A stretch of 64,000 nucleotides of DNA from Takakia lepidozioides (lineage: Eukaryota; Plantae; Bryophyta): NCBI GenBank assembly GCA_030704615.1, contig CM060733.1, positions 74,586,001-74,650,000 of the forward strand, read 5' to 3'. A program made the position numbers and the translations under genes. Position 1 is the first letter of the stretch. Every line of letters starts with the position of its first letter. The notes below the pieces were generated by a model, which saw only the letters and a list, made by a program, of their open reading frames with translations, did no database searches and was not told the DNA's origin. Positions 1-64,000 of this stretch are shown in pieces.

Positions 1-137
1 ACGGGGCCGAAAACGGCTAAGTCCCAGATCTGACTGGCACCCAAAATCGGAAATTCGGCGCCATTTTTCCATTTCTGGGCCCAGTCAGATCTGGGACTTA
101 GCCATTTTCGGCCCCGATCTGGAAAAATAGAGCCGGG

Positions 138-169
<32 letters not shown>

Positions 170-688
170 GATATTTTTCTAGTTCGGGGCCGAAAACGGC
201 TAAGTCCCAGATTTGACTGGAACCCAAAATCGGAAATTCGGCGCCATTTTTCCAGTTCTGGGCCCAGTCAGATCTGGGACTTAGCCATTTTCGGCCTCGA
301 ACAAGAAAAATGGCGCGGGAAAAAAAAAAAACAAAAAAAAAAAAAAAAAAAAACGCCATTTTTTTGTTCGGGGGCCGAAAACGGCTAAGTCCCAGATCTG
401 ACTGTCACCCAAAATCGGAAATTCGGCGCCATTTTTCCATTTCTGGGCCCAGTCAGATCTGGGACTTACCCATTTTCGGCCCCGAACTGGAAAAATGGCG
501 CCGGAAAAAAAAAAAAAAAAAAAAAAAAAAAACGCCATTTTTACAGTTCGGGGCCGAAAACGGCTAAGTCCCAGATCTGACTGGCACCCAAAATCGGAAA
601 TTCGGCGCCATTTTTCCAGTTCCGGGCCCAGTCAGATCTGGGACTTAGCCATTTCAGGCCCCGAACGAGAAAAATGGCGCCGAAAAAA

Positions 689-722
<34 letters not shown>

Positions 723-1390
723 GCCATTTTTTCTAGTTTGGGGTCGAAAACGGCTAAGTCCCAGATCTGACTGGCACCCAAATTCGGAAATTCGGCGCCA
801 TTTTTCCAGTTCGGGCCCAGTCAGATCTGGGACTTAGCCATTTTCGGCCCCGAACTCGAAAAATGGCGCCGGGAAAAAAAAAAAAAAAAAAAAAAAAAAA
901 CCGCCATTTTTACAGTTCGGGGGCCGAAAACGGCTAAGTCCCAGATCTGACTGGCACCCAAAATCGGAAATTCGGCGCCATTTTTCCATTTCTGGGCCCA
1001 GTCAGATCTGGGACTTAGCCATTTTCGGCCCCGAAATGGAAAAATGGCGCCATTTTTCCAGTTCTGGGCCCCGAAAATGGCTAAGTCCCTACGATGGCTG
1101 GAACCGCAACTAGAAATTCGGCACCATTTTTCCAGTTCCGCGCCCTATCAGATTTGGGACTTAGCCATTTTCGGGCCCGAACTGGAAAAATGGCGTCATT
1201 TTTCCAGTTCCGCGCCCTATCAGATCTGGGACTTAGCCATTTTCGGGCCTGAACTGGAAAAATGGCGCCATTTTTCCAGTTCGGGCCCGAAAATGGCTAA
1301 GTCCCTAGGGTGGCTGGCACCAAAATCGGAAATTCGGCGCCATTTTTCCAGTTCCGGGCCCAGTCAGATCTGGGACTTAGCCATTTTCGG
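1..1390. repeat. Tandem array of ~180-bp units with poly-A tracts (subterminal array of MULE family B)
   Basis: Each unit contains GGCTAAGTCCCAGATCTGACTGG ... CCAGTCAGATCTGGGACTTAGCC (23-bp inverted arms) around AAATTCGGCGCCATTTTTCC. The array is the reverse complement of the array at ~31600-33050. Confidence 0.95.
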
Positions 1391-1559
1391 CAAGTAAATG
1401 CAATAAAATGTTGCATTTCAAGTCCACTGGTGTCACATTCCACCTTCACATGACCCTATTTCCGTGCCTCCTAACCCTATTTCCGTGGACTTACAATGGT
1501 CTGCTCATGCTTTTTTTTTTCCCGCTCATGCTCATTCCGCTTATGAAATAGCAGCCCCC
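1..1559 (-). mobile_element. Terminus of a MULE family B element (inverted duplicate of the end at 31449)
   Basis: The reverse complement of 1539-1559 reads GGGGGCTGCTATTTCATAAGC, followed by CATGAGC repeats. It has the same terminus and the same flank as 31449. Confidence 0.8.
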
Positions 1560-1575
1560 ATGATTTCTATGCAGG

Positions 1576-2111
1576 TTGTTAGGCCCCCTTGCCAACGACA
1601 TCCTAAAGCTTAGAGGAGACTTCTACTCTGGATGTCATCCAGGTGCAGCTGTGTTCTATGTTTCTGTTGAGAGGATTGATGGGTCTACTATAGATGTGGG
1701 TCCTGATATCATCTCTACATGGGATAGTCATTGGAAAATAGCCAATGATGAGTTTGAGAAGTATCTTGAGTCCAAGCCAAAGTTGCATCATCTTCGGGGG
1801 AAGATGTTTCATGTCTGGGATGGGAATCATAGGCTTCAAGCATGGTATCCCTATATCAATGAAGTTCATGGGGCCAACTTGTCAAGACATGTCTGTGTGA
1901 CAAGTTGGGTGCTCAATGCCGACATTGAAAATCGTGGTTCCCTCAGGTCCATCATGGATGGAGTGAATGTGTGAGTTTCCTTTCTATTCTTCATTTACTT
2001 TCATGTTCAATGTTGTCATGTTCTTGGTACATATACACATCTTCTTTCTAATGATCACATTTTGTATGTGAAGGGCAACAGAGAGGGCACATGTTACATC
2101 CAAATTTGTAC
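1576..2111 (+). pseudogene. Duplicated fragment of ParB-MTase cargo gene paralogue B (ParB-like exon, intron, start of next exon)
   Basis: ORF 1576-1974 contains GKMFHVWDGNHRLQAW (ParB/Srx DGxHR motif). There is an AG acceptor just before the ORF and a GTGAGT donor at ~1971. The segment is near-identical to the reverse complement of 31026-31448 joined to ~19885-20016. Confidence 0.8.
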
Positions 2112-3180
2112 CGGGTTGTTCACAACCTGTCTGACTCAGACGAGGTCATGGAAGTTCCGAGATCGTCCTAGAGATCAGGCAAGTCCTCAATGGACGTTAG
2201 TGGAGGAGGGAGTTATATTCCCAGCACGAGCACCGCAGTTCGATCTATTCTTGAAATTCTGCGAGGGCTTCACCTGGAGGGACATCGGTCGGAGCTGGCC
2301 GGGCTGGACTACATCAAGTTCGCAATTAAATTGGTTACATGCCTTCCCGCCGACGTCGACGGTAATATCTTCTTTGAGTTCCCTCCTCGGGCGGACTACT
2401 CGAGGGCGTCCGGAATGTTGACAGATATGGATAGAAAACATGACGGTCATCCTTGGTGCGTTACCAAAACCACCAGCATGAAGATGCTCGATGGTTTCCG
2501 GTGCGCTACGTTGTTTGTGCGGGCGCGTTGCGGTGTTTCTCCCCAACTTGCTTCCACTTTAAATCCAGAGGTCACAGGAACGAGACCGATTGGATAGGCA
2601 CAGCTCATCAACCATTTCGAGCTCAGGAGAAGGTTCCGAACTCCACATTTAAGTGTGCGCATTGCAAAGAACCACCACACTGCATGTCTGTTTGTAATGC
2701 CAAGCAGTTCTATGTGTTGCACCGTTTCCCTGACCTCACCCGAGCTTGCATACACGTTGGTTCCCATTGTCACAAATTGGCGAGGGGGAACAAAAATGGC
2801 GCCGAATTACCTGTCATGAGGGGACCTATAGCCGCGGAATTCGGCACTATTTTTCGCCAGAGAGACCTATTACCGCGAAATACGTCGCCGTTTTTTCAGG
2901 TTACGGACCCTATTACCGTGAAATTCGGCGCCATATTTGCACATGTCGCTGGGAATTGGCATGAGCGGAAGACGAAATATCATGAGCACAACTGTCAAAA
3001 CTACAATTTTCCCTTCATGGGGCCAAATAATATATTTGTTTTTTCTGACACATTGCATTAAATTAATGTTTTTTATTGTTTTTTATTTTCGAAATTTGTA
3101 CTTCTGCTCATGAAAACCGATTGTCTTACTACTCCGCTCATGCCGCTCATGCCGCTCATGCTCATGAAATAGCTAACCTC
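2112..3180 (+). mobile_element. Internally deleted MULE family B: transposase N-terminal (GCM-like) fragment joined to the right terminus
   Basis: 2112-2790 matches the reverse complement of ~43185-43865 (KHDGHPWC; CAHCKEPPHC; CIHVGSHCH). 2790-3180 resembles the reverse complement of 39838-40200 and ends ...CATGAAATAGCTAACCTC. Confidence 0.85.
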
Positions 3181-4516
3181 GTCTAGGGGTGTTGAATGAA
3201 GCACGCACCCTGTCACACACCATGCACCTAGCCACAAACTGTTGCACCTCTGTATGCATGCCACGCCACCAATACTGCCCTTGTAGTAAACTGTGAGTGC
3301 GTCACACTCCAAAATGCTCCAACTCCTCATGGGCATGCCGCACTAACCGTGCACGCTGTGTGGGGTGAGGCACAATCCTCACCCGACCATCCTCCCACAC
3401 TCGAAGTAGGTGTATCCCCTCCCACTTGAATCTCTTGGCTCGTTGCAGGATCCGATCCCTCTCCCTGGCAGTCACAGTGGCTGCCGTGTCTCTCGTGCGG
3501 AGGTAGTCTAACACAGCCGAATCCTCATGTATATCTCTGGCACCACCTGGCTCATCACTAGCCTCAGGGTCCTCAGACACTCCGTCTACAGTCATCCCTG
3601 TTGTAGGTCCAACCTGACCTCCCGATGCCAAGATACACAAAAATGCAGATGCGTGCCATCCCGGCACCATCTCCTCGTCCGTCTCACCATGCCACCGAGC
3701 TCCAGTGTCATCCTGCTGGCTCATGCATGGATTGCGACAATCCATCCGCATCCCAATTGACCAAACCCGGTCGATGCACAACCTGAAAGTCATACTCCTG
3801 GAGTATGAGTGCCCACCGTGCAAGCTTCCCCGTAAGCTTGTCTGACTCCATCAACCACTTGAGTGGCTGGTGATCCGTGACAAGGGTGAAAAGATTGCCG
3901 TATAGATAGCACCTGAAGTGTGCCACGGCCCACACTGCAGCTAAGCACTCTCCCTCATATGAGCTGTACTTAGCCTCTGCAGCGTTGTTCGAGCGGCTAG
4001 CATAAGCCACTACGAACTCTCTTCCCTCATCATCCCACCTGTGTGAGCACCGCTCCAAGCCCCAACATGCTCCAATCCGTATGCAGCTGAAAGGGACGCC
4101 CCCTGATAGGTTGTCTCAGGATAGGCGCCCAGGTCAACCTCGCCTTGAGCTCTTGAAAAGCTCGTTCCTGCTCATCTTCCCACTGCCACTCCTGGTCCAC
4201 CTTGGTCAGCTTGGTTAGAGCCTTTGCAATGGTACTAAATCCCTTGACAAACCGTCTATAATAGTTTGCCAACCCCATGAAAGCTCGAACTCCGTTCACA
4301 TCCGTGGGGCGTGGAATTTGTGCAATGGTCATTTGTGGCTGAAGCATACTCTCCACCAGAGAGCTCCACCAAACCTGCCTCCCAGAGATCTTGAGTCCTC
4401 ATCTGAATCAAAGACCTCTCCATGTCACTGTATCTATAGGGTCTCCGAAAGATTGGCGTGTCAGTGGCCAACTCAATACGGATCTCTTGACCCTTCAGTG
4501 CTCCCAAGTCCTTCAA
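3181..4516 (-). pseudogene. Gypsy pol remnant: RT N-terminus (catalytic core deleted), RNase H, integrase HHCC zinc finger
   Basis: PIFRRPYRYS...GLVE (RT start) jumps directly to VRAFMGLANYYRRFVKGF. RNase H motifs are LHTDWSMLGLGAVL, VVAYASR..YSSYEGECLA and TDHQPLKWL. The integrase zinc finger reads HAHEELEHFGV*RT...QYWWRGM...RCMVCDR. Confidence 0.9.
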
Positions 4517-4974
4517 ACTGAAGGCAAAGCAATTCCTGTAAGCCCTCAGGAACCGCCGTATACGTCGTCTCTCTCCTCCGGTGACAATGGGTCCAATGTC
4601 AGGCTCCCAATTGTCCTCCGTAACTGCAACCTTAAGTCCAGTGGGCTTAGAGGTAGAGGACGCGTCCAGTGGTTGCTATGTTGCAACCTCTTGAGCAGTA
4701 CTCCCTACCTGTTCAGTCAGTGACAATGCCTCATCCTGCCCCATCATCTTATCCTCAAGGACTTCCTCCACCCGAGAAAAATCCCCAACCTCATCTTTCA
4801 CCGCCACCTTGGCTGCCAACTCCCTCTGAACCTCGAGCACCTCCCACGTGTGCCATGGATGCCTGCACCCCGTGGTCCTCACATACTCGCCCCCACTCAC
4901 TGCCTGTACCATCTCGGTAGGCAGAGAGACCATTGAGGGAAGTGTACTCCGCACTCTACGTTGCTCAGCCATAG

Positions 4975-5915
4975 CCAAGCTGATAATCCAGGTCAAGCAA
5001 TTTGATCCATTGCTTGCCCCACACCTGACGACGTGATGCCTCAGAAAGAGACGACACCGCCGTGGTACCAGTGGGAAATACCCATTGCCCGCTCATGCTC
5101 GTCAGCATTAGGCTCCACTAACTGCTGCAACTGAGCATCCCACAGGAGGCCAGGTCCACTATCCCGGAAAGCATGTGATCCTGGGAAGCTGAGCAGTGTA
5201 GGTAATGCTGCTCGTGGTTGACCCACCTTATTGACCACTGCCAAAGGCGAACGGTCATCGTGTCTAACACGCTGAGACTGCCTCCCTGTGTCCAAAATGT
5301 TATCCACTGTGAGATGTGCTGGCCGCTGCACCCCATCAAATGCACGCTTGAGCAGTGCGGGTGGCATCAAGTTAGTCCACCATAGTCGTGGACGATGAGC
5401 CCGTGACCCCACTGTAGCTGCATCTAGCAACACTTCTGACCCAAGCCACGACCGGACTTGATGCACACTGGCCATCACCCTGGCCCAAGAATCGCCCATT
5501 AGTGGCACATTCTCCAAGATGTATACTGGAGATACAGCTTGATGAATCTGCAAGTGGCGCAAAACCCGCACCATCTCCCAAAACAGACCCGACCTCGAGT
5601 CTCGCAATCCATTGCCATGCCTGGCTGATGAATGCCCTTGGCAGGGGCCACTACCAGATCAATGGAGCCAACCTGCTCCAAATCCTGCGCCCCCAGCAAC
5701 GAAATGTTTGCTGACGAGGCTTGTTGGTATCCACGAACTGCAGACACTGGCAACAAATCAGGGTACTGCTGTACCAACTGAGCAACATGGCACAGTGAGA
5801 CGCGTCGTGCAATCTCATCCTTCTCCACATACAGGTAACGTCGAACTCGTACACCTGCCTACAGCACTGCAGCCAATCCAGTGCTGATCCCGCCAAACAA
5901 GTCCAGAAGGCATGC
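4975..5915 (-). pseudogene. C5-cytosine DNA methyltransferase domain (DNMT3-like) inside Gypsy pol
   Basis: Motif I LLDLFGGISTG (~5905-5875), motif II YVEKD, IDLVVA then PCQG after a frameshift (motif IV, ~5640), motif VI YILENV, motif VIII HRPRLWWTNL, motif IX ERAMG and motif X-like GQAMD. There is an in-frame TAG near 5860. Confidence 0.88.
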
Positions 5916-6249
5916 CTTCATCCGGGCACTACCACACAAGAGGTGTGGTGTCCAATGGTGACAACTGAGGTGGTCCTGGTGCAATCACCACACTCTCCTC
6001 TTCCCCTGACGGTACAAAGGCCTCTACCCAGGCTTGTTGCACCCGTCCATCAGCAGCCTGCTGCAAATCTTTGCCCGTACCCCACAATGGAGTGTGAGCA
6101 ACCATGGCAGGCAACTCCGCCGTACCATGCATGTCATCTTGCTCTGCGGGAGGTGGCACATCCTCTGCATGGGCATTGCCATCCAGCAACTCTCCAGGCC
6201 AACTAACTGCAGCTGTAAAGGTGGCTAGTGTTGGCATCCTGCCCCGCTA

Positions 6250-6811
6250 GGCAGCCGCAATACCTCCAATGAATGTCACAGGGAGCTGTACACGACGACC
6301 CTCCCCTAACTACCATCCAGGCCTATAGGAAGCTGACTCCTCCCAAAAATCCAGGGTGAAGCCCATGGGGTACAACACTGCCCCACCAACCAGGACATCG
6401 TACGAGACGGCGTCTGTCACAATGGCCTTGGTTCGCATCGCTGAACCATCTGTAGGGTGATCCGACTGTAGTCCAATGGCCAACTCATGCCGTGTCATGC
6501 CCCGAGCCTGCTCTGATCCTCCCAGAGATGTCTGTATCTGGAAAAGACAAGGCTCCATATCCGCCTCCATGAGGCCCAAACCTGCACTAGCAGCTCTGCC
6601 CAACATCAGTGGCTGAGCTCCCGAGTCCAACAAGACCCGCAGGCCGGTACTTCTTGCCTGCCGGTCCACTCAAAGTGAAAATGCCATCCTAGTTGTCTAA
6701 CAAGACAACTGCAGGTGTCACCATGGCGCGCTCAAAGGCTGGCCTAGCTGGCAGCTCCGTCAACCTGGCAGCTGCATCTTGCCATGGCGCAGCCGTGGCA
6801 GTCTTGACCCT
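6250..6811 (-). pseudogene. Retroviral-type aspartic protease of the DNMT-carrying Gypsy
   Basis: RVLLDSGAQPLMLG and the downstream YDVLVGGAVL motif. Confidence 0.85.
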
Positions 6812-9215
6812 CAACGGCCAAACGGAAAGAGTGAATTCCGTAGTGAAGCAGATCTTGCGGAATTACGTGTCGGCAGACCAATCAGACTGGGTGGAACACT
6901 TAGACATGGTAGAGTTCTGTTTTAATAACACAAAACACTCCGCAACAGGAGTTTCCCCTTTCGTATTGGTCTATGGAAAAGCACCTTTGGTGCCGACAAG
7001 TTGGGCCGCCCAGGACGTTGAGGAACCGGCAGTAGCGGCAGTACTAGAAGAACGCGAGCGTTTGTTGAAGCTCGCAAAGTACAACATTGCCAAAGCGAGG
7101 AAACGGTATGAAAGGCAGGCGAATCGGAAGCGGAGGGAAGTGAAGTTTGAGGCAGGCACGGAGGTCTGGTTGAACATCAAGAATTTCCGACTACCTCCGG
7201 AAGTGAGTCCAAAACTCGTACCTCCGTATGCGGGACCCTTTCGCATCCGGAAGGTTATGAATGAGGATGTGTATGAATTGGAGCTGCCGGCAAACAGCAA
7301 GGTGCATCCAGTATTTCATGTCTCCCTTTTGAAGCCTTACTTCAAAGATGAAGCGCGTCCGAATCGGCATCAAGTGTTGCGTCCGCCACCTGTGCTGTTG
7401 GATCATGAAAATGAACCTGAGTACGAGGTGGAGGCAGTACTTAAGTCAAGGAGGTTCAAGAACCGAGAAACGGAGTATCTCGTCAAATGGAAGGGCTATC
7501 ATCATGTGGAGGCATCTTGGGTGCGTGCCTCAGAAATGGGAAACGCATCCGAGGCGGTTGCAGTTTTCGAAGGGCGACCTCAAAAGCGGAAGAAGCGTTG
7601 ATGGGGACATCAACCTTGGAGTGTGGGGGGGAGGAAATGCATGCTTAGCCCGGCTTAGCTAGCTCAGGAATCCGATTGCAAAAACTTGTATTGTACAAAA
7701 AATTTGTTATAAAGGAAATGGGTTCCAAATGTTGTGTGTCCTATTTTGTTTGGAATGGTGATGCATGGTGTGGTTGGCTAGTGTGTAGAATGCATGCTAG
7801 CTTACAAAAGAGGGAGAGGTAAATTGGGTTAATCGTGTGTTTGCGCAGTGCCAAAATCGGGTGACTCCCATCCGAGGGGCAAGGAAACATGCGCCTTTTT
7901 TGGGAGTTCACGTGCTAGTGCGCACCTGGCGCGTGCGTGTACTATAATTGCGCTACCGAGGTGGTTGCCTTGTAGTGCGGGCTAACGCGGAAGCTATGTG
8001 CTTCCGTTCACGTACTATAATCGTGTAGCCTCGGACGAAGTCGTAGTGTGGCTTCGACGTGTTCCCGTACCATGCCAGCATTCCAAGACGGACCCAATTG
8101 TAGTGATTGGGGCGCACGGTTGGTTCAAGGTTATTCCTAGTCAAAGGGGGTTCGAGGTGAACCCTTGCGCAAAGTGATGCCAAAAGCGGCATCAGGAGCG
8201 ATCTCAAGCAATGTTGCAGTAAGGCGATTTGATCCTCGGGGAGGATCGTTCCTTGACCTTGAAGAAGGCCAAGAAGAGTGCACTGGGAGGAGCTTGAGAG
8301 GCTCCACCCTGGCCGGGACTTGGAAGAAGTCTGCCGAACTAGCTAGTGGAGAGTAGAGTCAAGTGTGGGGTTTGGTTCTTTGCCATGGGATGCCAAGGTA
8401 CGGAAACAAACTCCTTGATGTGGGACGCCACAACTTGGATGTTCGTTTCTACAAAATGGACAAGTCGATGAGGACATCGACTCCCTGTTGGTAGGGGTGT
8501 GTGTGGCGGCCCTTTGCCTTGAGGGCAGGGGGTCGGGACACATGAGGGGCTGCCCCTATGGTGGGGGCAGCGGCAGCGATAGGTATGGGGGGCTGAAGCA
8601 CCCTTGAGTGCCCAAGGCACTCAAGGAGGCGGAGGCGCTCACTAGGCGGAGCCCCGCACACCGGGTTGCGGTGGCTCCACAAGGGGTGATGGTAGCTTAG
8701 CGGACTTAGTGGGGGTGGCATAGGACTCACCATGGGCGGAGACCTTGTGGTGGGAGTCGTGGGGAGTCTTGGGACTCATCACGGTCCATAGGGGCCGTGG
8801 TGAGTGGGCCAAGACTCACCGCGACTCATCACCGGGAGTCGAGGGTTTTCGTGGTGGTTCGCCATAAAATGGCATGACTGGTTGTGAAACCCCCGCGGAT
8901 AGCTACAGAAGTATATATAGGGAGTAGTAACCCCGAGAACGGTGCAAGCCCGTTGGTGACCAAAAATTAGTGAGGAAGCGAGCGAGCTGGAAAGCGACCA
9001 AAGAGTGGGGAGCTGTTCCGGACTGCCAACTACCAAAGGGAATTCCCGCTGGTTCCAAATCGGTGGAGGGTTCTTTGGGAGTTCAAAGGGGGACCATTAT
9101 GCCCCGGTGAGCAGCCGAAGCTCCAAGTTGGTCCGGCGGCCAGGTTGGGAGTTAGCGCGCATCAAGCTAGCAACTATGACCTGAAGGGGAGCTTACCGAA
9201 GTGAGGTGCGCGACA
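6812..9215 (+). mobile_element. 3' half of a chromovirus-type Gypsy: integrase C-terminus, chromodomain, PPT and 3' LTR
   Basis: NGQTERVN...HSATGVSPF...KLVPPYAGPF...VHPVFHVSLLKPY...EYEVEAVL..YLVKWKGY (6812-7601). A polypurine tract GGGGGGGAGGAAA lies at ~7625-7637. The LTR runs from ~7638 (TG) to 9215 (...CGCGACA), after which the interrupted gag resumes. Confidence 0.85.
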
Positions 9216-9390
9216 CACCAACTGTCGAACTCCTGGATAAAGTCATCCAGCTCAATTGTGCCCACAGCTCCAGAGTACCTACGAGGCCCCTTGGTAGCTC
9301 CATACTCCTCCATGTCGTCCCACAACAATGGCGAATGAAAACTGCACACCTGTTGATGAAGCCTCCGAGTCTGTGTCTGACTCTGCACTA
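9216..9390 (-). pseudogene. gag N-terminal fragment of the DNMT-carrying Gypsy
   Basis: PRRYSGAVGTIELDDFIQEFDSWC resembles the PxxF/YxG...xxxF/W start of retrotransposon gag. Confidence 0.6.
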
Positions 9391-10044
9391 GTTGAGGGTG
9401 GAGTGAAGGTGGTCTGAAACGAATACCTCATCTGAACCCACTCTCACTGCTACTGCATGTAGCCATATTCCCCTCAGAACCCCTGGGTAACTCCGTGATG
9501 ACACTCACAATGTGCACCTCCCCCACGTGATACTATAAGGCTCTAGTACTAATTCTAATAGTGACACGGGTAGGCACCTGTTGCAGTTTAAGGGTCATAT
9601 CCCAGTGGCTCAGGGCACCTGCACCTGCATCCACCGCAAGAACTCCTATGGTTGGCTGGTCATCAACCCAGTCTCACCATAGAAGAAACACTGGTGGTCT
9701 TGCTGGTCATCACTCCAGCACCCACCGACAGCATACTCTAGGATTGACCGGTGATCAAATCCGGCCTAATCCCTATGAAAGCAAGCGCCCACACAAAACC
9801 AACATGGCGCACAGTCAAGCATGCAGGTGTTGGGGGGGATCCAAACACAAGAAATCAAAACATCAACACCCCCACACCAAAATCCATCTGCAATGCTGAT
9901 CCTGTAGAATATCCCAGCCCCAAATCCCAGACTGACTGGCCTCCACCAAGAGAGGCTTTGGCAACTACAAGTACAAAGTAATGAAAATAGTAAAGAGATG
10001 GAGGGGAAGAATAGAAGCCCGACCAAGCAAGATCTAATCCTGAT

Positions 10045-10794
10045 CTATGCTATCAACTGCCAGACTTCTCTCAAAGTGCCTCGCTCTGCATGATGGTAAG
10101 GTGTAGGCGGTATATCTATGTCCAGAAACCTGCCACTAACCTTGTCCCAAGCTACAGTAGCTCGCTCTAACCAACCCTCCTCCTCTTTCCGTGAGGTAGA
10201 GACAAAGCAGTACTCCCCTATCTCCCGCTCACTGAACACTAAAAAAAATAAAGGTAGGGTGTGACAGTCTCTCAACTCGAAAGCTTTGAGACGGTTGTGG
10301 GTGTCCTCATTGCGAATGACTGCATCTCCTTCAAGCAAAACAAACTTGTCATTGCCAATGAACCCCCGCTCGTGGTTGCCTTGTGCAGAGCGTGTCCGGC
10401 TGCAACCATGTCTGATTGCACAAACTTGTGTAGCTCCTGCTCCTCTGCTCCAGTACACCACGGCCTTGTGGCTGAACACCTTGGTCCCCGGGGCTATCTT
10501 TGGCTGTGTTCCAAGCCTAGCTTTCACCCAGTTTGGTATTTCACCTACAGCTGCAGAACTGCTGGCTCCAACAGAGTTCTGACTGTCAAAAGCAATATTG
10601 AGGCCCTCAACGCCAACTACAGCAGTTTGTTGTCTACTGCTAATGCCTGACTCCCAGTATGCAATCAACTCGTCCAACTGTTCTCCACTCAAATCAGTAT
10701 GAGTTCCTTGGGAAACATAAATCTTGTCCCCTTGTGTGCACAGGCTAAGAGAAGAGACCTGCCCTTCAATGACGTCCTCATTTCCCCCAGCCAT
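10045..10794 (-). CDS. Unknown 249-aa ORF in the 5' region of the DNMT-carrying Gypsy
   Basis: Long open frame on the same strand as gag-pol, upstream of gag. No motif recognised. Confidence 0.3.
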   Translation of the reverse strand: MAGGNEDVIEGQVSSLSLCTQGDKIYVSQGTHTDLSGEQLDELIAYWESGISSRQQTAVVGVEGLNIAFDSQNSVGASSSAAVGEIPNWVKARLGTQPKIAPGTKVFSHKAVVYWSRGAGATQVCAIRHGCSRTRSAQGNHERGFIGNDKFVLLEGDAVIRNEDTHNRLKAFELRDCHTLPLFFLVFSEREIGEYCFVSTSRKEEEGWLERATVAWDKVSGRFLDIDIPPTPYHHAERGTLREVWQLIA

Positions 10795-13199
10795 ACAAGG
10801 AGTACATCCCCAGATTTATCTCTCATGTAGACCAGAACAGGTTCTAGAAACAGAATTGTGGATCTTTCATGGCACACTCACACTCTAAAAATTCCATAGA
10901 TTTTTAGCAGAGTCTTAAAAACTAAAACCAAGATAGGTAGATTTCCCCTTTCTGCAGCTGTCCCCTCAAAAAACTGAGTCAAACAGAGTCCATTTGACAA
11001 AGATATGACCAATTTGGCTCTAAATCATTTACATTAGATCAAAATGGTTTTTTTTTTTTTTTTTTTTTAAAGGTTTTCAATTTAAAATTTTAAAGTTACA
11101 CCCAAAATATCTGGTAACTGGTTCCCGGTTCCCTAAGTTCTATATGGTTTCCTAGGTTCCCTGGCCACGTGCCTGCTGTTCCCCTCCATTTCATTTGAGT
11201 TCAACAGCTCACCGTGCTTTGGAATCCCAACCGTCTTCTACCACAAACCGTGGTGACGATGGAGGTCGTGGAGCTCATTTCCCCTTAGCAACACTTCACC
11301 TTGGCACCCTCACAAGTTTCATTGAAGTAAAGCTGGCAAGCAAGTTCCTGCAAAGCCTGCCCCACACACCAGCTTAGCAGTGTCCAAATTGAGTGATCCC
11401 CAGCTGGAACCTTTCTTCAAGCCCGTCGGCTATGTGGAAACCCAGCTGCAGTGCACGGAAGTACGAGTGCCTCGAACACTCTGCAATGTGCCTGGCTTTG
11501 TGGCAGATCTGCCCTCTGATCCTTGCTTACTGGCAAGGGCTCTCAAAACCCAAAAGAACTGTTGTCCACTGGCTTCGAGTCCGAGAGCTAGCTGATCAAT
11601 CTGTGGCAGTGGCAGTGAGTGCTACGGTTCCAAAGGCAATATAGAGAACCGATGACGGAGGATGGCTATTTAACCATTCTAAGCACCTTGCCAGCTACAA
11701 GGGAAAAAAAAACCCCGAATTTCCTCCTTCCCTGCCTGCTTAGAAAGAGCAACCTAAGCTGCTGACAGTAAGAGCCTCTTTCCGAGGAAAAACCAAGACT
11801 CTTACGTCATTCAACCACTAGGGGTACAATCCAGTTCACAATAACAGAGTCAGTAAATATCCTTCCTAACAGACTCTTTCACGTTCTACATAAAGCATAT
11901 TGCCAAAGCTGCAGTCGCACCATTGTGAAGGATCTTTAAAGAACTCCAGTCAGCGCTGTTCCATGCTCCAATGCTGACCTACATGCCAGACATTCAAAAG
12001 GGCGATTCTTCCCATTATAGGCCCCTTCGACCAGATTACTAGGTGTTGGTCAAGCCAAAAGACAGTTCACGGTGCATAGAATACCTGCATACAGAAACAG
12101 CGAAGTGTTATGACCTAATCTTGTTGGGATCCCTGAAGGCTTCGTAGGAGGCGTAGCTACCACTTGGAAGGGACTCCGTACTTGGGCCTTGACAAGTAGG
12201 ATCCCGCTTTCAGCTCCATAACCCAGTCCTTAATTTGGTCAGCAAGCAAGTAGTCAACAAGCAAGCATCACGCATCAGTGAAAACCATAATCTGCTACTC
12301 CATATGAGTACATCTCTCAATCCCTCTCTACAGTCCCCCAACATTACCAATCACATTCTGCTCTTCCGCTGCCTCCCAGCACCACAAGATGTGAAAGGCT
12401 TGTTCTGCACCCTCGGTTCTTGATCCAAAAAGACTGATGAGCAAAGTGTTTCCATAAAAAAAAGCGGAACAAAGGATGGGAGAGATGGTGCATCCCTGCG
12501 CCCCGCCATCCAGCGCGCTCTGCTTCTCGTTTGACCTTCACTACTCGCACATCATACACGAGTGCGCAACGCCGAGACTCGTCGATAGCACGTCCGGAGA
12601 CTCCGCACAGGGACAAGCAGCAACACAGGTGCAGGCAGACACTTCAGTGGTCACTGCAAGACTCCATCACCAAGAACTTGGGGCCATGGCCAATTTTTAC
12701 ACTCATGCCAACCTGGTTCTTGACAAGCTACCGCTCCCGCCAAGTAAAATCATCAGCTCTACAGGTCATGGTGAATCCAGCAATATGTCTGCAAGCCAGA
12801 ATGGGCTACAAGCCAATGGCCCTTCTTGAGCTGCAACACAACGGACCACACAAGTTGGGCACGACTGGCCTACTGGGTGCTCAGCCTGCCCCAGCGCTCA
12901 GGCAGCAAGGCTGCCAGGGCCCCGCGCGCACCCGCCACCACAAACAGGGATAACTACACCCTGATCACCACCAACGCCCATGTGTAAACAAACAAGCGCA
13001 TACCCATGGCAACAGCAGGGCCAGATGGACTCCTGCCCCAAGATATATAATAGTGCTAAGACGGTTCAGGTGTCAAACTAAACTTGACACCTGATTTAAC
13101 ACTTGACCTAAATCCAAGTGTTAAATACAAATAACTAGCTTTATTCTAGTTAGTTTCACACTGTGCTTATTAAACTTGACACTTCCATGACATCATCCA

Positions 13200-16100
13200 T
13201 TTTCAATACAGTCACGGTGATCTTAAAGATCATCTTCTAAATCTGTATCTTAACTCCTCTTATCAAGCCTAATGGCTGTACACTCCTTTGATCTTCTATT
13301 GTTACTGTGAATGGGGCTGGTTTCATGTTACTTAGACCAAGCTTCTGCCTTAATGGTCTGTCATAATAGTCACTCCTGAGCCTCCATCTATCAGTACATC
13401 AGTCAAGTCTGTGCTTCCAATTCTCAATTGGATTACTGGCATAGAATCATCAAAGTCCATGATTGTTTCTCGCCCTTCAGGCTTCACATTATAACTTGTC
13501 ACCTTGCTGTTCAGGTCTGTGTTCTCTGTCACATGAGCAATCTGATTGATTGCTTGATACAGCCTGTGCCTACAATGAGGTGCCACAACCAATAGTTGTC
13601 CAATAGTAATCTCAGCTTTGGACTGGCATATTAGTCCAGCCAAAGTCCCTTCATTACCCTGCACTTGAGCAGCTTCTTGCTTCACTTCATCTTCACCTCT
13701 TCTTCTTTCAGAATCAGAGGAATCTGCCATAGGGATATCAGTATTCTTCTGCATTTCCCTGATGGTATCAGCCACTTCCTTGTGCAGCTCCTTCTCATCT
13801 CTCCAAGCCTCATCATCTTCAGGCACATCACTGCCTTCTTCATTAGCATCTTCTTCCTCATCCATGGGAGGTATTAGTCTAGCTTTGCTTCTGGTAACTA
13901 TCATTGTACTTACTTCTGGTACAAAACATGGCCTAACCATGTGAGCTGCCACTACTGGGCCCTCATTCACAGGAGCTCTCATCTCATTTGGTGTCTGATC
14001 CAGAATGGACAGGCTGCCTTTCGATGTCCTGCCTGGTTACAATAGTAACACAATTCTTCACCATTGGTCCTCGCCCTTGGTCTGCTCTGGGATTATTTCT
14101 ATAATACTGATTCCCTGGCTGGTAATTCCCCCTTGGATTACCCTGATAGTTGCCTCTGGGATTGCCTTGGTAATTCCCTCTTGGATTACCTCTCCCTGCC
14201 ATACCATTGTTATATCCACCAGGCCTACCATAGTGGTCCTGATCATTGTTTCTTCTTGGCTGGGGCTACACTTGATGCACCCTTACTTGCCTAGGTTCTC
14301 TTGCAGCTGTCCTTATGTTGTAATAACAATTCTCAGTAGAATGGTTATCCATTTTACAGATAGTACAATGTTTCTCCTTCATGTGGCATTCAGCTGTGGT
14401 ATGGCCTTCATTCTGGCATTTTGCACACCAAACACCCTTCCTCCAATATGTTGCAGCCTCTGTGGCATACTTCTTCAAGATCTCCTCCAGTCTTTTCTCA
14501 TAGTTTTCCCTCTTCAACTTTTCCTTTTTCTTACTCTTCATCTTGAGCTCTTGCTCTTCTTCCTCATCTGACTCATCTTTAGAGTCATCATCATCGTTTT
14601 TCTCTCTCCTGAGCATTCCCAATTGCTCAATTCTATTCGTTGTTTCAAATGCCTCCTCCACTATATTATGGGGTAGCATATCCACTTTCTTTTGTAATTC
14701 AGGCCTTAGTCCACTCACAAACCAGGTCTTATGTAATCCTGGTGCTGGTACAGCAGCCAGCTTTTTCATCATTAACTCCATCTTCTCCATGTATTCTTCA
14801 ACAGTTTCATGCTTCTTTTGCCTTAACTGTTGTAAACTCCCATACACTTCATCCTCAGTTTTGCTTGTCCTGAACCTATTTTGGAATGCTGTACTAAGGC
14901 CATTCCAGGATAGGAAATGATTATTAGGGAATCTTGTATACTATTCACTTGCTTGCTTGATAAGTGAACAAGGAAACAGTCTCATCTTGGCATCATCGCC
15001 ATTCTCATTGTTCACAATACACATGTTCTCAAATTGGCTGATGTGTACATCAGGATCCCCTTTCCCTGCATATTGGAAAAGGTGGTTTTGCCCGTGTTGG
15101 AGGTACCGTCATCTGTGGCCCACCCTGCCCATTGACAGGTGTTGGTCCTCTTGTTGGTGCTGGTCCTAGAGGACCTACTGTTGTAGTGGTGGTTCTCCCA
15201 CCAGGTGTTGGCCCCTGAGCACTCCCTACTACTGGCCCCACTGTACTCTCAGTACCCCCAGCTCTAGTTGCACTACTTCCCACACTCCATGTCCCCCCAG
15301 AGCCAGATCCAAGCTGCCCGCCTGATCTCCCTAAGCCGACACCTTCGTTCGCCTGTGATCCAAGTGCTCCACTTGATCCAGGTCCAACAGGTTGGGATGT
15401 CCTAGTTGTAGTCTCAACCTCAACTGTTGGGTCTACTTCTTCATACTCTTCATCTTCCAAATTCTTCTCTTGGTTTTCCTCTTCCTCACTCATATAACTC
15501 AACTGGAGTGGTATTGGAGAGTCTGAACACTCTGTTGGCTCTGCCACATCCTCCTCTCCTTGTTTGTCTTGTGATTCAGAAACTGGAGTTCCTGCTTTTG
15601 GTGTCCCATGCCAACTCTGATCAAAGATTTATGTCAAATCTTTAATCCAGGGATGTACCTCAGATCTCTCCCCTCGTGGTTGATCTTCTTCCTCTATCAA
15701 ATCCCTTATCTTTCTTGTAAAGAATAAGAAGGAGTGGCATCCAACTCTGGTTCTTCCGGTATGGGTGATGTACTCTCTGATCTTAATGGTGTGAGAGGTC
15801 CAGATGATTCCCCTATGTCTATTCCTCTCTCCCAAAGATATGGATAATTAGCTTTTTCAAATAACTTTCTCTTTTTGCTGAATATCTATGAAAGTCTAGC
15901 TTCTCTTTCATCACTCATGTCCCATGTCTTTCATATTTTTAATGAGGCAATAACCAAAACTCTCTTCTGTAGTATCTCTCGTATACTGCCTGGATTCTCA
16001 AGCTTTAATGCACCTTGGCTATACTAGACGTCTCGTTACCATATGACCCATATGGCAAGCACGTCTGGAAAGCTGTGTCTTGGTGTAAGTTTGATCCACA

Positions 16101-17408
16101 GGATATCCTTGGGAATCCAATTCTTACCAGTACCAATTCTTCATGCATATGAGTGTAAACATTCACTTTCCGTTCCTCCCAGCCTTCAAACTCCACTCGT
16201 TTAATGGATAGCAACGCTATCACATAAACCAGTGTTGGTAACCAACTTGCTCTCCCTCTACAGGCCACTTGATAAATCTTTATCACTCCTTCTCCAGACC
16301 CCACTCTGGATCTGCATCATGCACTCTCTTAAGAATGTTTTCTTTTCAACCTGGCAATTCCAAAAACCTCTGAAAGAATTGTTTGGACAACCTTTCTTTC
16401 TCAGCTCCACAGGGAATTTGATTCACATCAAATTCTTAATTCTCCAACCACCATGATCCCACCAGATGCCTGTCACATCTGGTTGTTCTTGACCCAGTTC
16501 CCCAGTATGGTCGCCAAATGTCGAGCGGCTTTTACTCACCCATCCTTCGCTATCCGAGGTGGGGACTCCAAGATAGAAGAGTTGGATATCTCTAAACACT
16601 CAGCCCGCTCAGAACAATCAGTCATGACCTACAACCAGTGTATCATGGAAGTGCTTCTGTTGTATTCCTTCTTGCCTTCATGTCAGCAATTACCTTACTG
16701 TTTATATTAAGTATCAGATTGCTTCAGCAATCCACCAGGTTCCATTCACTCTTCCATTCATTCCACAGCTTCCCTCAGGTCTCTCTACACAATGTGAGTA
16801 TGGAATATGTATCAGATTAAGTTATATCAAGTAACAGGCCGAAGCCATGGTGTCTCTAATCTGCTCTACAGTATCACCTACAGCTAGCATGTATCAAGCA
16901 TCTACAGATTGTCTCTCCTCCTTCACCGTGCTCTCCATCCTTGCTCCCGTTCGTGCTCTCCGCCTTATCTCCTCTCCTCATGACCAAGAAGTGCTCTTCC
17001 CCCGAAGTGTCCTCCATGTTGCTGCTCTGCCTAATTTATCTGCAAGCTGTTCTAACCGCCTAACTTATAACTAACTGTCACCCAAGAAGTAAGCACGTTC
17101 CCTCTGCAGATGTCGTTCCCACATAGTCGTTCCCTGCCAATGATAACCATTCCTTATATATGTTGTGACGGGCTGTTCCAAGCTGTGTCGGGCTGTGACT
17201 GTGCCGAGTTGTGATTGGCTATGTCGGACTGTGTGAAGCTGTGTCGGGCTGTGTCTAACTGTGTAATGTTGTGACTGACTATGTAAGCCTGTCTACCACC
17301 CCCAAGGCCTGTGCTAGTCCAAGTCTACCATCCGTAAGTCTGTGCAAAAATTAAGGGTACCCACCAAAAACCCATAAAAGTGTCTAAGTCCCAGACAACC
17401 CTCTAACA
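13200..17408 (-). mobile_element. 5' half of a second Ty3/Gypsy element (LTR, PBS, gag with zinc knuckles, protease), truncated
   Basis: LTR 17408-16519 (TGTTAGAG...CTCGACA, TATATAAGG at ~17155) and PBS TGGCGACCATACTGGG at 16516-16501. gag has CAKCQNEGHTTAEC, CTICKMDNHSTENC and GNPRGNYQ repeats. The protease motif is VLIDGGSGV (~13390). Confidence 0.85.
16501..16516 (-). promoter_or_regulatory. Primer-binding site (TGGCGACC..., resembles tRNA-Arg-type PBS)
   Basis: It lies 2 nt downstream of the LTR end ...CTCGACA on the minus strand and begins TGG. Confidence 0.65.
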
Positions 17409-20016
17409 AGGCGAGACATACTCACTAGGAAGAAGTACTGCCGAGATGAAGACCAAGCTTGCGTGCCACCTTAGGAGCGGGGGGTTTCCAACAAACTCAC
17501 ATGACGTTGAATGGTTGGAGTTACCACAGATGAAACCAAAATAGGTTGAGTATTTTGAAGCGCAGAGAGACGTGCTGCATACAACGTTTGATCTCCCTCA
17601 AGACCAAATACGTGACGTCCAGACTCGCGGGCAGCAATAAATGTAGAACCTGCAGGAAAAAAACATGCAATGGTGATATTATATCGGATAACAGTTAATG
17701 ATCATGAATCAACTCATAAGATTTTAATTACAAAATGGAGACCAATGCAAACCTGTGCCAGCTATGAGATCCAAAATGCAGGAGCCAGGAGGTGAGCATG
17801 TCTCCAACAATACTTGTATAAAGGTGGGACTACGGTCTCGCGCACCCCTCCAAGCTTGTTGAGGAGTTTGCATGGGCAGTGCAACATCTAGAATTGTGGT
17901 TGTAGATGGCATCCAACTCAACAGGGTCTGCAAGGGGGTCCACAACTTTGCCAGACTCACGCAGTTTGAATAGTCCTCCTTGCTTGGTGAGGACATAGGC
18001 GTGGAAGAACATGGTCTGTTAGACGTGCCATTTCCACCAAAACAGTGCACCCGGATGGTTTAATAATATGTATGAGAGTAGGAAGATGAAACATCAAACA
18101 ATGATATATTGAAGAGGGATGATTTTTACCTTTCCTGTCTGAGTGTGTAGAGGGGTGGTATTGATGCAAGTATATTTCCTTGATAATACGGAAATAGAGC
18201 TACCTCTGGAGTAATAAAAGAGCTCCAATGCAAAGGAATCATCAAAGCCCTGCGAGAACACCAAGCATCCATTGTCATCCAACAGGTCATTAGCAATGGA
18301 GAATGCATACTCCCAATACCATTTATCAAAAGCATTCCAGGGAGGAACTTGTACACCATCCAAAACAGCCATGTACAAGCATTCCTGTCGGGCAGTCCAC
18401 GATGATCATGTCCACAACCACAGGCACGCTTTTGCCATCCAAACACTAGACCAAGTTCCTGGCAACTGCAAACAACATACAGAAAATGTAGGAGTCAATA
18501 GCCGGATGATGAGGATGTAAAAACATCGAAGAATTCCTTACATTCAAATTTGTTTGTTGGGGGAAACTCACATTTTGAAGAACTCCATGAGCTCTTTCAA
18601 AGTCGCATCAGGAGATGTACTTGAGGCCTCCACCATATCAATGAAATGAGTAGGCATGATCTTCATGCGATACATGCTAGGTGCACCACCGGAAAATGAC
18701 ACTGCACTGTAAGGATGTTCGTCTGCCTTTGGCTTGTTTCCTCGAGTAGTAGGTGCAAGCAATACAACCAACAGATTTGAAGGATGTGAAGAACTACCAA
18801 TAGGACCAGCAATAGAAGCCACACCTGCATTGGGAGCCACACCTGCATTGACATCCACACCTTTTCTTTTGATTTGCGTTTTGGTACACCCACAACCGCA
18901 GGGACCACTTGGGCTACAGCGTCAGTGGCCTGTGTAGCAATCGTTCTGCATGCTCCAGATCAAGAACAGGGACTTCAGTGGAGATACCCCCTTCATCACT
19001 CACTGACTATCTGCGAACACATTCCTTATGAAGTCCCATTTATGCATAGGGGATAGCGAGGACCCAAGATCTCTTTCCCATGTCTCAGGGGCTTCTTCTT
19101 CAGGCATCCCCCTCCCTATCCTTCGCTCGGAATTAGAACGTGCGAGCTGCCAGAAAATACAGTCAGTTAAATAACTATGTTAATGTGTCATCAACAAAAT
19201 GAATCAATTGCATTGAGAAAATAGTGATTGTATATGTACCTGCTACCAAAAAGTCCTTCTATTCAGCCAAGGATCAAGTGTTGGCCCACTGATAGGCCCG
19301 GGTGGAAAAAAATTACGGTCGTGAAGTGTTTGGTCTCCATTCCATATATGTAGTCATTCCACCTTTCCTTCTGGATCCACCCGGGCTGTAGCAATGTTCA
19401 CCATTTTCTCTTGGGTCATTTCCTCTGATCCTACCTTTACACGTGACAAATGCAGTTTAAGTTCTTGGAGAAACCCCTCTCCAAGGGTTAGATCAGCAAT
19501 AGGAAGCAACTTCATAAGCTGACTCTTGTGTTGCTCCCTTGCTTTCAATCCAGCCTGTTTCATTGTATCTTCAAGGCCCTCCTGACTCTTTGGCCCCTCA
19601 GCAAGTTTGTAAGCTTCCCCCGCCATGCGTTGGGCCTCAACAATATCATGAAAACAGTTCATAACATGAACCAGAGGTGAATCTTGTCTATGGATGCAAA
19701 GAATGATCGGTTAAGACATGATGTTACCTTGTACAAAATCTATGTCATTGCATGGACTGTCAGGTTATACCAAGTCTTTCCTGCTTTCTTGATGCATTCG
19801 TCGTATTGCTCTCTCCTCAATACATTCTTCCATTCAGAGACAGGTGTAAGGCCAATCATATTGACCTTGCAAACCAAGTGCACAAATTTGGATGTAACAT
19901 GTGCCCTCTCTGTTGCCCTGCACATACAAAATGTGATCATTAGAAAGAAGATGTGTATATGTACCAAGAACATGACAACATTGAACATGAAAGTAAATGA
20001 AGAATAGAAAGGAAAC
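17409..20016 (-). pseudogene. ParB-MTase cargo gene paralogue B, 3' part (beta-class amino-methyltransferase-like domain)
   Basis: Exons encode ATERAHVTSKFVHLV..TWYNLT, VVDMIIVDCPTG (~18418-18383, motif IV-like), VPPWNAFD..LLDDNGCLVF and FIQVLLETCSPPGSCILDLIAGT-G. After an intron (17752-17650) it continues GSTFIAARESGRHVFGLEGD. Confidence 0.8.
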
Positions 20017-20435
20017 GAGCGTAGCTACGGCGTGAGCCCAGCCCCGTGAGCCTGGGAGCTGAGCTCACGTTCAAGCTACAAAGCGTGAGCTGAGCTCACG
20101 CTTCAGGGAAGCGTGAGCGGCACGAATCTGCTGGAGAAGAAGGTCCTATAGGCGAGGATTGCACGAAGAGGGCCTATTACCGTGGACAAAACAAAGGGGG
20201 CCAACACACACCATGTGTGCAATGCCCGCTCAAAAACAGAAATATGAAAACATGGCAGATTTGAGCTCAGAATGATTGTCACAGTTTATTTCAATTCACA
20301 GATAGACGCTTACAATGAATTGCATGTGCATTTGCCCTGGTTCCGTAAACGAAATCCATATGTTTGTCAGAAATGCAAAGTCTTCACACGGCAACCTGCA
20401 AACCAGCATGGGCAGCGGGCATGGCTCGTATGTGT

Positions 20436-23400
20436 TCAAAGAGAAGTTGGCGGAGCTCCACGCGAGGTGTCCCGCTGTAGAAGGGTGTTCACTTCTCCAT
20501 AGCCTAGTGTGGCTTGGTGGATGAATTGGTCTCTCTTACCGTTGCAACACATAATCACAAGGTATATGTAATATTGATGCTTGCAGGGGACCCACTTCCC
20601 CCTCATGCCGAGAGCGCCCTCACGCATCGTTACAAAGTCCGGACAAGTGCACGAAGGGAAATTCCCGACGGTAACCTGATATTCTTTGCCATGAAGAACT
20701 GACCCAATTGACAGCACTGTGTAAATCCGTCCATACCCCGGAGAAGGGACTTCGGTGATACGAGACACCCGAGCCTGCAAAATTCTAGCAGATTCCATCT
20801 TGCATTCGTGATCTGCACCCAAAGCGAAACGGCGCACTGTTTTTCCATCTCTTTTTGTTGGGTGGGAGTCGGCACAGGGTGGCGGCATTGCCGGAGCATG
20901 TGGCACATCTGTGCCGACAGTGCATGAGGGCACCACCCGGGACCGTGCAAGACAGAACCTCCCTCCTCCAGCATGCTTATCTCGGTTGATGACAGCGACG
21001 TCCCAATTTGCACAGGCCAAATTGCGGGGGGAGGGGGTTTCATTATCACTGAAGGACGAACTGTTCCCTTCACGCATCGTGCCATATCGTCTGGGCAGAA
21101 CCAAAATTTGTGGTCCTTTGACTCCCCACTATGATAAGGTCGGAACAACCCTGTGAATGTTGGAGCTGGAGTCCCCCTGGAGCCTTTGCATATCTTTGAT
21201 TTGCATTTCTTGAATGAGGGGGTCCGAATTGCCATGCAAGCCACTCTAGATCCTGGTGGGGTGCGTTCTATATGCCACTCACTATCAATGCAATCGGATT
21301 CCTGCACCATGGCCACCGCCTCCTCCAATGGGATTCCCGCTGCTGTGCTTGTATGTTCTGCACGTGCTCCACTGGAGGAGGACCCACCTGGGAAGGGGCG
21401 GGCACACGACTCAGTCTGCAGTGGAGACACCTTTGGCACAGAGAAATTGACCCTGTCTGGCCGATGGGAATCTCCATCTGACCCTGGAAGAGTGTTCAAT
21501 TTCCTTTTGCATGATCCAAATCTTTCCTCGCCTTCCAAATGGGGGATCCTGGATTGTAGAGCGGACCCTTCAGTGCATCTGTTTAGAGCTCTGGCCATCT
21601 TTGACGGGACTCCGGACCTACTCGCAGCCCTTAGCATCAACAAAGTCGTATCAGGGCCCTTGCCTCCACCCCGTCCCATCAGAAAATTGCGGTACCTGGT
21701 TTGTTGTGTAAGTGCACGCACCATGTCATCAGCAGTGGCCACATACAAGTCACGACCTGCTTTGGTAGACTGCTGCATCCAGGCGTTGTGAACAGTCTCC
21801 GCCAAATTACAGGATGGCATGTCGGCCAAGTCCTCCAAGGACATGTCCTGCAGGAGGCATTGCATGGATATGTCAGGAACGAAAACAAATGGTAGAGGTT
21901 CTTCAAGTGACAATCGAAGAACCCCAAATGAACAGGCACGATGCAAAATTTCTGTTTTTGGGATTGAAGAGGCTTACCGTCGTCATGAAAGCTCCCCACT
22001 GTCTGTACCTGAAGTGCCAGAAAACCAACCAGTCCTCCAACTCCTTTACGTGGGTACCTGTTGCAGCACCAGAGGAGAACCACCAAGCCCGGATTGCCTG
22101 GTAAGTGCTCTCAGCTTCTCCCATTGAGGTGGCATTCTTGTACTTGAGACAGAGCCTTCTGTGCTCCAACTGCAGGTCAGGGCGAATGCAGCGCTTTGTA
22201 TGACGTGCCAGAGATTGAGTCCAATGGAAGAGGCATGTGCGCTCCCTATTTTCCATTGGGACCTTAGGATCCCCGAACCAAACACGCGTCGCACTGCATT
22301 GAAATTTGCCTGTGCACTATCAGCCATGAAGCCCGCAAAATTTGTGTTTTGTATTCCATTGCGCTGCATGACGGCCAAGAGCGAATTCCACATGAGCATT
22401 TGGGATTCAGTGTCCTCCGACTGCATATCACAAATTGCTATGGAGAGCACACGCTGGTACGCCGGATCATACACATGGCACGCCATGGTTGTCCAACCCT
22501 TCACCCGTTTGCAGTGATCAAACATTAACCAACATTTAGCCAAATCTCCTCCTGGTTGCATACGGCGGACAATGCTCACACCACTGCCTTCGCCCACAGC
22601 GGACATCTTGAACAAATACACCTTGGACGAGCCCTGGCCAGGGAAGATACTGTTTTGAATGAATTCATAGCGACTCCTCCGTTTCAGGTCCATAATGTTG
22701 TCCATGAATCCAGCAGTGCCTGTGCCCATTCTGAGTGCATTCACCTGGTTTCGAATATTGGGAGAGCTCAACAACGGAGAAATGGTCCATGACTGCATTA
22801 AGCGAATCTGCATCCAGCATAAGTTCTGTCGCATCCCCTTCACCCAGTATGTGTTTCTCCAGGAATGCCTTGCTAGCTGCAAGCGCTATAGCAGAAGGTG
22901 TTGCACAACGGGCATTGTGAACTCCTGCTTCAGCAGATTTCTAGCGATGTCCACGCTATCCCTGCAACTTCCTTTGGACACAGGATGCTCGTGTGCACCC
23001 ATATGAATGCAGGCACGAGTCATTGTCTTGCATGGTGTGCCACCTGATACATACGAGCGTGGCACACAGAAACACAGGACGGGGAAAGTTTGCAGAACCT
23101 GCACACGAAAGTATTGGTCCTGGAGGGGCAAGCCCTGGGGTGAAAGGATTCAGGGGCACACCTTCCCACTCACTTTCGTTTGGTTGAGCGCTTTCTCAGG
23201 CGAGGGCAAGAAATATTCTGGCACTTACAATGCCCAACGCAGACTGACCTCCGAAATTTCAAGCCAATGTCGTTATGGATGTTCGACGTTTTTGTCCTGC
23301 ACCAAGGATGTCCGTCATGTTTCTTGTCCATGCCCTGTAAAAGCCCAGCCAGTCCAGTGGAAGAGGTGGGAGGGTTGAGCTCAAACAAGATGTCCCCATC

Positions 23401-24006
23401 AAACTGTGCTGGCACGTATTGAACCCCTTGCACAGGAAGGGACTCCCAGTCAACAAAACGCAGCTCGCTCTTGCACCCAGGCACACCTGCGAGGGCTTTC
23501 AATTTTGGAATGACACTCGTTATCTCTTGCAATTCGTCGTCATCCAATGACGGAGTCTGCACTGGCGGAGGAATCTCAGAAACATCCTCCGAGGACGAGT
23601 CTGAAAGAGTCACGAAGGTAGTGGATGTGCTCACCTCTTGTTTCACAGGAACTGTGCCCTTCTGTTGCACGACCGATGCTGCAGTGCCAGGGGTAACGAC
23701 CGATCCTGCTGATTGTCTTCTCTCTTTTCCAAGGACACGGTATGTGCCTGGAAGGACTCTCCACTTCCTTCCACACTTGCCAACCAATGGTTTCTCCAAG
23801 TGCCCAAAATCCAAATTCCCATCCTCGTCATACACCTCTTTTTGAACAAGGAGAGAACCCAACTCCAGCGGGAACACTGTAACCAGCTCATCCTCATGAA
23901 CAACTGCAAACCCATCGTCGTCTGCAGTGGTAGTCAGTGGAAGAGTACCTGCATTGGAATGGAATCGAGCAAGTGTATCTCGCTCCCTCGACATGTTTTC
24001 CCTCAC
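20436..24006 (-). pseudogene. MULE transposase family A: GCM-like zinc domain, DDE core, SWIM finger (introns ~23172-23100 and ~21977-21848; frameshifts)
   Basis: GCM-like region KKHDGHPWCRTKTSN..RRSVCVGHCKC..CIHMGAHEHP. DDE core WLMFDH (D1), FMADSAQA (D2), CLFHW (CxxH) and CNLAETVH (E). SWIM finger PSCTCPDF...PCKH. Confidence 0.88.
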
Positions 24007-25098
24007 TGAACGAAAGTTGCGGAATCCTCAAACTGATAGCCCGCAATTACCGAAAGGGGAATTAAGACAAGCAAACCGAGGTCAACAAGGCTAGCTCCAA
24101 TCCAAAGGTTGCAGGTGATGCATGCAAAGGATGTAGGGATGAGATGCACCTTCACTTCGAAAACAGCAACGCCAAGAGGCACTAACCAGAAAAACTGTTT
24201 TCAAATACTACAAGAAGCCGTGCTGTTTATGGATGAAAACAAACACTGAAAACGACATGAAACCATCCATTATGAAAAGACGGCAACAACCCTGGAGAGC
24301 AGTAAACAGGAAGACCACAAATGTCATGAGGTTGTGCTGTGCCAGAAGAGCACAGCACAAACACTGACACTGCAGAAGATACCTCGCACGAATGCGTGCC
24401 AGACATGGTCGTATCCGACAGAACCCTTTATGCCGAATGACCCCATGGCGACGGTAACGGTAAACTGCAAACCACAGGGTAGGCAGTACAACACACGTGG
24501 ATGCATATGTGAAGCATAACAATTATTGCGGATCTGCAAGAACTGCTCGAAAATGAACTAGCATTAGATTTCTACGGCACATCCGAATTTGAAAGAAAGC
24601 AAGAAGGCCGCGGTGTATTGGCAGGCGGCGCAGTACATCTGACATATATCGCTAGTGCATGCAACGGATGTACTTTTTTCTTGCGCTTTATTGCTTGGAT
24701 AATACGGAGACGACGGAATGGATGAATTCCGTTCGCACACAATAACAACACCCTCATCCAAAATATGGTTGATAACGTCCAATTTGATTTTGGTTACATG
24801 CCATAGCAGCACTTGTTACAAACGTCAAACTGGAGAGCTCTAGAGGCATCGTGGGGAGCCCTTGTTTCCAGCGTAGGAGGAAGAGAAGGAAGTCACTATA
24901 CTTCACGAGCTCTAGAAACAAGAATAGAGCCAGAGATAGAATGAGGATGGAAAGAGTGGACGAAGAGGAAAAGGAGGTAGAAGAGGGAGTAGAGGAAAGT
25001 GTGGCGATGGAGGAGCAGGAATCAGCAGAAGAACAGCAGCCCGCCATAGTTCCAAGGACAGATGAAGAGGACACCGCATCTGAGGAGAGACAGACGAG

Positions 25099-28000
25099 AT
25101 GGAAGAGGATGTTGAAGGTGGCCTCACGAGGAGTCTGCCTGCGGGAAAGAGGAAGGGGGAGAGGCTCACGTACACGCTCAGCGCAGAGAGCAGCCCGAAG
25201 CGCAAAGGGTCCCCGGCAATTGGGGAGTCTTCTGGAGCAGCCAAGAAAAAGGTGAAATTCTTAAGACCCACATTTCTGTTTCGTTGCTGATATGAATATA
25301 GCCCACACAGGACATCTGCACCACGCTGAAAGCATCGCAAACTGGAAGCCCAAACAGTGTGCGGCAACGCACACTGTTTGGGCCTACCAATTTGCTTGAT
25401 TGTTCAGGTGCGAAACGCCCAAACTTGGGCACTACAGCAGGTTCAACACAACCCAAATTGCAACCTCAAATAGTGTGAGTTGAGCTGAACATTTCACTGC
25501 TGTTTCCGTCTGGATATCGGTTTTCCAGGATATGTATGTCAGGACGACAGAACCCTTCAGTGGCAGCTCAAACAGTGTGCGTTGGCGCACACTGTTTGAG
25601 CTCTACATGTCACGGTTTTTTCCGTGTCGAATTCGCCCTTTAGGGCACGTTTCTGATGATGGAATAACCATTCAGTGGCAGCTCAAACAATGTGCGTTGG
25701 CGCACACTGTTTGAGCTGAACATGTAAGTGTTTTTGGTGTTAAAATTTGGCATTTAGGGCACGTTTTCAGGATGAAATAACCATTCAGTGGCAGCTCAAA
25801 ACAATGTGCGTTGGCGCACACTGTTTGAGCTGTACATGTCACTGTTTTTTTGGTGTTAAATTCGGACTTCCAGGGCAGGTTTATGATGATGAAATAACCA
25901 TTCAGTGGCAGCTCAAACAGTGTGCGTTGGCGCACACTGTTTGAGCTGTACATGTCACTGTTTTTTTGGTGTTAAATTCGGACTTCCAGGGCAGGTTATG
26001 ATGATGAAATAACCATTCAGTGGCAGCTCAAACAGTAAGCGTTGGCGCACACTGTTTGAGCTCTACATTTAAGTGTCCGGTTTAAATTCGGCATTTAGGG
26101 CACGTTTCTGAGGATGAAATATCTTGGAGTTTACAATGAACACTTACCTGGCACAAGTAGATGTTCAATGATCATTTACATGGCAAGTGAAACAGTGTGC
26201 GTCAACGCACACTGTTTGAGCCCACTTTTACATTGTCTTTTTCTGTGGAATTCGGCAACATAGGACATGTCTGTGAGGGTCAATGTACACTTACCTGGCA
26301 ACTTAAAATAGTGTGCGTCAACGCACACTCTTTGAGCCCACTTTTTCATGCCTCAGCCGTCGTTTCATGCCTCTCTAATATCAAGTTGAATGAACAACCC
26401 TGCAGGAGAAGATGCAAAGTGTGGCAGATGAGGTCCCTTCGGGTCAGGAGAAGGAGATAATTGTTGATGTGGACGATGAGTTCTATGAAAGCAAAGCCGC
26501 TGAGATGCTGGGGGGTCAGAAGGTAAACTCTTAGCTTGTGGTGCAAAGTATGCTTGCCCGGGTGGGAGGAAGATTCCCCTGTGTAGGTTGGTTTCCATGC
26601 CCGTCGTTCGTACACCCCTCGTCAAGGACATTCTCAAGCTGGAGGCCGAGTTTGTGCATGGGTATTTGGATGGATCCGCAGTCTTTTACGTTTCTACTAG
26701 GGATTCCAAAGGTAATGAGCTCCTCGTGGATCAGTCAATCGTGGACTCCTGGGACCCCATTTGGAGACAGCTGAACGAATCCTTCGAACTTCTTCTCTCC
26801 AGGAAACCTTCCACCCAAGCATTCTCGGGAAAGATTTCACGTTTGGGATGGGAACCACCGCTTGCTTGCATGGATGGCTGTCATTGGGAGGCTGCACTCA
26901 CAGGAGGAAGAGTGGCATTACTCTGTTCGATCGATGGTGCTGGATTGTGACGGGAACATGATGGGTCTTCTGACGGCAATGAATGATGTGAACAGGTTGG
27001 TTTCTCATTCTACATGTTCCACTTGTGGTTCCGTTCTTCTTTGATTGAAGACCTTGAATTTCATTCTGACTTGCAGATATCATTCTGCAGAGGAACGGAG
27101 ACATCGCATGTCAAAACGAGTTTGGTTCACACACTGTATAGGATACAAAGGATAGGGCAGATGCCCTTGACCAACTTCAAGACCATCCTTTCAGCAGAGA
27201 TGTACAAGAAGTGCGAAAGCTCCAAGACATCGGAAACGTGGTACTCGTTGACCCGTGAGGCTTTCATGGAGTACATGTACACGGTGAGATACATCTTCCT
27301 TCATCTGGTCTTCCATATTCCACATGTTTGTTTGTTGTTTCCCTTGACCTTGTGCTGATGCAACTCTTGCATTCCCTTGCAGCAAGACATTGCAGATGCA
27401 GGGGAGCGTGACAAACTGGAATACTACAGCTCTACCCCTGAGGAGAGAAGGACAGCAAAGGGGGTTGAGAGTCGCATCCAAAAAGAGATGACCGCTACAG
27501 AAGGACTATAATGAGTGCTTTCGTGAAGCAGTTGAGAATTGCCGACCCATCATTCGGACCGCAGTTTTTCCTGGAGATAAAAAACCATTATAACAAGCCA
27601 GCAAGCCAGAAATGGCCCAAGAGAAGTTGCACAGGTTGTCTACCGCCGTTGTGTCTCTAGAACAAAAGGTGAAGTGGCTGCAGATATGGAACTCCGATCC
27701 CACAGTTAGGGATACCCACATGTTCCCAAGGCCGGAGAAAGAGAAGAAGACCCAGCGTGTCATTCCTGTCAGTGACAATGTGCTAGACACCTGGCTTCAC
27801 AAGGCCACTTACTGGAGCCAGGTGTGATGTCCTTCCCTGTGTCACTGTCTTTTCTCTTTTCCTGTCCTTATCTTTCTATTGCCTCTTACATTCGCTGTGA
27901 TTGCTTTTGGGTTCATTCTTGCATTTGTATTGTTTTGCAGTTGGAAGAAAGGGCCAGATCGGTTATGCATACTCAGCTGGCTGACTATGGCATCAGTATG

Positions 28001-30123
28001 ATAGCACCGAAGGTGTCCTTCGAAGCATACATGAGGAAATGGAGAGCCACAGTGTGGCACTCTTGTTTCTTTAGAGAGTTCAGCAAGGAGGGTGGCATCA
28101 GTCGAACAAATGAGCTGGACCAGCAAGAAAAAGGAGAGGAAGCCTGGAAACGATGCCTTTACAGGTGCACACTCTTGCACTACTTATTTGTGCTGTGGTT
28201 GCAATGTGTTGTGTGGCATACTGTTGAAGGGGGTCTTCCTGGTGTGATGGAAAAGTTGCCACACAATATTTCCATTGTAAAATGAGGCTGTCTCTGTTGC
28301 TGCAGGTACATAAAGTTTGTTCTCCTGGAAGAGAATTGCCTGGACAAACATCCGGATTTCGTGGACCTGTGGCTTGTCCCTGCTGGCAACCAGACCATGT
28401 TTACTACTGGGATCTTGCATGACTGGGGCCCAGACCATCTTTCTTCTTGTGGTTGGTATTTGGATTGCCCTCCTTCTGAGACCCCAGCTCCAGAGGTGTC
28501 TTTGAGGAGAGAGAATGACCGTATTGCAGCCACTGCCGCAGCAGCCGACCTCAACATTCATGAACGTAATTTGAGGACTCTTGCAGAGAAGGAGCCTCCC
28601 GCTCAGGATACCCCAGGTAGAGGAAGAAAGGCAAAGGGAAAATATGTTGCTGGTGTTGTTGGGGAAGGGAAGGGGTAGAGGGAAGGTGGCACAAGGGCAG
28701 GGAAGTGTTGCAGATATTGGCCCTGTGGAGCATGTCCAGCAGACTCCACCGCATGGTAGGGGATCCGGGAGAAAAAACAAGGGGGTGGTTGATCCCAAGG
28801 ACCCGTACCATGCAGTGGAACATCCCACGAGGGTCATTCGCCCAACCAGGTTGGAGATGGCCAACGTCGGGTTCCTTGCCATGATGGAGTCGAAGAAATC
28901 TGATTACAAGGGCGAGCCATCACCTGTGTGGGAGGATTGTGCAGTTCCTCAGCACGGTGCGTATTCTCTTTGGGTTCTGTGGGCTTCTGTTGTTTTTGTC
29001 TGCTATGGGCATGGATTGTTTCAAACCTTTGAGAATTCCATTGTATTTTTGTTTGCACGCTAAAATGACCAAATCCTGGGTGAACGGGAAGGAGAAGCCA
29101 TATGCAGCCGAACTCATCATCTTGGACATCCCTGATGGGTTGGCAGTCCGGATATCCCTCCATCGGGTGCTTGTCCGGGTTGGAATGCTTTTGATGAGCG
29201 CTACTGGCGGTGGGTTTTCTCCTTTTGCAACTTCTTCCTGTCCGATGCAGGTGTTTTGGTGCTCTTCCAGTCCATTTCGACGGTCGGTGTTGTCGCGTTG
29301 CCACTTTCCAGCTATTTGAAAGCCTCGGGCATGAGAGTCGTGAAGACATGGAATTGTGTGAACAGCATGTACCTTACGAAGGGGGATCGTCCGGGAGAGA
29401 TGGTGAGTTTTGCCTTCTTCTTCCTCTTCTTGGTTTGTTCTCGGATGGGGTTGTATAGGTCACTCGAACTCATATGTAGGGGCCCGATTTTTTTTTGCTT
29501 CTTAGTTCCTTGTGGATGTCATGTTCGCAGACTCGTCTATTTGAAGCTGTTTGTCTCGTCCGGGTGCATCCACAAACGACTCCGGCCGGCATTACCGAGT
29601 TTGCCATCACTCATGGGGCCAAGTTCATAGATGACAGGACAGATCCCCCACGGATGACATGCATCACAACTACGTCGACAGCAACATGTGCTTGCGAAGG
29701 AGGAATGGGGTTCCTTGGAGAGGGGCGAGGAGAGGAGCCCGGCTTCATTCAAACGATTGTGGAGTGCTGCACCTACACAGACGCCAGAGTTCTGGATTTG
29801 TCGATGGGCACAGGTTCGTCTCTTCAACATTCACATTTCATGAGGTTTGATTGAGCTTGCACTTTCAGCACTTCCCACCGTTCCGAATGTGTCTTCAATG
29901 TCTTCTTCATTCATTCTATTCCACTGCAGGTGCTTCTTACCATGCTTGCAAGGCCAGTGCGCGACATCTCTTTGGGATTGAAGGGGATGCTGAGATTTAC
30001 AAGAACCTCCTGATGGGTTTGGGTGGACACACTTCTCAAGTCCTTCCGAAGCCCCGTCCCGTTGATACTGATACAGAGGAGACTTCTGACAAGGAGCTGG
30101 ACTCCGACTTTGCCTGTGAGTAA
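25099..30123 (+). pseudogene. ParB-MTase cargo gene paralogue A (multi-exon; ParB/Srx-like domain fused to beta-class N6/N4 methyltransferase-like domain)
   Basis: A candidate basic exon 25099-25251 splices to 26406. Motifs are KIPLCRLVSMPVVR (26570), VWDGNHRL (26841), IILDIPDG (29116-29139), PGWNAFD..FLSDAGVLVL and FIQTIVECC...VLDLSMGT-G. After an intron (29814-29929) it continues GASYHACKASARHLFGIEGDAEIY. Frameshifts at ~26835 and ~29150 and stops at ~27591 and ~28676. Confidence 0.82.
25345..26340. repeat. Tandem ~115-bp units, each with a 17-bp-arm palindrome AGCTCAAACAGTGTGCG-TTGG-CGCACACTGTTTGAGCT (about 8 copies)
   Basis: Copies at ~25348, 25565, 25680, 25793, 25910, 26025, 26190 and 26306. 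They lie between the divergent genes, probably within the first intron of the cargo gene. Confidence 0.92.
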
Positions 30124-31025
30124 GTTCAACCTTTGCATGCTTGCATTGTTTGTTTTCAATATCGAGAATCGCTGTTCTTGAGGCAAAGTGCACATTGGAG
30201 ACATCCTCTTTGTTGGACTTGTGCATTGCATCATTGTGTTTAAATGGGGTTTTTGTGGACATGTGCAGGAGTCCGCGTGCTTCCACTTGCCCTCCAGGGC
30301 TATCACACCTATTTGGACTTGTTTGCAGTCCTCCTCGGTCTTTGCGTGCTACCTGTCTATGCGGAGGCACTCGCAGCAAGCATGTCCGTTCATGGGACTC
30401 CGAGTCCACCTTACGACGGCCTTCGTAGAACACGTGGTGTTGGGGCCAGAATCTTTGTACATGACATAGCACAGGAGGTGGACACTGCTTGTGATGACTG
30501 CGACACTTGATATGAAGTTTTCTTTTGGTTTAATTCTGGGCCAAAATTTGAAATGGGATGGTTGTGTGTCCTTGTTGTCCTGTTTGCAATGTGTGCGTGG
30601 AATTCACATTCATGGTTACAAACTATTGTTGGAGATGGGGGTTGCATGGACTGCCTGGATTGTTCCTTCAATCTATTTGGTGTTTTGTGGACCTCACAGA
30701 CTTAAGTACATTGCGAAAACAAACAAACCACTTTGGTTCGTGTAGAGCATCCTCGCATCATTTGCTAGTTGGTCCCCAAACTATTTCCTGCTAGAAAGAA
30801 TGGTTGGTGAATCCATCACGGTGAAGTCCACCTCATCAAAAACTGTTCAGGCATTCTCAATTCTACCCAAATCAACCCGCGGAAATAGGTGACACCACTC
30901 GGAAATAGGTGACATCCGCGGAAATAGGCACTGTTTGCATGCTGACGTGGCGTGAGCCTGTGCTGGGCTCACGCTTTCCTGGGCTCACAGGCTCACGCCT
31001 CCGGGCTCACGGAATAGCACCCCCC

Positions 31026-31448
31026 AAAGGAAACTCACACATTCACTCCATCCATGATGGACCTGAGGGAACCACGATTTTCAATGTCGGCATTGAGCAC
31101 CCAACTTGTCACACAGACATGTCTTGACAAGTTGGCCCCATGAACTTCATTGATATAGGGATACCATGCTTGAAGCCTATGATTCCCATCCCAGACATGA
31201 AACATCTTCCCTGAAGATGATGCAACTTTGGCTTGGACTCAAGATACTTCTCAAACTCATCATTGACTATTTTCCAATGACTATCCCATGTAGAGATGAT
31301 ATCAGGACCACATCTATAGTAGACCCATCAATCCTCTCAACAGAAACATAGAACACGGCTGCTCCTGGATGGCATCCAGAGTAGAAGTCTCCTCTAAGCT
31401 TTAGGATGTCGTTGGCAAGGGTGGGCTAACAACCTGCATAGAAATCAT
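31026..31448 (-). pseudogene. ParB-MTase cargo gene paralogue B, ParB-like exon (continuous with 17409-20016 before the family A insertion)
   Basis: Reverse complement of 1560-1983. It encodes ..NDILKLRGDFYSG...MFHVWDGNHRLQAW. Confidence 0.85.
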
Positions 31449-32387
31449 GGGGGCTGCTATTTCATGAGCGGCATGAGCATGAGCGGAAAAAAAAAAAGCA
31501 TGAGCAGACCATTGTAAGTCCACGGAAAATAAGGTCATGTGAAGTTGGAATGTGGCACCAGTGGACTTGAAATGCAACATTTTATTGCATTTACTTGCCG
31601 AAAATGGCTAAGTCCCAGATCTGACTAGGCCCGGAACTGGAAAAATAACGCCGAATTTCCGATTTTGGTGCCAGTCAGATCTGGGACTTAGCCATTTTAG
31701 GCCCCGAACTAGAAAAATGACGTTTTTTTATTTGTTTTTTTTTTCGGTGCCATTTTACCAGTTCGGGGCCGAAAATGGCTAAGTCCCAGATCTGACTGGG
31801 CCCGAAACTGGAAAAATGGCGCCGAATTTCCGATTTTGGTGCCAGCCACCCTAGGGACTTAGCCATTTTCGGCCCCGAACTGGAAAAATGGCGCCATTTT
31901 TCCAGTTCGGGCCCGAAAATGGCTAAGTCCCAGATCTGATAGGGCGCGGAACTGGAAAAATGGTGCCGAATTTCCAGTTGCGGTTCCAGCCATCGTAGGG
32001 ACTTAGCCATTTTCGGGGCCCGGAACTGGAAAAATGGCGCCATTTTTCCATTGCTAAGTCCCAGATCTGACTGGGCCCCGAACTGGAAAAATGGCGCCAT
32101 TTTTCCAGTTCGGGCCCGAAAATGGCTAAGTCCCAGATCTGATAGGGCGCGGAACTGGAAAAATGGTGCCGAATTTCCAGTTGCGGTTCCAGCCATCGTA
32201 GGGACTTAGCCATATTCGGGGCTCGGAACTGGAAAAATGGCGCCATTTTTCCATTTCGGGGCCGAAAATGGCTAAGTCCCAGATCTGACTAGGCCCCGAA
32301 CTGGAAAAATGGCGCCGAATTTCCGATTTTGGGTGCCAGCCAGATCTGGGACTTAGCCGTTTTCGGCCCCGAACTGGAAAAATGGCC

Positions 32388-32428
<41 letters not shown>

Positions 32429-35400
32429 CCGGCGCCATTTTTCCAGTTCGGGGCCTAAAATGGCTAAGTCCCAGATCTGACTGGGCCCCAAACTGGAAAA
32501 ATGGCGCCGAATTTCCGATTTTGGGTGCCAGTCAGATCTGGGACTTAGCCGTTTTCAACCCCAAACTGGAAAAATGGCGTTTTTTTTTTTTTTTTTTTTT
32601 TTCGGCGCCATTTTTCCAGTTCGGGGCCGAAAATGGCTAAGTCCCAGATCTGACTGGGCCCAGAACTGGAAAAATGGCGCCGAATTTCCGATTTGGGTGC
32701 CAGTCAGATCTAGGACTTAGCCGTTTTCGGCCCCGAACTGGAAAAATATCGTTTTTCTTTTTCTTTTCCCGACGCCATTTTTCCAGTTCGGGGCCGAAAA
32801 TGGCTAAGTCCCAGATCTGACTGGGCCCAGAAATGGAAAAATGGCGCCGAATTTCCGATTTTGGGTGCCAGTCAGATCTGGGACTTGGCCGTTTTCGGCC
32901 ACGAAATGGACAAATGGCGTTTTTTTTTTTTTTTTTTTTTTTTTGCGGTTTTTTTTTCGGCGCCATTTTTCTATTTCGGGGCCGAAAATGGCTAAGTCCC
33001 AGATCTGATTGGCACCAAAATCGGAAATTCGGCGCTATTTTTCCAGTCATGCAGGTAATTCGAAGAGCGGATGGATGGAAATCCGGCGCCGGATTTCCAT
33101 CCGCCAGGTAAGTCGGCGCGCAAAATTTCTGTCATGCAGGTAATTCGAAGAGCGGATGGATGAAAATCCGGCACCGGATTTCCATTGATCCGCTCTTCGA
33201 ATTACCTGCATGACTGGAAAAATGGCGCCGAATTTCCGATTTTGGTTGCCGGTCAGATCTGGGACTTAGCCGTTTTCGGCCCCGAACTGGAAAAATGGCG
33301 TTTTTTTTTGTTTTTTTTTTCGGCGCCGTTTTTCCATTTCGGGGCCGAAAATGTCTAAGTCCCAGATCTGACTGGCACCAAAATCGGAAATTCGGCGCCA
33401 TTTTTCCAGTCATGCAGGTAATTCGAAGAGCGGATGGATGGAAATCCGGCGCCGGATTTCCATCCGCCAGGTAGGTCGGCGCGCAAAATTTCCTTCATGC
33501 AGGTAATTCGAAGAGCGGATGGATGAAAATCCAGCGCCGGATTTCCATCGATCCGCTCTTCGAATTACCTGCATGACTGGAAAAATGGCGCCGAATTTCC
33601 GATTTTGGGTACCAATCAGATCTGGGACTTAGCCGTTTTCGGCCCCGAACTGGAAAAATGGCGTTTGTTTTTTTTTTTTTTTTCCGGCGCCATTTTTTCT
33701 ATTTTGGGGCCGAAAAAGGCTAAGTGCCAGATCTGACTTGCACCAAAATCGGAAATTCGGCGCCATTTTTCCAGTCATGCAGGTAATTCGAAGAGCGGAT
33801 GGATGGAAATCCGGGGCTGGATTTCCATCCGCCAGCTAGGTCGGCGCGCAAAATTTCCGTCATGCAGGTAATTCGAAGAGCGGATGGATGGAAATCCGGC
33901 GACGGATTTCCATCCGCCAGGTAGGTCGGCGCGCGAAATTTCCCTGAAGAAGGTAATTCGGAGGCGGATGGATGGAAATCCGGCGCCGGATTTCCATTCG
34001 CAAGGTTGGTCGGAGAGCGGATGGATGGAGATCCGGCGCCGAATTTTCATCCAGCAGGTAAGTCGGATCGCTGGCGTATGGATATTCGGCGCCGAATTTC
34101 CATTCGCCAGGAATTTCGAAGCGCTGAATTACCTTCCTGCGGGTAATTCTGATCGATGAATTACCTTCCTGCAGGTAATTCTGAGCGTGTCCGATTGATT
34201 TTTCGGATTTTTCTTGGAATCCTTCACTGCTAGAGGCAAATCGGACCAGCCTCGGACGGAAATTCGGCGCCGTTTTTCCATTCTGGGAGGTTTCTACGAC
34301 TTCCTTTGAGGGGGGCCCCGATGGAAATTCGGCGCCGAATTTCCATCCGGGGGATGGTCTCTGTCGGAGAGGTGCCGGCCTCTCCGCCGCTCTGTTGGAT
34401 ATTCGGTGCCGAATTTCCGTCCAGGGGTTGAAATATGACGGCCAGGTGCTGGCCTCTCCCCCCTCCCCGACTGCATTGGAACGGCCCCGGATTGAAATTC
34501 GGCGCCGTTTTTCCATCTGGGGAGGTTTTTATGTCGACCAGTTTTCGGTCTGATCCCCCGACACGACTTCCTTTGGGGGGCCCGGATGGAAATTCGGCGC
34601 CGAATCTCAATCCAGGGGATGCTCTCTGTCGAACACGTGCCGGCCTCTACGCCCGAGGCGACTTCATCCAGGCGTCCCCTGTTGGATATTCGGTGCCGAA
34701 TTTCCATCCGGGGGTTGAAATGTGACGGCCAGGTGCCGGCCTCTCCCCCTCCCCGACTGCATCCGAACCGCCCCGGATGGAAATTCGGCGCCGTTTTTCC
34801 ATCTGGGGATGTTTTTATGCCGGCCAGTTTTCGGCCTGACCCCCCGACACGACTTCCTTTGGGGGGGCCCGGATGGAAATTCGGCGCCGAATCTCCATCC
34901 AGGGGATGTTCTCTGTCGCACACGCGCCGGCCTCTGCGCCCGAGGCGACTTCATCCGGGCTTCCCCTTTTGTATATTCGGTGCCGAATTTCCGTCCGGGG
35001 GTTGCAATGTGAGGGCCAGATGGCGGCCTTTCCCCCGAGCCGACTGCATCCGAAAGGCCTCGGATGGAAATTCGGCGCCGTTTTTCCATCTGGCGATGTT
35101 TTTATGCCGGCCAGTTTTCGGCCTGACCCCTCGACACGACTTCCTTTGGGGGGGCCCGGATGGAAATTCGGCGCCGAATCTCCATCCAAGGGATATTCAC
35201 TGTCGCACACGCGCCGGCCTCTGCGCCCGAGGCGACTTCATCCGGGCTTCCCTTGTTGTATATTCGGTGCCAAATTTCCGTCCGGGGGTTGTAATGTGAG
35301 GGCCAGATGGCGGCCTTTCCCCCGAGCCGACGGCATCCGAAAGGCCTCGGATGGAAATTCGGCGCCGTTTTTCCATCCGCGGAGGTTTTTATGTTGGCCA

Positions 35401-35930
35401 GTTTTCGGCCTGACCCCCCGACAGGACTTCCTTTGGGTGGATCCGAATGGAAATTCGGCGCTGAATTTCTATCCGGGGGATGTTTTCTGTCGGACAGGTG
35501 CCGGCATCTCTGCCCCAGACGACTTCATCCGTGCGGCCCCTGTTGGATATTGGGTGCCGAATTTCCATTTGGGGGTAGTAATGTGACGGCATGGTGCCGG
35601 CTTCTCCCCTTCAGCCGACATCATCCGGACGGCCCCCCACTTTCTGACTGCATACCGTTGGCAGTTATTGCGCAAAGATCAGGGGCCGCATTCCGGAGAC
35701 AAGGTTCATTAACACTCTGACTGTGGATTTTTGAGATAGTTGGCTCCCTGGATTTGGATCAGGCTTCGTCGCTCGGACAAATCGGCACCGCATTCCTTCC
35801 CATCGCTGCATCCCCCTTCTATCAGGGAGCTTCCCCGCACGCCATCCTGGCAGTCTTGTGTGCACATCTCCCATGGCGGAAAACCCGAGCGCTACAGTGT
35901 ACTGCCCTCCTCACGAGCATAGAGCTTCAT
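31449..35930 (+). mobile_element. Left part of a MULE family B element: terminus, ~4 kb of palindromic tandem arrays, start of transposase
   Basis: Terminus GGGGGCTGCTATTTCATGAGC plus CATGAGC repeats. 35640-35926 matches the reverse complement of 44220-44505 and encodes RHPGSLVCTSPMAENPSA.VYCPPH.HRA, the transposase N-terminus. Confidence 0.85.
31600..35640. repeat. Compound tandem arrays (~180-bp, ~90-bp and 287-bp units) built on GGCGCC-centred palindromes
   Basis: Perfect palindromes include GGATGGAAATCCGGCGCCGGATTTCCATCC (33073-33102), GATGGAAATTCGGCGCCGAATTTCCATC (34320-34347) and GGAAAAATGGCGCCATTTTTCC. A 287-bp period is visible at 34586/34873/35160. Confidence 0.95.
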
Positions 35931-38850
35931 TTCAAGCCTGAGGGCAGTATGGCGGAGGGCTACGTGTTTGACGAGGCATTGGGATTTTGTACAGAGTACT
36001 TGTCTTCTATTGATGCTACTAGGCGGAGAGTGTGGGATGCAGGAGAGGAGGAATCAGTGTCAGGCTGGGTATTGGAAGGAGTTGGTCGACCACGGAGGTT
36101 GACCCTCGAATTGTTGCAGCTTGTCCACGACTACGTCATTCACAACCATCCCAGTTTGAGCATTATGTTGGGGTAAGTGGCAAACGTTCTGGTACCTTAT
36201 GCTTTGTATAGGTGTGTGTGCAGTAGTTCTTCCATCGGCTGCAGGGGTTGCACTAGATAAATTTCTGTGGTTGTGCGTGTGTTGGCAGGTCCTATGAGGT
36301 GGAGAAATGCAGGTTGGAGACTGAAAAATGCTACTAACCAGAACAAGATCCGTGCTCTCCCTCACTTTGCAGAATGGCTGGTAAAAGCAGTCCGCCAGCA
36401 TGTGTCAAGTGTTGCCAACCATGCTACTGATTCAGCCTGCAAGGAATTGTTGGACATGTCCAAACCCCCATCAGTAATCGCAACATCATACAAGAGCATG
36501 TCGGCTTATGGAAACCACTTCAGGGTTACTTCAGATGGACTCAACAGCCCCTTTGTGACATATGACTCGGGGGTCTCTACTGTTTTCCACCATGACAGTA
36601 CTTGCATTGACCGTGAGCAGGTGGTGAAAAAGCGTACGGTATGTGGGTGTCATAAAGGAGATTTTAGAATTGGATTATGGCTCCACAAACACCACGGTGC
36701 TATTGTGTTCATGGGTACGTGCACGACGTGTGGGCTCTCAGCCCGTGTCAATGAAGCAGGACGAGTCTGGCTTCACGTTGGTGAATTTCTCCCACTTGTT
36801 GCCTCCACTTGAACAGCCTTTTGTGCTCCCATCACAGGTCGAGCAAGTTTTTTTCTCTGAGTGTGTGAATGAACCGAGATGGAACGTGGTGCTGGAAAAA
36901 AACCCCAGGTCACGCAGGGCTGTTTCTGATGTGAGCATTTGCAACGATGATATTGCAAGTGTATCAGGCCTCTTAGCCCCCAATCACATTGAAGAGACCA
37001 ATGTTGCTAGTGACAGGGTGGGCCAGACCATCCAAGTGACACCTGAAGAGGTTGCTTCACTTTACAGAGACATGCGATCTGAGGAAGCACATCCATGTCC
37101 CACGGAGGACAGTTGCGATGGAGATTCAGAGTCCAGTGATGAGGAGTTGGTTGATGTGGATGTGTACTAGTACCTAGAATGAGGTATGACTTTCCCCCCC
37201 AAACTGCCTTCCTCTATCTCAAGTATATGAAGGGTGGTATTGGGCAAAATTGAATATGTAATCCCGGTTGATTCATGAATAATGTGGGATTCATAAGACT
37301 GGCACTAAGGGTTGCCCTTGGGGGTGTCCTTTTTGCAGGGTGTTGGAGGTGTCCAACTTACATGGCGTGTCTGTCTGGCAACGTGTCATGACATTTATGT
37401 CACTATAGACTTTGGAACGGCATGCAAATTTACACATCAGTTCTGCCTTTGGGTACATTGTTGACAAAGTGCATGTGCCTTCCAGTTTACATTACATAAT
37501 TGCCCCAGTGATTTTGTGGGTCTTATATTGGGCAGGCTCGTGTTTATGGACCATTGAATACCAATGGAGTGCTTTTAAGCTTGGTCCCTACTTATCATAT
37601 TTTCATTTTTCCCTAAAAGAATCTAACAATCCGCATAGATGATGCTCTGGCTGGTTGAGTGGGTTATTTGCGTAGATGCATTTTATGGTCAGTTTCTCTT
37701 ATGCCCCAGCTAACACCATGTGACTCACTTGTATAGTCCCCCATCTATGAATGGCTCAAGCAGGGTGCAGTACATTCAACACTACAATGTTGCTGCCCTG
37801 CAGGTGTTCCATGCCTTGCACCACATCATTATTCCCTGATGTCATCCTGCTGCTGTTCTAGCTTTAGGTAGGTCATTGGGGATATGTACATTAGAGAGAA
37901 CAACATGAGCTGTTATCTCAGTTGTTTTATCATACAAGAAGCTGAATTCATGGGCTCTCCCATTCTTAGAAAACCCCCCCATGGCAAAGTGGGTGGATCG
38001 GAACAGACCGTATTGCCAAGCTTCTATTCCAGTAGCACACGGCGTGGAGCTCCGGGATGGCCTACTACAGGGACGACATGCACAAGGCGATATGTTAGAG
38101 TGTATTGGATTTCATATTTTGTTGGTGTTCTTGGTCACTGCCCAAAGACTTTTGTTGAGCCCATGTTTTGCATCACTCTCATGAGTGAATTTTTTGATTT
38201 GCATGAATTTATCTATCCCCTGAATGCATCATTTGTTCGTCTGTCATTCCGCAGTATGAGGCTTGCTTTTGATGTTGTCGGCGATCAACAAACACTAAAA
38301 TGCACGCCGCCATTTGAACGTAACGTCACAAACAGATGCGGTTCCAGATCGCCTCTCTAGCATGTTGGCTTCACGTTCCATTCTTCTCCACAAAGCGCCA
38401 ACGGCCTACTAAGCTGCTTCGTGTGCAACCGTTCCCTTCACTTGCATCCCCCGCACCACAATATCAAAGCCACTTAACCAATCATATGTAGACACCTCAT
38501 AAGTTGTTCCATGTCACAGACTCTCCATGTCATGACGACATGTGATGATCTGGCAGAATACATTAGAGTGGCAGTCATGAAGTCATATGTCCGTCTAGCA
38601 ATATGCACACGTCATTCACATATGGGCATGACCCTGACTGGCAGTCATATCCACCATGGCAATATTCCTGGTCAAAGGGTGTTTGACCTGTGTTGCGCAA
38701 AGTTCGGAGTGATACAGTCGCATAACCGGCTTCGTCGTGATCTATGTTATGACTTCAAAAGGCATTTACCACTGCAAATGGCATTTCTGCCACAAATTGG
38801 TCGTGACTGCGCACCCATGGGAGTCATAAAAGCCGCAATGTGTTGTAGTG
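35930..38850 (+). mobile_element. 3' part of a CACTA/EnSpm transposon
   Basis: KPEGSMAEGYVFDEALGFCTEYL (DUF4218-like) and GVIKEILELDY..LLCSW...PFVLPSQVEQVFF..W (DUF4216-like). It ends ...TGTGTTGTAGTG at 38850, the reverse complement of CACTACAACAC. Confidence 0.85.
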
Positions 38851-38859
38851 TTGGTTATA

Positions 38860-39837
38860 CCGCCATCTGGGCCCTACACCCTGCCCACTGACAGGTGCTG
38901 GTCCCCCTGTTGGTGCTGGTCCTTGAGGACCTGTTGTAGTAGTGGTGGAACTCCCACCAGGTGCTGGCCTCTGAGCACTCCCTACTACTGGCCCCACTAT
39001 ATTCACAATATTCTCAGCTCCAGTTGTACTACTTCCCACACTCCCTGTCCCCCCAGAGCCAGATCCAGGCTGTCCGCCTGATCCCCCTGAGCCGACACCT
39101 TTGTTGGCCTATGATCCAAATGCTCCACTTGATCCAGGTCCAACAGGTTGGGATGTCTTGGTCGTAGTCTCAACCTCAACTGTTGGGTGTACTTCTTCAT
39201 ACTCTTCATCTTCCAATTTCTTCTATCTGTTTTCATCTTCCAAGTTCTGCCCTTGGGTTTCTTCTTCTTCACTCATGTAACTCAATTGCAATGGTGTTGG
39301 AGAGTCTGAACTCTCCGTTGGCTCTGCCACATCCTCCCCTCCTTCTTCGTCTTCCGCTTCAGAAACTGGAGTTTCTGCTTTTGGTGTTCCATGCCAACTC
39401 TTATCAAAGATTTCTGTCAAATCTTTTATCCAGGGATGTACCTCAGATCTCTCCCCTCGTGGCTAATCTTCTTCCTGTACCAATCTTAATCTTTCTTGTA
39501 AAGAATAAGAAGGAGTGGCATCCAACTCTAGTTCTTCCGGTATGGGTGATGTACTCTCTGATCTTAATGGTGTGAGAGGTCCAGATGATTCTCCTATGTC
39601 TATTCCTCTCTCCCAAAGATATGGATAGTTAGCTTTCAGATAACTTTACCTTTTTGCTGAATATCTCTGGAGTCTAGCTTCTCTTTCATCACTCATGTCC
39701 CATGTCTTTCATATCTTTATTGAGGCAATAACCAAAACTCTCTCCTGTAGTATCTCTCGTATATGCCCGGATTTCTTTCAAGCTTCAATGCACCCTTGGC
39801 TATACTAGAGGTCTCTGTTACTATATATCCATATGGC
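38860..39837 (-). mobile_element. Second partial copy of the Gypsy leader/gag N-terminus at ~15100-16057
   Basis: High identity to 15100-16057. It is cut at ...CCATATGGC by the MULE terminus at 39838. Confidence 0.9.
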
Positions 39838-42800
39838 GAGGATAGTTATTTCATGAGCATGAGCAGCATGAGCGACATGAGCGGAGTAGTAAGACAATCG
39901 GTTTTCATGAGCAGAAGTACAAATTCTGGAAATAAAAAACATTAAAAAACGTTATTTTAATGGAACGTGTAAAAAAAACAAAAAAAAACCAATATAATAT
40001 TCATTGTTTGAAGTAGAAATTGTAGTTTTGAGAGCAGTGCTCATGATATTTCGTCTTCCGCTCATGCGAATTCCGAGCGACATCTGCAAAAATGGCGCCG
40101 AATTTCGCGGTAATAGGTTCCGCAAGCGGAGAAATCGGCGACGTATTGCGCGGTAATAGGTGTCTCCGGCGAAAAATGGTGCCGAATTTCGCGGTTATAG
40201 GTCCCAACTTGATTGAAGTGTAAGCCCAAAATTTGGAAATGTGGCAACGAATTTCGGTACATGGTGCCGGGCATTGCACAAATGTTGGGCAGTTCTGGGC
40301 CATGTAACTGGAAATTCGGCGCCATTTTTCCAAACATCGTTTCCAGACAATGTTGGGACTTAGTCAATTTTCGGCCCAAAATAGGGAAATTCGGCGCCAT
40401 TTTTCCAGAAATGGCCCCCTCAACTGCAACTGTTGGAATTCAGTTTTCTGGAAGATTTGCAAATTTTTCCTGCCGCCATCTTTGTATTGATTCTGTTTCG
40501 ACATTGAATTGCCACTGGACGTCAACGGATATCCATCAATCCATAGTGTTTAAAAGACATCACTTTAATATTGTCTGTCTCATTCCAGGAGTTTTGGGGT
40601 GCAATTCATTACACTGCAAAACAAAGTCTAATGCATCAAAATGCAATTGCAAACATCCATATGGTGGATTCCCTTTGCCCCATCAATGATTTCTGGAATC
40701 CCGGCGGAGGAGTTTGTGCAGCTCGTTCACGCTCAATGCTGGTGCATGAATAAAGTCATCAATAGTCAAGTTCATCCTCAACCTCTTCAGGTAAATGTAA
40801 TACAGATGCTTGCACGGATAATACTTTGACCCATTCTTTGCTTCCATCAACGAGAAGTCCGTACAATTGCAAGTCGGCTCCACTCCAATCGTAATTGTGT
40901 ATATGTCGTTGCGTACAGCTGAGCCGTCCGTTGCCATCCGATAAACAAGCCCAAGGCCGGGTGGGGGTACGTCCACGGAGCTCTGAATAGTGCAAGCCAT
41001 CCCAAGAGCATTGGCAATCCGAGTCTCATTCAACTTGTTGGGAGGGTGTCGTCTCTTCACTCTTCCGAATCGCATTGTGGGATGTGCAGAATTGTCCAAT
41101 CCGTCTCTACTGGACCGAGCAGTGTGCAATGGCTGGGTCTGAGGAGCTGGAAACGAGTGGGCCGGGACGTCTGTGCGTTGCACCATTCAAAATCCTGCTG
41201 CAGAAAGAGCATCCGCCTCATTCTGAGAGAGGTTGCAACCCGGTGCAACAGGCCAGACGCCCAGAGGCTCCGGCATTCCCTGAATCCCATACTTGGGCTT
41301 GCCAAATACACAGGTCATTATGTCGTGCCTACAGAACCAAAATGTCTGCGTTGTGGCGTGAGAGAATGTGGGAGTCAAAAATCTGCCGCTGAAATAAGGT
41401 GCAGGTACAGCACCGTGTGGGTTCCTCCGAATCATCTCACCACAACGTGCTCTCGTATCCACCCGGATGGCGCAACACTTCCCTCGAAATGTCGGCAATG
41501 TCCTTGCAATTCTCCACTGTGACTCCGACATCTTGTCTCCACAATGGGTATGTTGTACTACGTTACTACAAATGGCTCGTTATGTTCCTTGGGCACGTGC
41601 CCTGTGCTCAAAGAAGATGGTGATCTTGAACGTGCTGGACTTGAGGTGCTCGACGAGACCTCCTTGGGCAACATCACAGGACCACGAGGGAGTGTGTGAA
41701 TATTCTTGTCAGCTCGCCATGAATCCTCTTCTCCGCCAGGTGCCTCGTCAAGTCTTTGTCTCACTGGACGGGTGTGAACATCTCCTTCCAAGTGTTGGCC
41801 TCTTCGAAGCAATGGCGTGTCTCGAAGGCCCTCTCGCAAGGCTGCCGCCCACTTGCGAGGATTCTTCGATCTGGAGGCAGTCCGCATCAGTATTTCCTGC
41901 CTGTCCGGCCCCAAGCTCCACTGTGTCTCTTTCAAGAGCTCGTTGTACCTACATTGCTGCATAATTGACCTCACAATGTCCTCCGTTGTGGCAGTGAGGA
42001 TGTTCACCAGATGCGCCGTAGAGGAGGCACGCCAGGAAGAATGTACTGATTCGGCCATGTTTGTTGTCGGCATGTCGGTGTCGGAGTCTAGACACATTTC
42101 ATGCACAAGCACATGTTGAGGTTACAAGCAAGTTACAAATAATGACTAGCATAATATTCAACGGGACGTGAATTCGTCCAACTCACCTTTCGCATATAGT
42201 CGCCGAACTGGAGGAAACGATAATGCCACCATGCTAGCCAACTGACCATTGCTCCCTCGTCTAATTTCTTTACAGCACCTGACGTTGTCCACCAAGCCCG
42301 TATACATGCAAATTGTGTCTCTGTATCATCCAAGGTGGGAGCACGCTTCCACGCAAGACACATGGAACGGTGCTCCTCTTTGAAATATGGCGCCACGAGC
42401 TGGGTTGTGTACTGCGACAAGCTCTGCAGAAAATGGAACCCACAAGATCTCTCCTTGCCTTCCATCGGAACATTGGGGTCTTCCCCGTACACCCTTCGGA
42501 TGGCAGCCCAATTTGCTTGTGCGTTGTCCGCCATGAAACCATGGAAATTGGGAGGGGGCAATCCCGCCCTGGCCATCTGTTCGTTTATTCCCTGCCAAAG
42601 AAGCATCTCCGATTGTGTGTCCTCTCCTTTCATCTCACAAATAGCAATTGTCATTAGCATCCTGCAGTGGGTGTCGTAGACATGTGCAGCCATTGTCACC
42701 CACTGATGATTTGTAATTCGCTTGATATGGTCGAACATGACCCAACTGTTTGACAAGTCCCCACTCGTCATCCGGTCGACCAGTTTGACGCCGCTGCCAG

Positions 42801-44510
42801 GCCCACACGTGGACATTTTGAATACGAAACAACGATCTGCCTCGGTCCCTTGTCCAGGAAACCTACTTCCATGAATGTAGTCATATCCACATCGTCGCTT
42901 CACCTCCAGAATGGAGTGCATATCCGATCCACGCCCAATTTTCTGTTTGCAGGAGACAATGTGGTTTCGGGCATTCGGTGAACAGACGTGGGACACTGAC
43001 TCCAGCAATGCCTCCATTTCCTTCTCATCGAGAGGAAGTCTGTCAGAGCCGTCTTCCGACATAATATTGGCCAATGCCATCTTATGGGTGGCCTGTAGCT
43101 GTATCTGTTTGGGTTTGGCACCAGGTCTCAACTTAACCTCTCGGAACGAGCTGCCCTACCTCGTGGGTAGCCTCCCGCGAGTTCCCCCTTGCCAATTTGT
43201 GACAATGGGAACCAACGTGTATTCAAGCTCGTGTGAGGTCAGGGAAACGGTGCAACACATAGAACTGCTTGGCATTACAAACAGACATGCAATGTGGTGG
43301 TTCTTTGCAATGCGCACACTTAAATGTGGAGTTTGGAACCTTTTCTTGAGCTCGAAATGGTTGATGAGCTGTGCCTGTCCAATCTGTCTCGTTCCTGTGA
43401 CCTCTGGATTTAAAGTAGAAGCAAGTTGGGGGAGAAACACTGCAACGCGCCCGCACAAACAACGTAGCGCACCCGCACACCATCGAGCATCTTCATGCTG
43501 GTGATTTTGGTGACGCACCAAGGATGACCGTCATGTTTCCTATCCATATTTGTCAACATTCCGGACGCCCTCGAATAGTCCATTCGAGGAGGGAACTCAA
43601 GGAGCATATTACCGTCGACGTCTGCGGGAAGGCATGTAACGGATTTAATGGCGAACTTGCTGTAGTCCAGCCCAACTAGCTCCGAGCAGTGTCCCTCCAT
43701 GTGAAGCCCTCGCAGAATTTCAAGAATGGATCGAACTGCTGTGTTCGTGCTGGGAATATGACTCCCTCGTCCGCTGATGTCCATTGAGGACTTGCCTGAT
43801 CTCCAGGATGATCTCAGAACTTCCATGACCTCGTCGGAGTCGGACAGGTTGTGAACAACCCGGTTCTCGCTCGTCTTCATTGATGGGTTCGGCTCTGGAT
43901 TTACTTCGTTGCAGACTTCTCTCTTTGAGGTACCCACTCTCTGATTCGCGGATTGTTTCGTGAAAGGCGCCAGGATAGAAGGCGCATTTGGCGGGCAAAT
44001 GAAGTCCCCAACAGCCCTGTATATGCGGTTGTCCGATGGTGGAACTCGCCATTCCCTGCCGTCGCCGAAATCATCGTGGAGCACAACAATACTTTCGACT
44101 ACAACTCCGTTTGAATCCTTCATTTCCTCCTCCAAAAATACCGACCCCGGTTTCAGGTGGTATCGAATGCAGAGATATTTCTCCATCACCCGGCAGATCT
44201 CCCCTCTGCACGGAAATGTAGCTCTATGCTTGTGAGGAGGGCAGTACACTATAGCGCTCGGGTTTTCTGCCATGGGAGATGTGCACACAAGACTGCCAGG
44301 ATGACGTTCGGACAAGCGCCCTGGGAGAAGGGGGGATGCAGCGAGGGGAAGGAATGCAGGGCCGATTTTTGCAAGCGACGAAGCCTATTCACGAATCTGG
44401 GGAGCCCGCTCTCCCGAAAATCCACTGTCAGAGAGTTAATGAACCTTGTCTGCGGAATGCGGCCCCTGGCCTTTGCACAATAACTGCCAACGGTATGCAG
44501 TCAGAAGGAA
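39838..44510 (-). mobile_element. MULE family B element: right terminus plus near-complete transposase gene
   Basis: Terminus GAGGATAGTTATTTCATGAGCATGAGC at 39838, followed by the transposase gene at 44315-40683. Confidence 0.85.
40683..44315 (-). pseudogene. MULE transposase family B: GCM-like domain, DDE core, SWIM finger (frameshifted; intron donor ~42186)
   Basis: RKHDGHPWC, WVMFDH, FMADNAQA, CGFHF, TNMAESVH and PTCNCTDF...YPCKH. Confidence 0.88.
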
Positions 44511-44825
44511 TATGACCTGTGCAGATGCACTGCGCAAACCAATCATTACGGCGTCTGACAAGAAGCGTGGGGGGGCGAGCGTGCAAGCACCTTCCCCATG
44601 GACAGAGGGAACTGATAGAGGTGGCATTCCAGTGGGTCTGATTACAAGATTGAGTGCCAGACCCTCGCTGCCAAAAGTCAACATACAACAAAATGCAACA
44701 TTGCGCAAAAAGTCCACGCGAGGCTCATCGTGGAAGCTAGGAAGGTACTCAAGAGCGGACAGGTGCACCCTCCTCTGCTGACTCTATCCAATCCTGCAGG
44801 TATATGAAAATATCCCCTGACTTGG

Positions 44826-45020
44826 GCGAGACGGATTGGACAGGCGCAGCTCATCAACCATTTCGAGCTCAGGAGAAGGTTCCAAACTCCACATTTAAGT
44901 GTGCGCATTGCAAAGAACCACCACATTGCATGTCTGTTTGTAATGCCAAGCAGTTCTATGTGTTGCACCGTTTCCCTGACCTCACATTAGCTTGCATACA
45001 CGTTGGTTCCCATTGTCACA
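44826..45020 (+). pseudogene. Short family B transposase fragment (GCM-like zinc region)
   Basis: ETDWTGAAHQPFRAQEKVPNSTFKCAHCKEPPHC...CIHVGSHCH, matching 2580-2775. Confidence 0.85.
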
Positions 45021-46124
45021 TATACTCCTATAAGTGTACGCTCCTCTTCCCCAGCGTATGGGGACATTCGCATTGGATTGGAGGACGAAATGCATGGGCA
45101 CTCCAGGTCCAAAGTTACACTTTCCATATTTGATGGTGGTTTCATTGGAGGGCATGACATTGTGGTGAAGTCAACAGGGGCCCAAGAATGGCTGCAATCC
45201 TTTTTACGTGGAGAAGCCCGATGACTCATGAGCTTGTTTTTAGGCCAGTCGAAGTACCGTTGACTTCCTAAGTTGTATTTATAAGGCAAAACGCTTTGGA
45301 TTTGCATGCACCCTCAGTACAGTATACGTGCTTCATTTGGAATGCAGACATATGAATAAAAACCCCATTGTGTGCGAACTTGTGTGGAATGTGCATCCTT
45401 CGTTCTGAGAATGCACAACTTGCCATGGTATTTCGGGTTGGGACTGTCGGTGGATTATGGAAGGGGCCGGTAGGTTGTAGTGGGCGCCCTTTCTACTGAG
45501 CACTGCCACCGTAGCATTTGAGACACATTACCTTGTATGCCAAGCGCCAGCTAATTAAATTCGCACCCACATAATCGGCGCCGACTATGGAGTCCATGAG
45601 ACCCAAATCGGTGGGTGTGGGGCAGACGCTCACGGACCCGATTGTCCACTAAGTGGCCGCACACAATTATCGGCAATAGGAAACAAAAATGTTAACGGAA
45701 ATCCAAAAGTGGTTGTTTTCGAGACGATGCGAGACAAATAGTACAACACTTGTATACTTAACAGAGGAATATATGAATATACAAATTAAGTTTTGGAGGC
45801 TATGGAGTAGTTCTAAGGATGAAAAGTTATGGCGGATGATGGATGGATGACATTTGATGGGATGGTAACATCCATTAGTAAACAAAATTTAAACTTGAAC
45901 ACGATGAGCGGTACCTCGCGTGGAGCACCCAGACCATGATGGGAGAGGGCACGTGTCTCCCAAGCACGGGCGATTTTTTGAAGGAATCCATTGAGGGCCA
46001 CGGAGGATTAGTGCGCCCTTTTCGACGTTCGTTTACTCCACAATATCCGCTGGCACACTCCCTTTTTGCTCTTCCCGACCCTCCGCCTTCGTTTTCCGCT
46101 ACCGAGCTTCGTCTCCTGCTTCTG

Positions 46125-46690
46125 ATGGAGCACGTTCAGGATGAGGAGGATGACTTCGTCCTAGGAACGGCCACTCAGAGCAAGGTGCTGCGCACTCGCA
46201 CCGTTGTCTCGCAACAGAGCACGGAGAGCAGACCTCCAAGGAAGGGTAGGAAACTTTGGAAGAAAGCCGCCGCATCACAGGAGGCAGGGATGGTGTCCAC
46301 AGCCACCATGATGTCCAGGGATCCCGTGCCTATATCCCCCATATCTGCAAGCGGCACCTCGGCAGGTCAAGCACAACACGTTCCGGCTTCCCCCATTTCA
46401 GCAATCGGGGCCTCGCCAGGTCCAGCAACAAGCGCCCAGGCAGGTGGTAACTCCAATCCCGCGCACAAGAATGTGGTGGCAGATGTTGTCTTCACTGCAG
46501 ACATGCGCAAGCAAGCACTTTTGTCATTGACGACTAGTGTGATGAACCACACTATGAGCTCCATTGCGCAATAAGAGTGGGGCCCCTCCACGAATCCCAT
46601 TGTGTAGGATGAAGCCCCTCCCGGCTGTGCGAATGGCCGAGCAACCCGACATCAATAAGCTGAAGCTTTACTTTGAGGCAGATTGGTACA
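46125..46690 (+). pseudogene. 5' part of a third ParB-MTase-like cargo paralogue (C), truncated
   Basis: A low-complexity N-terminus with RPPRKGRKLWKK is followed, after a frameshift, by RIPLCRMKPLPAVRMAEQPDINKLKLYFE (46591). This aligns with paralogue A KIPLCRLVSMPVVRTPLVKDILKLEAEF. Confidence 0.65.
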
Positions 46691-48620
46691 ACCAACTAAC
46701 CATTGCTCCCTTGTTTGATTTCTTTACAGCACCTGACGTTGTCCACCAAGCCCGTATACATGCAAACTCTGTCTCTGCATCATCCAAGGTGGGAGCACGC
46801 TTCCATGCAAGACACATGGAACGGTGCTCCTCTCTGAATTCTGGCGCCACGAGCCTGGTTGTGTACTGCGACAAGCTCTGCAGAAAATGGAACCCACAAG
46901 ATCTCTCTTTGCCTTCCATTGGAACATTCGGGTCTTCCCCGTACACCCTTCGGACTGCAACCCAATTTGCTTGTGCGTTGTCCGCCATGGAACCACGGAA
47001 ATTCGGCGGGGGCAATCCTGCCCTGGCCATCTGTTCGTTTATTTCCTGCCAAAGAAGCATCTCTTCTTGTATGTCCTCCCATTTCATCTCACAAATAGCA
47101 ATTGTTATTAGCATCCTGCAGTGGGGGTCGTAGACATGTGCACCCATTGTAACCCACCGGTAGTTTGTAATGCACTTGATATGGTTGAACATGACCCAAC
47201 TGTTTGACAAGTCTCCACTCGTCAACCGGTGGACCAGATCCACGCCGCTATCAGGCCCACACGTTGACGTTTTGAATACGAAACAACGATCTGCCTCAGT
47301 CCCCTGTCCTGGAAACCGACTTCTGTGAATGTAGTCATATCCACATCGTCGCTTCACCTCCAGAATGGACTGCATATCCGAGCCTCGCCCAATTTTCTGT
47401 TTGCGGGAGACAATGTGGTTTCGGACATTCGGTGAACAGACGTGGGACACTGACTCCAGCAATGCCTCCATTTTCTTCTCATCGAGAGGAATTCTGTCGG
47501 AGCCATCTTCCAACATTATTCTGCCCAATGCCATCTTATGGGCGGCCTGCAGCTGTATCTGTTTCGGTTTGGCACCAGGTCTCAACTTAACCTCTTGGAA
47601 TGAGCTGCTCTGCCTCCTGAGCAGCCTCCCCCGAGTTCCCCCTCGCCAATTTGTGACAATGCACACCAACGTGTATGCATGCTCGTGTGAGGTCAGGCAA
47701 AAGGTGGCACACATAGTACTGCTTGGCATTACAAACAGATATGCAATGCGGTGGTTCATTGCAATGCGCGCACTTAAATGTGGAGTTTGGAACCTTTTCT
47801 TGAGCTCAAAATGGTTGATGAGCTGTGTCTGTCCAATCTGTCTCGTTCCTGTGACCTCTGGATTTAAAGTGGAAGCAAGTTGGGGAGAAACACCGCAGCA
47901 CGCCCGCACACAGAACGTAGCGCACCCGCACACCATTGAGCATCTTCATGCTGGTGGTTCTGGTGGCGCACCAAGGATGATTGTCATGTTTCATATCCAT
48001 ATCTGTCAACATTCCGGACGCCCGTGAATTGTCCGTTCGAGGAGGGAACTCAAAAAAGATATTCCCGTCGACGTCTGTGGGAAGGTGTGTTACGGATTTG
48101 ATTGTGAACTTGCTGTAGTCCAGAGCAGCCAGCTCGGAGCGGTATCTCTCCGTGTGCAGCCCTCGCAGAATATCAAGAATGGATCGAGTTGTTGAGCTCG
48201 TACTGGGAATATGACTCCCTCGTCCGCTGATGTCCATTGAGGACTTGCCTGATCTCTAGGATGATCTTGGAACTTCCATGACCTCATCTGAGTCCGGCAG
48301 GTTGTGAACAACCTGGTTCTCACTCATCTTCATTGATGGGGGAGGCTTTGGATTAACTTCGTTGCGGATTTCTCTCGTTGAGGTACCAACTCTCAAATTC
48401 GCGGATTCTTTCGTGGAAGGCGGCAGGAAAGAAGGCGCATTTGGCGGGCAAATGAAGTCCCCAACAGCCCTGTATATGACGTTGTCCGATGGTAGAACTC
48501 GTCATTCCCTGCCGTCGCCGAAATCATCATGGAGCACAACGATACTTTTGACTACAACTCCATTTGAATCCTTCATTTCCTCCTCCAGGAATACTGACCT
48601 CGGTTTCAGGTGGTATCGGT
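46691..48620 (-). pseudogene. Another partial family B MULE transposase copy
   Basis: Parallels 42238-44165: KHDNHPWC, WVMFNH, SMADNAQA and CGFHF. Confidence 0.88.
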
Positions 48621-48659
48621 CGCAGAGAGACCTTGTTTCTTATTTCCGACGATAGTTTT

Positions 48660-49110
48660 TTTTCCCTTGACATTTGGGTAGATGGAGTGATGATCGTCGA
48701 TGATCATCACTTCTTCTCTGATTTCTGGGTTTTGTTTTCTTTTTTTCTTTCCCTTCTTCTTCTTCTTCTTCTTCTTCCTTGCATTTGACATTTGGCATTT
48801 TTTGGGTATGTGACGATCAACACTTCTGTTTTTTTTTGTTTTTTTTTTGTTTTGCGCATGTGGGTGGATGTGATCATCGGCGCCGATCATCACTTTTGGT
48901 GTTTTTTTTTTGGATGTGATGATCACTTCTGGTTTCTTTTTTCTTTTTTTTTCTTTGCATTTGGCATTTGGGTAGATGTGATAATCGGCGCCGATCATCA
49001 CTTCTGGTGTTTTTATTTATTTTGGATGTGGTGATAACTTCTGGTTTTTTTTTGTTTTTGTTTTTATTTGCATTTGGCATTTGGGTAGACATTGTGATGA
49101 TCGTTGATGG
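48660..49110. repeat. Tandem ~120-bp T-rich units with GTGATCATCGGCGCCGATCATCAC-type palindromes
   Basis: Units TTTGGCATTTGGGTAGATGTGAT(A/C)ATCGGCGCCGATCATCACTT at ~48670, 48860, 48960 and 49075. Confidence 0.85.
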
Positions 49111-49114
49111 GCAA

Positions 49115-49250
49115 ACGAGATCATGTGGTGTTATGGAGTGCTATGATCGATTATAGGATATGCACAACATGGTTGTGGGATGGAGGCTTTGGAGACCTGT
49201 GAGCAAATGCATAGCAGAAGGGGGTGAAGCCAAACCAGGTCGCATTCATT
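49115..49250 (+). pseudogene. Single PPR-motif fragment embedded between two tandem arrays
   Basis: Reads WSAMI..GYAQHGCGMEALETCEQM..GVKPNQVAF across frameshifts and is similar to 53640-53760. Confidence 0.6.
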
Positions 49251-49254
49251 TTTG

Positions 49255-50115
49255 TTGTGCTCAGATGGCCCTATCTTCATGCCAATTTATCCAATTTGGG
49301 TGGGCTATGGATTGGTGTATTTGTAACAAGTAGGGTGATGAAGATATGCTGGCCTATAGAGCCATAAATTTTATCAAGGGGTTGTGGTCTGGCCCCCAAC
49401 AGATCTGTATTTTTTTGTTCAAGTTCCACGTACGACATAGTTGTGCTCAGATGGCCCTATCTTCATGCCAATTTCTCCAATTTGGGAGAGGTATGGCTTG
49501 GTGTATTTGTAACAGGTAGGTTGATGAAAATATGCTAAGAGCCATAAATTTTATCAAGGGGTTGTGGTCTGGCCCCCACCATTTTTTGTTCAAGTTCCAT
49601 GTATGACATAGTTGTGCTTAGATGGCCCTATCTTCATGCCAATTTCTCCAATTTGGGAGAGGTATGGCTTGGTGGATTTGTTAAAAGTAGGATGATGAAG
49701 ATATTCTATCCTAAGGAGCCATAAAGTTTTCTAAGGGGTTGTGATCTGGCCCCCAACAGATCTGCACTTGTCGTTCAAGTTTCCGGACATTCAGCTACTC
49801 AGATGGGCCTATCTCCTTACCAATTGCTCCAATTGTGGTGTGATATGGCTTGGCAGATTTCTAACACCTAGTGTGATTGAGATATGGTGGCCTCCAGAGT
49901 TCTGAATTTTTTTAAGGTGTTGTGGTCTGGCCCCTAGAAGATCTGCATGCTTTGTTCAAGGATCCAGATGTTCAGGTACTCAGATGGGCCTATCTTCTTG
50001 CCAATTGCTCCAATTTGGATGGGCTATGGCTTGGTGGATTTTTTAAAAGTAGGGTGATGAAATATGCTAGCCTCCAGAGCCATAAAGTTTTCTAAGGGGT
50101 TGTGGTCTGCCCCCA
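49255..50115. repeat. Tandem array of about five 171-186-bp units
   Basis: Units start with CTCAGATGG(C/G)CCTATCT at ~49260, 49446, 49617, 49798 and 49979. Confidence 0.9.
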
Positions 50116-50127
50116 GCGACGCAACGA

Positions 50128-50251
50128 CGTGAGCGTAGCGTGTGAGCGTGTGGGCGTACGCTCATGCCACGTCACCGTGAGCCCGTACACCCGCCACGTC
50201 GGCGTGAGCACATATCCCGCCACGTCACCTTGGGCCCACATAGCAAGTTAC
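50128..50251 (-). mobile_element. Putative MULE-type terminus
   Basis: Cluster of CGTGAGC/CCACGTC motifs ending ...GGGCCCACATAGCAAGTTAC. The reverse complement GTAACTTGCTA fits the G-N6-GCTA pattern of the other termini. Confidence 0.5.
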
Positions 50252-52351
50252 ATAAGAAATGATGCCTATGTTCTAGACAAAAAAATCTGAACGGAATAAC
50301 GGGATCATGCAATTCTTGAATGTCGTCTATAAAGATCTTAGCAAAATTTAAGGAAAGAAAGAGAGAAAAAATTCCTCAAGCCTCTCATTTTCAGGTTTCC
50401 TAATGCTGATATAAGGCATTGGCTACAATAGACCAGACAAGAGAGCAATGTACATTGACCGGATCATGTAGAAGGTGTACACATATACTCTATTATGCTG
50501 TTGCTATAGGGCCTAGCTCAAGATATCATGTATTAGTTTGCCATCAAATGTCCCTATTTGTTCAAGGCTTGAGATGAAGGGATCAGGCAGTTCTTGAGTG
50601 TTGTTACAAAGAACATATCCACATTCAAGTATAAAGAGAGGGAAGATATACATGTCATGTCAAGACATGGACAAGACCGCTAAGGTCATTGTCATTGAAA
50701 GACAAAACAGCCCTTTACAGGGCACCATCTAACATTCTCTTTCATGTTTACAATCTCATTTGAATACCCCATTACATTTCAAGGTCTCTGAAAAAACAGG
50801 GCGGGAGGGTGGGATTCCAGGTCATTCATATCATGAAAGCACCATAGTATACATCATCATCTCAAAAATCCATTTCAAACTCATTTCAAAAACCAGATTG
50901 CAGGTTTGGTTTGAAGATGATGTTTTAGAACCAAGATATAAGCAAGATTCTTAAAAAAGAAGAAGAAACAACAGGGTAGAGCCCCCTTAAGCAGGTATAG
51001 GCCTAGAATGGTATTTTAAGGCCTCATAAAATAGTTCTGCCAAGGTGAAAGAGCAGCTCAGAAACCCCTGTTTGTTATCAAGCCATGAAACCAAAATGAT
51101 ATGAGGGCCTTGAAGAATGTGTGTTATCTATCAAAGCCTATCCTTTTGATCCATCAGAGTCATACCAAGAAGTCTCATTTCAGAGCCAAGTATCAAGGCA
51201 GTCAGAGTAATAACTGCTATTTTATATCCTTGTATCCTTCATAGCTTAACTCCTACACATGCAAATGTGGTTGTAAAAAACCATAAACAGGGGTAAGGAG
51301 AGAAGCAGATCCTCATTGGAGCCATCTTGGAGCAGGTCTGAAGCGGCATGGTGGCAGTTTGAAACAGCAGATGGCATCAGCAGCTTAGGCAGCAGCAGTA
51401 TCCACATTTGCAAGAACAAGAACTGCAAGCTTCAAGAAATCAAGACAAGTGAAGACCCTCACATGTGCCCGTCCCAAAAACCACCACATAGCGATGTGTG
51501 TTAGTGAGGATGCAGCAGGTAAATGGCAGGTCTTCACAGTTGCTATCCATGTCAGTGTTGAATTCTAAAGCAAGTACAGATCACAATTCAAGCAATGGTA
51601 AACTCAAAAAACCTTGAGTGTTTGTGGTATGCCCTGCGCCATGGCATCCAACAGATCGTCTCCAACAGAACGCAATCAGAGTAGAAGCGTTCACAGATAG
51701 AGAATGGCTCATACACAAAGAGAGAGCAACATGTAATCTGTAGATAAATAGGGATAGAGTACTTCCCAACAAGGAGTAAAAGCGCCGCTGCAAAATAAAG
51801 AACCATGAGTTTCTGATCAAAGCGATCACGGCTTTGTCGTCTGCCAGAGAAGAATCTGCTTAACCACCAATGCGCATCCCAAGAGCCAGCCATCACGAGT
51901 ACCATGTAGCAGCAGGGGAGCAGGTTTATACGGCGCATCATCAAGGTTCACTGAAGCACGAGTTTAGTGCTGTGAAGTGTGTCGGCCTGCTTAGGGCAAA
52001 ACTTCCCGATTTTTCATCCAGGGTGGATGAAATATCACATTTTACCAAGAGAGGCACTTTGTCAATGGATGACATCCCATAGAAATGTATCTTTTAGGGT
52101 TATGGTATAGGCTTAGGTTTAATAACTGCCATCATTTATGATGGTAGTTTTATTATTCTCTTGGATTTTATAATAGGTAACCATTATTTATGTAGATCAT
52201 CCAGTTTAGATGAAAGAAATAGATGGTAAATCCAGCTTTCTGTATATTAAGTTTCATCACCCTATAATAAAATCATCCAGATTTGGATGAAAAAGGCTGG
52301 GATGAAAAACTAAATAACCTCAAAAGGTTAAGGCCAGATGAAATCCAAAGA

Positions 52352-52389
52352 GTTATAGAGGGAGAGGGAGAGAGGGAGAGAGAGAGAGA
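52352..52389. repeat. GA-rich microsatellite
   Basis: AGAGGGAGAGGGAGAGAGGGAGAGAGAGAGAGA. Confidence 0.8.
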
Positions 52390-53014
52390 CGTTTTCTCTA
52401 CAAATTGGGATTTGTTGCTGGTATTTTGACGCATACTGATATGGGGCTGGGTCTCTTGTATTGCCCAGTAGTGTCATTGCAAGTGGTATTGATCATCGTA
52501 AATCATGAATTCACTTGGAGTGTTCTAGAGCCATGCTACATGGAACTCCCCGGCCAATGAACTGCCAATCTCTAGCCTCATGGCGCCACACTTATCATTC
52601 CTTTAGTCCGCCGAACATGTAGTGGCGAGTTCTTGACATGCTCGAGCATAAATGAGGGATGATCAACTGGCAGCAGATGGATTGAACGGTTTCCACACAA
52701 CTGAAATGCTCACACTGTGACTGAAGTTTCTTTTTTGGGTTGGGTTGGTGACTCCCCTGTGTTGCTTATTGAAGTTGGGCCGGGTCGCAGCTGTAAGAGC
52801 CACAAGACACAAGCAACACACACAAGAGGTCCTTTTCGGTTGATGGTCGGTCAAATCCTCCATGGGTCATGACACAAGTTCAAGGCCAATGTGGTGAGGG
52901 CACCTTCTTTGACCTATTTCAGCCTGTTTTGCCTTCTCATCAGACTCGGCCCTGAGATGCATATCGAAATCTATAAGTTAGCTCATTGCTCGTCGATAAG
53001 TAGGGTTGGGGGTG

Positions 53015-54860
53015 TTTGCTGGAACAATTCTAGGCTGTCATTGTCAGCTGCTAGCAGGAAGACAATGATGTATGCATGATTTTGTGCAGAGGCATAGATA
53101 GCTGAAGGAGTAGGGATAGAGTGTGGGTCCAGATTCATCCAAGAGGGCCGGATTTCAAGCTCCAGATTACCTATGATTCCCTGTGGAAGGATAGATACAA
53201 GAAACCTGCATGGGTAGATGGTCAACTGAAAGCCGCAGCAGCAGTGGCACAATTGATAAAATTAGGCACTGCTAATGAAGGCACCTTCTTCAACATAGAG
53301 ACCATTTTTTCCCCTCTTATCAGAATCGGCCCTAAATTTTCATGTTGAATTCTGTAAGTTAGCTGGTTGAGTGAATCTAGGATAGTTTGGAATGACTTTG
53401 ACATGATACTGCCAATGTGACAACAGGAAAGTATCCAGAAACAGGTAACAGATACTAGGAGAAGTTGTGGAATGAATACTTTTCTGACCCCAGTCAATGG
53501 TGGGACAACCAAGGCAAAAAAGTGAATGCCTGTCAGATTACCAGATGTCATTCTGAACACTGCCCCTGCCCTGGTGGATATGTATGCCAAATGTGGGTGC
53601 ATCGAGGATGCCAAGGGAGTGTTCAACACTATGGCTGAACCAGATGTGGTGTTGTGGAGTGCGATGCTTGCAGGGTATGCACAGCAGGGGTGCGGGATGG
53701 AGGCTCCAACCTTTGAGCAAATGATGGGGGAAGGGGTGAAGGCCGTCGACATAACGTTTGTGTGCGTTTGCAGTGCGTCTGGCAGCCCTGGAAAAGGGCA
53801 AAGAGATCCCTGGTGACATCATCAAATCTGCAATTCTACCAGATGTCATCCTGAACATTGCTCTGGTGGCCATGTATGCTAAATGTGGGAGCATTGAGGA
53901 TGCCAAGGGAGTGTTCAACACTATGGCTGAACCAGATGTGGTGTCGTGGAATGCGATGCTTGCAGGGTGTGCAGAGCAAGAGCGTTGGATGGGGCTTTGG
54001 AGACCTGAAAACAAATGATGGGGAAAGGGATGAAGGTACCTTCTTCAACATATTTCACCCTGTTTTCCCTGCTAGTGTTTGCTTTGACAATTCTAGGCTG
54101 TCATTGTCAGCTGCTAGCAGCAAGACGATGATGTATGCATGATTTGTGCAGAGGCATAGATAGCTGAAGGAGCAAGGATTTCGTGTGGGTCCAGATTCAT
54201 CCAAGAGGGCCAGATTTCAAGCACAAGATTATCTGTGATTCCCTGTGGATCAATAGCTGAAGGAGCAGGGATTTTGTGTGGGTCCAGATTCATCCAAGAG
54301 GGCCAGATTTCAAGCACAAGATTACCTGTGATTCCCTGTGGATCAATAGCTACAAGAAACCTGCATGGGTAGATGGTCAACTGGCAGCAGCGGCACAATT
54401 GATCAAATCAGGCATAGCTAATGAAGGCATCTTCTTCAACACATTTCATCCTGTTTTTCCCTCTTATCAGATTCTGCCCTAAATTTCCATGTTCAATTCT
54501 GCAGATTATAAGCTTGTTGAGTGAATCTAGTTTGGAGTGACTTTGACATGATACTGCCAATGTGACAACAGGAAAGTATCAAAAAACAGGTAATAGAGAT
54601 GAGGAAAAGCTGTGGAATGAATACTTATATGAGCCTAGTCACTGATGGGTCAACCGGGGCAGAAAGGTGAAATTTGCCTGCTGCATTTCAGAGAGTAGCA
54701 GACGCAATTCAGCATAGGAACTAGTGTGCTACGCTGAGTTGGGTGTTTCCTAGAACAATGTAGCTGTCATTGTCAGCCGTTAGCAGCAAGGCAAGGATGA
54801 ATGCTTGATTTGTGCAGAGGCATGGATAGCTGAAGGAGTAGAGATAGAGTGTGGGTGACG
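53015..54860 (+). pseudogene. Duplicated OSB-like (PDF motif) exon fragments interleaved with PLS-class PPR fragments
   Basis: IHPRGPDFK(L/H)..TxDSLW...KPAWVDGQL (53133, 54288) and KLWNEYFSDPSQWWDNQGKK (~53462-53521) match the OSB PDF motif. ALVDMYAKCGCIEDAKGVFNTMAEPDVV.W.AMLAG occurs twice (53565-53760, 53855-54025). Confidence 0.7.
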
Positions 54861-56038
54861 CAGGGTGCTGGGCCGTGGGCAAGACGTCTTTGTATAAACG
54901 TGAGTGACCTTCCTATCCTCCTCGCTCTCATTTTTAGTGCATGTTTCTTTGTGAAGTATCAGGGAAGTATTTGACTTTGCCAACACACACCAACCTTTTT
55001 GCTTTGGTTTGTTTACGAGTTCCATGCAGGGATAGAAGTTACCATAAACAACACTAGCATTGGTTTTTCATATATGGTAATAGATAATTCTCTTAATTGT
55101 TTCCGCCTTGGCAGGTTGCTCAGTGACCTCCCCCGGATGCTTTGGAGTGAGTGAGTGTCTCACAATGCAATATTGATTGGTGCATCTTATGCAAGAACTT
55201 GGAAAACAAACAGATGTCCTTGCTGTAGTAATTCTTAAAGCCATGCAAGCCTTAGTTTTTGATGGGTGGCAGATTGATGGACTACATGAGTAGTTAGAAG
55301 ATTCTGGGTGAACACTTTTCAAAGTGTTATAGTTAGACAATATAATTCACATGAGAACATGTGATTATTTTATGTATTTTTAGATCACGACAAAAATGAT
55401 AATGATAAATAGATTGATAAATAGAGATGGTGTACAATCTCTTGGTTTTGCTCAGCTTGTTGCAGTTATGTCTTGCTGCCTTGTTCTGTTTGTATTATAT
55501 ATTATATTTCATTGTTGTAATAGACATGTATATGACTTCTATCATAGTCATAATAATGACTATATCTATTTTCACTCTCCAATAGTACTACACCACGTGG
55601 TAGAAATACAAATATGTAAAAAAATAGCAATACACCCAAAAATCACCCATCATGACACGTGTCAACCTCCTAAGGGATCACGTGTAAAAATTGCGACGTG
55701 CCACGTGTTGCAATTGGATTGCCTCGCCTGTAGTTGTAGTTGACAATCATGGAATGCGTGCACTATGCCACATGCCATTTTTTCTATCAAGCATGTGTCT
55801 CTCTTACACAGTGGCTGACATGGACTACACTGTCCGTTCAGTCATTCAGTAAAGCCAGCATGTATGACTATGAGCATGCTGCGCAAGCGCCACGTCACAG
55901 AAAGCTTGGGGAGTCGTAATTGCCATGTCACAACCGACTCGGCTTCTACTTCTTTAGAATCAGAAAGTCGTAAATGGCTTCCATAACTGCATTTGCAGTC
56001 ATAACACAGAGACGTAAAAGTCGCAATCTGTTGTAGAA

Positions 56039-57400
56039 TTGGGCAAGTGTCCTAAGCTGTCCCCAAAATTTTGTGGACCTTTTGTGATCGTAAAGCGTTA
56101 TGGATTTGTGGCATATCAGCTAGATCTGCCAGTTACTTGGAAAATCCATGACGTCTTTCATGTCAACCTCCTAAGGAAATACGTGGCGAACCCCAGTCAC
56201 ATTCTACCTAAACTACCCAAAGTTGTGGATGAAGGTCAGTTGTTGGCTGAACCTGAATGTATTCTGGAGACAAGAATGAAACACCTTTGAAACCGTTCAT
56301 ATCGTGATCATCTTGTTAAGTGGTATCACTATCCAGAATCTGAAGCTACTTGGGAAAAGGAGAGTGGCTTGCAGTTGGATTTTCCCCATTTCACTATGAT
56401 TGCAGACAATGATCAATCTTTTTAGTGGGGGAGTTTATTATGGCACTCTATGCAACAAGTCTGAATGGCTTCTAGGTGGAAAAGGCCATGGGGTGGGGTG
56501 AATGACAGGTGGGGGAAAGCTGGAGCAGTGTCACGTGAAGGCCTGGAGAGGCAACTGCCAGCTTTAAGTACTGATCACCTGTCAAGGAGGTCAATGGGTG
56601 GTGAAGGTCAGCTGTACACGAAGGAAGAAAAATGGTTCTGGTAGGCACGAACAGGGGAGAAGACGATTGGGGATGATGGCCTGGAGGATACTAGGATTTG
56701 ATAAAACTGGATGCAGGAATTAGGCACGGCGTGGTGGCTGGGCACGGACCGGATGTGACAACCGGTCCTGTGCATTTTAGAGTTGGTTGATCTAGAAATA
56801 GTTAATGACTTTTGTAGTTAGCAGGGGCAGGGACTAGGTTCCTCTTTTGTACAAAAGATGGTATAAATCGTGTGAATATGGTTCCATCAAGAGCTAACCT
56901 GTAAAGGAGTTGATCAGATATGATTCCTGTCACAGTTTGGAAGAAGAAAGGGTTGTTTTAGGGAGGCAAGATACAATAACCTTGTTCAATAATGACAGGA
57001 GGAGACGCTTGCGTGGAGGCGGAACCATGCAAGGGAGACAAAGCTCCACGAGCAGCGGGTGAGAATGTTTCTTCACGAAATTTGCCCATGGAATTGCAAC
57101 CTTTAAGTTCATTCTGCCATTTGCTTCGGACTGGAGTTGAGGATGCCATTGCTTAAGGTGAGGTGGTTTCAGATTTGGTGCAAGACATTGCAAGGGGCCC
57201 CTCTCAATTCGTGACCTCATACACGACGGTTTGGGTTCACGGTCATCATTTTCGCATTCGTGCTCTTGACATGAAGCGCAAAACAACGTTTGATTATGGC
57301 TTGTGTGCCACATAATGGCAAGACTCTGTATCAAGCACAAGAGATATACGACCTACGTGGAGCAAACTTGAGTACATTGGATAGCTTTCAAGAGAGCATC
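56039..57400 (+). mobile_element. Degenerate chromovirus 3' end (integrase GPY/F region, chromodomain, PPT, probable LTR; end approximate)
   Basis: KLSPKFCGPF..YQLDLP..IHDVFHVNLLRKY..EPECILE..LVKW..YPESEATWE, with PPT-like TAGTGGGGGAG at ~56424. Confidence 0.7.
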
Positions 57401-59699
57401 CTCTAACTTCAGTATACAAGGTACCAGTTTTTTCTCTTCAAGGGAAGGTGGTTCCACCACATCTTGTGGGGCCCTCCGCAACACTAGTGCAAGATGAGTG
57501 TGGTTTTAATGCGCGTCAATGCAGATAGGCTCATGTGCCTACTCATCATATGTCTGATGAGCCTTTTTGCATGGCCTTCAAACATGGAGCAAGTATTCTT
57601 TTCCCAAGACAAAACAAGATCAGGAAATTGAAAGATGGTTGTGCATGCTCACGAGCCAAGATGAAGACGTATCTATCATGGTCACGGATCTACATGAGGC
57701 GAGGCAATTGCGGAGGAGGAAGAGACTGGTCATAATGATGCTGATGTTGGAGGTTGGGTAGAGGGGGTACAAGATGATGATGACGCGCCAGACATTGCAT
57801 CCTTGACCCTATATGATGAAGCTCTATCAGATACGAATGTTGGAGAAGAAGATGAAGACATGGCCATTGAAAACGAGGTGGAAGATGATTCAGATGTGCC
57901 TTTTGCTGACCCGGCTATTGATGACAATGACTCTGATTAAACCAAGAGGACTTGCAGCTTGATGAGGACAAAAAAGCTCCAGATGAATGATCTTTTATTT
58001 GGACCGGCCTCACTTTGTACTTCACAATGTACATCGTTCACTTTCGTAAATTGTAATGTATCAGTTTATATAAAATATTTCTAAACTTTTATTGCTCTCT
58101 CAAGTGTTGTCTCCAACTCTACTCACCCTGCCCCCGCGAGCTACATCTATGCCCTCCGGCATAGCTGCTCTAGTCGACCCTTGTCTTTTCATGACCTCGG
58201 CCCTCTCCCGACCCCTCTCCCGACCCCTACCCTAGCTCCTCCCCATTCCATCCCATCCCCAGTACTTTGGCCCGGCCCGGCTGATCACCTTTCGGCCCGG
58301 CCGCTTCCGGCATGATGTCGCGGCCGGTCATTTCATCCCCGCAATCTAGCCTCAACCCTCTAGTCCCATGGTCCTTCCCCTTTCCTTTCCTCCCCCTGTC
58401 TCATCCCTCATCCCCACCCCCTCAGCTCCCTGCCCTTTGTCTCAAACAATAAAGCAGCCCCCCCCTGCGACCCCCTTCCGTCACAATAGGAAGCGGGTGT
58501 CGCAACACCCTACTGCAACGGCGGGGCATCGCAATTCCCGGCGAGGTTGGGGGCCCCTTCTTTCCCTTCATGCCACCTTGCGATGGCGGGGCATCACAAA
58601 TGGCCCGACGCCGCGCCATCGCCCCTTGGGGGCCCCCTCTTCCCCCGCACACCGTCGCGCGACGTTTGGGCGTCGCAGCCTGGTCCCGACGCTGGGTCTG
58701 TCGGGTCTACGATGCCTGAGCGTCGCAATTCCGCTGGGCCGCGCGGATTCCGACGGCTGGGCATCGCAGGGGAGGGGGTCGCAGGCTCAGTGCCGCGCCT
58801 TCCGTCGGGGTGCGGACTGGCGTCACTAACCCCCCCCCCCCATTTGCGGTAGTGGTCCCACACGTGGCGCTCCACGGGCACTCGATGCCGGAAGGTTTTA
58901 GCGGAAGGGCTGATTGTCATGATGCCCTGAAAATACACTTGGAAGATGTGGTCACTACAAAGAGCAAAATATCAAAGGGCGTTACGTCCTAGACACTGGG
59001 GGATAGTGTCGGGGCTACCTCGCTCGCCCACCTGCCCGCTGCACTAGACCTTTGTCTCTTAATCTGATGCGTCTTTATTTCGCATGTGCTGCACACGCGA
59101 CCCCTGTGCGCGCGTCCCACCCCCGCCTGCGACGCCGAGGTCCCCGCTCCTCTCACGTGAGTCGCTGCCGCTGGTCTCCCCCTTTTCATTTTTGCCTTTT
59201 TTCTTATTCATAGTGTTTTATTTTATTTTATTTTCCCATTATTTGCCTTTTCCATCCCGACCACCGCCACTTTTCTGCATATCAGGGTTTAGGATTTAGG
59301 AGCACCATCGTTCAATCTTCACTGTCTATTTTAGGTCGCGGATCCACACCGTTCATGGCCTAGGCTGCCATGTGTCCTCGTATGTCCTGGCCTGCCGTGT
59401 CTCCCACGTTTGTGCACGATCTCTCCAGAAGTTTGTATTATGGGGTTACCAGACACATCGAATACTAATGGGATTTTTGTGAGTAGTGAGAAAGCATACA
59501 TGCCTTGGAACTAGGTACCTGATTTTGTGCAGGGGGAGGAAACTACGCCTAAGGCTCCCGCACAGTTCTATATTCAGTCTCAAAAGGATCTGCAGGAAGG
59601 GAATCGTGCAGCTCCTAGAGAAAACACCTTCCTTACCACCATCATGTTTGCACTCTCCCCAGCATTGTTATCACCAGAGTACAAGTGGATGGTGGTTCT

Positions 59700-60080
59700 A
59701 GTGTCAACTTAATGAGCTTCGATACAATGGAGGAATTAGTTTTGACACGATTGCGCCCCACTAATTTGATATTACGGATGGCTGACCAAAGCATAGTCAA
59801 ACCAATCGATATTTTGATTGCAGTACCAACAATAATTGCTGCGATCGAGTATCAGATTTGATTATATTGTCTTCCGACTGAATGCTTCGACTTTCTTTTA
59901 CTTGATTTTGTTGGGAAGACCATGGTTATACCAATCCAAAGCTAAGAATGATTGGGGTAAGGGAACATTGACACTTGGAAAGGGTAAAACTAAAATTGTC
60001 TTACAAATGTATCCGATTGCATATCATGGAGAAACTTAGGAGGAGGAATCTGAGTTTACATCTGAAGAAGAAGCTTGGAC
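59700..60080 (+). pseudogene. Gypsy protease/linker fragment
   Basis: LILRMADQSIVKP...ILLGRPWLYQSKAKNDWGKGTLTLG. Confidence 0.6.
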
Positions 60081-62107
60081 CAGTGAGGGTGATGAAGTTC
60101 TTGCATATGCTAAATTGGTCAGGGCCATTGCGATTTCTGCATAGCGGCGGATAAAACGGCAATAGTGACCCACATGACCCAATTCCCCATGTCCGCACAC
60201 CTCAGCTAATGCGGTTGACCCAACCATTTTTATAGCTAGATTGGCTATAATGGGTGACATCCAACATACACCTATGAACCCACGATCCCTTGTAATGTGG
60301 CCTTGTTACGCTGATAATGAGTTTGTACATACATAGATAGTAACACTTCTATTTATTTCAAGATGGTTCAGGTTTCAAATTTAATTTTCTAAGGAGTCCC
60401 TGCTTGCAGAGCCCACCAAAGGGAGGCGGAAGAAACCAGTGTTGGTCTAGTATCTGGGTTTCGCCGGGGTATCAACCCGGGCATCAACCCGGGTCTCTAA
60501 CCTACGGTTCTCTGTTCCCGTTAACATTTGTAGTCCCGCCCCCTACCAGAGCTCGACTCGTCGCTGCAGGTTTGTTCGGGTATCATGTTAATATGCACAA
60601 ATACACATTATGGATGTAGGGTTTCATGTGTTTATGAGCGCATCTTTTGGCAGCTTCGGCGGCAGATTGATGGAGGTTGTACAACAGATTTGGAATCGAG
60701 GAGAGTGGAGCAACAACTGTGGTGGTTTTTTATGGTTTTCGAGCTACTACTTGAGAAAGCTGGATACTTTGAGGATGATGACTGGGGTACTTCATATTGT
60801 AGAGTAGAGATTTAGGGCTAGGGGCTTGTACTAGCAGTTTTGATTATAATAATGACATTTTGATCTTCATTTGCAAGACACTATGGATGCAATTCTGATT
60901 CAATGTATAATTGTATAGGGGTTGGTATCCTATGAGATAGCAGGTTTCCTTGTGGTTTTCTTGAATATTCAAATGGCCATTTGAATAGTTCAGATGGCCA
61001 TTTCAATATTGAATTTGAATTTGAATACTAGTACCATTTTTACTTTTATTTTTTTAATACCATGTCCGAGTTCATATTTCTAGGTTATTGACATTATACC
61101 ATTGCTCATATCCGGATTGATTGTTTTTAAAAACCACTCCATGCATACCAGATTCATACTTGAAAAAATCAGGGGCTGCATTATTGGAAAACCTACCTAG
61201 CTTAAGAAAATTCATCAAGAGGGGGCCCACCGCCTCATCCCGGTTGCTTATGGAAAGCTTTAGAAGTAGAAGGAGGGCCCACCCTCCTACTTCTATGCTA
61301 GCCTAGGCAGATAGGTGTCTACGTCCAGTCGAGCCACTTCCTTCCTCTCCAAGCCTCCCGCGAACCTACGCGATTGGCTGTTCCCACCTGTCCAGTTTTC
61401 CGACCTTCCCAAGCTCCCCAAATGAATTGGGATACATACTTACCACTAGGCCATATGTTGGATGCTTACCTAGTCAACTACAATTGGGTTCATGGATGGT
61501 AAAATGTTGGTTTGGATGTATCGATATGCTAACAGTGAGGAGGGGCTTTTGCCAGCTGGATCTGTCCATGATGGTGCTTGGCAGAAATCTCCAGATTGGC
61601 TAAACCTCCTCTCATCCATGAATTGCCCTGCACACAAACCTGTCGAGCAGATGGATGCAAACGTGTTCGAAAGATCCATTCATTTCAGTGTCTTCATTCA
61701 TGGCGGAACCCTGGCTATGAAGTTCTAGGGCTCGTCATTTAGTGTAAGAAACCCTTGGGCCAGAAAGGTACCTATCAATCAAGTATCGCCAGGCCGTTGG
61801 TGTGTGTGGCGCGCTGGCTCATCACCCGCTCTCCTCTCTCTCGCGCGCTTGTTTTGGATTGTTCCTCTCTACCAACGCCATTCGGTATCCCCTGGACTCC
61901 CCCACGCCGTAAACCTACTAGACTTGGAGCTTTCAGTATTGGGGAAGGATTCGCCGCATCCAGAGACTCGCGCAGAGTCGAGGGCTAGAAGGAGAGCGGG
62001 CTTTTTTTTCCTGGGCCGGCCGGTGGGGGGGGGGGGTAGGGGAGAGGGGTGGGGGGGGGGGGCGGGGCGGGGTGGGTTTGGGGGGTTTGGGGGTGTGGGG
62101 CAAGGGG

Positions 62108-63458
62108 ATGGACAGCGCCGCGCTTGATGATATCATAGCGCGGCTGCTGGATGTGCGAAGCGGGAGGCCAGGAAAGCAGGTGCAGCTGTCTGAGGCTGAG
62201 ATCCGGCAGCTTTGCCTTGCTTCCAAAGACATTTTCTTGTCACAGCCTAATCTCCTTGAGCTTGAAGCCCCTATTAAAATATGTGGTACGTTCCCCTCTT
62301 CTGATTTCCTATTGTTCATTTGAACTTAGGGCTTCTTTGGTGCTGCATGGGACAGTCTTGTATTGTTATGAGTAGGTTAGGGTTTCCGAATGTTTGGCTG
62401 GAAGGTAGCTTAAGTGATAAGTTCCATCTATGTTTAGTGTGAGGATCATGGAACAAAACGGTTTTCGGGTGTGGTGGGGCTTTGAGGATGCAGGTGACAT
62501 CCATGGACAGTATTCAGACCTGTTGAGACTGTTTGAGTATGGTGGTTTCCCACCAGAGGCCAATTACTTGTTTTTAGGGGACTATGTGGACCGTGGCAAA
62601 CAGAGTCTAGAAACCATTTGCCTTCTTCTGGCATACAAGATCAAGTACCCAGAAAACTTCTTTTTGTTGAGGGGCAACCATGAGTGTGCATCTATCAACC
62701 GAATATATGGCTTCTATGACGAATGTAAACGTCGATTCAACGTTCGATTGTGGAAGACATTCACAGATTGTTTCAACTGCTTGCCAGTGGCTGCGCTGAT
62801 TGATGAGAAGATTTTATGCATGCATGGAGGGCTTTCTCCTGACCTGAAGAACTTGGACCAGATCAAGAAGATTCCTCGGCCAACAGATGTTCCCGATGCA
62901 GGCCTGCTGTGTGATCTACTGTGGGCAGACCCGGACAAAGATGTACATGGTTGGGGTGAGAATGACCGAGGGGTGTCCTGGACCTTTGGCCCTGACACAG
63001 TGTCGGAGTTTCTTCAAAAGCACGACCTGGATCTTATCTGCCGGGCTCATCAGGTCACTACTGTCCATATTAACTCCAAAAATTTGTGCGACTGCTATTT
63101 TGGTCATTTAGTTATGGGTGATCTAAAAATCCCATTTAAGGGCCCTACTTGTGTAGGTTTGCATGGATGGCAGTTGGCTATGCTAGGGAGTGTTTGCCTG
63201 TGTGACAAATGATGGGCATTTGTGCAGGTGGTGGAAGATGGTTATGAGTTCTTTGCCAAGCGCCAGCTCGTCACAATATTCTCTGCCCCAAACTACTGTG
63301 GTGAATTTGACAATGCGGGTGCCATGATGAGTGTGGATGACACCCTCATGTGTTCATTTCAAATTCTAAAACCCGCCGAGAAAAAGCAAAAATTTCCCAC
63401 TTATGCCAACACCAATTCAGCAAGACCAGGCACCCCGCCACGTACTGTTAAGGTTTGA
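62108..63458 (+). CDS. PP1: Serine/threonine protein phosphatase 1 catalytic subunit (TOPP-like); exons 62108-62285, 62494-63053, 63228-63458 (~322 aa; a further 3' exon via GT at 63453 is possible)
   Basis: [14 protein letters not shown]...[56 protein letters not shown] and [11 protein letters not shown]. Canonical GT-AG introns keep the frame (178+560+231 nt). Confidence 0.97.
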
Positions 63459-64000
63459 GCTGGACTTCACTACTCTGTTCCTGCTCTAAGAGGGCCTATC
63501 TTGTTCCTGGTGGCAGTAGTAGCAAGCATTCTGTGGTGGGAGACAGGTCTTGTGGGTCAAGATATTTAGTGTAGCAGTTGTTTGTCACCATTTATTTGGT
63601 GCCTGCACATGCATGCATTGGTAAATAAATGTTCATCACTGAGACCCTTCTCTGGAAAGGGGTCCTGGGCTGTTCCTGAAATTCCGGTTGAGTTCTTGTG
63701 CACTTCTTGGCAAGCAGGTTGTTTCCAGTGTTTATGATGTTTTAAAATGCAGTACATGTTTGAGGTCAGTAAGAAGGGGTGCTATCAAGCCAAGGCATTG
63801 ACATTCAAGTTGTCCAAAATTCAATACAGGGGACCTCAGTCCATGGTTGTGGCAGCTATGTGGACCCAGGCCCAGTGTTCTTTAGTAGAATCACATTTCT
63901 TGATGTCGGTTGCTTGAAAAAATGAATCTGAATTACGAGTAAAAGACGCCCGATCATTTGTGGTTGGAAGTTGACATCATCAATCATGTCTTAACATTTG

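Follow-up and report, generated by a model that had tools for sequence, protein, structure and literature searches.

Why retrotransposons carry an enzyme that silences them has been an open question since 2018, partly because the known hosts, Symbiodinium and Klebsormidium, are difficult experimental organisms and the enzyme of the Gypsy element gave no signal in yeast. The same question is raised by the window, the whole 64-kb stretch of Takakia lepidozioides DNA analyzed here, in which a decayed C5-methyltransferase (DNMT; PF00145) lies on the minus strand (5912–4958) between the protease (PR) and the reverse transcriptase (RT) of a Ty3/Gypsy element. Does this domain belong to the family of the element, how would it be made, and on what would it act?

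Anatomy and decay of the copy in the window

A six-frame reading of positions 3150–6720 located, in order on the minus strand, the protease motif LDSGA (6630–6616), DNMT motifs I (LDLFGGISTG, 5906–5877), II (YVEKD, 5831–5817), IV (PCQG, 5646–5635), VI (ENV, 5514–5506), VIII (RPRLWWTNL, 5394–5368), IX (EHERAMG, 5100–5080) and X (GQAMD, 5019–5005), and the start of RT at ~4609. This is the full set that a sequence-only reading of the locus had named on the pol strand between protease and RT. That reading had also made its assignment depend on the PF00145 profile, which was matched by the longest open DNMT piece (5041–5655) with 32.2 bits (E 9.7e-8) against a Pfam cut-off of 22; two other pieces of the DNMT region, scanned singly, had no Pfam match. 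The following features were assigned, RH and INT denoting RNase H and integrase.

9215–9313, minus strand: Gag N-terminus, first ~33 codons of ORF1 (tblastn of Marchantia P0007/P0002 residues 5–34, 93% identity, 9304–9215; ATG at 9313)
6806–9214, plus strand: unrelated chromovirus remnant with integrase C-terminus, SH3, chromodomain and probable LTR (Pfam SH3_Tf2-1 and Chromo in ORF 6693–7601)
6271–6805, minus strand: end of the Gag-PR spacer and aspartic protease, LDSGA at 6630–6616 (one frame break near 6641; Asp_protease_2 weak, E 0.03, below cut-off)
5913–6270, minus strand: protease-DNMT linker, conserved in relatives (continuous tblastn match of 6639–5911 to P0007 residues 634–881)
4958–5912, minus strand: DNMT3-like C5 cytosine methyltransferase, motifs I–X unrearranged (PF00145; one stop, several frame breaks)
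4679–4957, minus strand: ORF1 C-terminal tail, open, ~93 codons (sequence; 31 of 100 homologous protein records end 50–170 residues past the DNMT)
4670–4678, minus strand: ORF1 stop TAG followed by CAA CCA (CAR-YYA readthrough consensus), in frame with RT (sequence; kept in related loci)
4334–4669, minus strand: ORF2 start and RT N-terminus (tblastn, 73% to P0006 residues 696–786)
3729–4328, minus strand: C-terminal part of RT and RNase H, after the RT-core deletion (Pfam RT_RNaseH, E 1.6e-28)
3181–3736, minus strand: RH-INT linker and integrase zinc-finger region (tblastn to L071 ORF2 residues 498–672; other repeat DNA resumes at 3181)

The copy is dead. The sequence-only reading had said as much on the grounds of a stop, a frameshift and a deleted RT core, and the damage exceeds that description: the DNMT region has a stop at 5861–5859 and five frame breaks in or near it (near 5911, 5646, 5075–5079, 5020 and 5003), ~550 bases of the RT core are absent at 4328/4334 when measured against a sibling contig, and truncation at ~3181 leaves the copy without the INT core, the PHD and the 3' repeats. 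The chromovirus remnant stands in place of the missing ORF1 residues ~35–578, the gap in the tblastn cover of P0007, and the label of LTR for its end is a probable one. In contrast to the elements around it, the remnant is without CpG depletion in its coding part (o/e 0.99). A candidate 5' end at 10266, a 6-base match that is one of three in 2.2 kb, was rejected, and no second copy of the element was found in the 64-kb window.

Identity of the methyltransferase and its place in the element family

The DNMT of the window is 73% identical to that of Calypogeia (P0001) and 70–73% to those of Marchantia (P0002/P0007) over ~315 residues, with X at the breaks. An intact homolog (P0004; 71% identity to the window domain) was used for sequence and fold comparisons. 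In sequence it scored highest with human DNMT3A (48.4 bits), followed by DNMT3B (40.6), DRM2 (23.9), HaeIII (22.8) and HhaI (19.4), a tRNA methyltransferase being a far weaker match than the DNMT3-family DNA enzymes. Its predicted fold (pLDDT 79.7, pTM 0.83) had DNMT3A as the best Foldseek match (E 1.1e-17), and 36 of the 36 matches listed were DNMT3 structures. In the ESM Atlas a streptophyte cluster and two phage C5 methylase clusters scored alike (all 0.96), giving no separation. By homology and predicted structure, then, the domain of this family is DNMT3-like, as the form of motif VIII had led the sequence-only reading to say. The rearranged motif order of plant DRM is absent, motifs I to X being linear in the window copy, and Pfam found no DUF3444 on P0007 or on ORF1 of L071.

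Conservation of the domain is high, with the catalytic Cys kept in 90 of 95 aligned domains and the motif VI Glu in all 95. Ka/Ks of the DNMT ranged from 0.10 to 0.17 in five between-lineage pairs, close to the 0.09–0.19 of the protease, four of the five low values resting on near-saturated Ks (> 1.4); for the L069–L071 pair the value was 0.13 at a Ks of 0.26. Two close decayed copies (L003 and L007) gave 0.88. Between lineages, the DNMT domain is shown to be under purifying selection.

When the 204-residue DNMT piece was used as query among longer proteins, 36 of 1656 candidates matched, and the 19 matches with species names were all bryophytes (15 Marchantia, 2 Calypogeia, 2 Sphagnum). A Marchantia domain as query matched 87 of 7998, adding Closterium and Monoraphidium, with fish DNMT3B as the weakest match. 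Among viral contigs there was one weak match among 60 pattern matches. The sequence-only reading had proposed that genome-wide matches be checked for protease and RT flanks. In the best 80 of 153 confirmed metagenome stretches, 54 of the 57 loci long enough for the check have a protease upstream of the DNMT, and 57 of 67 have RT downstream. These 80 loci come from eight assemblies and are mostly near-copies of a single Sphagnum-type family, so these counts are not independent. The domain order in related loci is Gag-PR-DNMT-RT-RH-INT, and the Ty3/Gypsy order of Gag-PR-RT-RH-INT is present in both the window and related loci. Of the first 100 protein records, 31 end 50–170 residues past the DNMT and 16 fuse it to RT or RH; in another 34 it stands between RH and INT, and the remaining 19 are truncated or arranged otherwise.

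Sequencing runs of the same species also contain the domain. The DNA runs X1, X3 and X5 cover 30 of 30 bins, DNMT included; X1 and X3 are from the same sample, and X1 may be the source sample of the window. In X1, 39,194 contigs fall on the 3.6-kb stretch of the element, most at 90–99% identity, a depth that is not a copy number. Run X9, guessed to be RNA, covers 24 of 30 bins, five of the six empty bins being within the DNMT, which has no bearing on expression. One sibling contig of 2173 bases (record 25) links the end of the DNMT, by way of the stop and a complete RT core, to RNase H. A secondary insertion into a single copy, which the sequence-only reading had allowed for, is not what the related loci show.

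Quick maximum-likelihood trees with SH-aLRT as their only branch support were built from chosen rows rather than all matches (50 and 63), with fish DNMT3B (P0100), the sole cellular DNMT included, as outgroup of the DNMT tree. The window copy groups with Calypogeia, Marchantia and Sphagnum-type rows in both (SH-aLRT 100 for DNMT, 99 for RT-RH), and the congruent DNMT and RT trees fit a long joint inheritance. These results confirm that the DNMT is native to a Gypsy family whose close relatives include elements of liverworts and peat mosses. The proposed DNMT-Gypsy lineage in land plants stands on the same position of the domain in relatives, on the congruent trees and on purifying selection. 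That a host DNMT3 fragment or other insertion was caught by one copy and has no role in the family can be dismissed as extremely improbable: the copy is heavily broken and does contain one foreign insertion (6806–9214), and RT downstream is absent in 10 of 67 testable loci and protease upstream in 3 of 57, but the DNMT has the same position in liverwort, peat moss and Closterium relatives, the trees and the selection argue against such a capture, no introns were seen, and the domain is without the DUF3444 given for host bryophyte DNMT3 in the text of PMC6453930.

The records with the DNMT between RNase H and integrase (RT-RH-DNMT-INT-PHD; P0035, the 34 records of P0054–P0099, and P0163) form a sister group, a clade of its own in the DNMT and RT trees, whose named members are the chlorophytes Monoraphidium and Haematococcus. 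Since this is a separate clade, the domain has moved to another place in the element during the history of the lineage. No mention of this arrangement was found in the text of de Mendoza et al. (2018; PMC5890265). RT relatives just outside the DNMT group (P0188, P0191, P0195, P0206) carry Dam (PF05869) instead, and resemble what a 2026 preprint (10.64898/2026.05.21.726589) in its text terms DAM-LTRs. Calypogeia fissa has a second RT (P0179), which groups with the fused DNMT-RT P0151 and apart from the stop-bearing clade; judged from these groupings, there may be two DNMT-Gypsy lineages in liverworts.

The stop codon between methyltransferase and reverse transcriptase

The sequence-only reading had placed the DNMT on the pol strand between protease and RT, to be processed from the polyprotein. 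The position was upheld. The domain is, however, no simple part of Pol: it ends ORF1 (Gag-PR-DNMT) and is followed by an in-frame TAG CAA CCA and then by RT. Decay as an explanation of this TAG (4678–4676) was rejected, a stop at the same site being conserved across related loci.

The stop was surveyed in 61 rows with both a DNMT and an RT start (60 loci and the window). It was found at the anchored site in 52 of these (37 TAG, 15 TAA), and 47 of the 52 have the context CARYY behind them, which in these loci follows only 9 of the 705 premature stops; the full CARYYA is present behind only 6 of the 52. The nine rows without an anchored stop comprise five with TAG CAA CCC a few bases off, two in which TAC replaces the stop (the decayed loci L035 and L060) and two that are disrupted. 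The window and L004 have TAG CAA CCA, L069 and L071 TAG CAG TTA, and L073 TAG CAA TCA. The commonest context, that of the Sphagnum-type copies, is TAG CAA CCC ATG, which misses the last consensus base and has an AUG directly behind. A sibling contig (X9-25) differs from the window at 37 positions over 4560–5048 and at none over 4670–4678. CAR-YY is kept in five lineages while the residue of codon 2 varies (P, L, S), which points to a signal at the nucleotide level. The window itself, with TAG CAA CCA, has the TMV-type signal of UAG and CAR-YYA with the next ORF in frame.

The frame is kept through the junction, with a short gap, in 45 of the 61 rows. The intact locus L071 has an ORF1 of 1369 codons (protease, DNMT), then TAG CAG TTA, then 1047 open codons (RT, RH, INT, PHD), and L073 has the same ORF2 behind TAG CAA TCA. 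A usable AUG before RT is absent from the window, from L071 (first Met at 117) and from L004 (48); L073 has a Met at 14. The stop is not universal: within the same RT clade of 19 rows, the transcript-derived P0103 is stop-free over 64 residues upstream of RT, and P0084 has the DNMT fused to RT. Five junction folds, made without a shuffle control, gave no sign of a common RNA structure downstream. In the same uncontrolled folds the stop is part of, or enclosed by, a short hairpin in the window (4673–4690) and in L004, a different one was seen in L071, and L073 had none.

With CAR-YY(A) behind the stop and the frame preserved across it, RT-RH-INT-PHD is probably made by readthrough. In the text of PMC2194720, CAR-YYA alone is enough for readthrough in TMV, and readthrough in MuLV is put at ~5%. 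The elements compared there (TMV, MuLV, SIRE1, Tca2) likewise have an in-frame stop between two ORFs, with CAR-YYA in TMV; in those the stop splits gag from pol or pol from env, whereas here both a protease and a methyltransferase are upstream of it.

The same two ORFs could also yield RT-RH-INT by splicing, with the TAG serving as the 3' splice site, or by translation restarting at an AUG close by, and the DNMT would still be made at the level of Gag. We regard this as unlikely. A TAG doubling as a 3' splice site occurs in two-ORF Ogre-type elements, and the Sphagnum-type copies have a T-rich run before the TAG, which is acceptor-like, and an AUG 7 bases past the stop. Six gene-model records, five from Marchantia and one from Sphagnum, join the DNMT to RT or RH. 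Three Marchantia models that were compared, however, join at three different points, none of them at the TAG, which looks like avoidance of the stop by the gene finder. The frame maintained over the junction, the conserved bases 3' of the stop and the lack of an early AUG in the window, L004 and L071 also speak against splicing or re-initiation. On the other side, Tca2 as described in PMC2194720 shows that an in-frame stop need not mean simple readthrough.

Possible role of the enzyme and comparison with known systems

Under readthrough, most ribosomes would halt after Gag-PR-DNMT and a few would continue to give RT-RH-INT-PHD. The DNMT would then be made at the level of Gag because it ends ORF1, upstream of the stop, and it would enter the particle in Gag-like amounts and be freed there by the protease. 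Co-packaging and protease release would follow general Ty3 biology. In the particle the enzyme could methylate the newly made cDNA of the element; this is reasonably likely, with CG as the probable site, by analogy with SymbioDIRS-Dnmt3 of Symbiodinium, which methylates CG de novo in yeast according to the text of PMC5890265. New copies would arrive pre-methylated and quiet, doing less harm to the host lineage, or their naked DNA would be hidden from host surveillance; this benefit is the least certain step and a best guess. The model as a whole (a Gag-PR-DNMT ORF1, a leaky stop, and Gag-level DNMT in the particle that likely methylates new element DNA) is held on balance, with modest confidence.

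A footprint of self-methylation was sought in CpG depletion, with o/e values of 0.51 for the element, 0.99 for the chromovirus remnant and 0.11 for another Gypsy element of the window without a detected DNMT; such a footprint is indistinguishable from host methylation, and the 0.51 of the element is not special.

That this footprint cannot be separated from host methylation leaves room for an enzyme that is active, or binds nucleic acid, with a target other than cDNA: host chromatin or rival elements in the nucleus, RNA of the element, or, as a decoy, the partners of host DNMT3. Output at the level of Gag seems more enzyme than one 9-kb cDNA would need, and the text of PMC5890265 both reports no activity of the Klebsormidium enzyme in yeast and raises RNA methylation and host-benefit models. 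We consider such a target rather doubtful, given motifs IV (PCQ) and VI (ENV) and best matches that are DNMT3-family DNA enzymes; fusion to Gag would moreover keep the DNMT in the particle beside the cDNA, and in the 34 of 100 related records with DNMT between RH and INT its neighbors are again particle proteins.

The ends of the element were read in 11 loci of the Sphagnum type, in each of which both were detected. The element starts with TGTC and finishes with GACA, and its repeats are arranged as A-coding-B in eight loci and A-coding-B-A-B in two, one being cut by a contig end. Target duplications are exact 4-bp repeats in seven loci, agree at 3 of 4 bases in two, mismatch in one and are unreadable in one. 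The internal B-A junction is a short palindrome, found also 3' of ORF2 in L071 and L073. Two full direct LTRs of the ordinary kind, the first reading of the A-A repeat, were rejected in favor of split ends in the relatives; split ends are a feature of the relatives alone, the window copy having no 3' end. A split repeat layout that is DIRS-like was found in L045 and L068.

A fuller history is more speculative: an old green-plant Gypsy lineage, living on in chlorophytes, Closterium, liverworts and mosses, may have retained a working DNMT3 over hundreds of millions of years. Its bryophyte branch may have put the enzyme under a leaky stop, so that every particle would be loaded with methyltransferase, and methylated cDNA may be closed at the B-A palindrome, cut there by integrase and inserted pre-methylated with split ends. 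If this were true, it would amount to epigenetic self-marking at birth, and to a source of de novo methylation in bryophytes untouched by mutants of the host genes.

The sequence-only reading had pointed to a retrotransposon-borne DNMT in Klebsormidium, and this is documented in de Mendoza et al. (2018; PMC5890265), whose text has a Gypsy-borne DNMT3 in K. nitens only (KnitGypsy-Dnmt3; a streptophyte Gypsy-DNMT3 in the text of bioRxiv 10.64898/2026.05.21.726589). The word "Marchantia" has 0 occurrences in the text and searched supplements of PMC5890265. By that text, KnitGypsy-Dnmt3 is likewise of the Gypsy type and carries a DNMT3-like domain that is unrearranged and subject to purifying selection, and the legend of its Fig. 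4c describes DIRS-like repeats with Gypsy domains, as in L045 and L068 here. The catalytic residues are conserved in both, and a Ka/Ks below 0.2 in the Gypsy coding region is seen here between lineages, against 0.88 in one close decayed pair. The hosts differ, being land plants here (Marchantia, Calypogeia, Sphagnum). In the text of PMC5890265 the DNMT is in the Pol ORF and was acquired in the K. nitens lineage, whereas here it closes the Gag-PR frame before a conserved stop, in a lineage that spans bryophytes, Closterium and chlorophytes. The K. nitens RTs P0139 and P0161 fall with the present family in a broad RT group of 35 rows (SH-aLRT 91) and in one of 54 rows (99), and neither is tied to KnitGypsy-Dnmt3. 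The absence of methylation by the Klebsormidium enzyme in yeast is deemed inconclusive by its authors in the same text.

SymbioDIRS-Dnmt3 and SymbioLINE-Dnmt, as described in the text of PMC5890265, are also C5 methyltransferases carried by retrotransposons; these are tyrosine-recombinase or LINE elements and represent independent capture, whereas the present family has a DDE-type integrase and 4-bp target duplications. Phygy (REXdb; Neumann et al., 2019) is, in the text of PMC6317226, a bryophyte non-chromovirus Gypsy of ~8.6 kb with 4-bp target duplications, NCGN targets, tRNA-Trp priming and no extra domain listed. As Phygy is known by this description, membership was rejected on target sites, NCGN being present in 0 of the 7 exact duplications here. 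The host genes PpDNMT3a/b (Yaari et al., 2019) share a DNMT3-type catalytic domain in seed-free plants; host DNMT3 genes have a C-terminal DUF3444 in the text of PMC6453930, whereas the element domain has none and is inside a retrotransposon ORF.

A literature search, with most subscription journals outside its coverage, returned no land-plant report of a DNMT-Gypsy and none of its stop. Later papers (PMC12344493, 10.64898/2026.05.21.726589) refer in their texts to "streptophytes", where no land plants were found named, and figures or supplements of the 2025–2026 papers from the de Mendoza laboratory may include bryophyte rows. No description of the family was found in the texts of PMC9033089, PMC11982613, PMC6317226, 10.1101/363937, PMC12885004, PMC7466625, PMC6453930, PMC9940879, PMC11244446 and PMC10952607. 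Gypsy-borne DNMT3 is published for algae, and the present family is a well-supported variant with a land-plant range that includes a model species, a Gag-linked position before a likely leaky stop, and split repeats. The placement of the stop predicts an unusual stoichiometry, with a methyltransferase at the level of the capsid. Close relatives are annotated as "hypothetical" genes in Marchantia polymorpha (e.g., Mp_4g09160, Mp_8g17980), and since this is a genetic model the question becomes testable. In the text of 10.1101/363937, TEs lose their repression in met mutants of Marchantia. Copies of this kind can also inflate DNMT gene counts in bryophyte annotations.

Elsewhere in the window, another Gypsy-like gag-protease region (Retrotrans_gag) at 13350–15630 is very strongly depleted of CpG (o/e 0.11). 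Several copies were seen of a transposase-like element that has SWIM-type zinc fingers (2110–2791, 20436–24027, 40683–44384, 44827–45023, 46668–48628), and the majority of its ORFs are without a Pfam match. A further transposase-like region (35721–37170) contains DUF4216, and we take it to be CACTA-like. Tandem arrays at 1–1390 and 31600–34150 are built of ~180-base units, with inverted repeats inside the unit and with runs of poly-A. A PP1-like serine/threonine phosphatase exon at 62421–63212 (Metallophos, E 3.5e-49) is the only host-like gene seen among the window ORFs of at least 150 codons.
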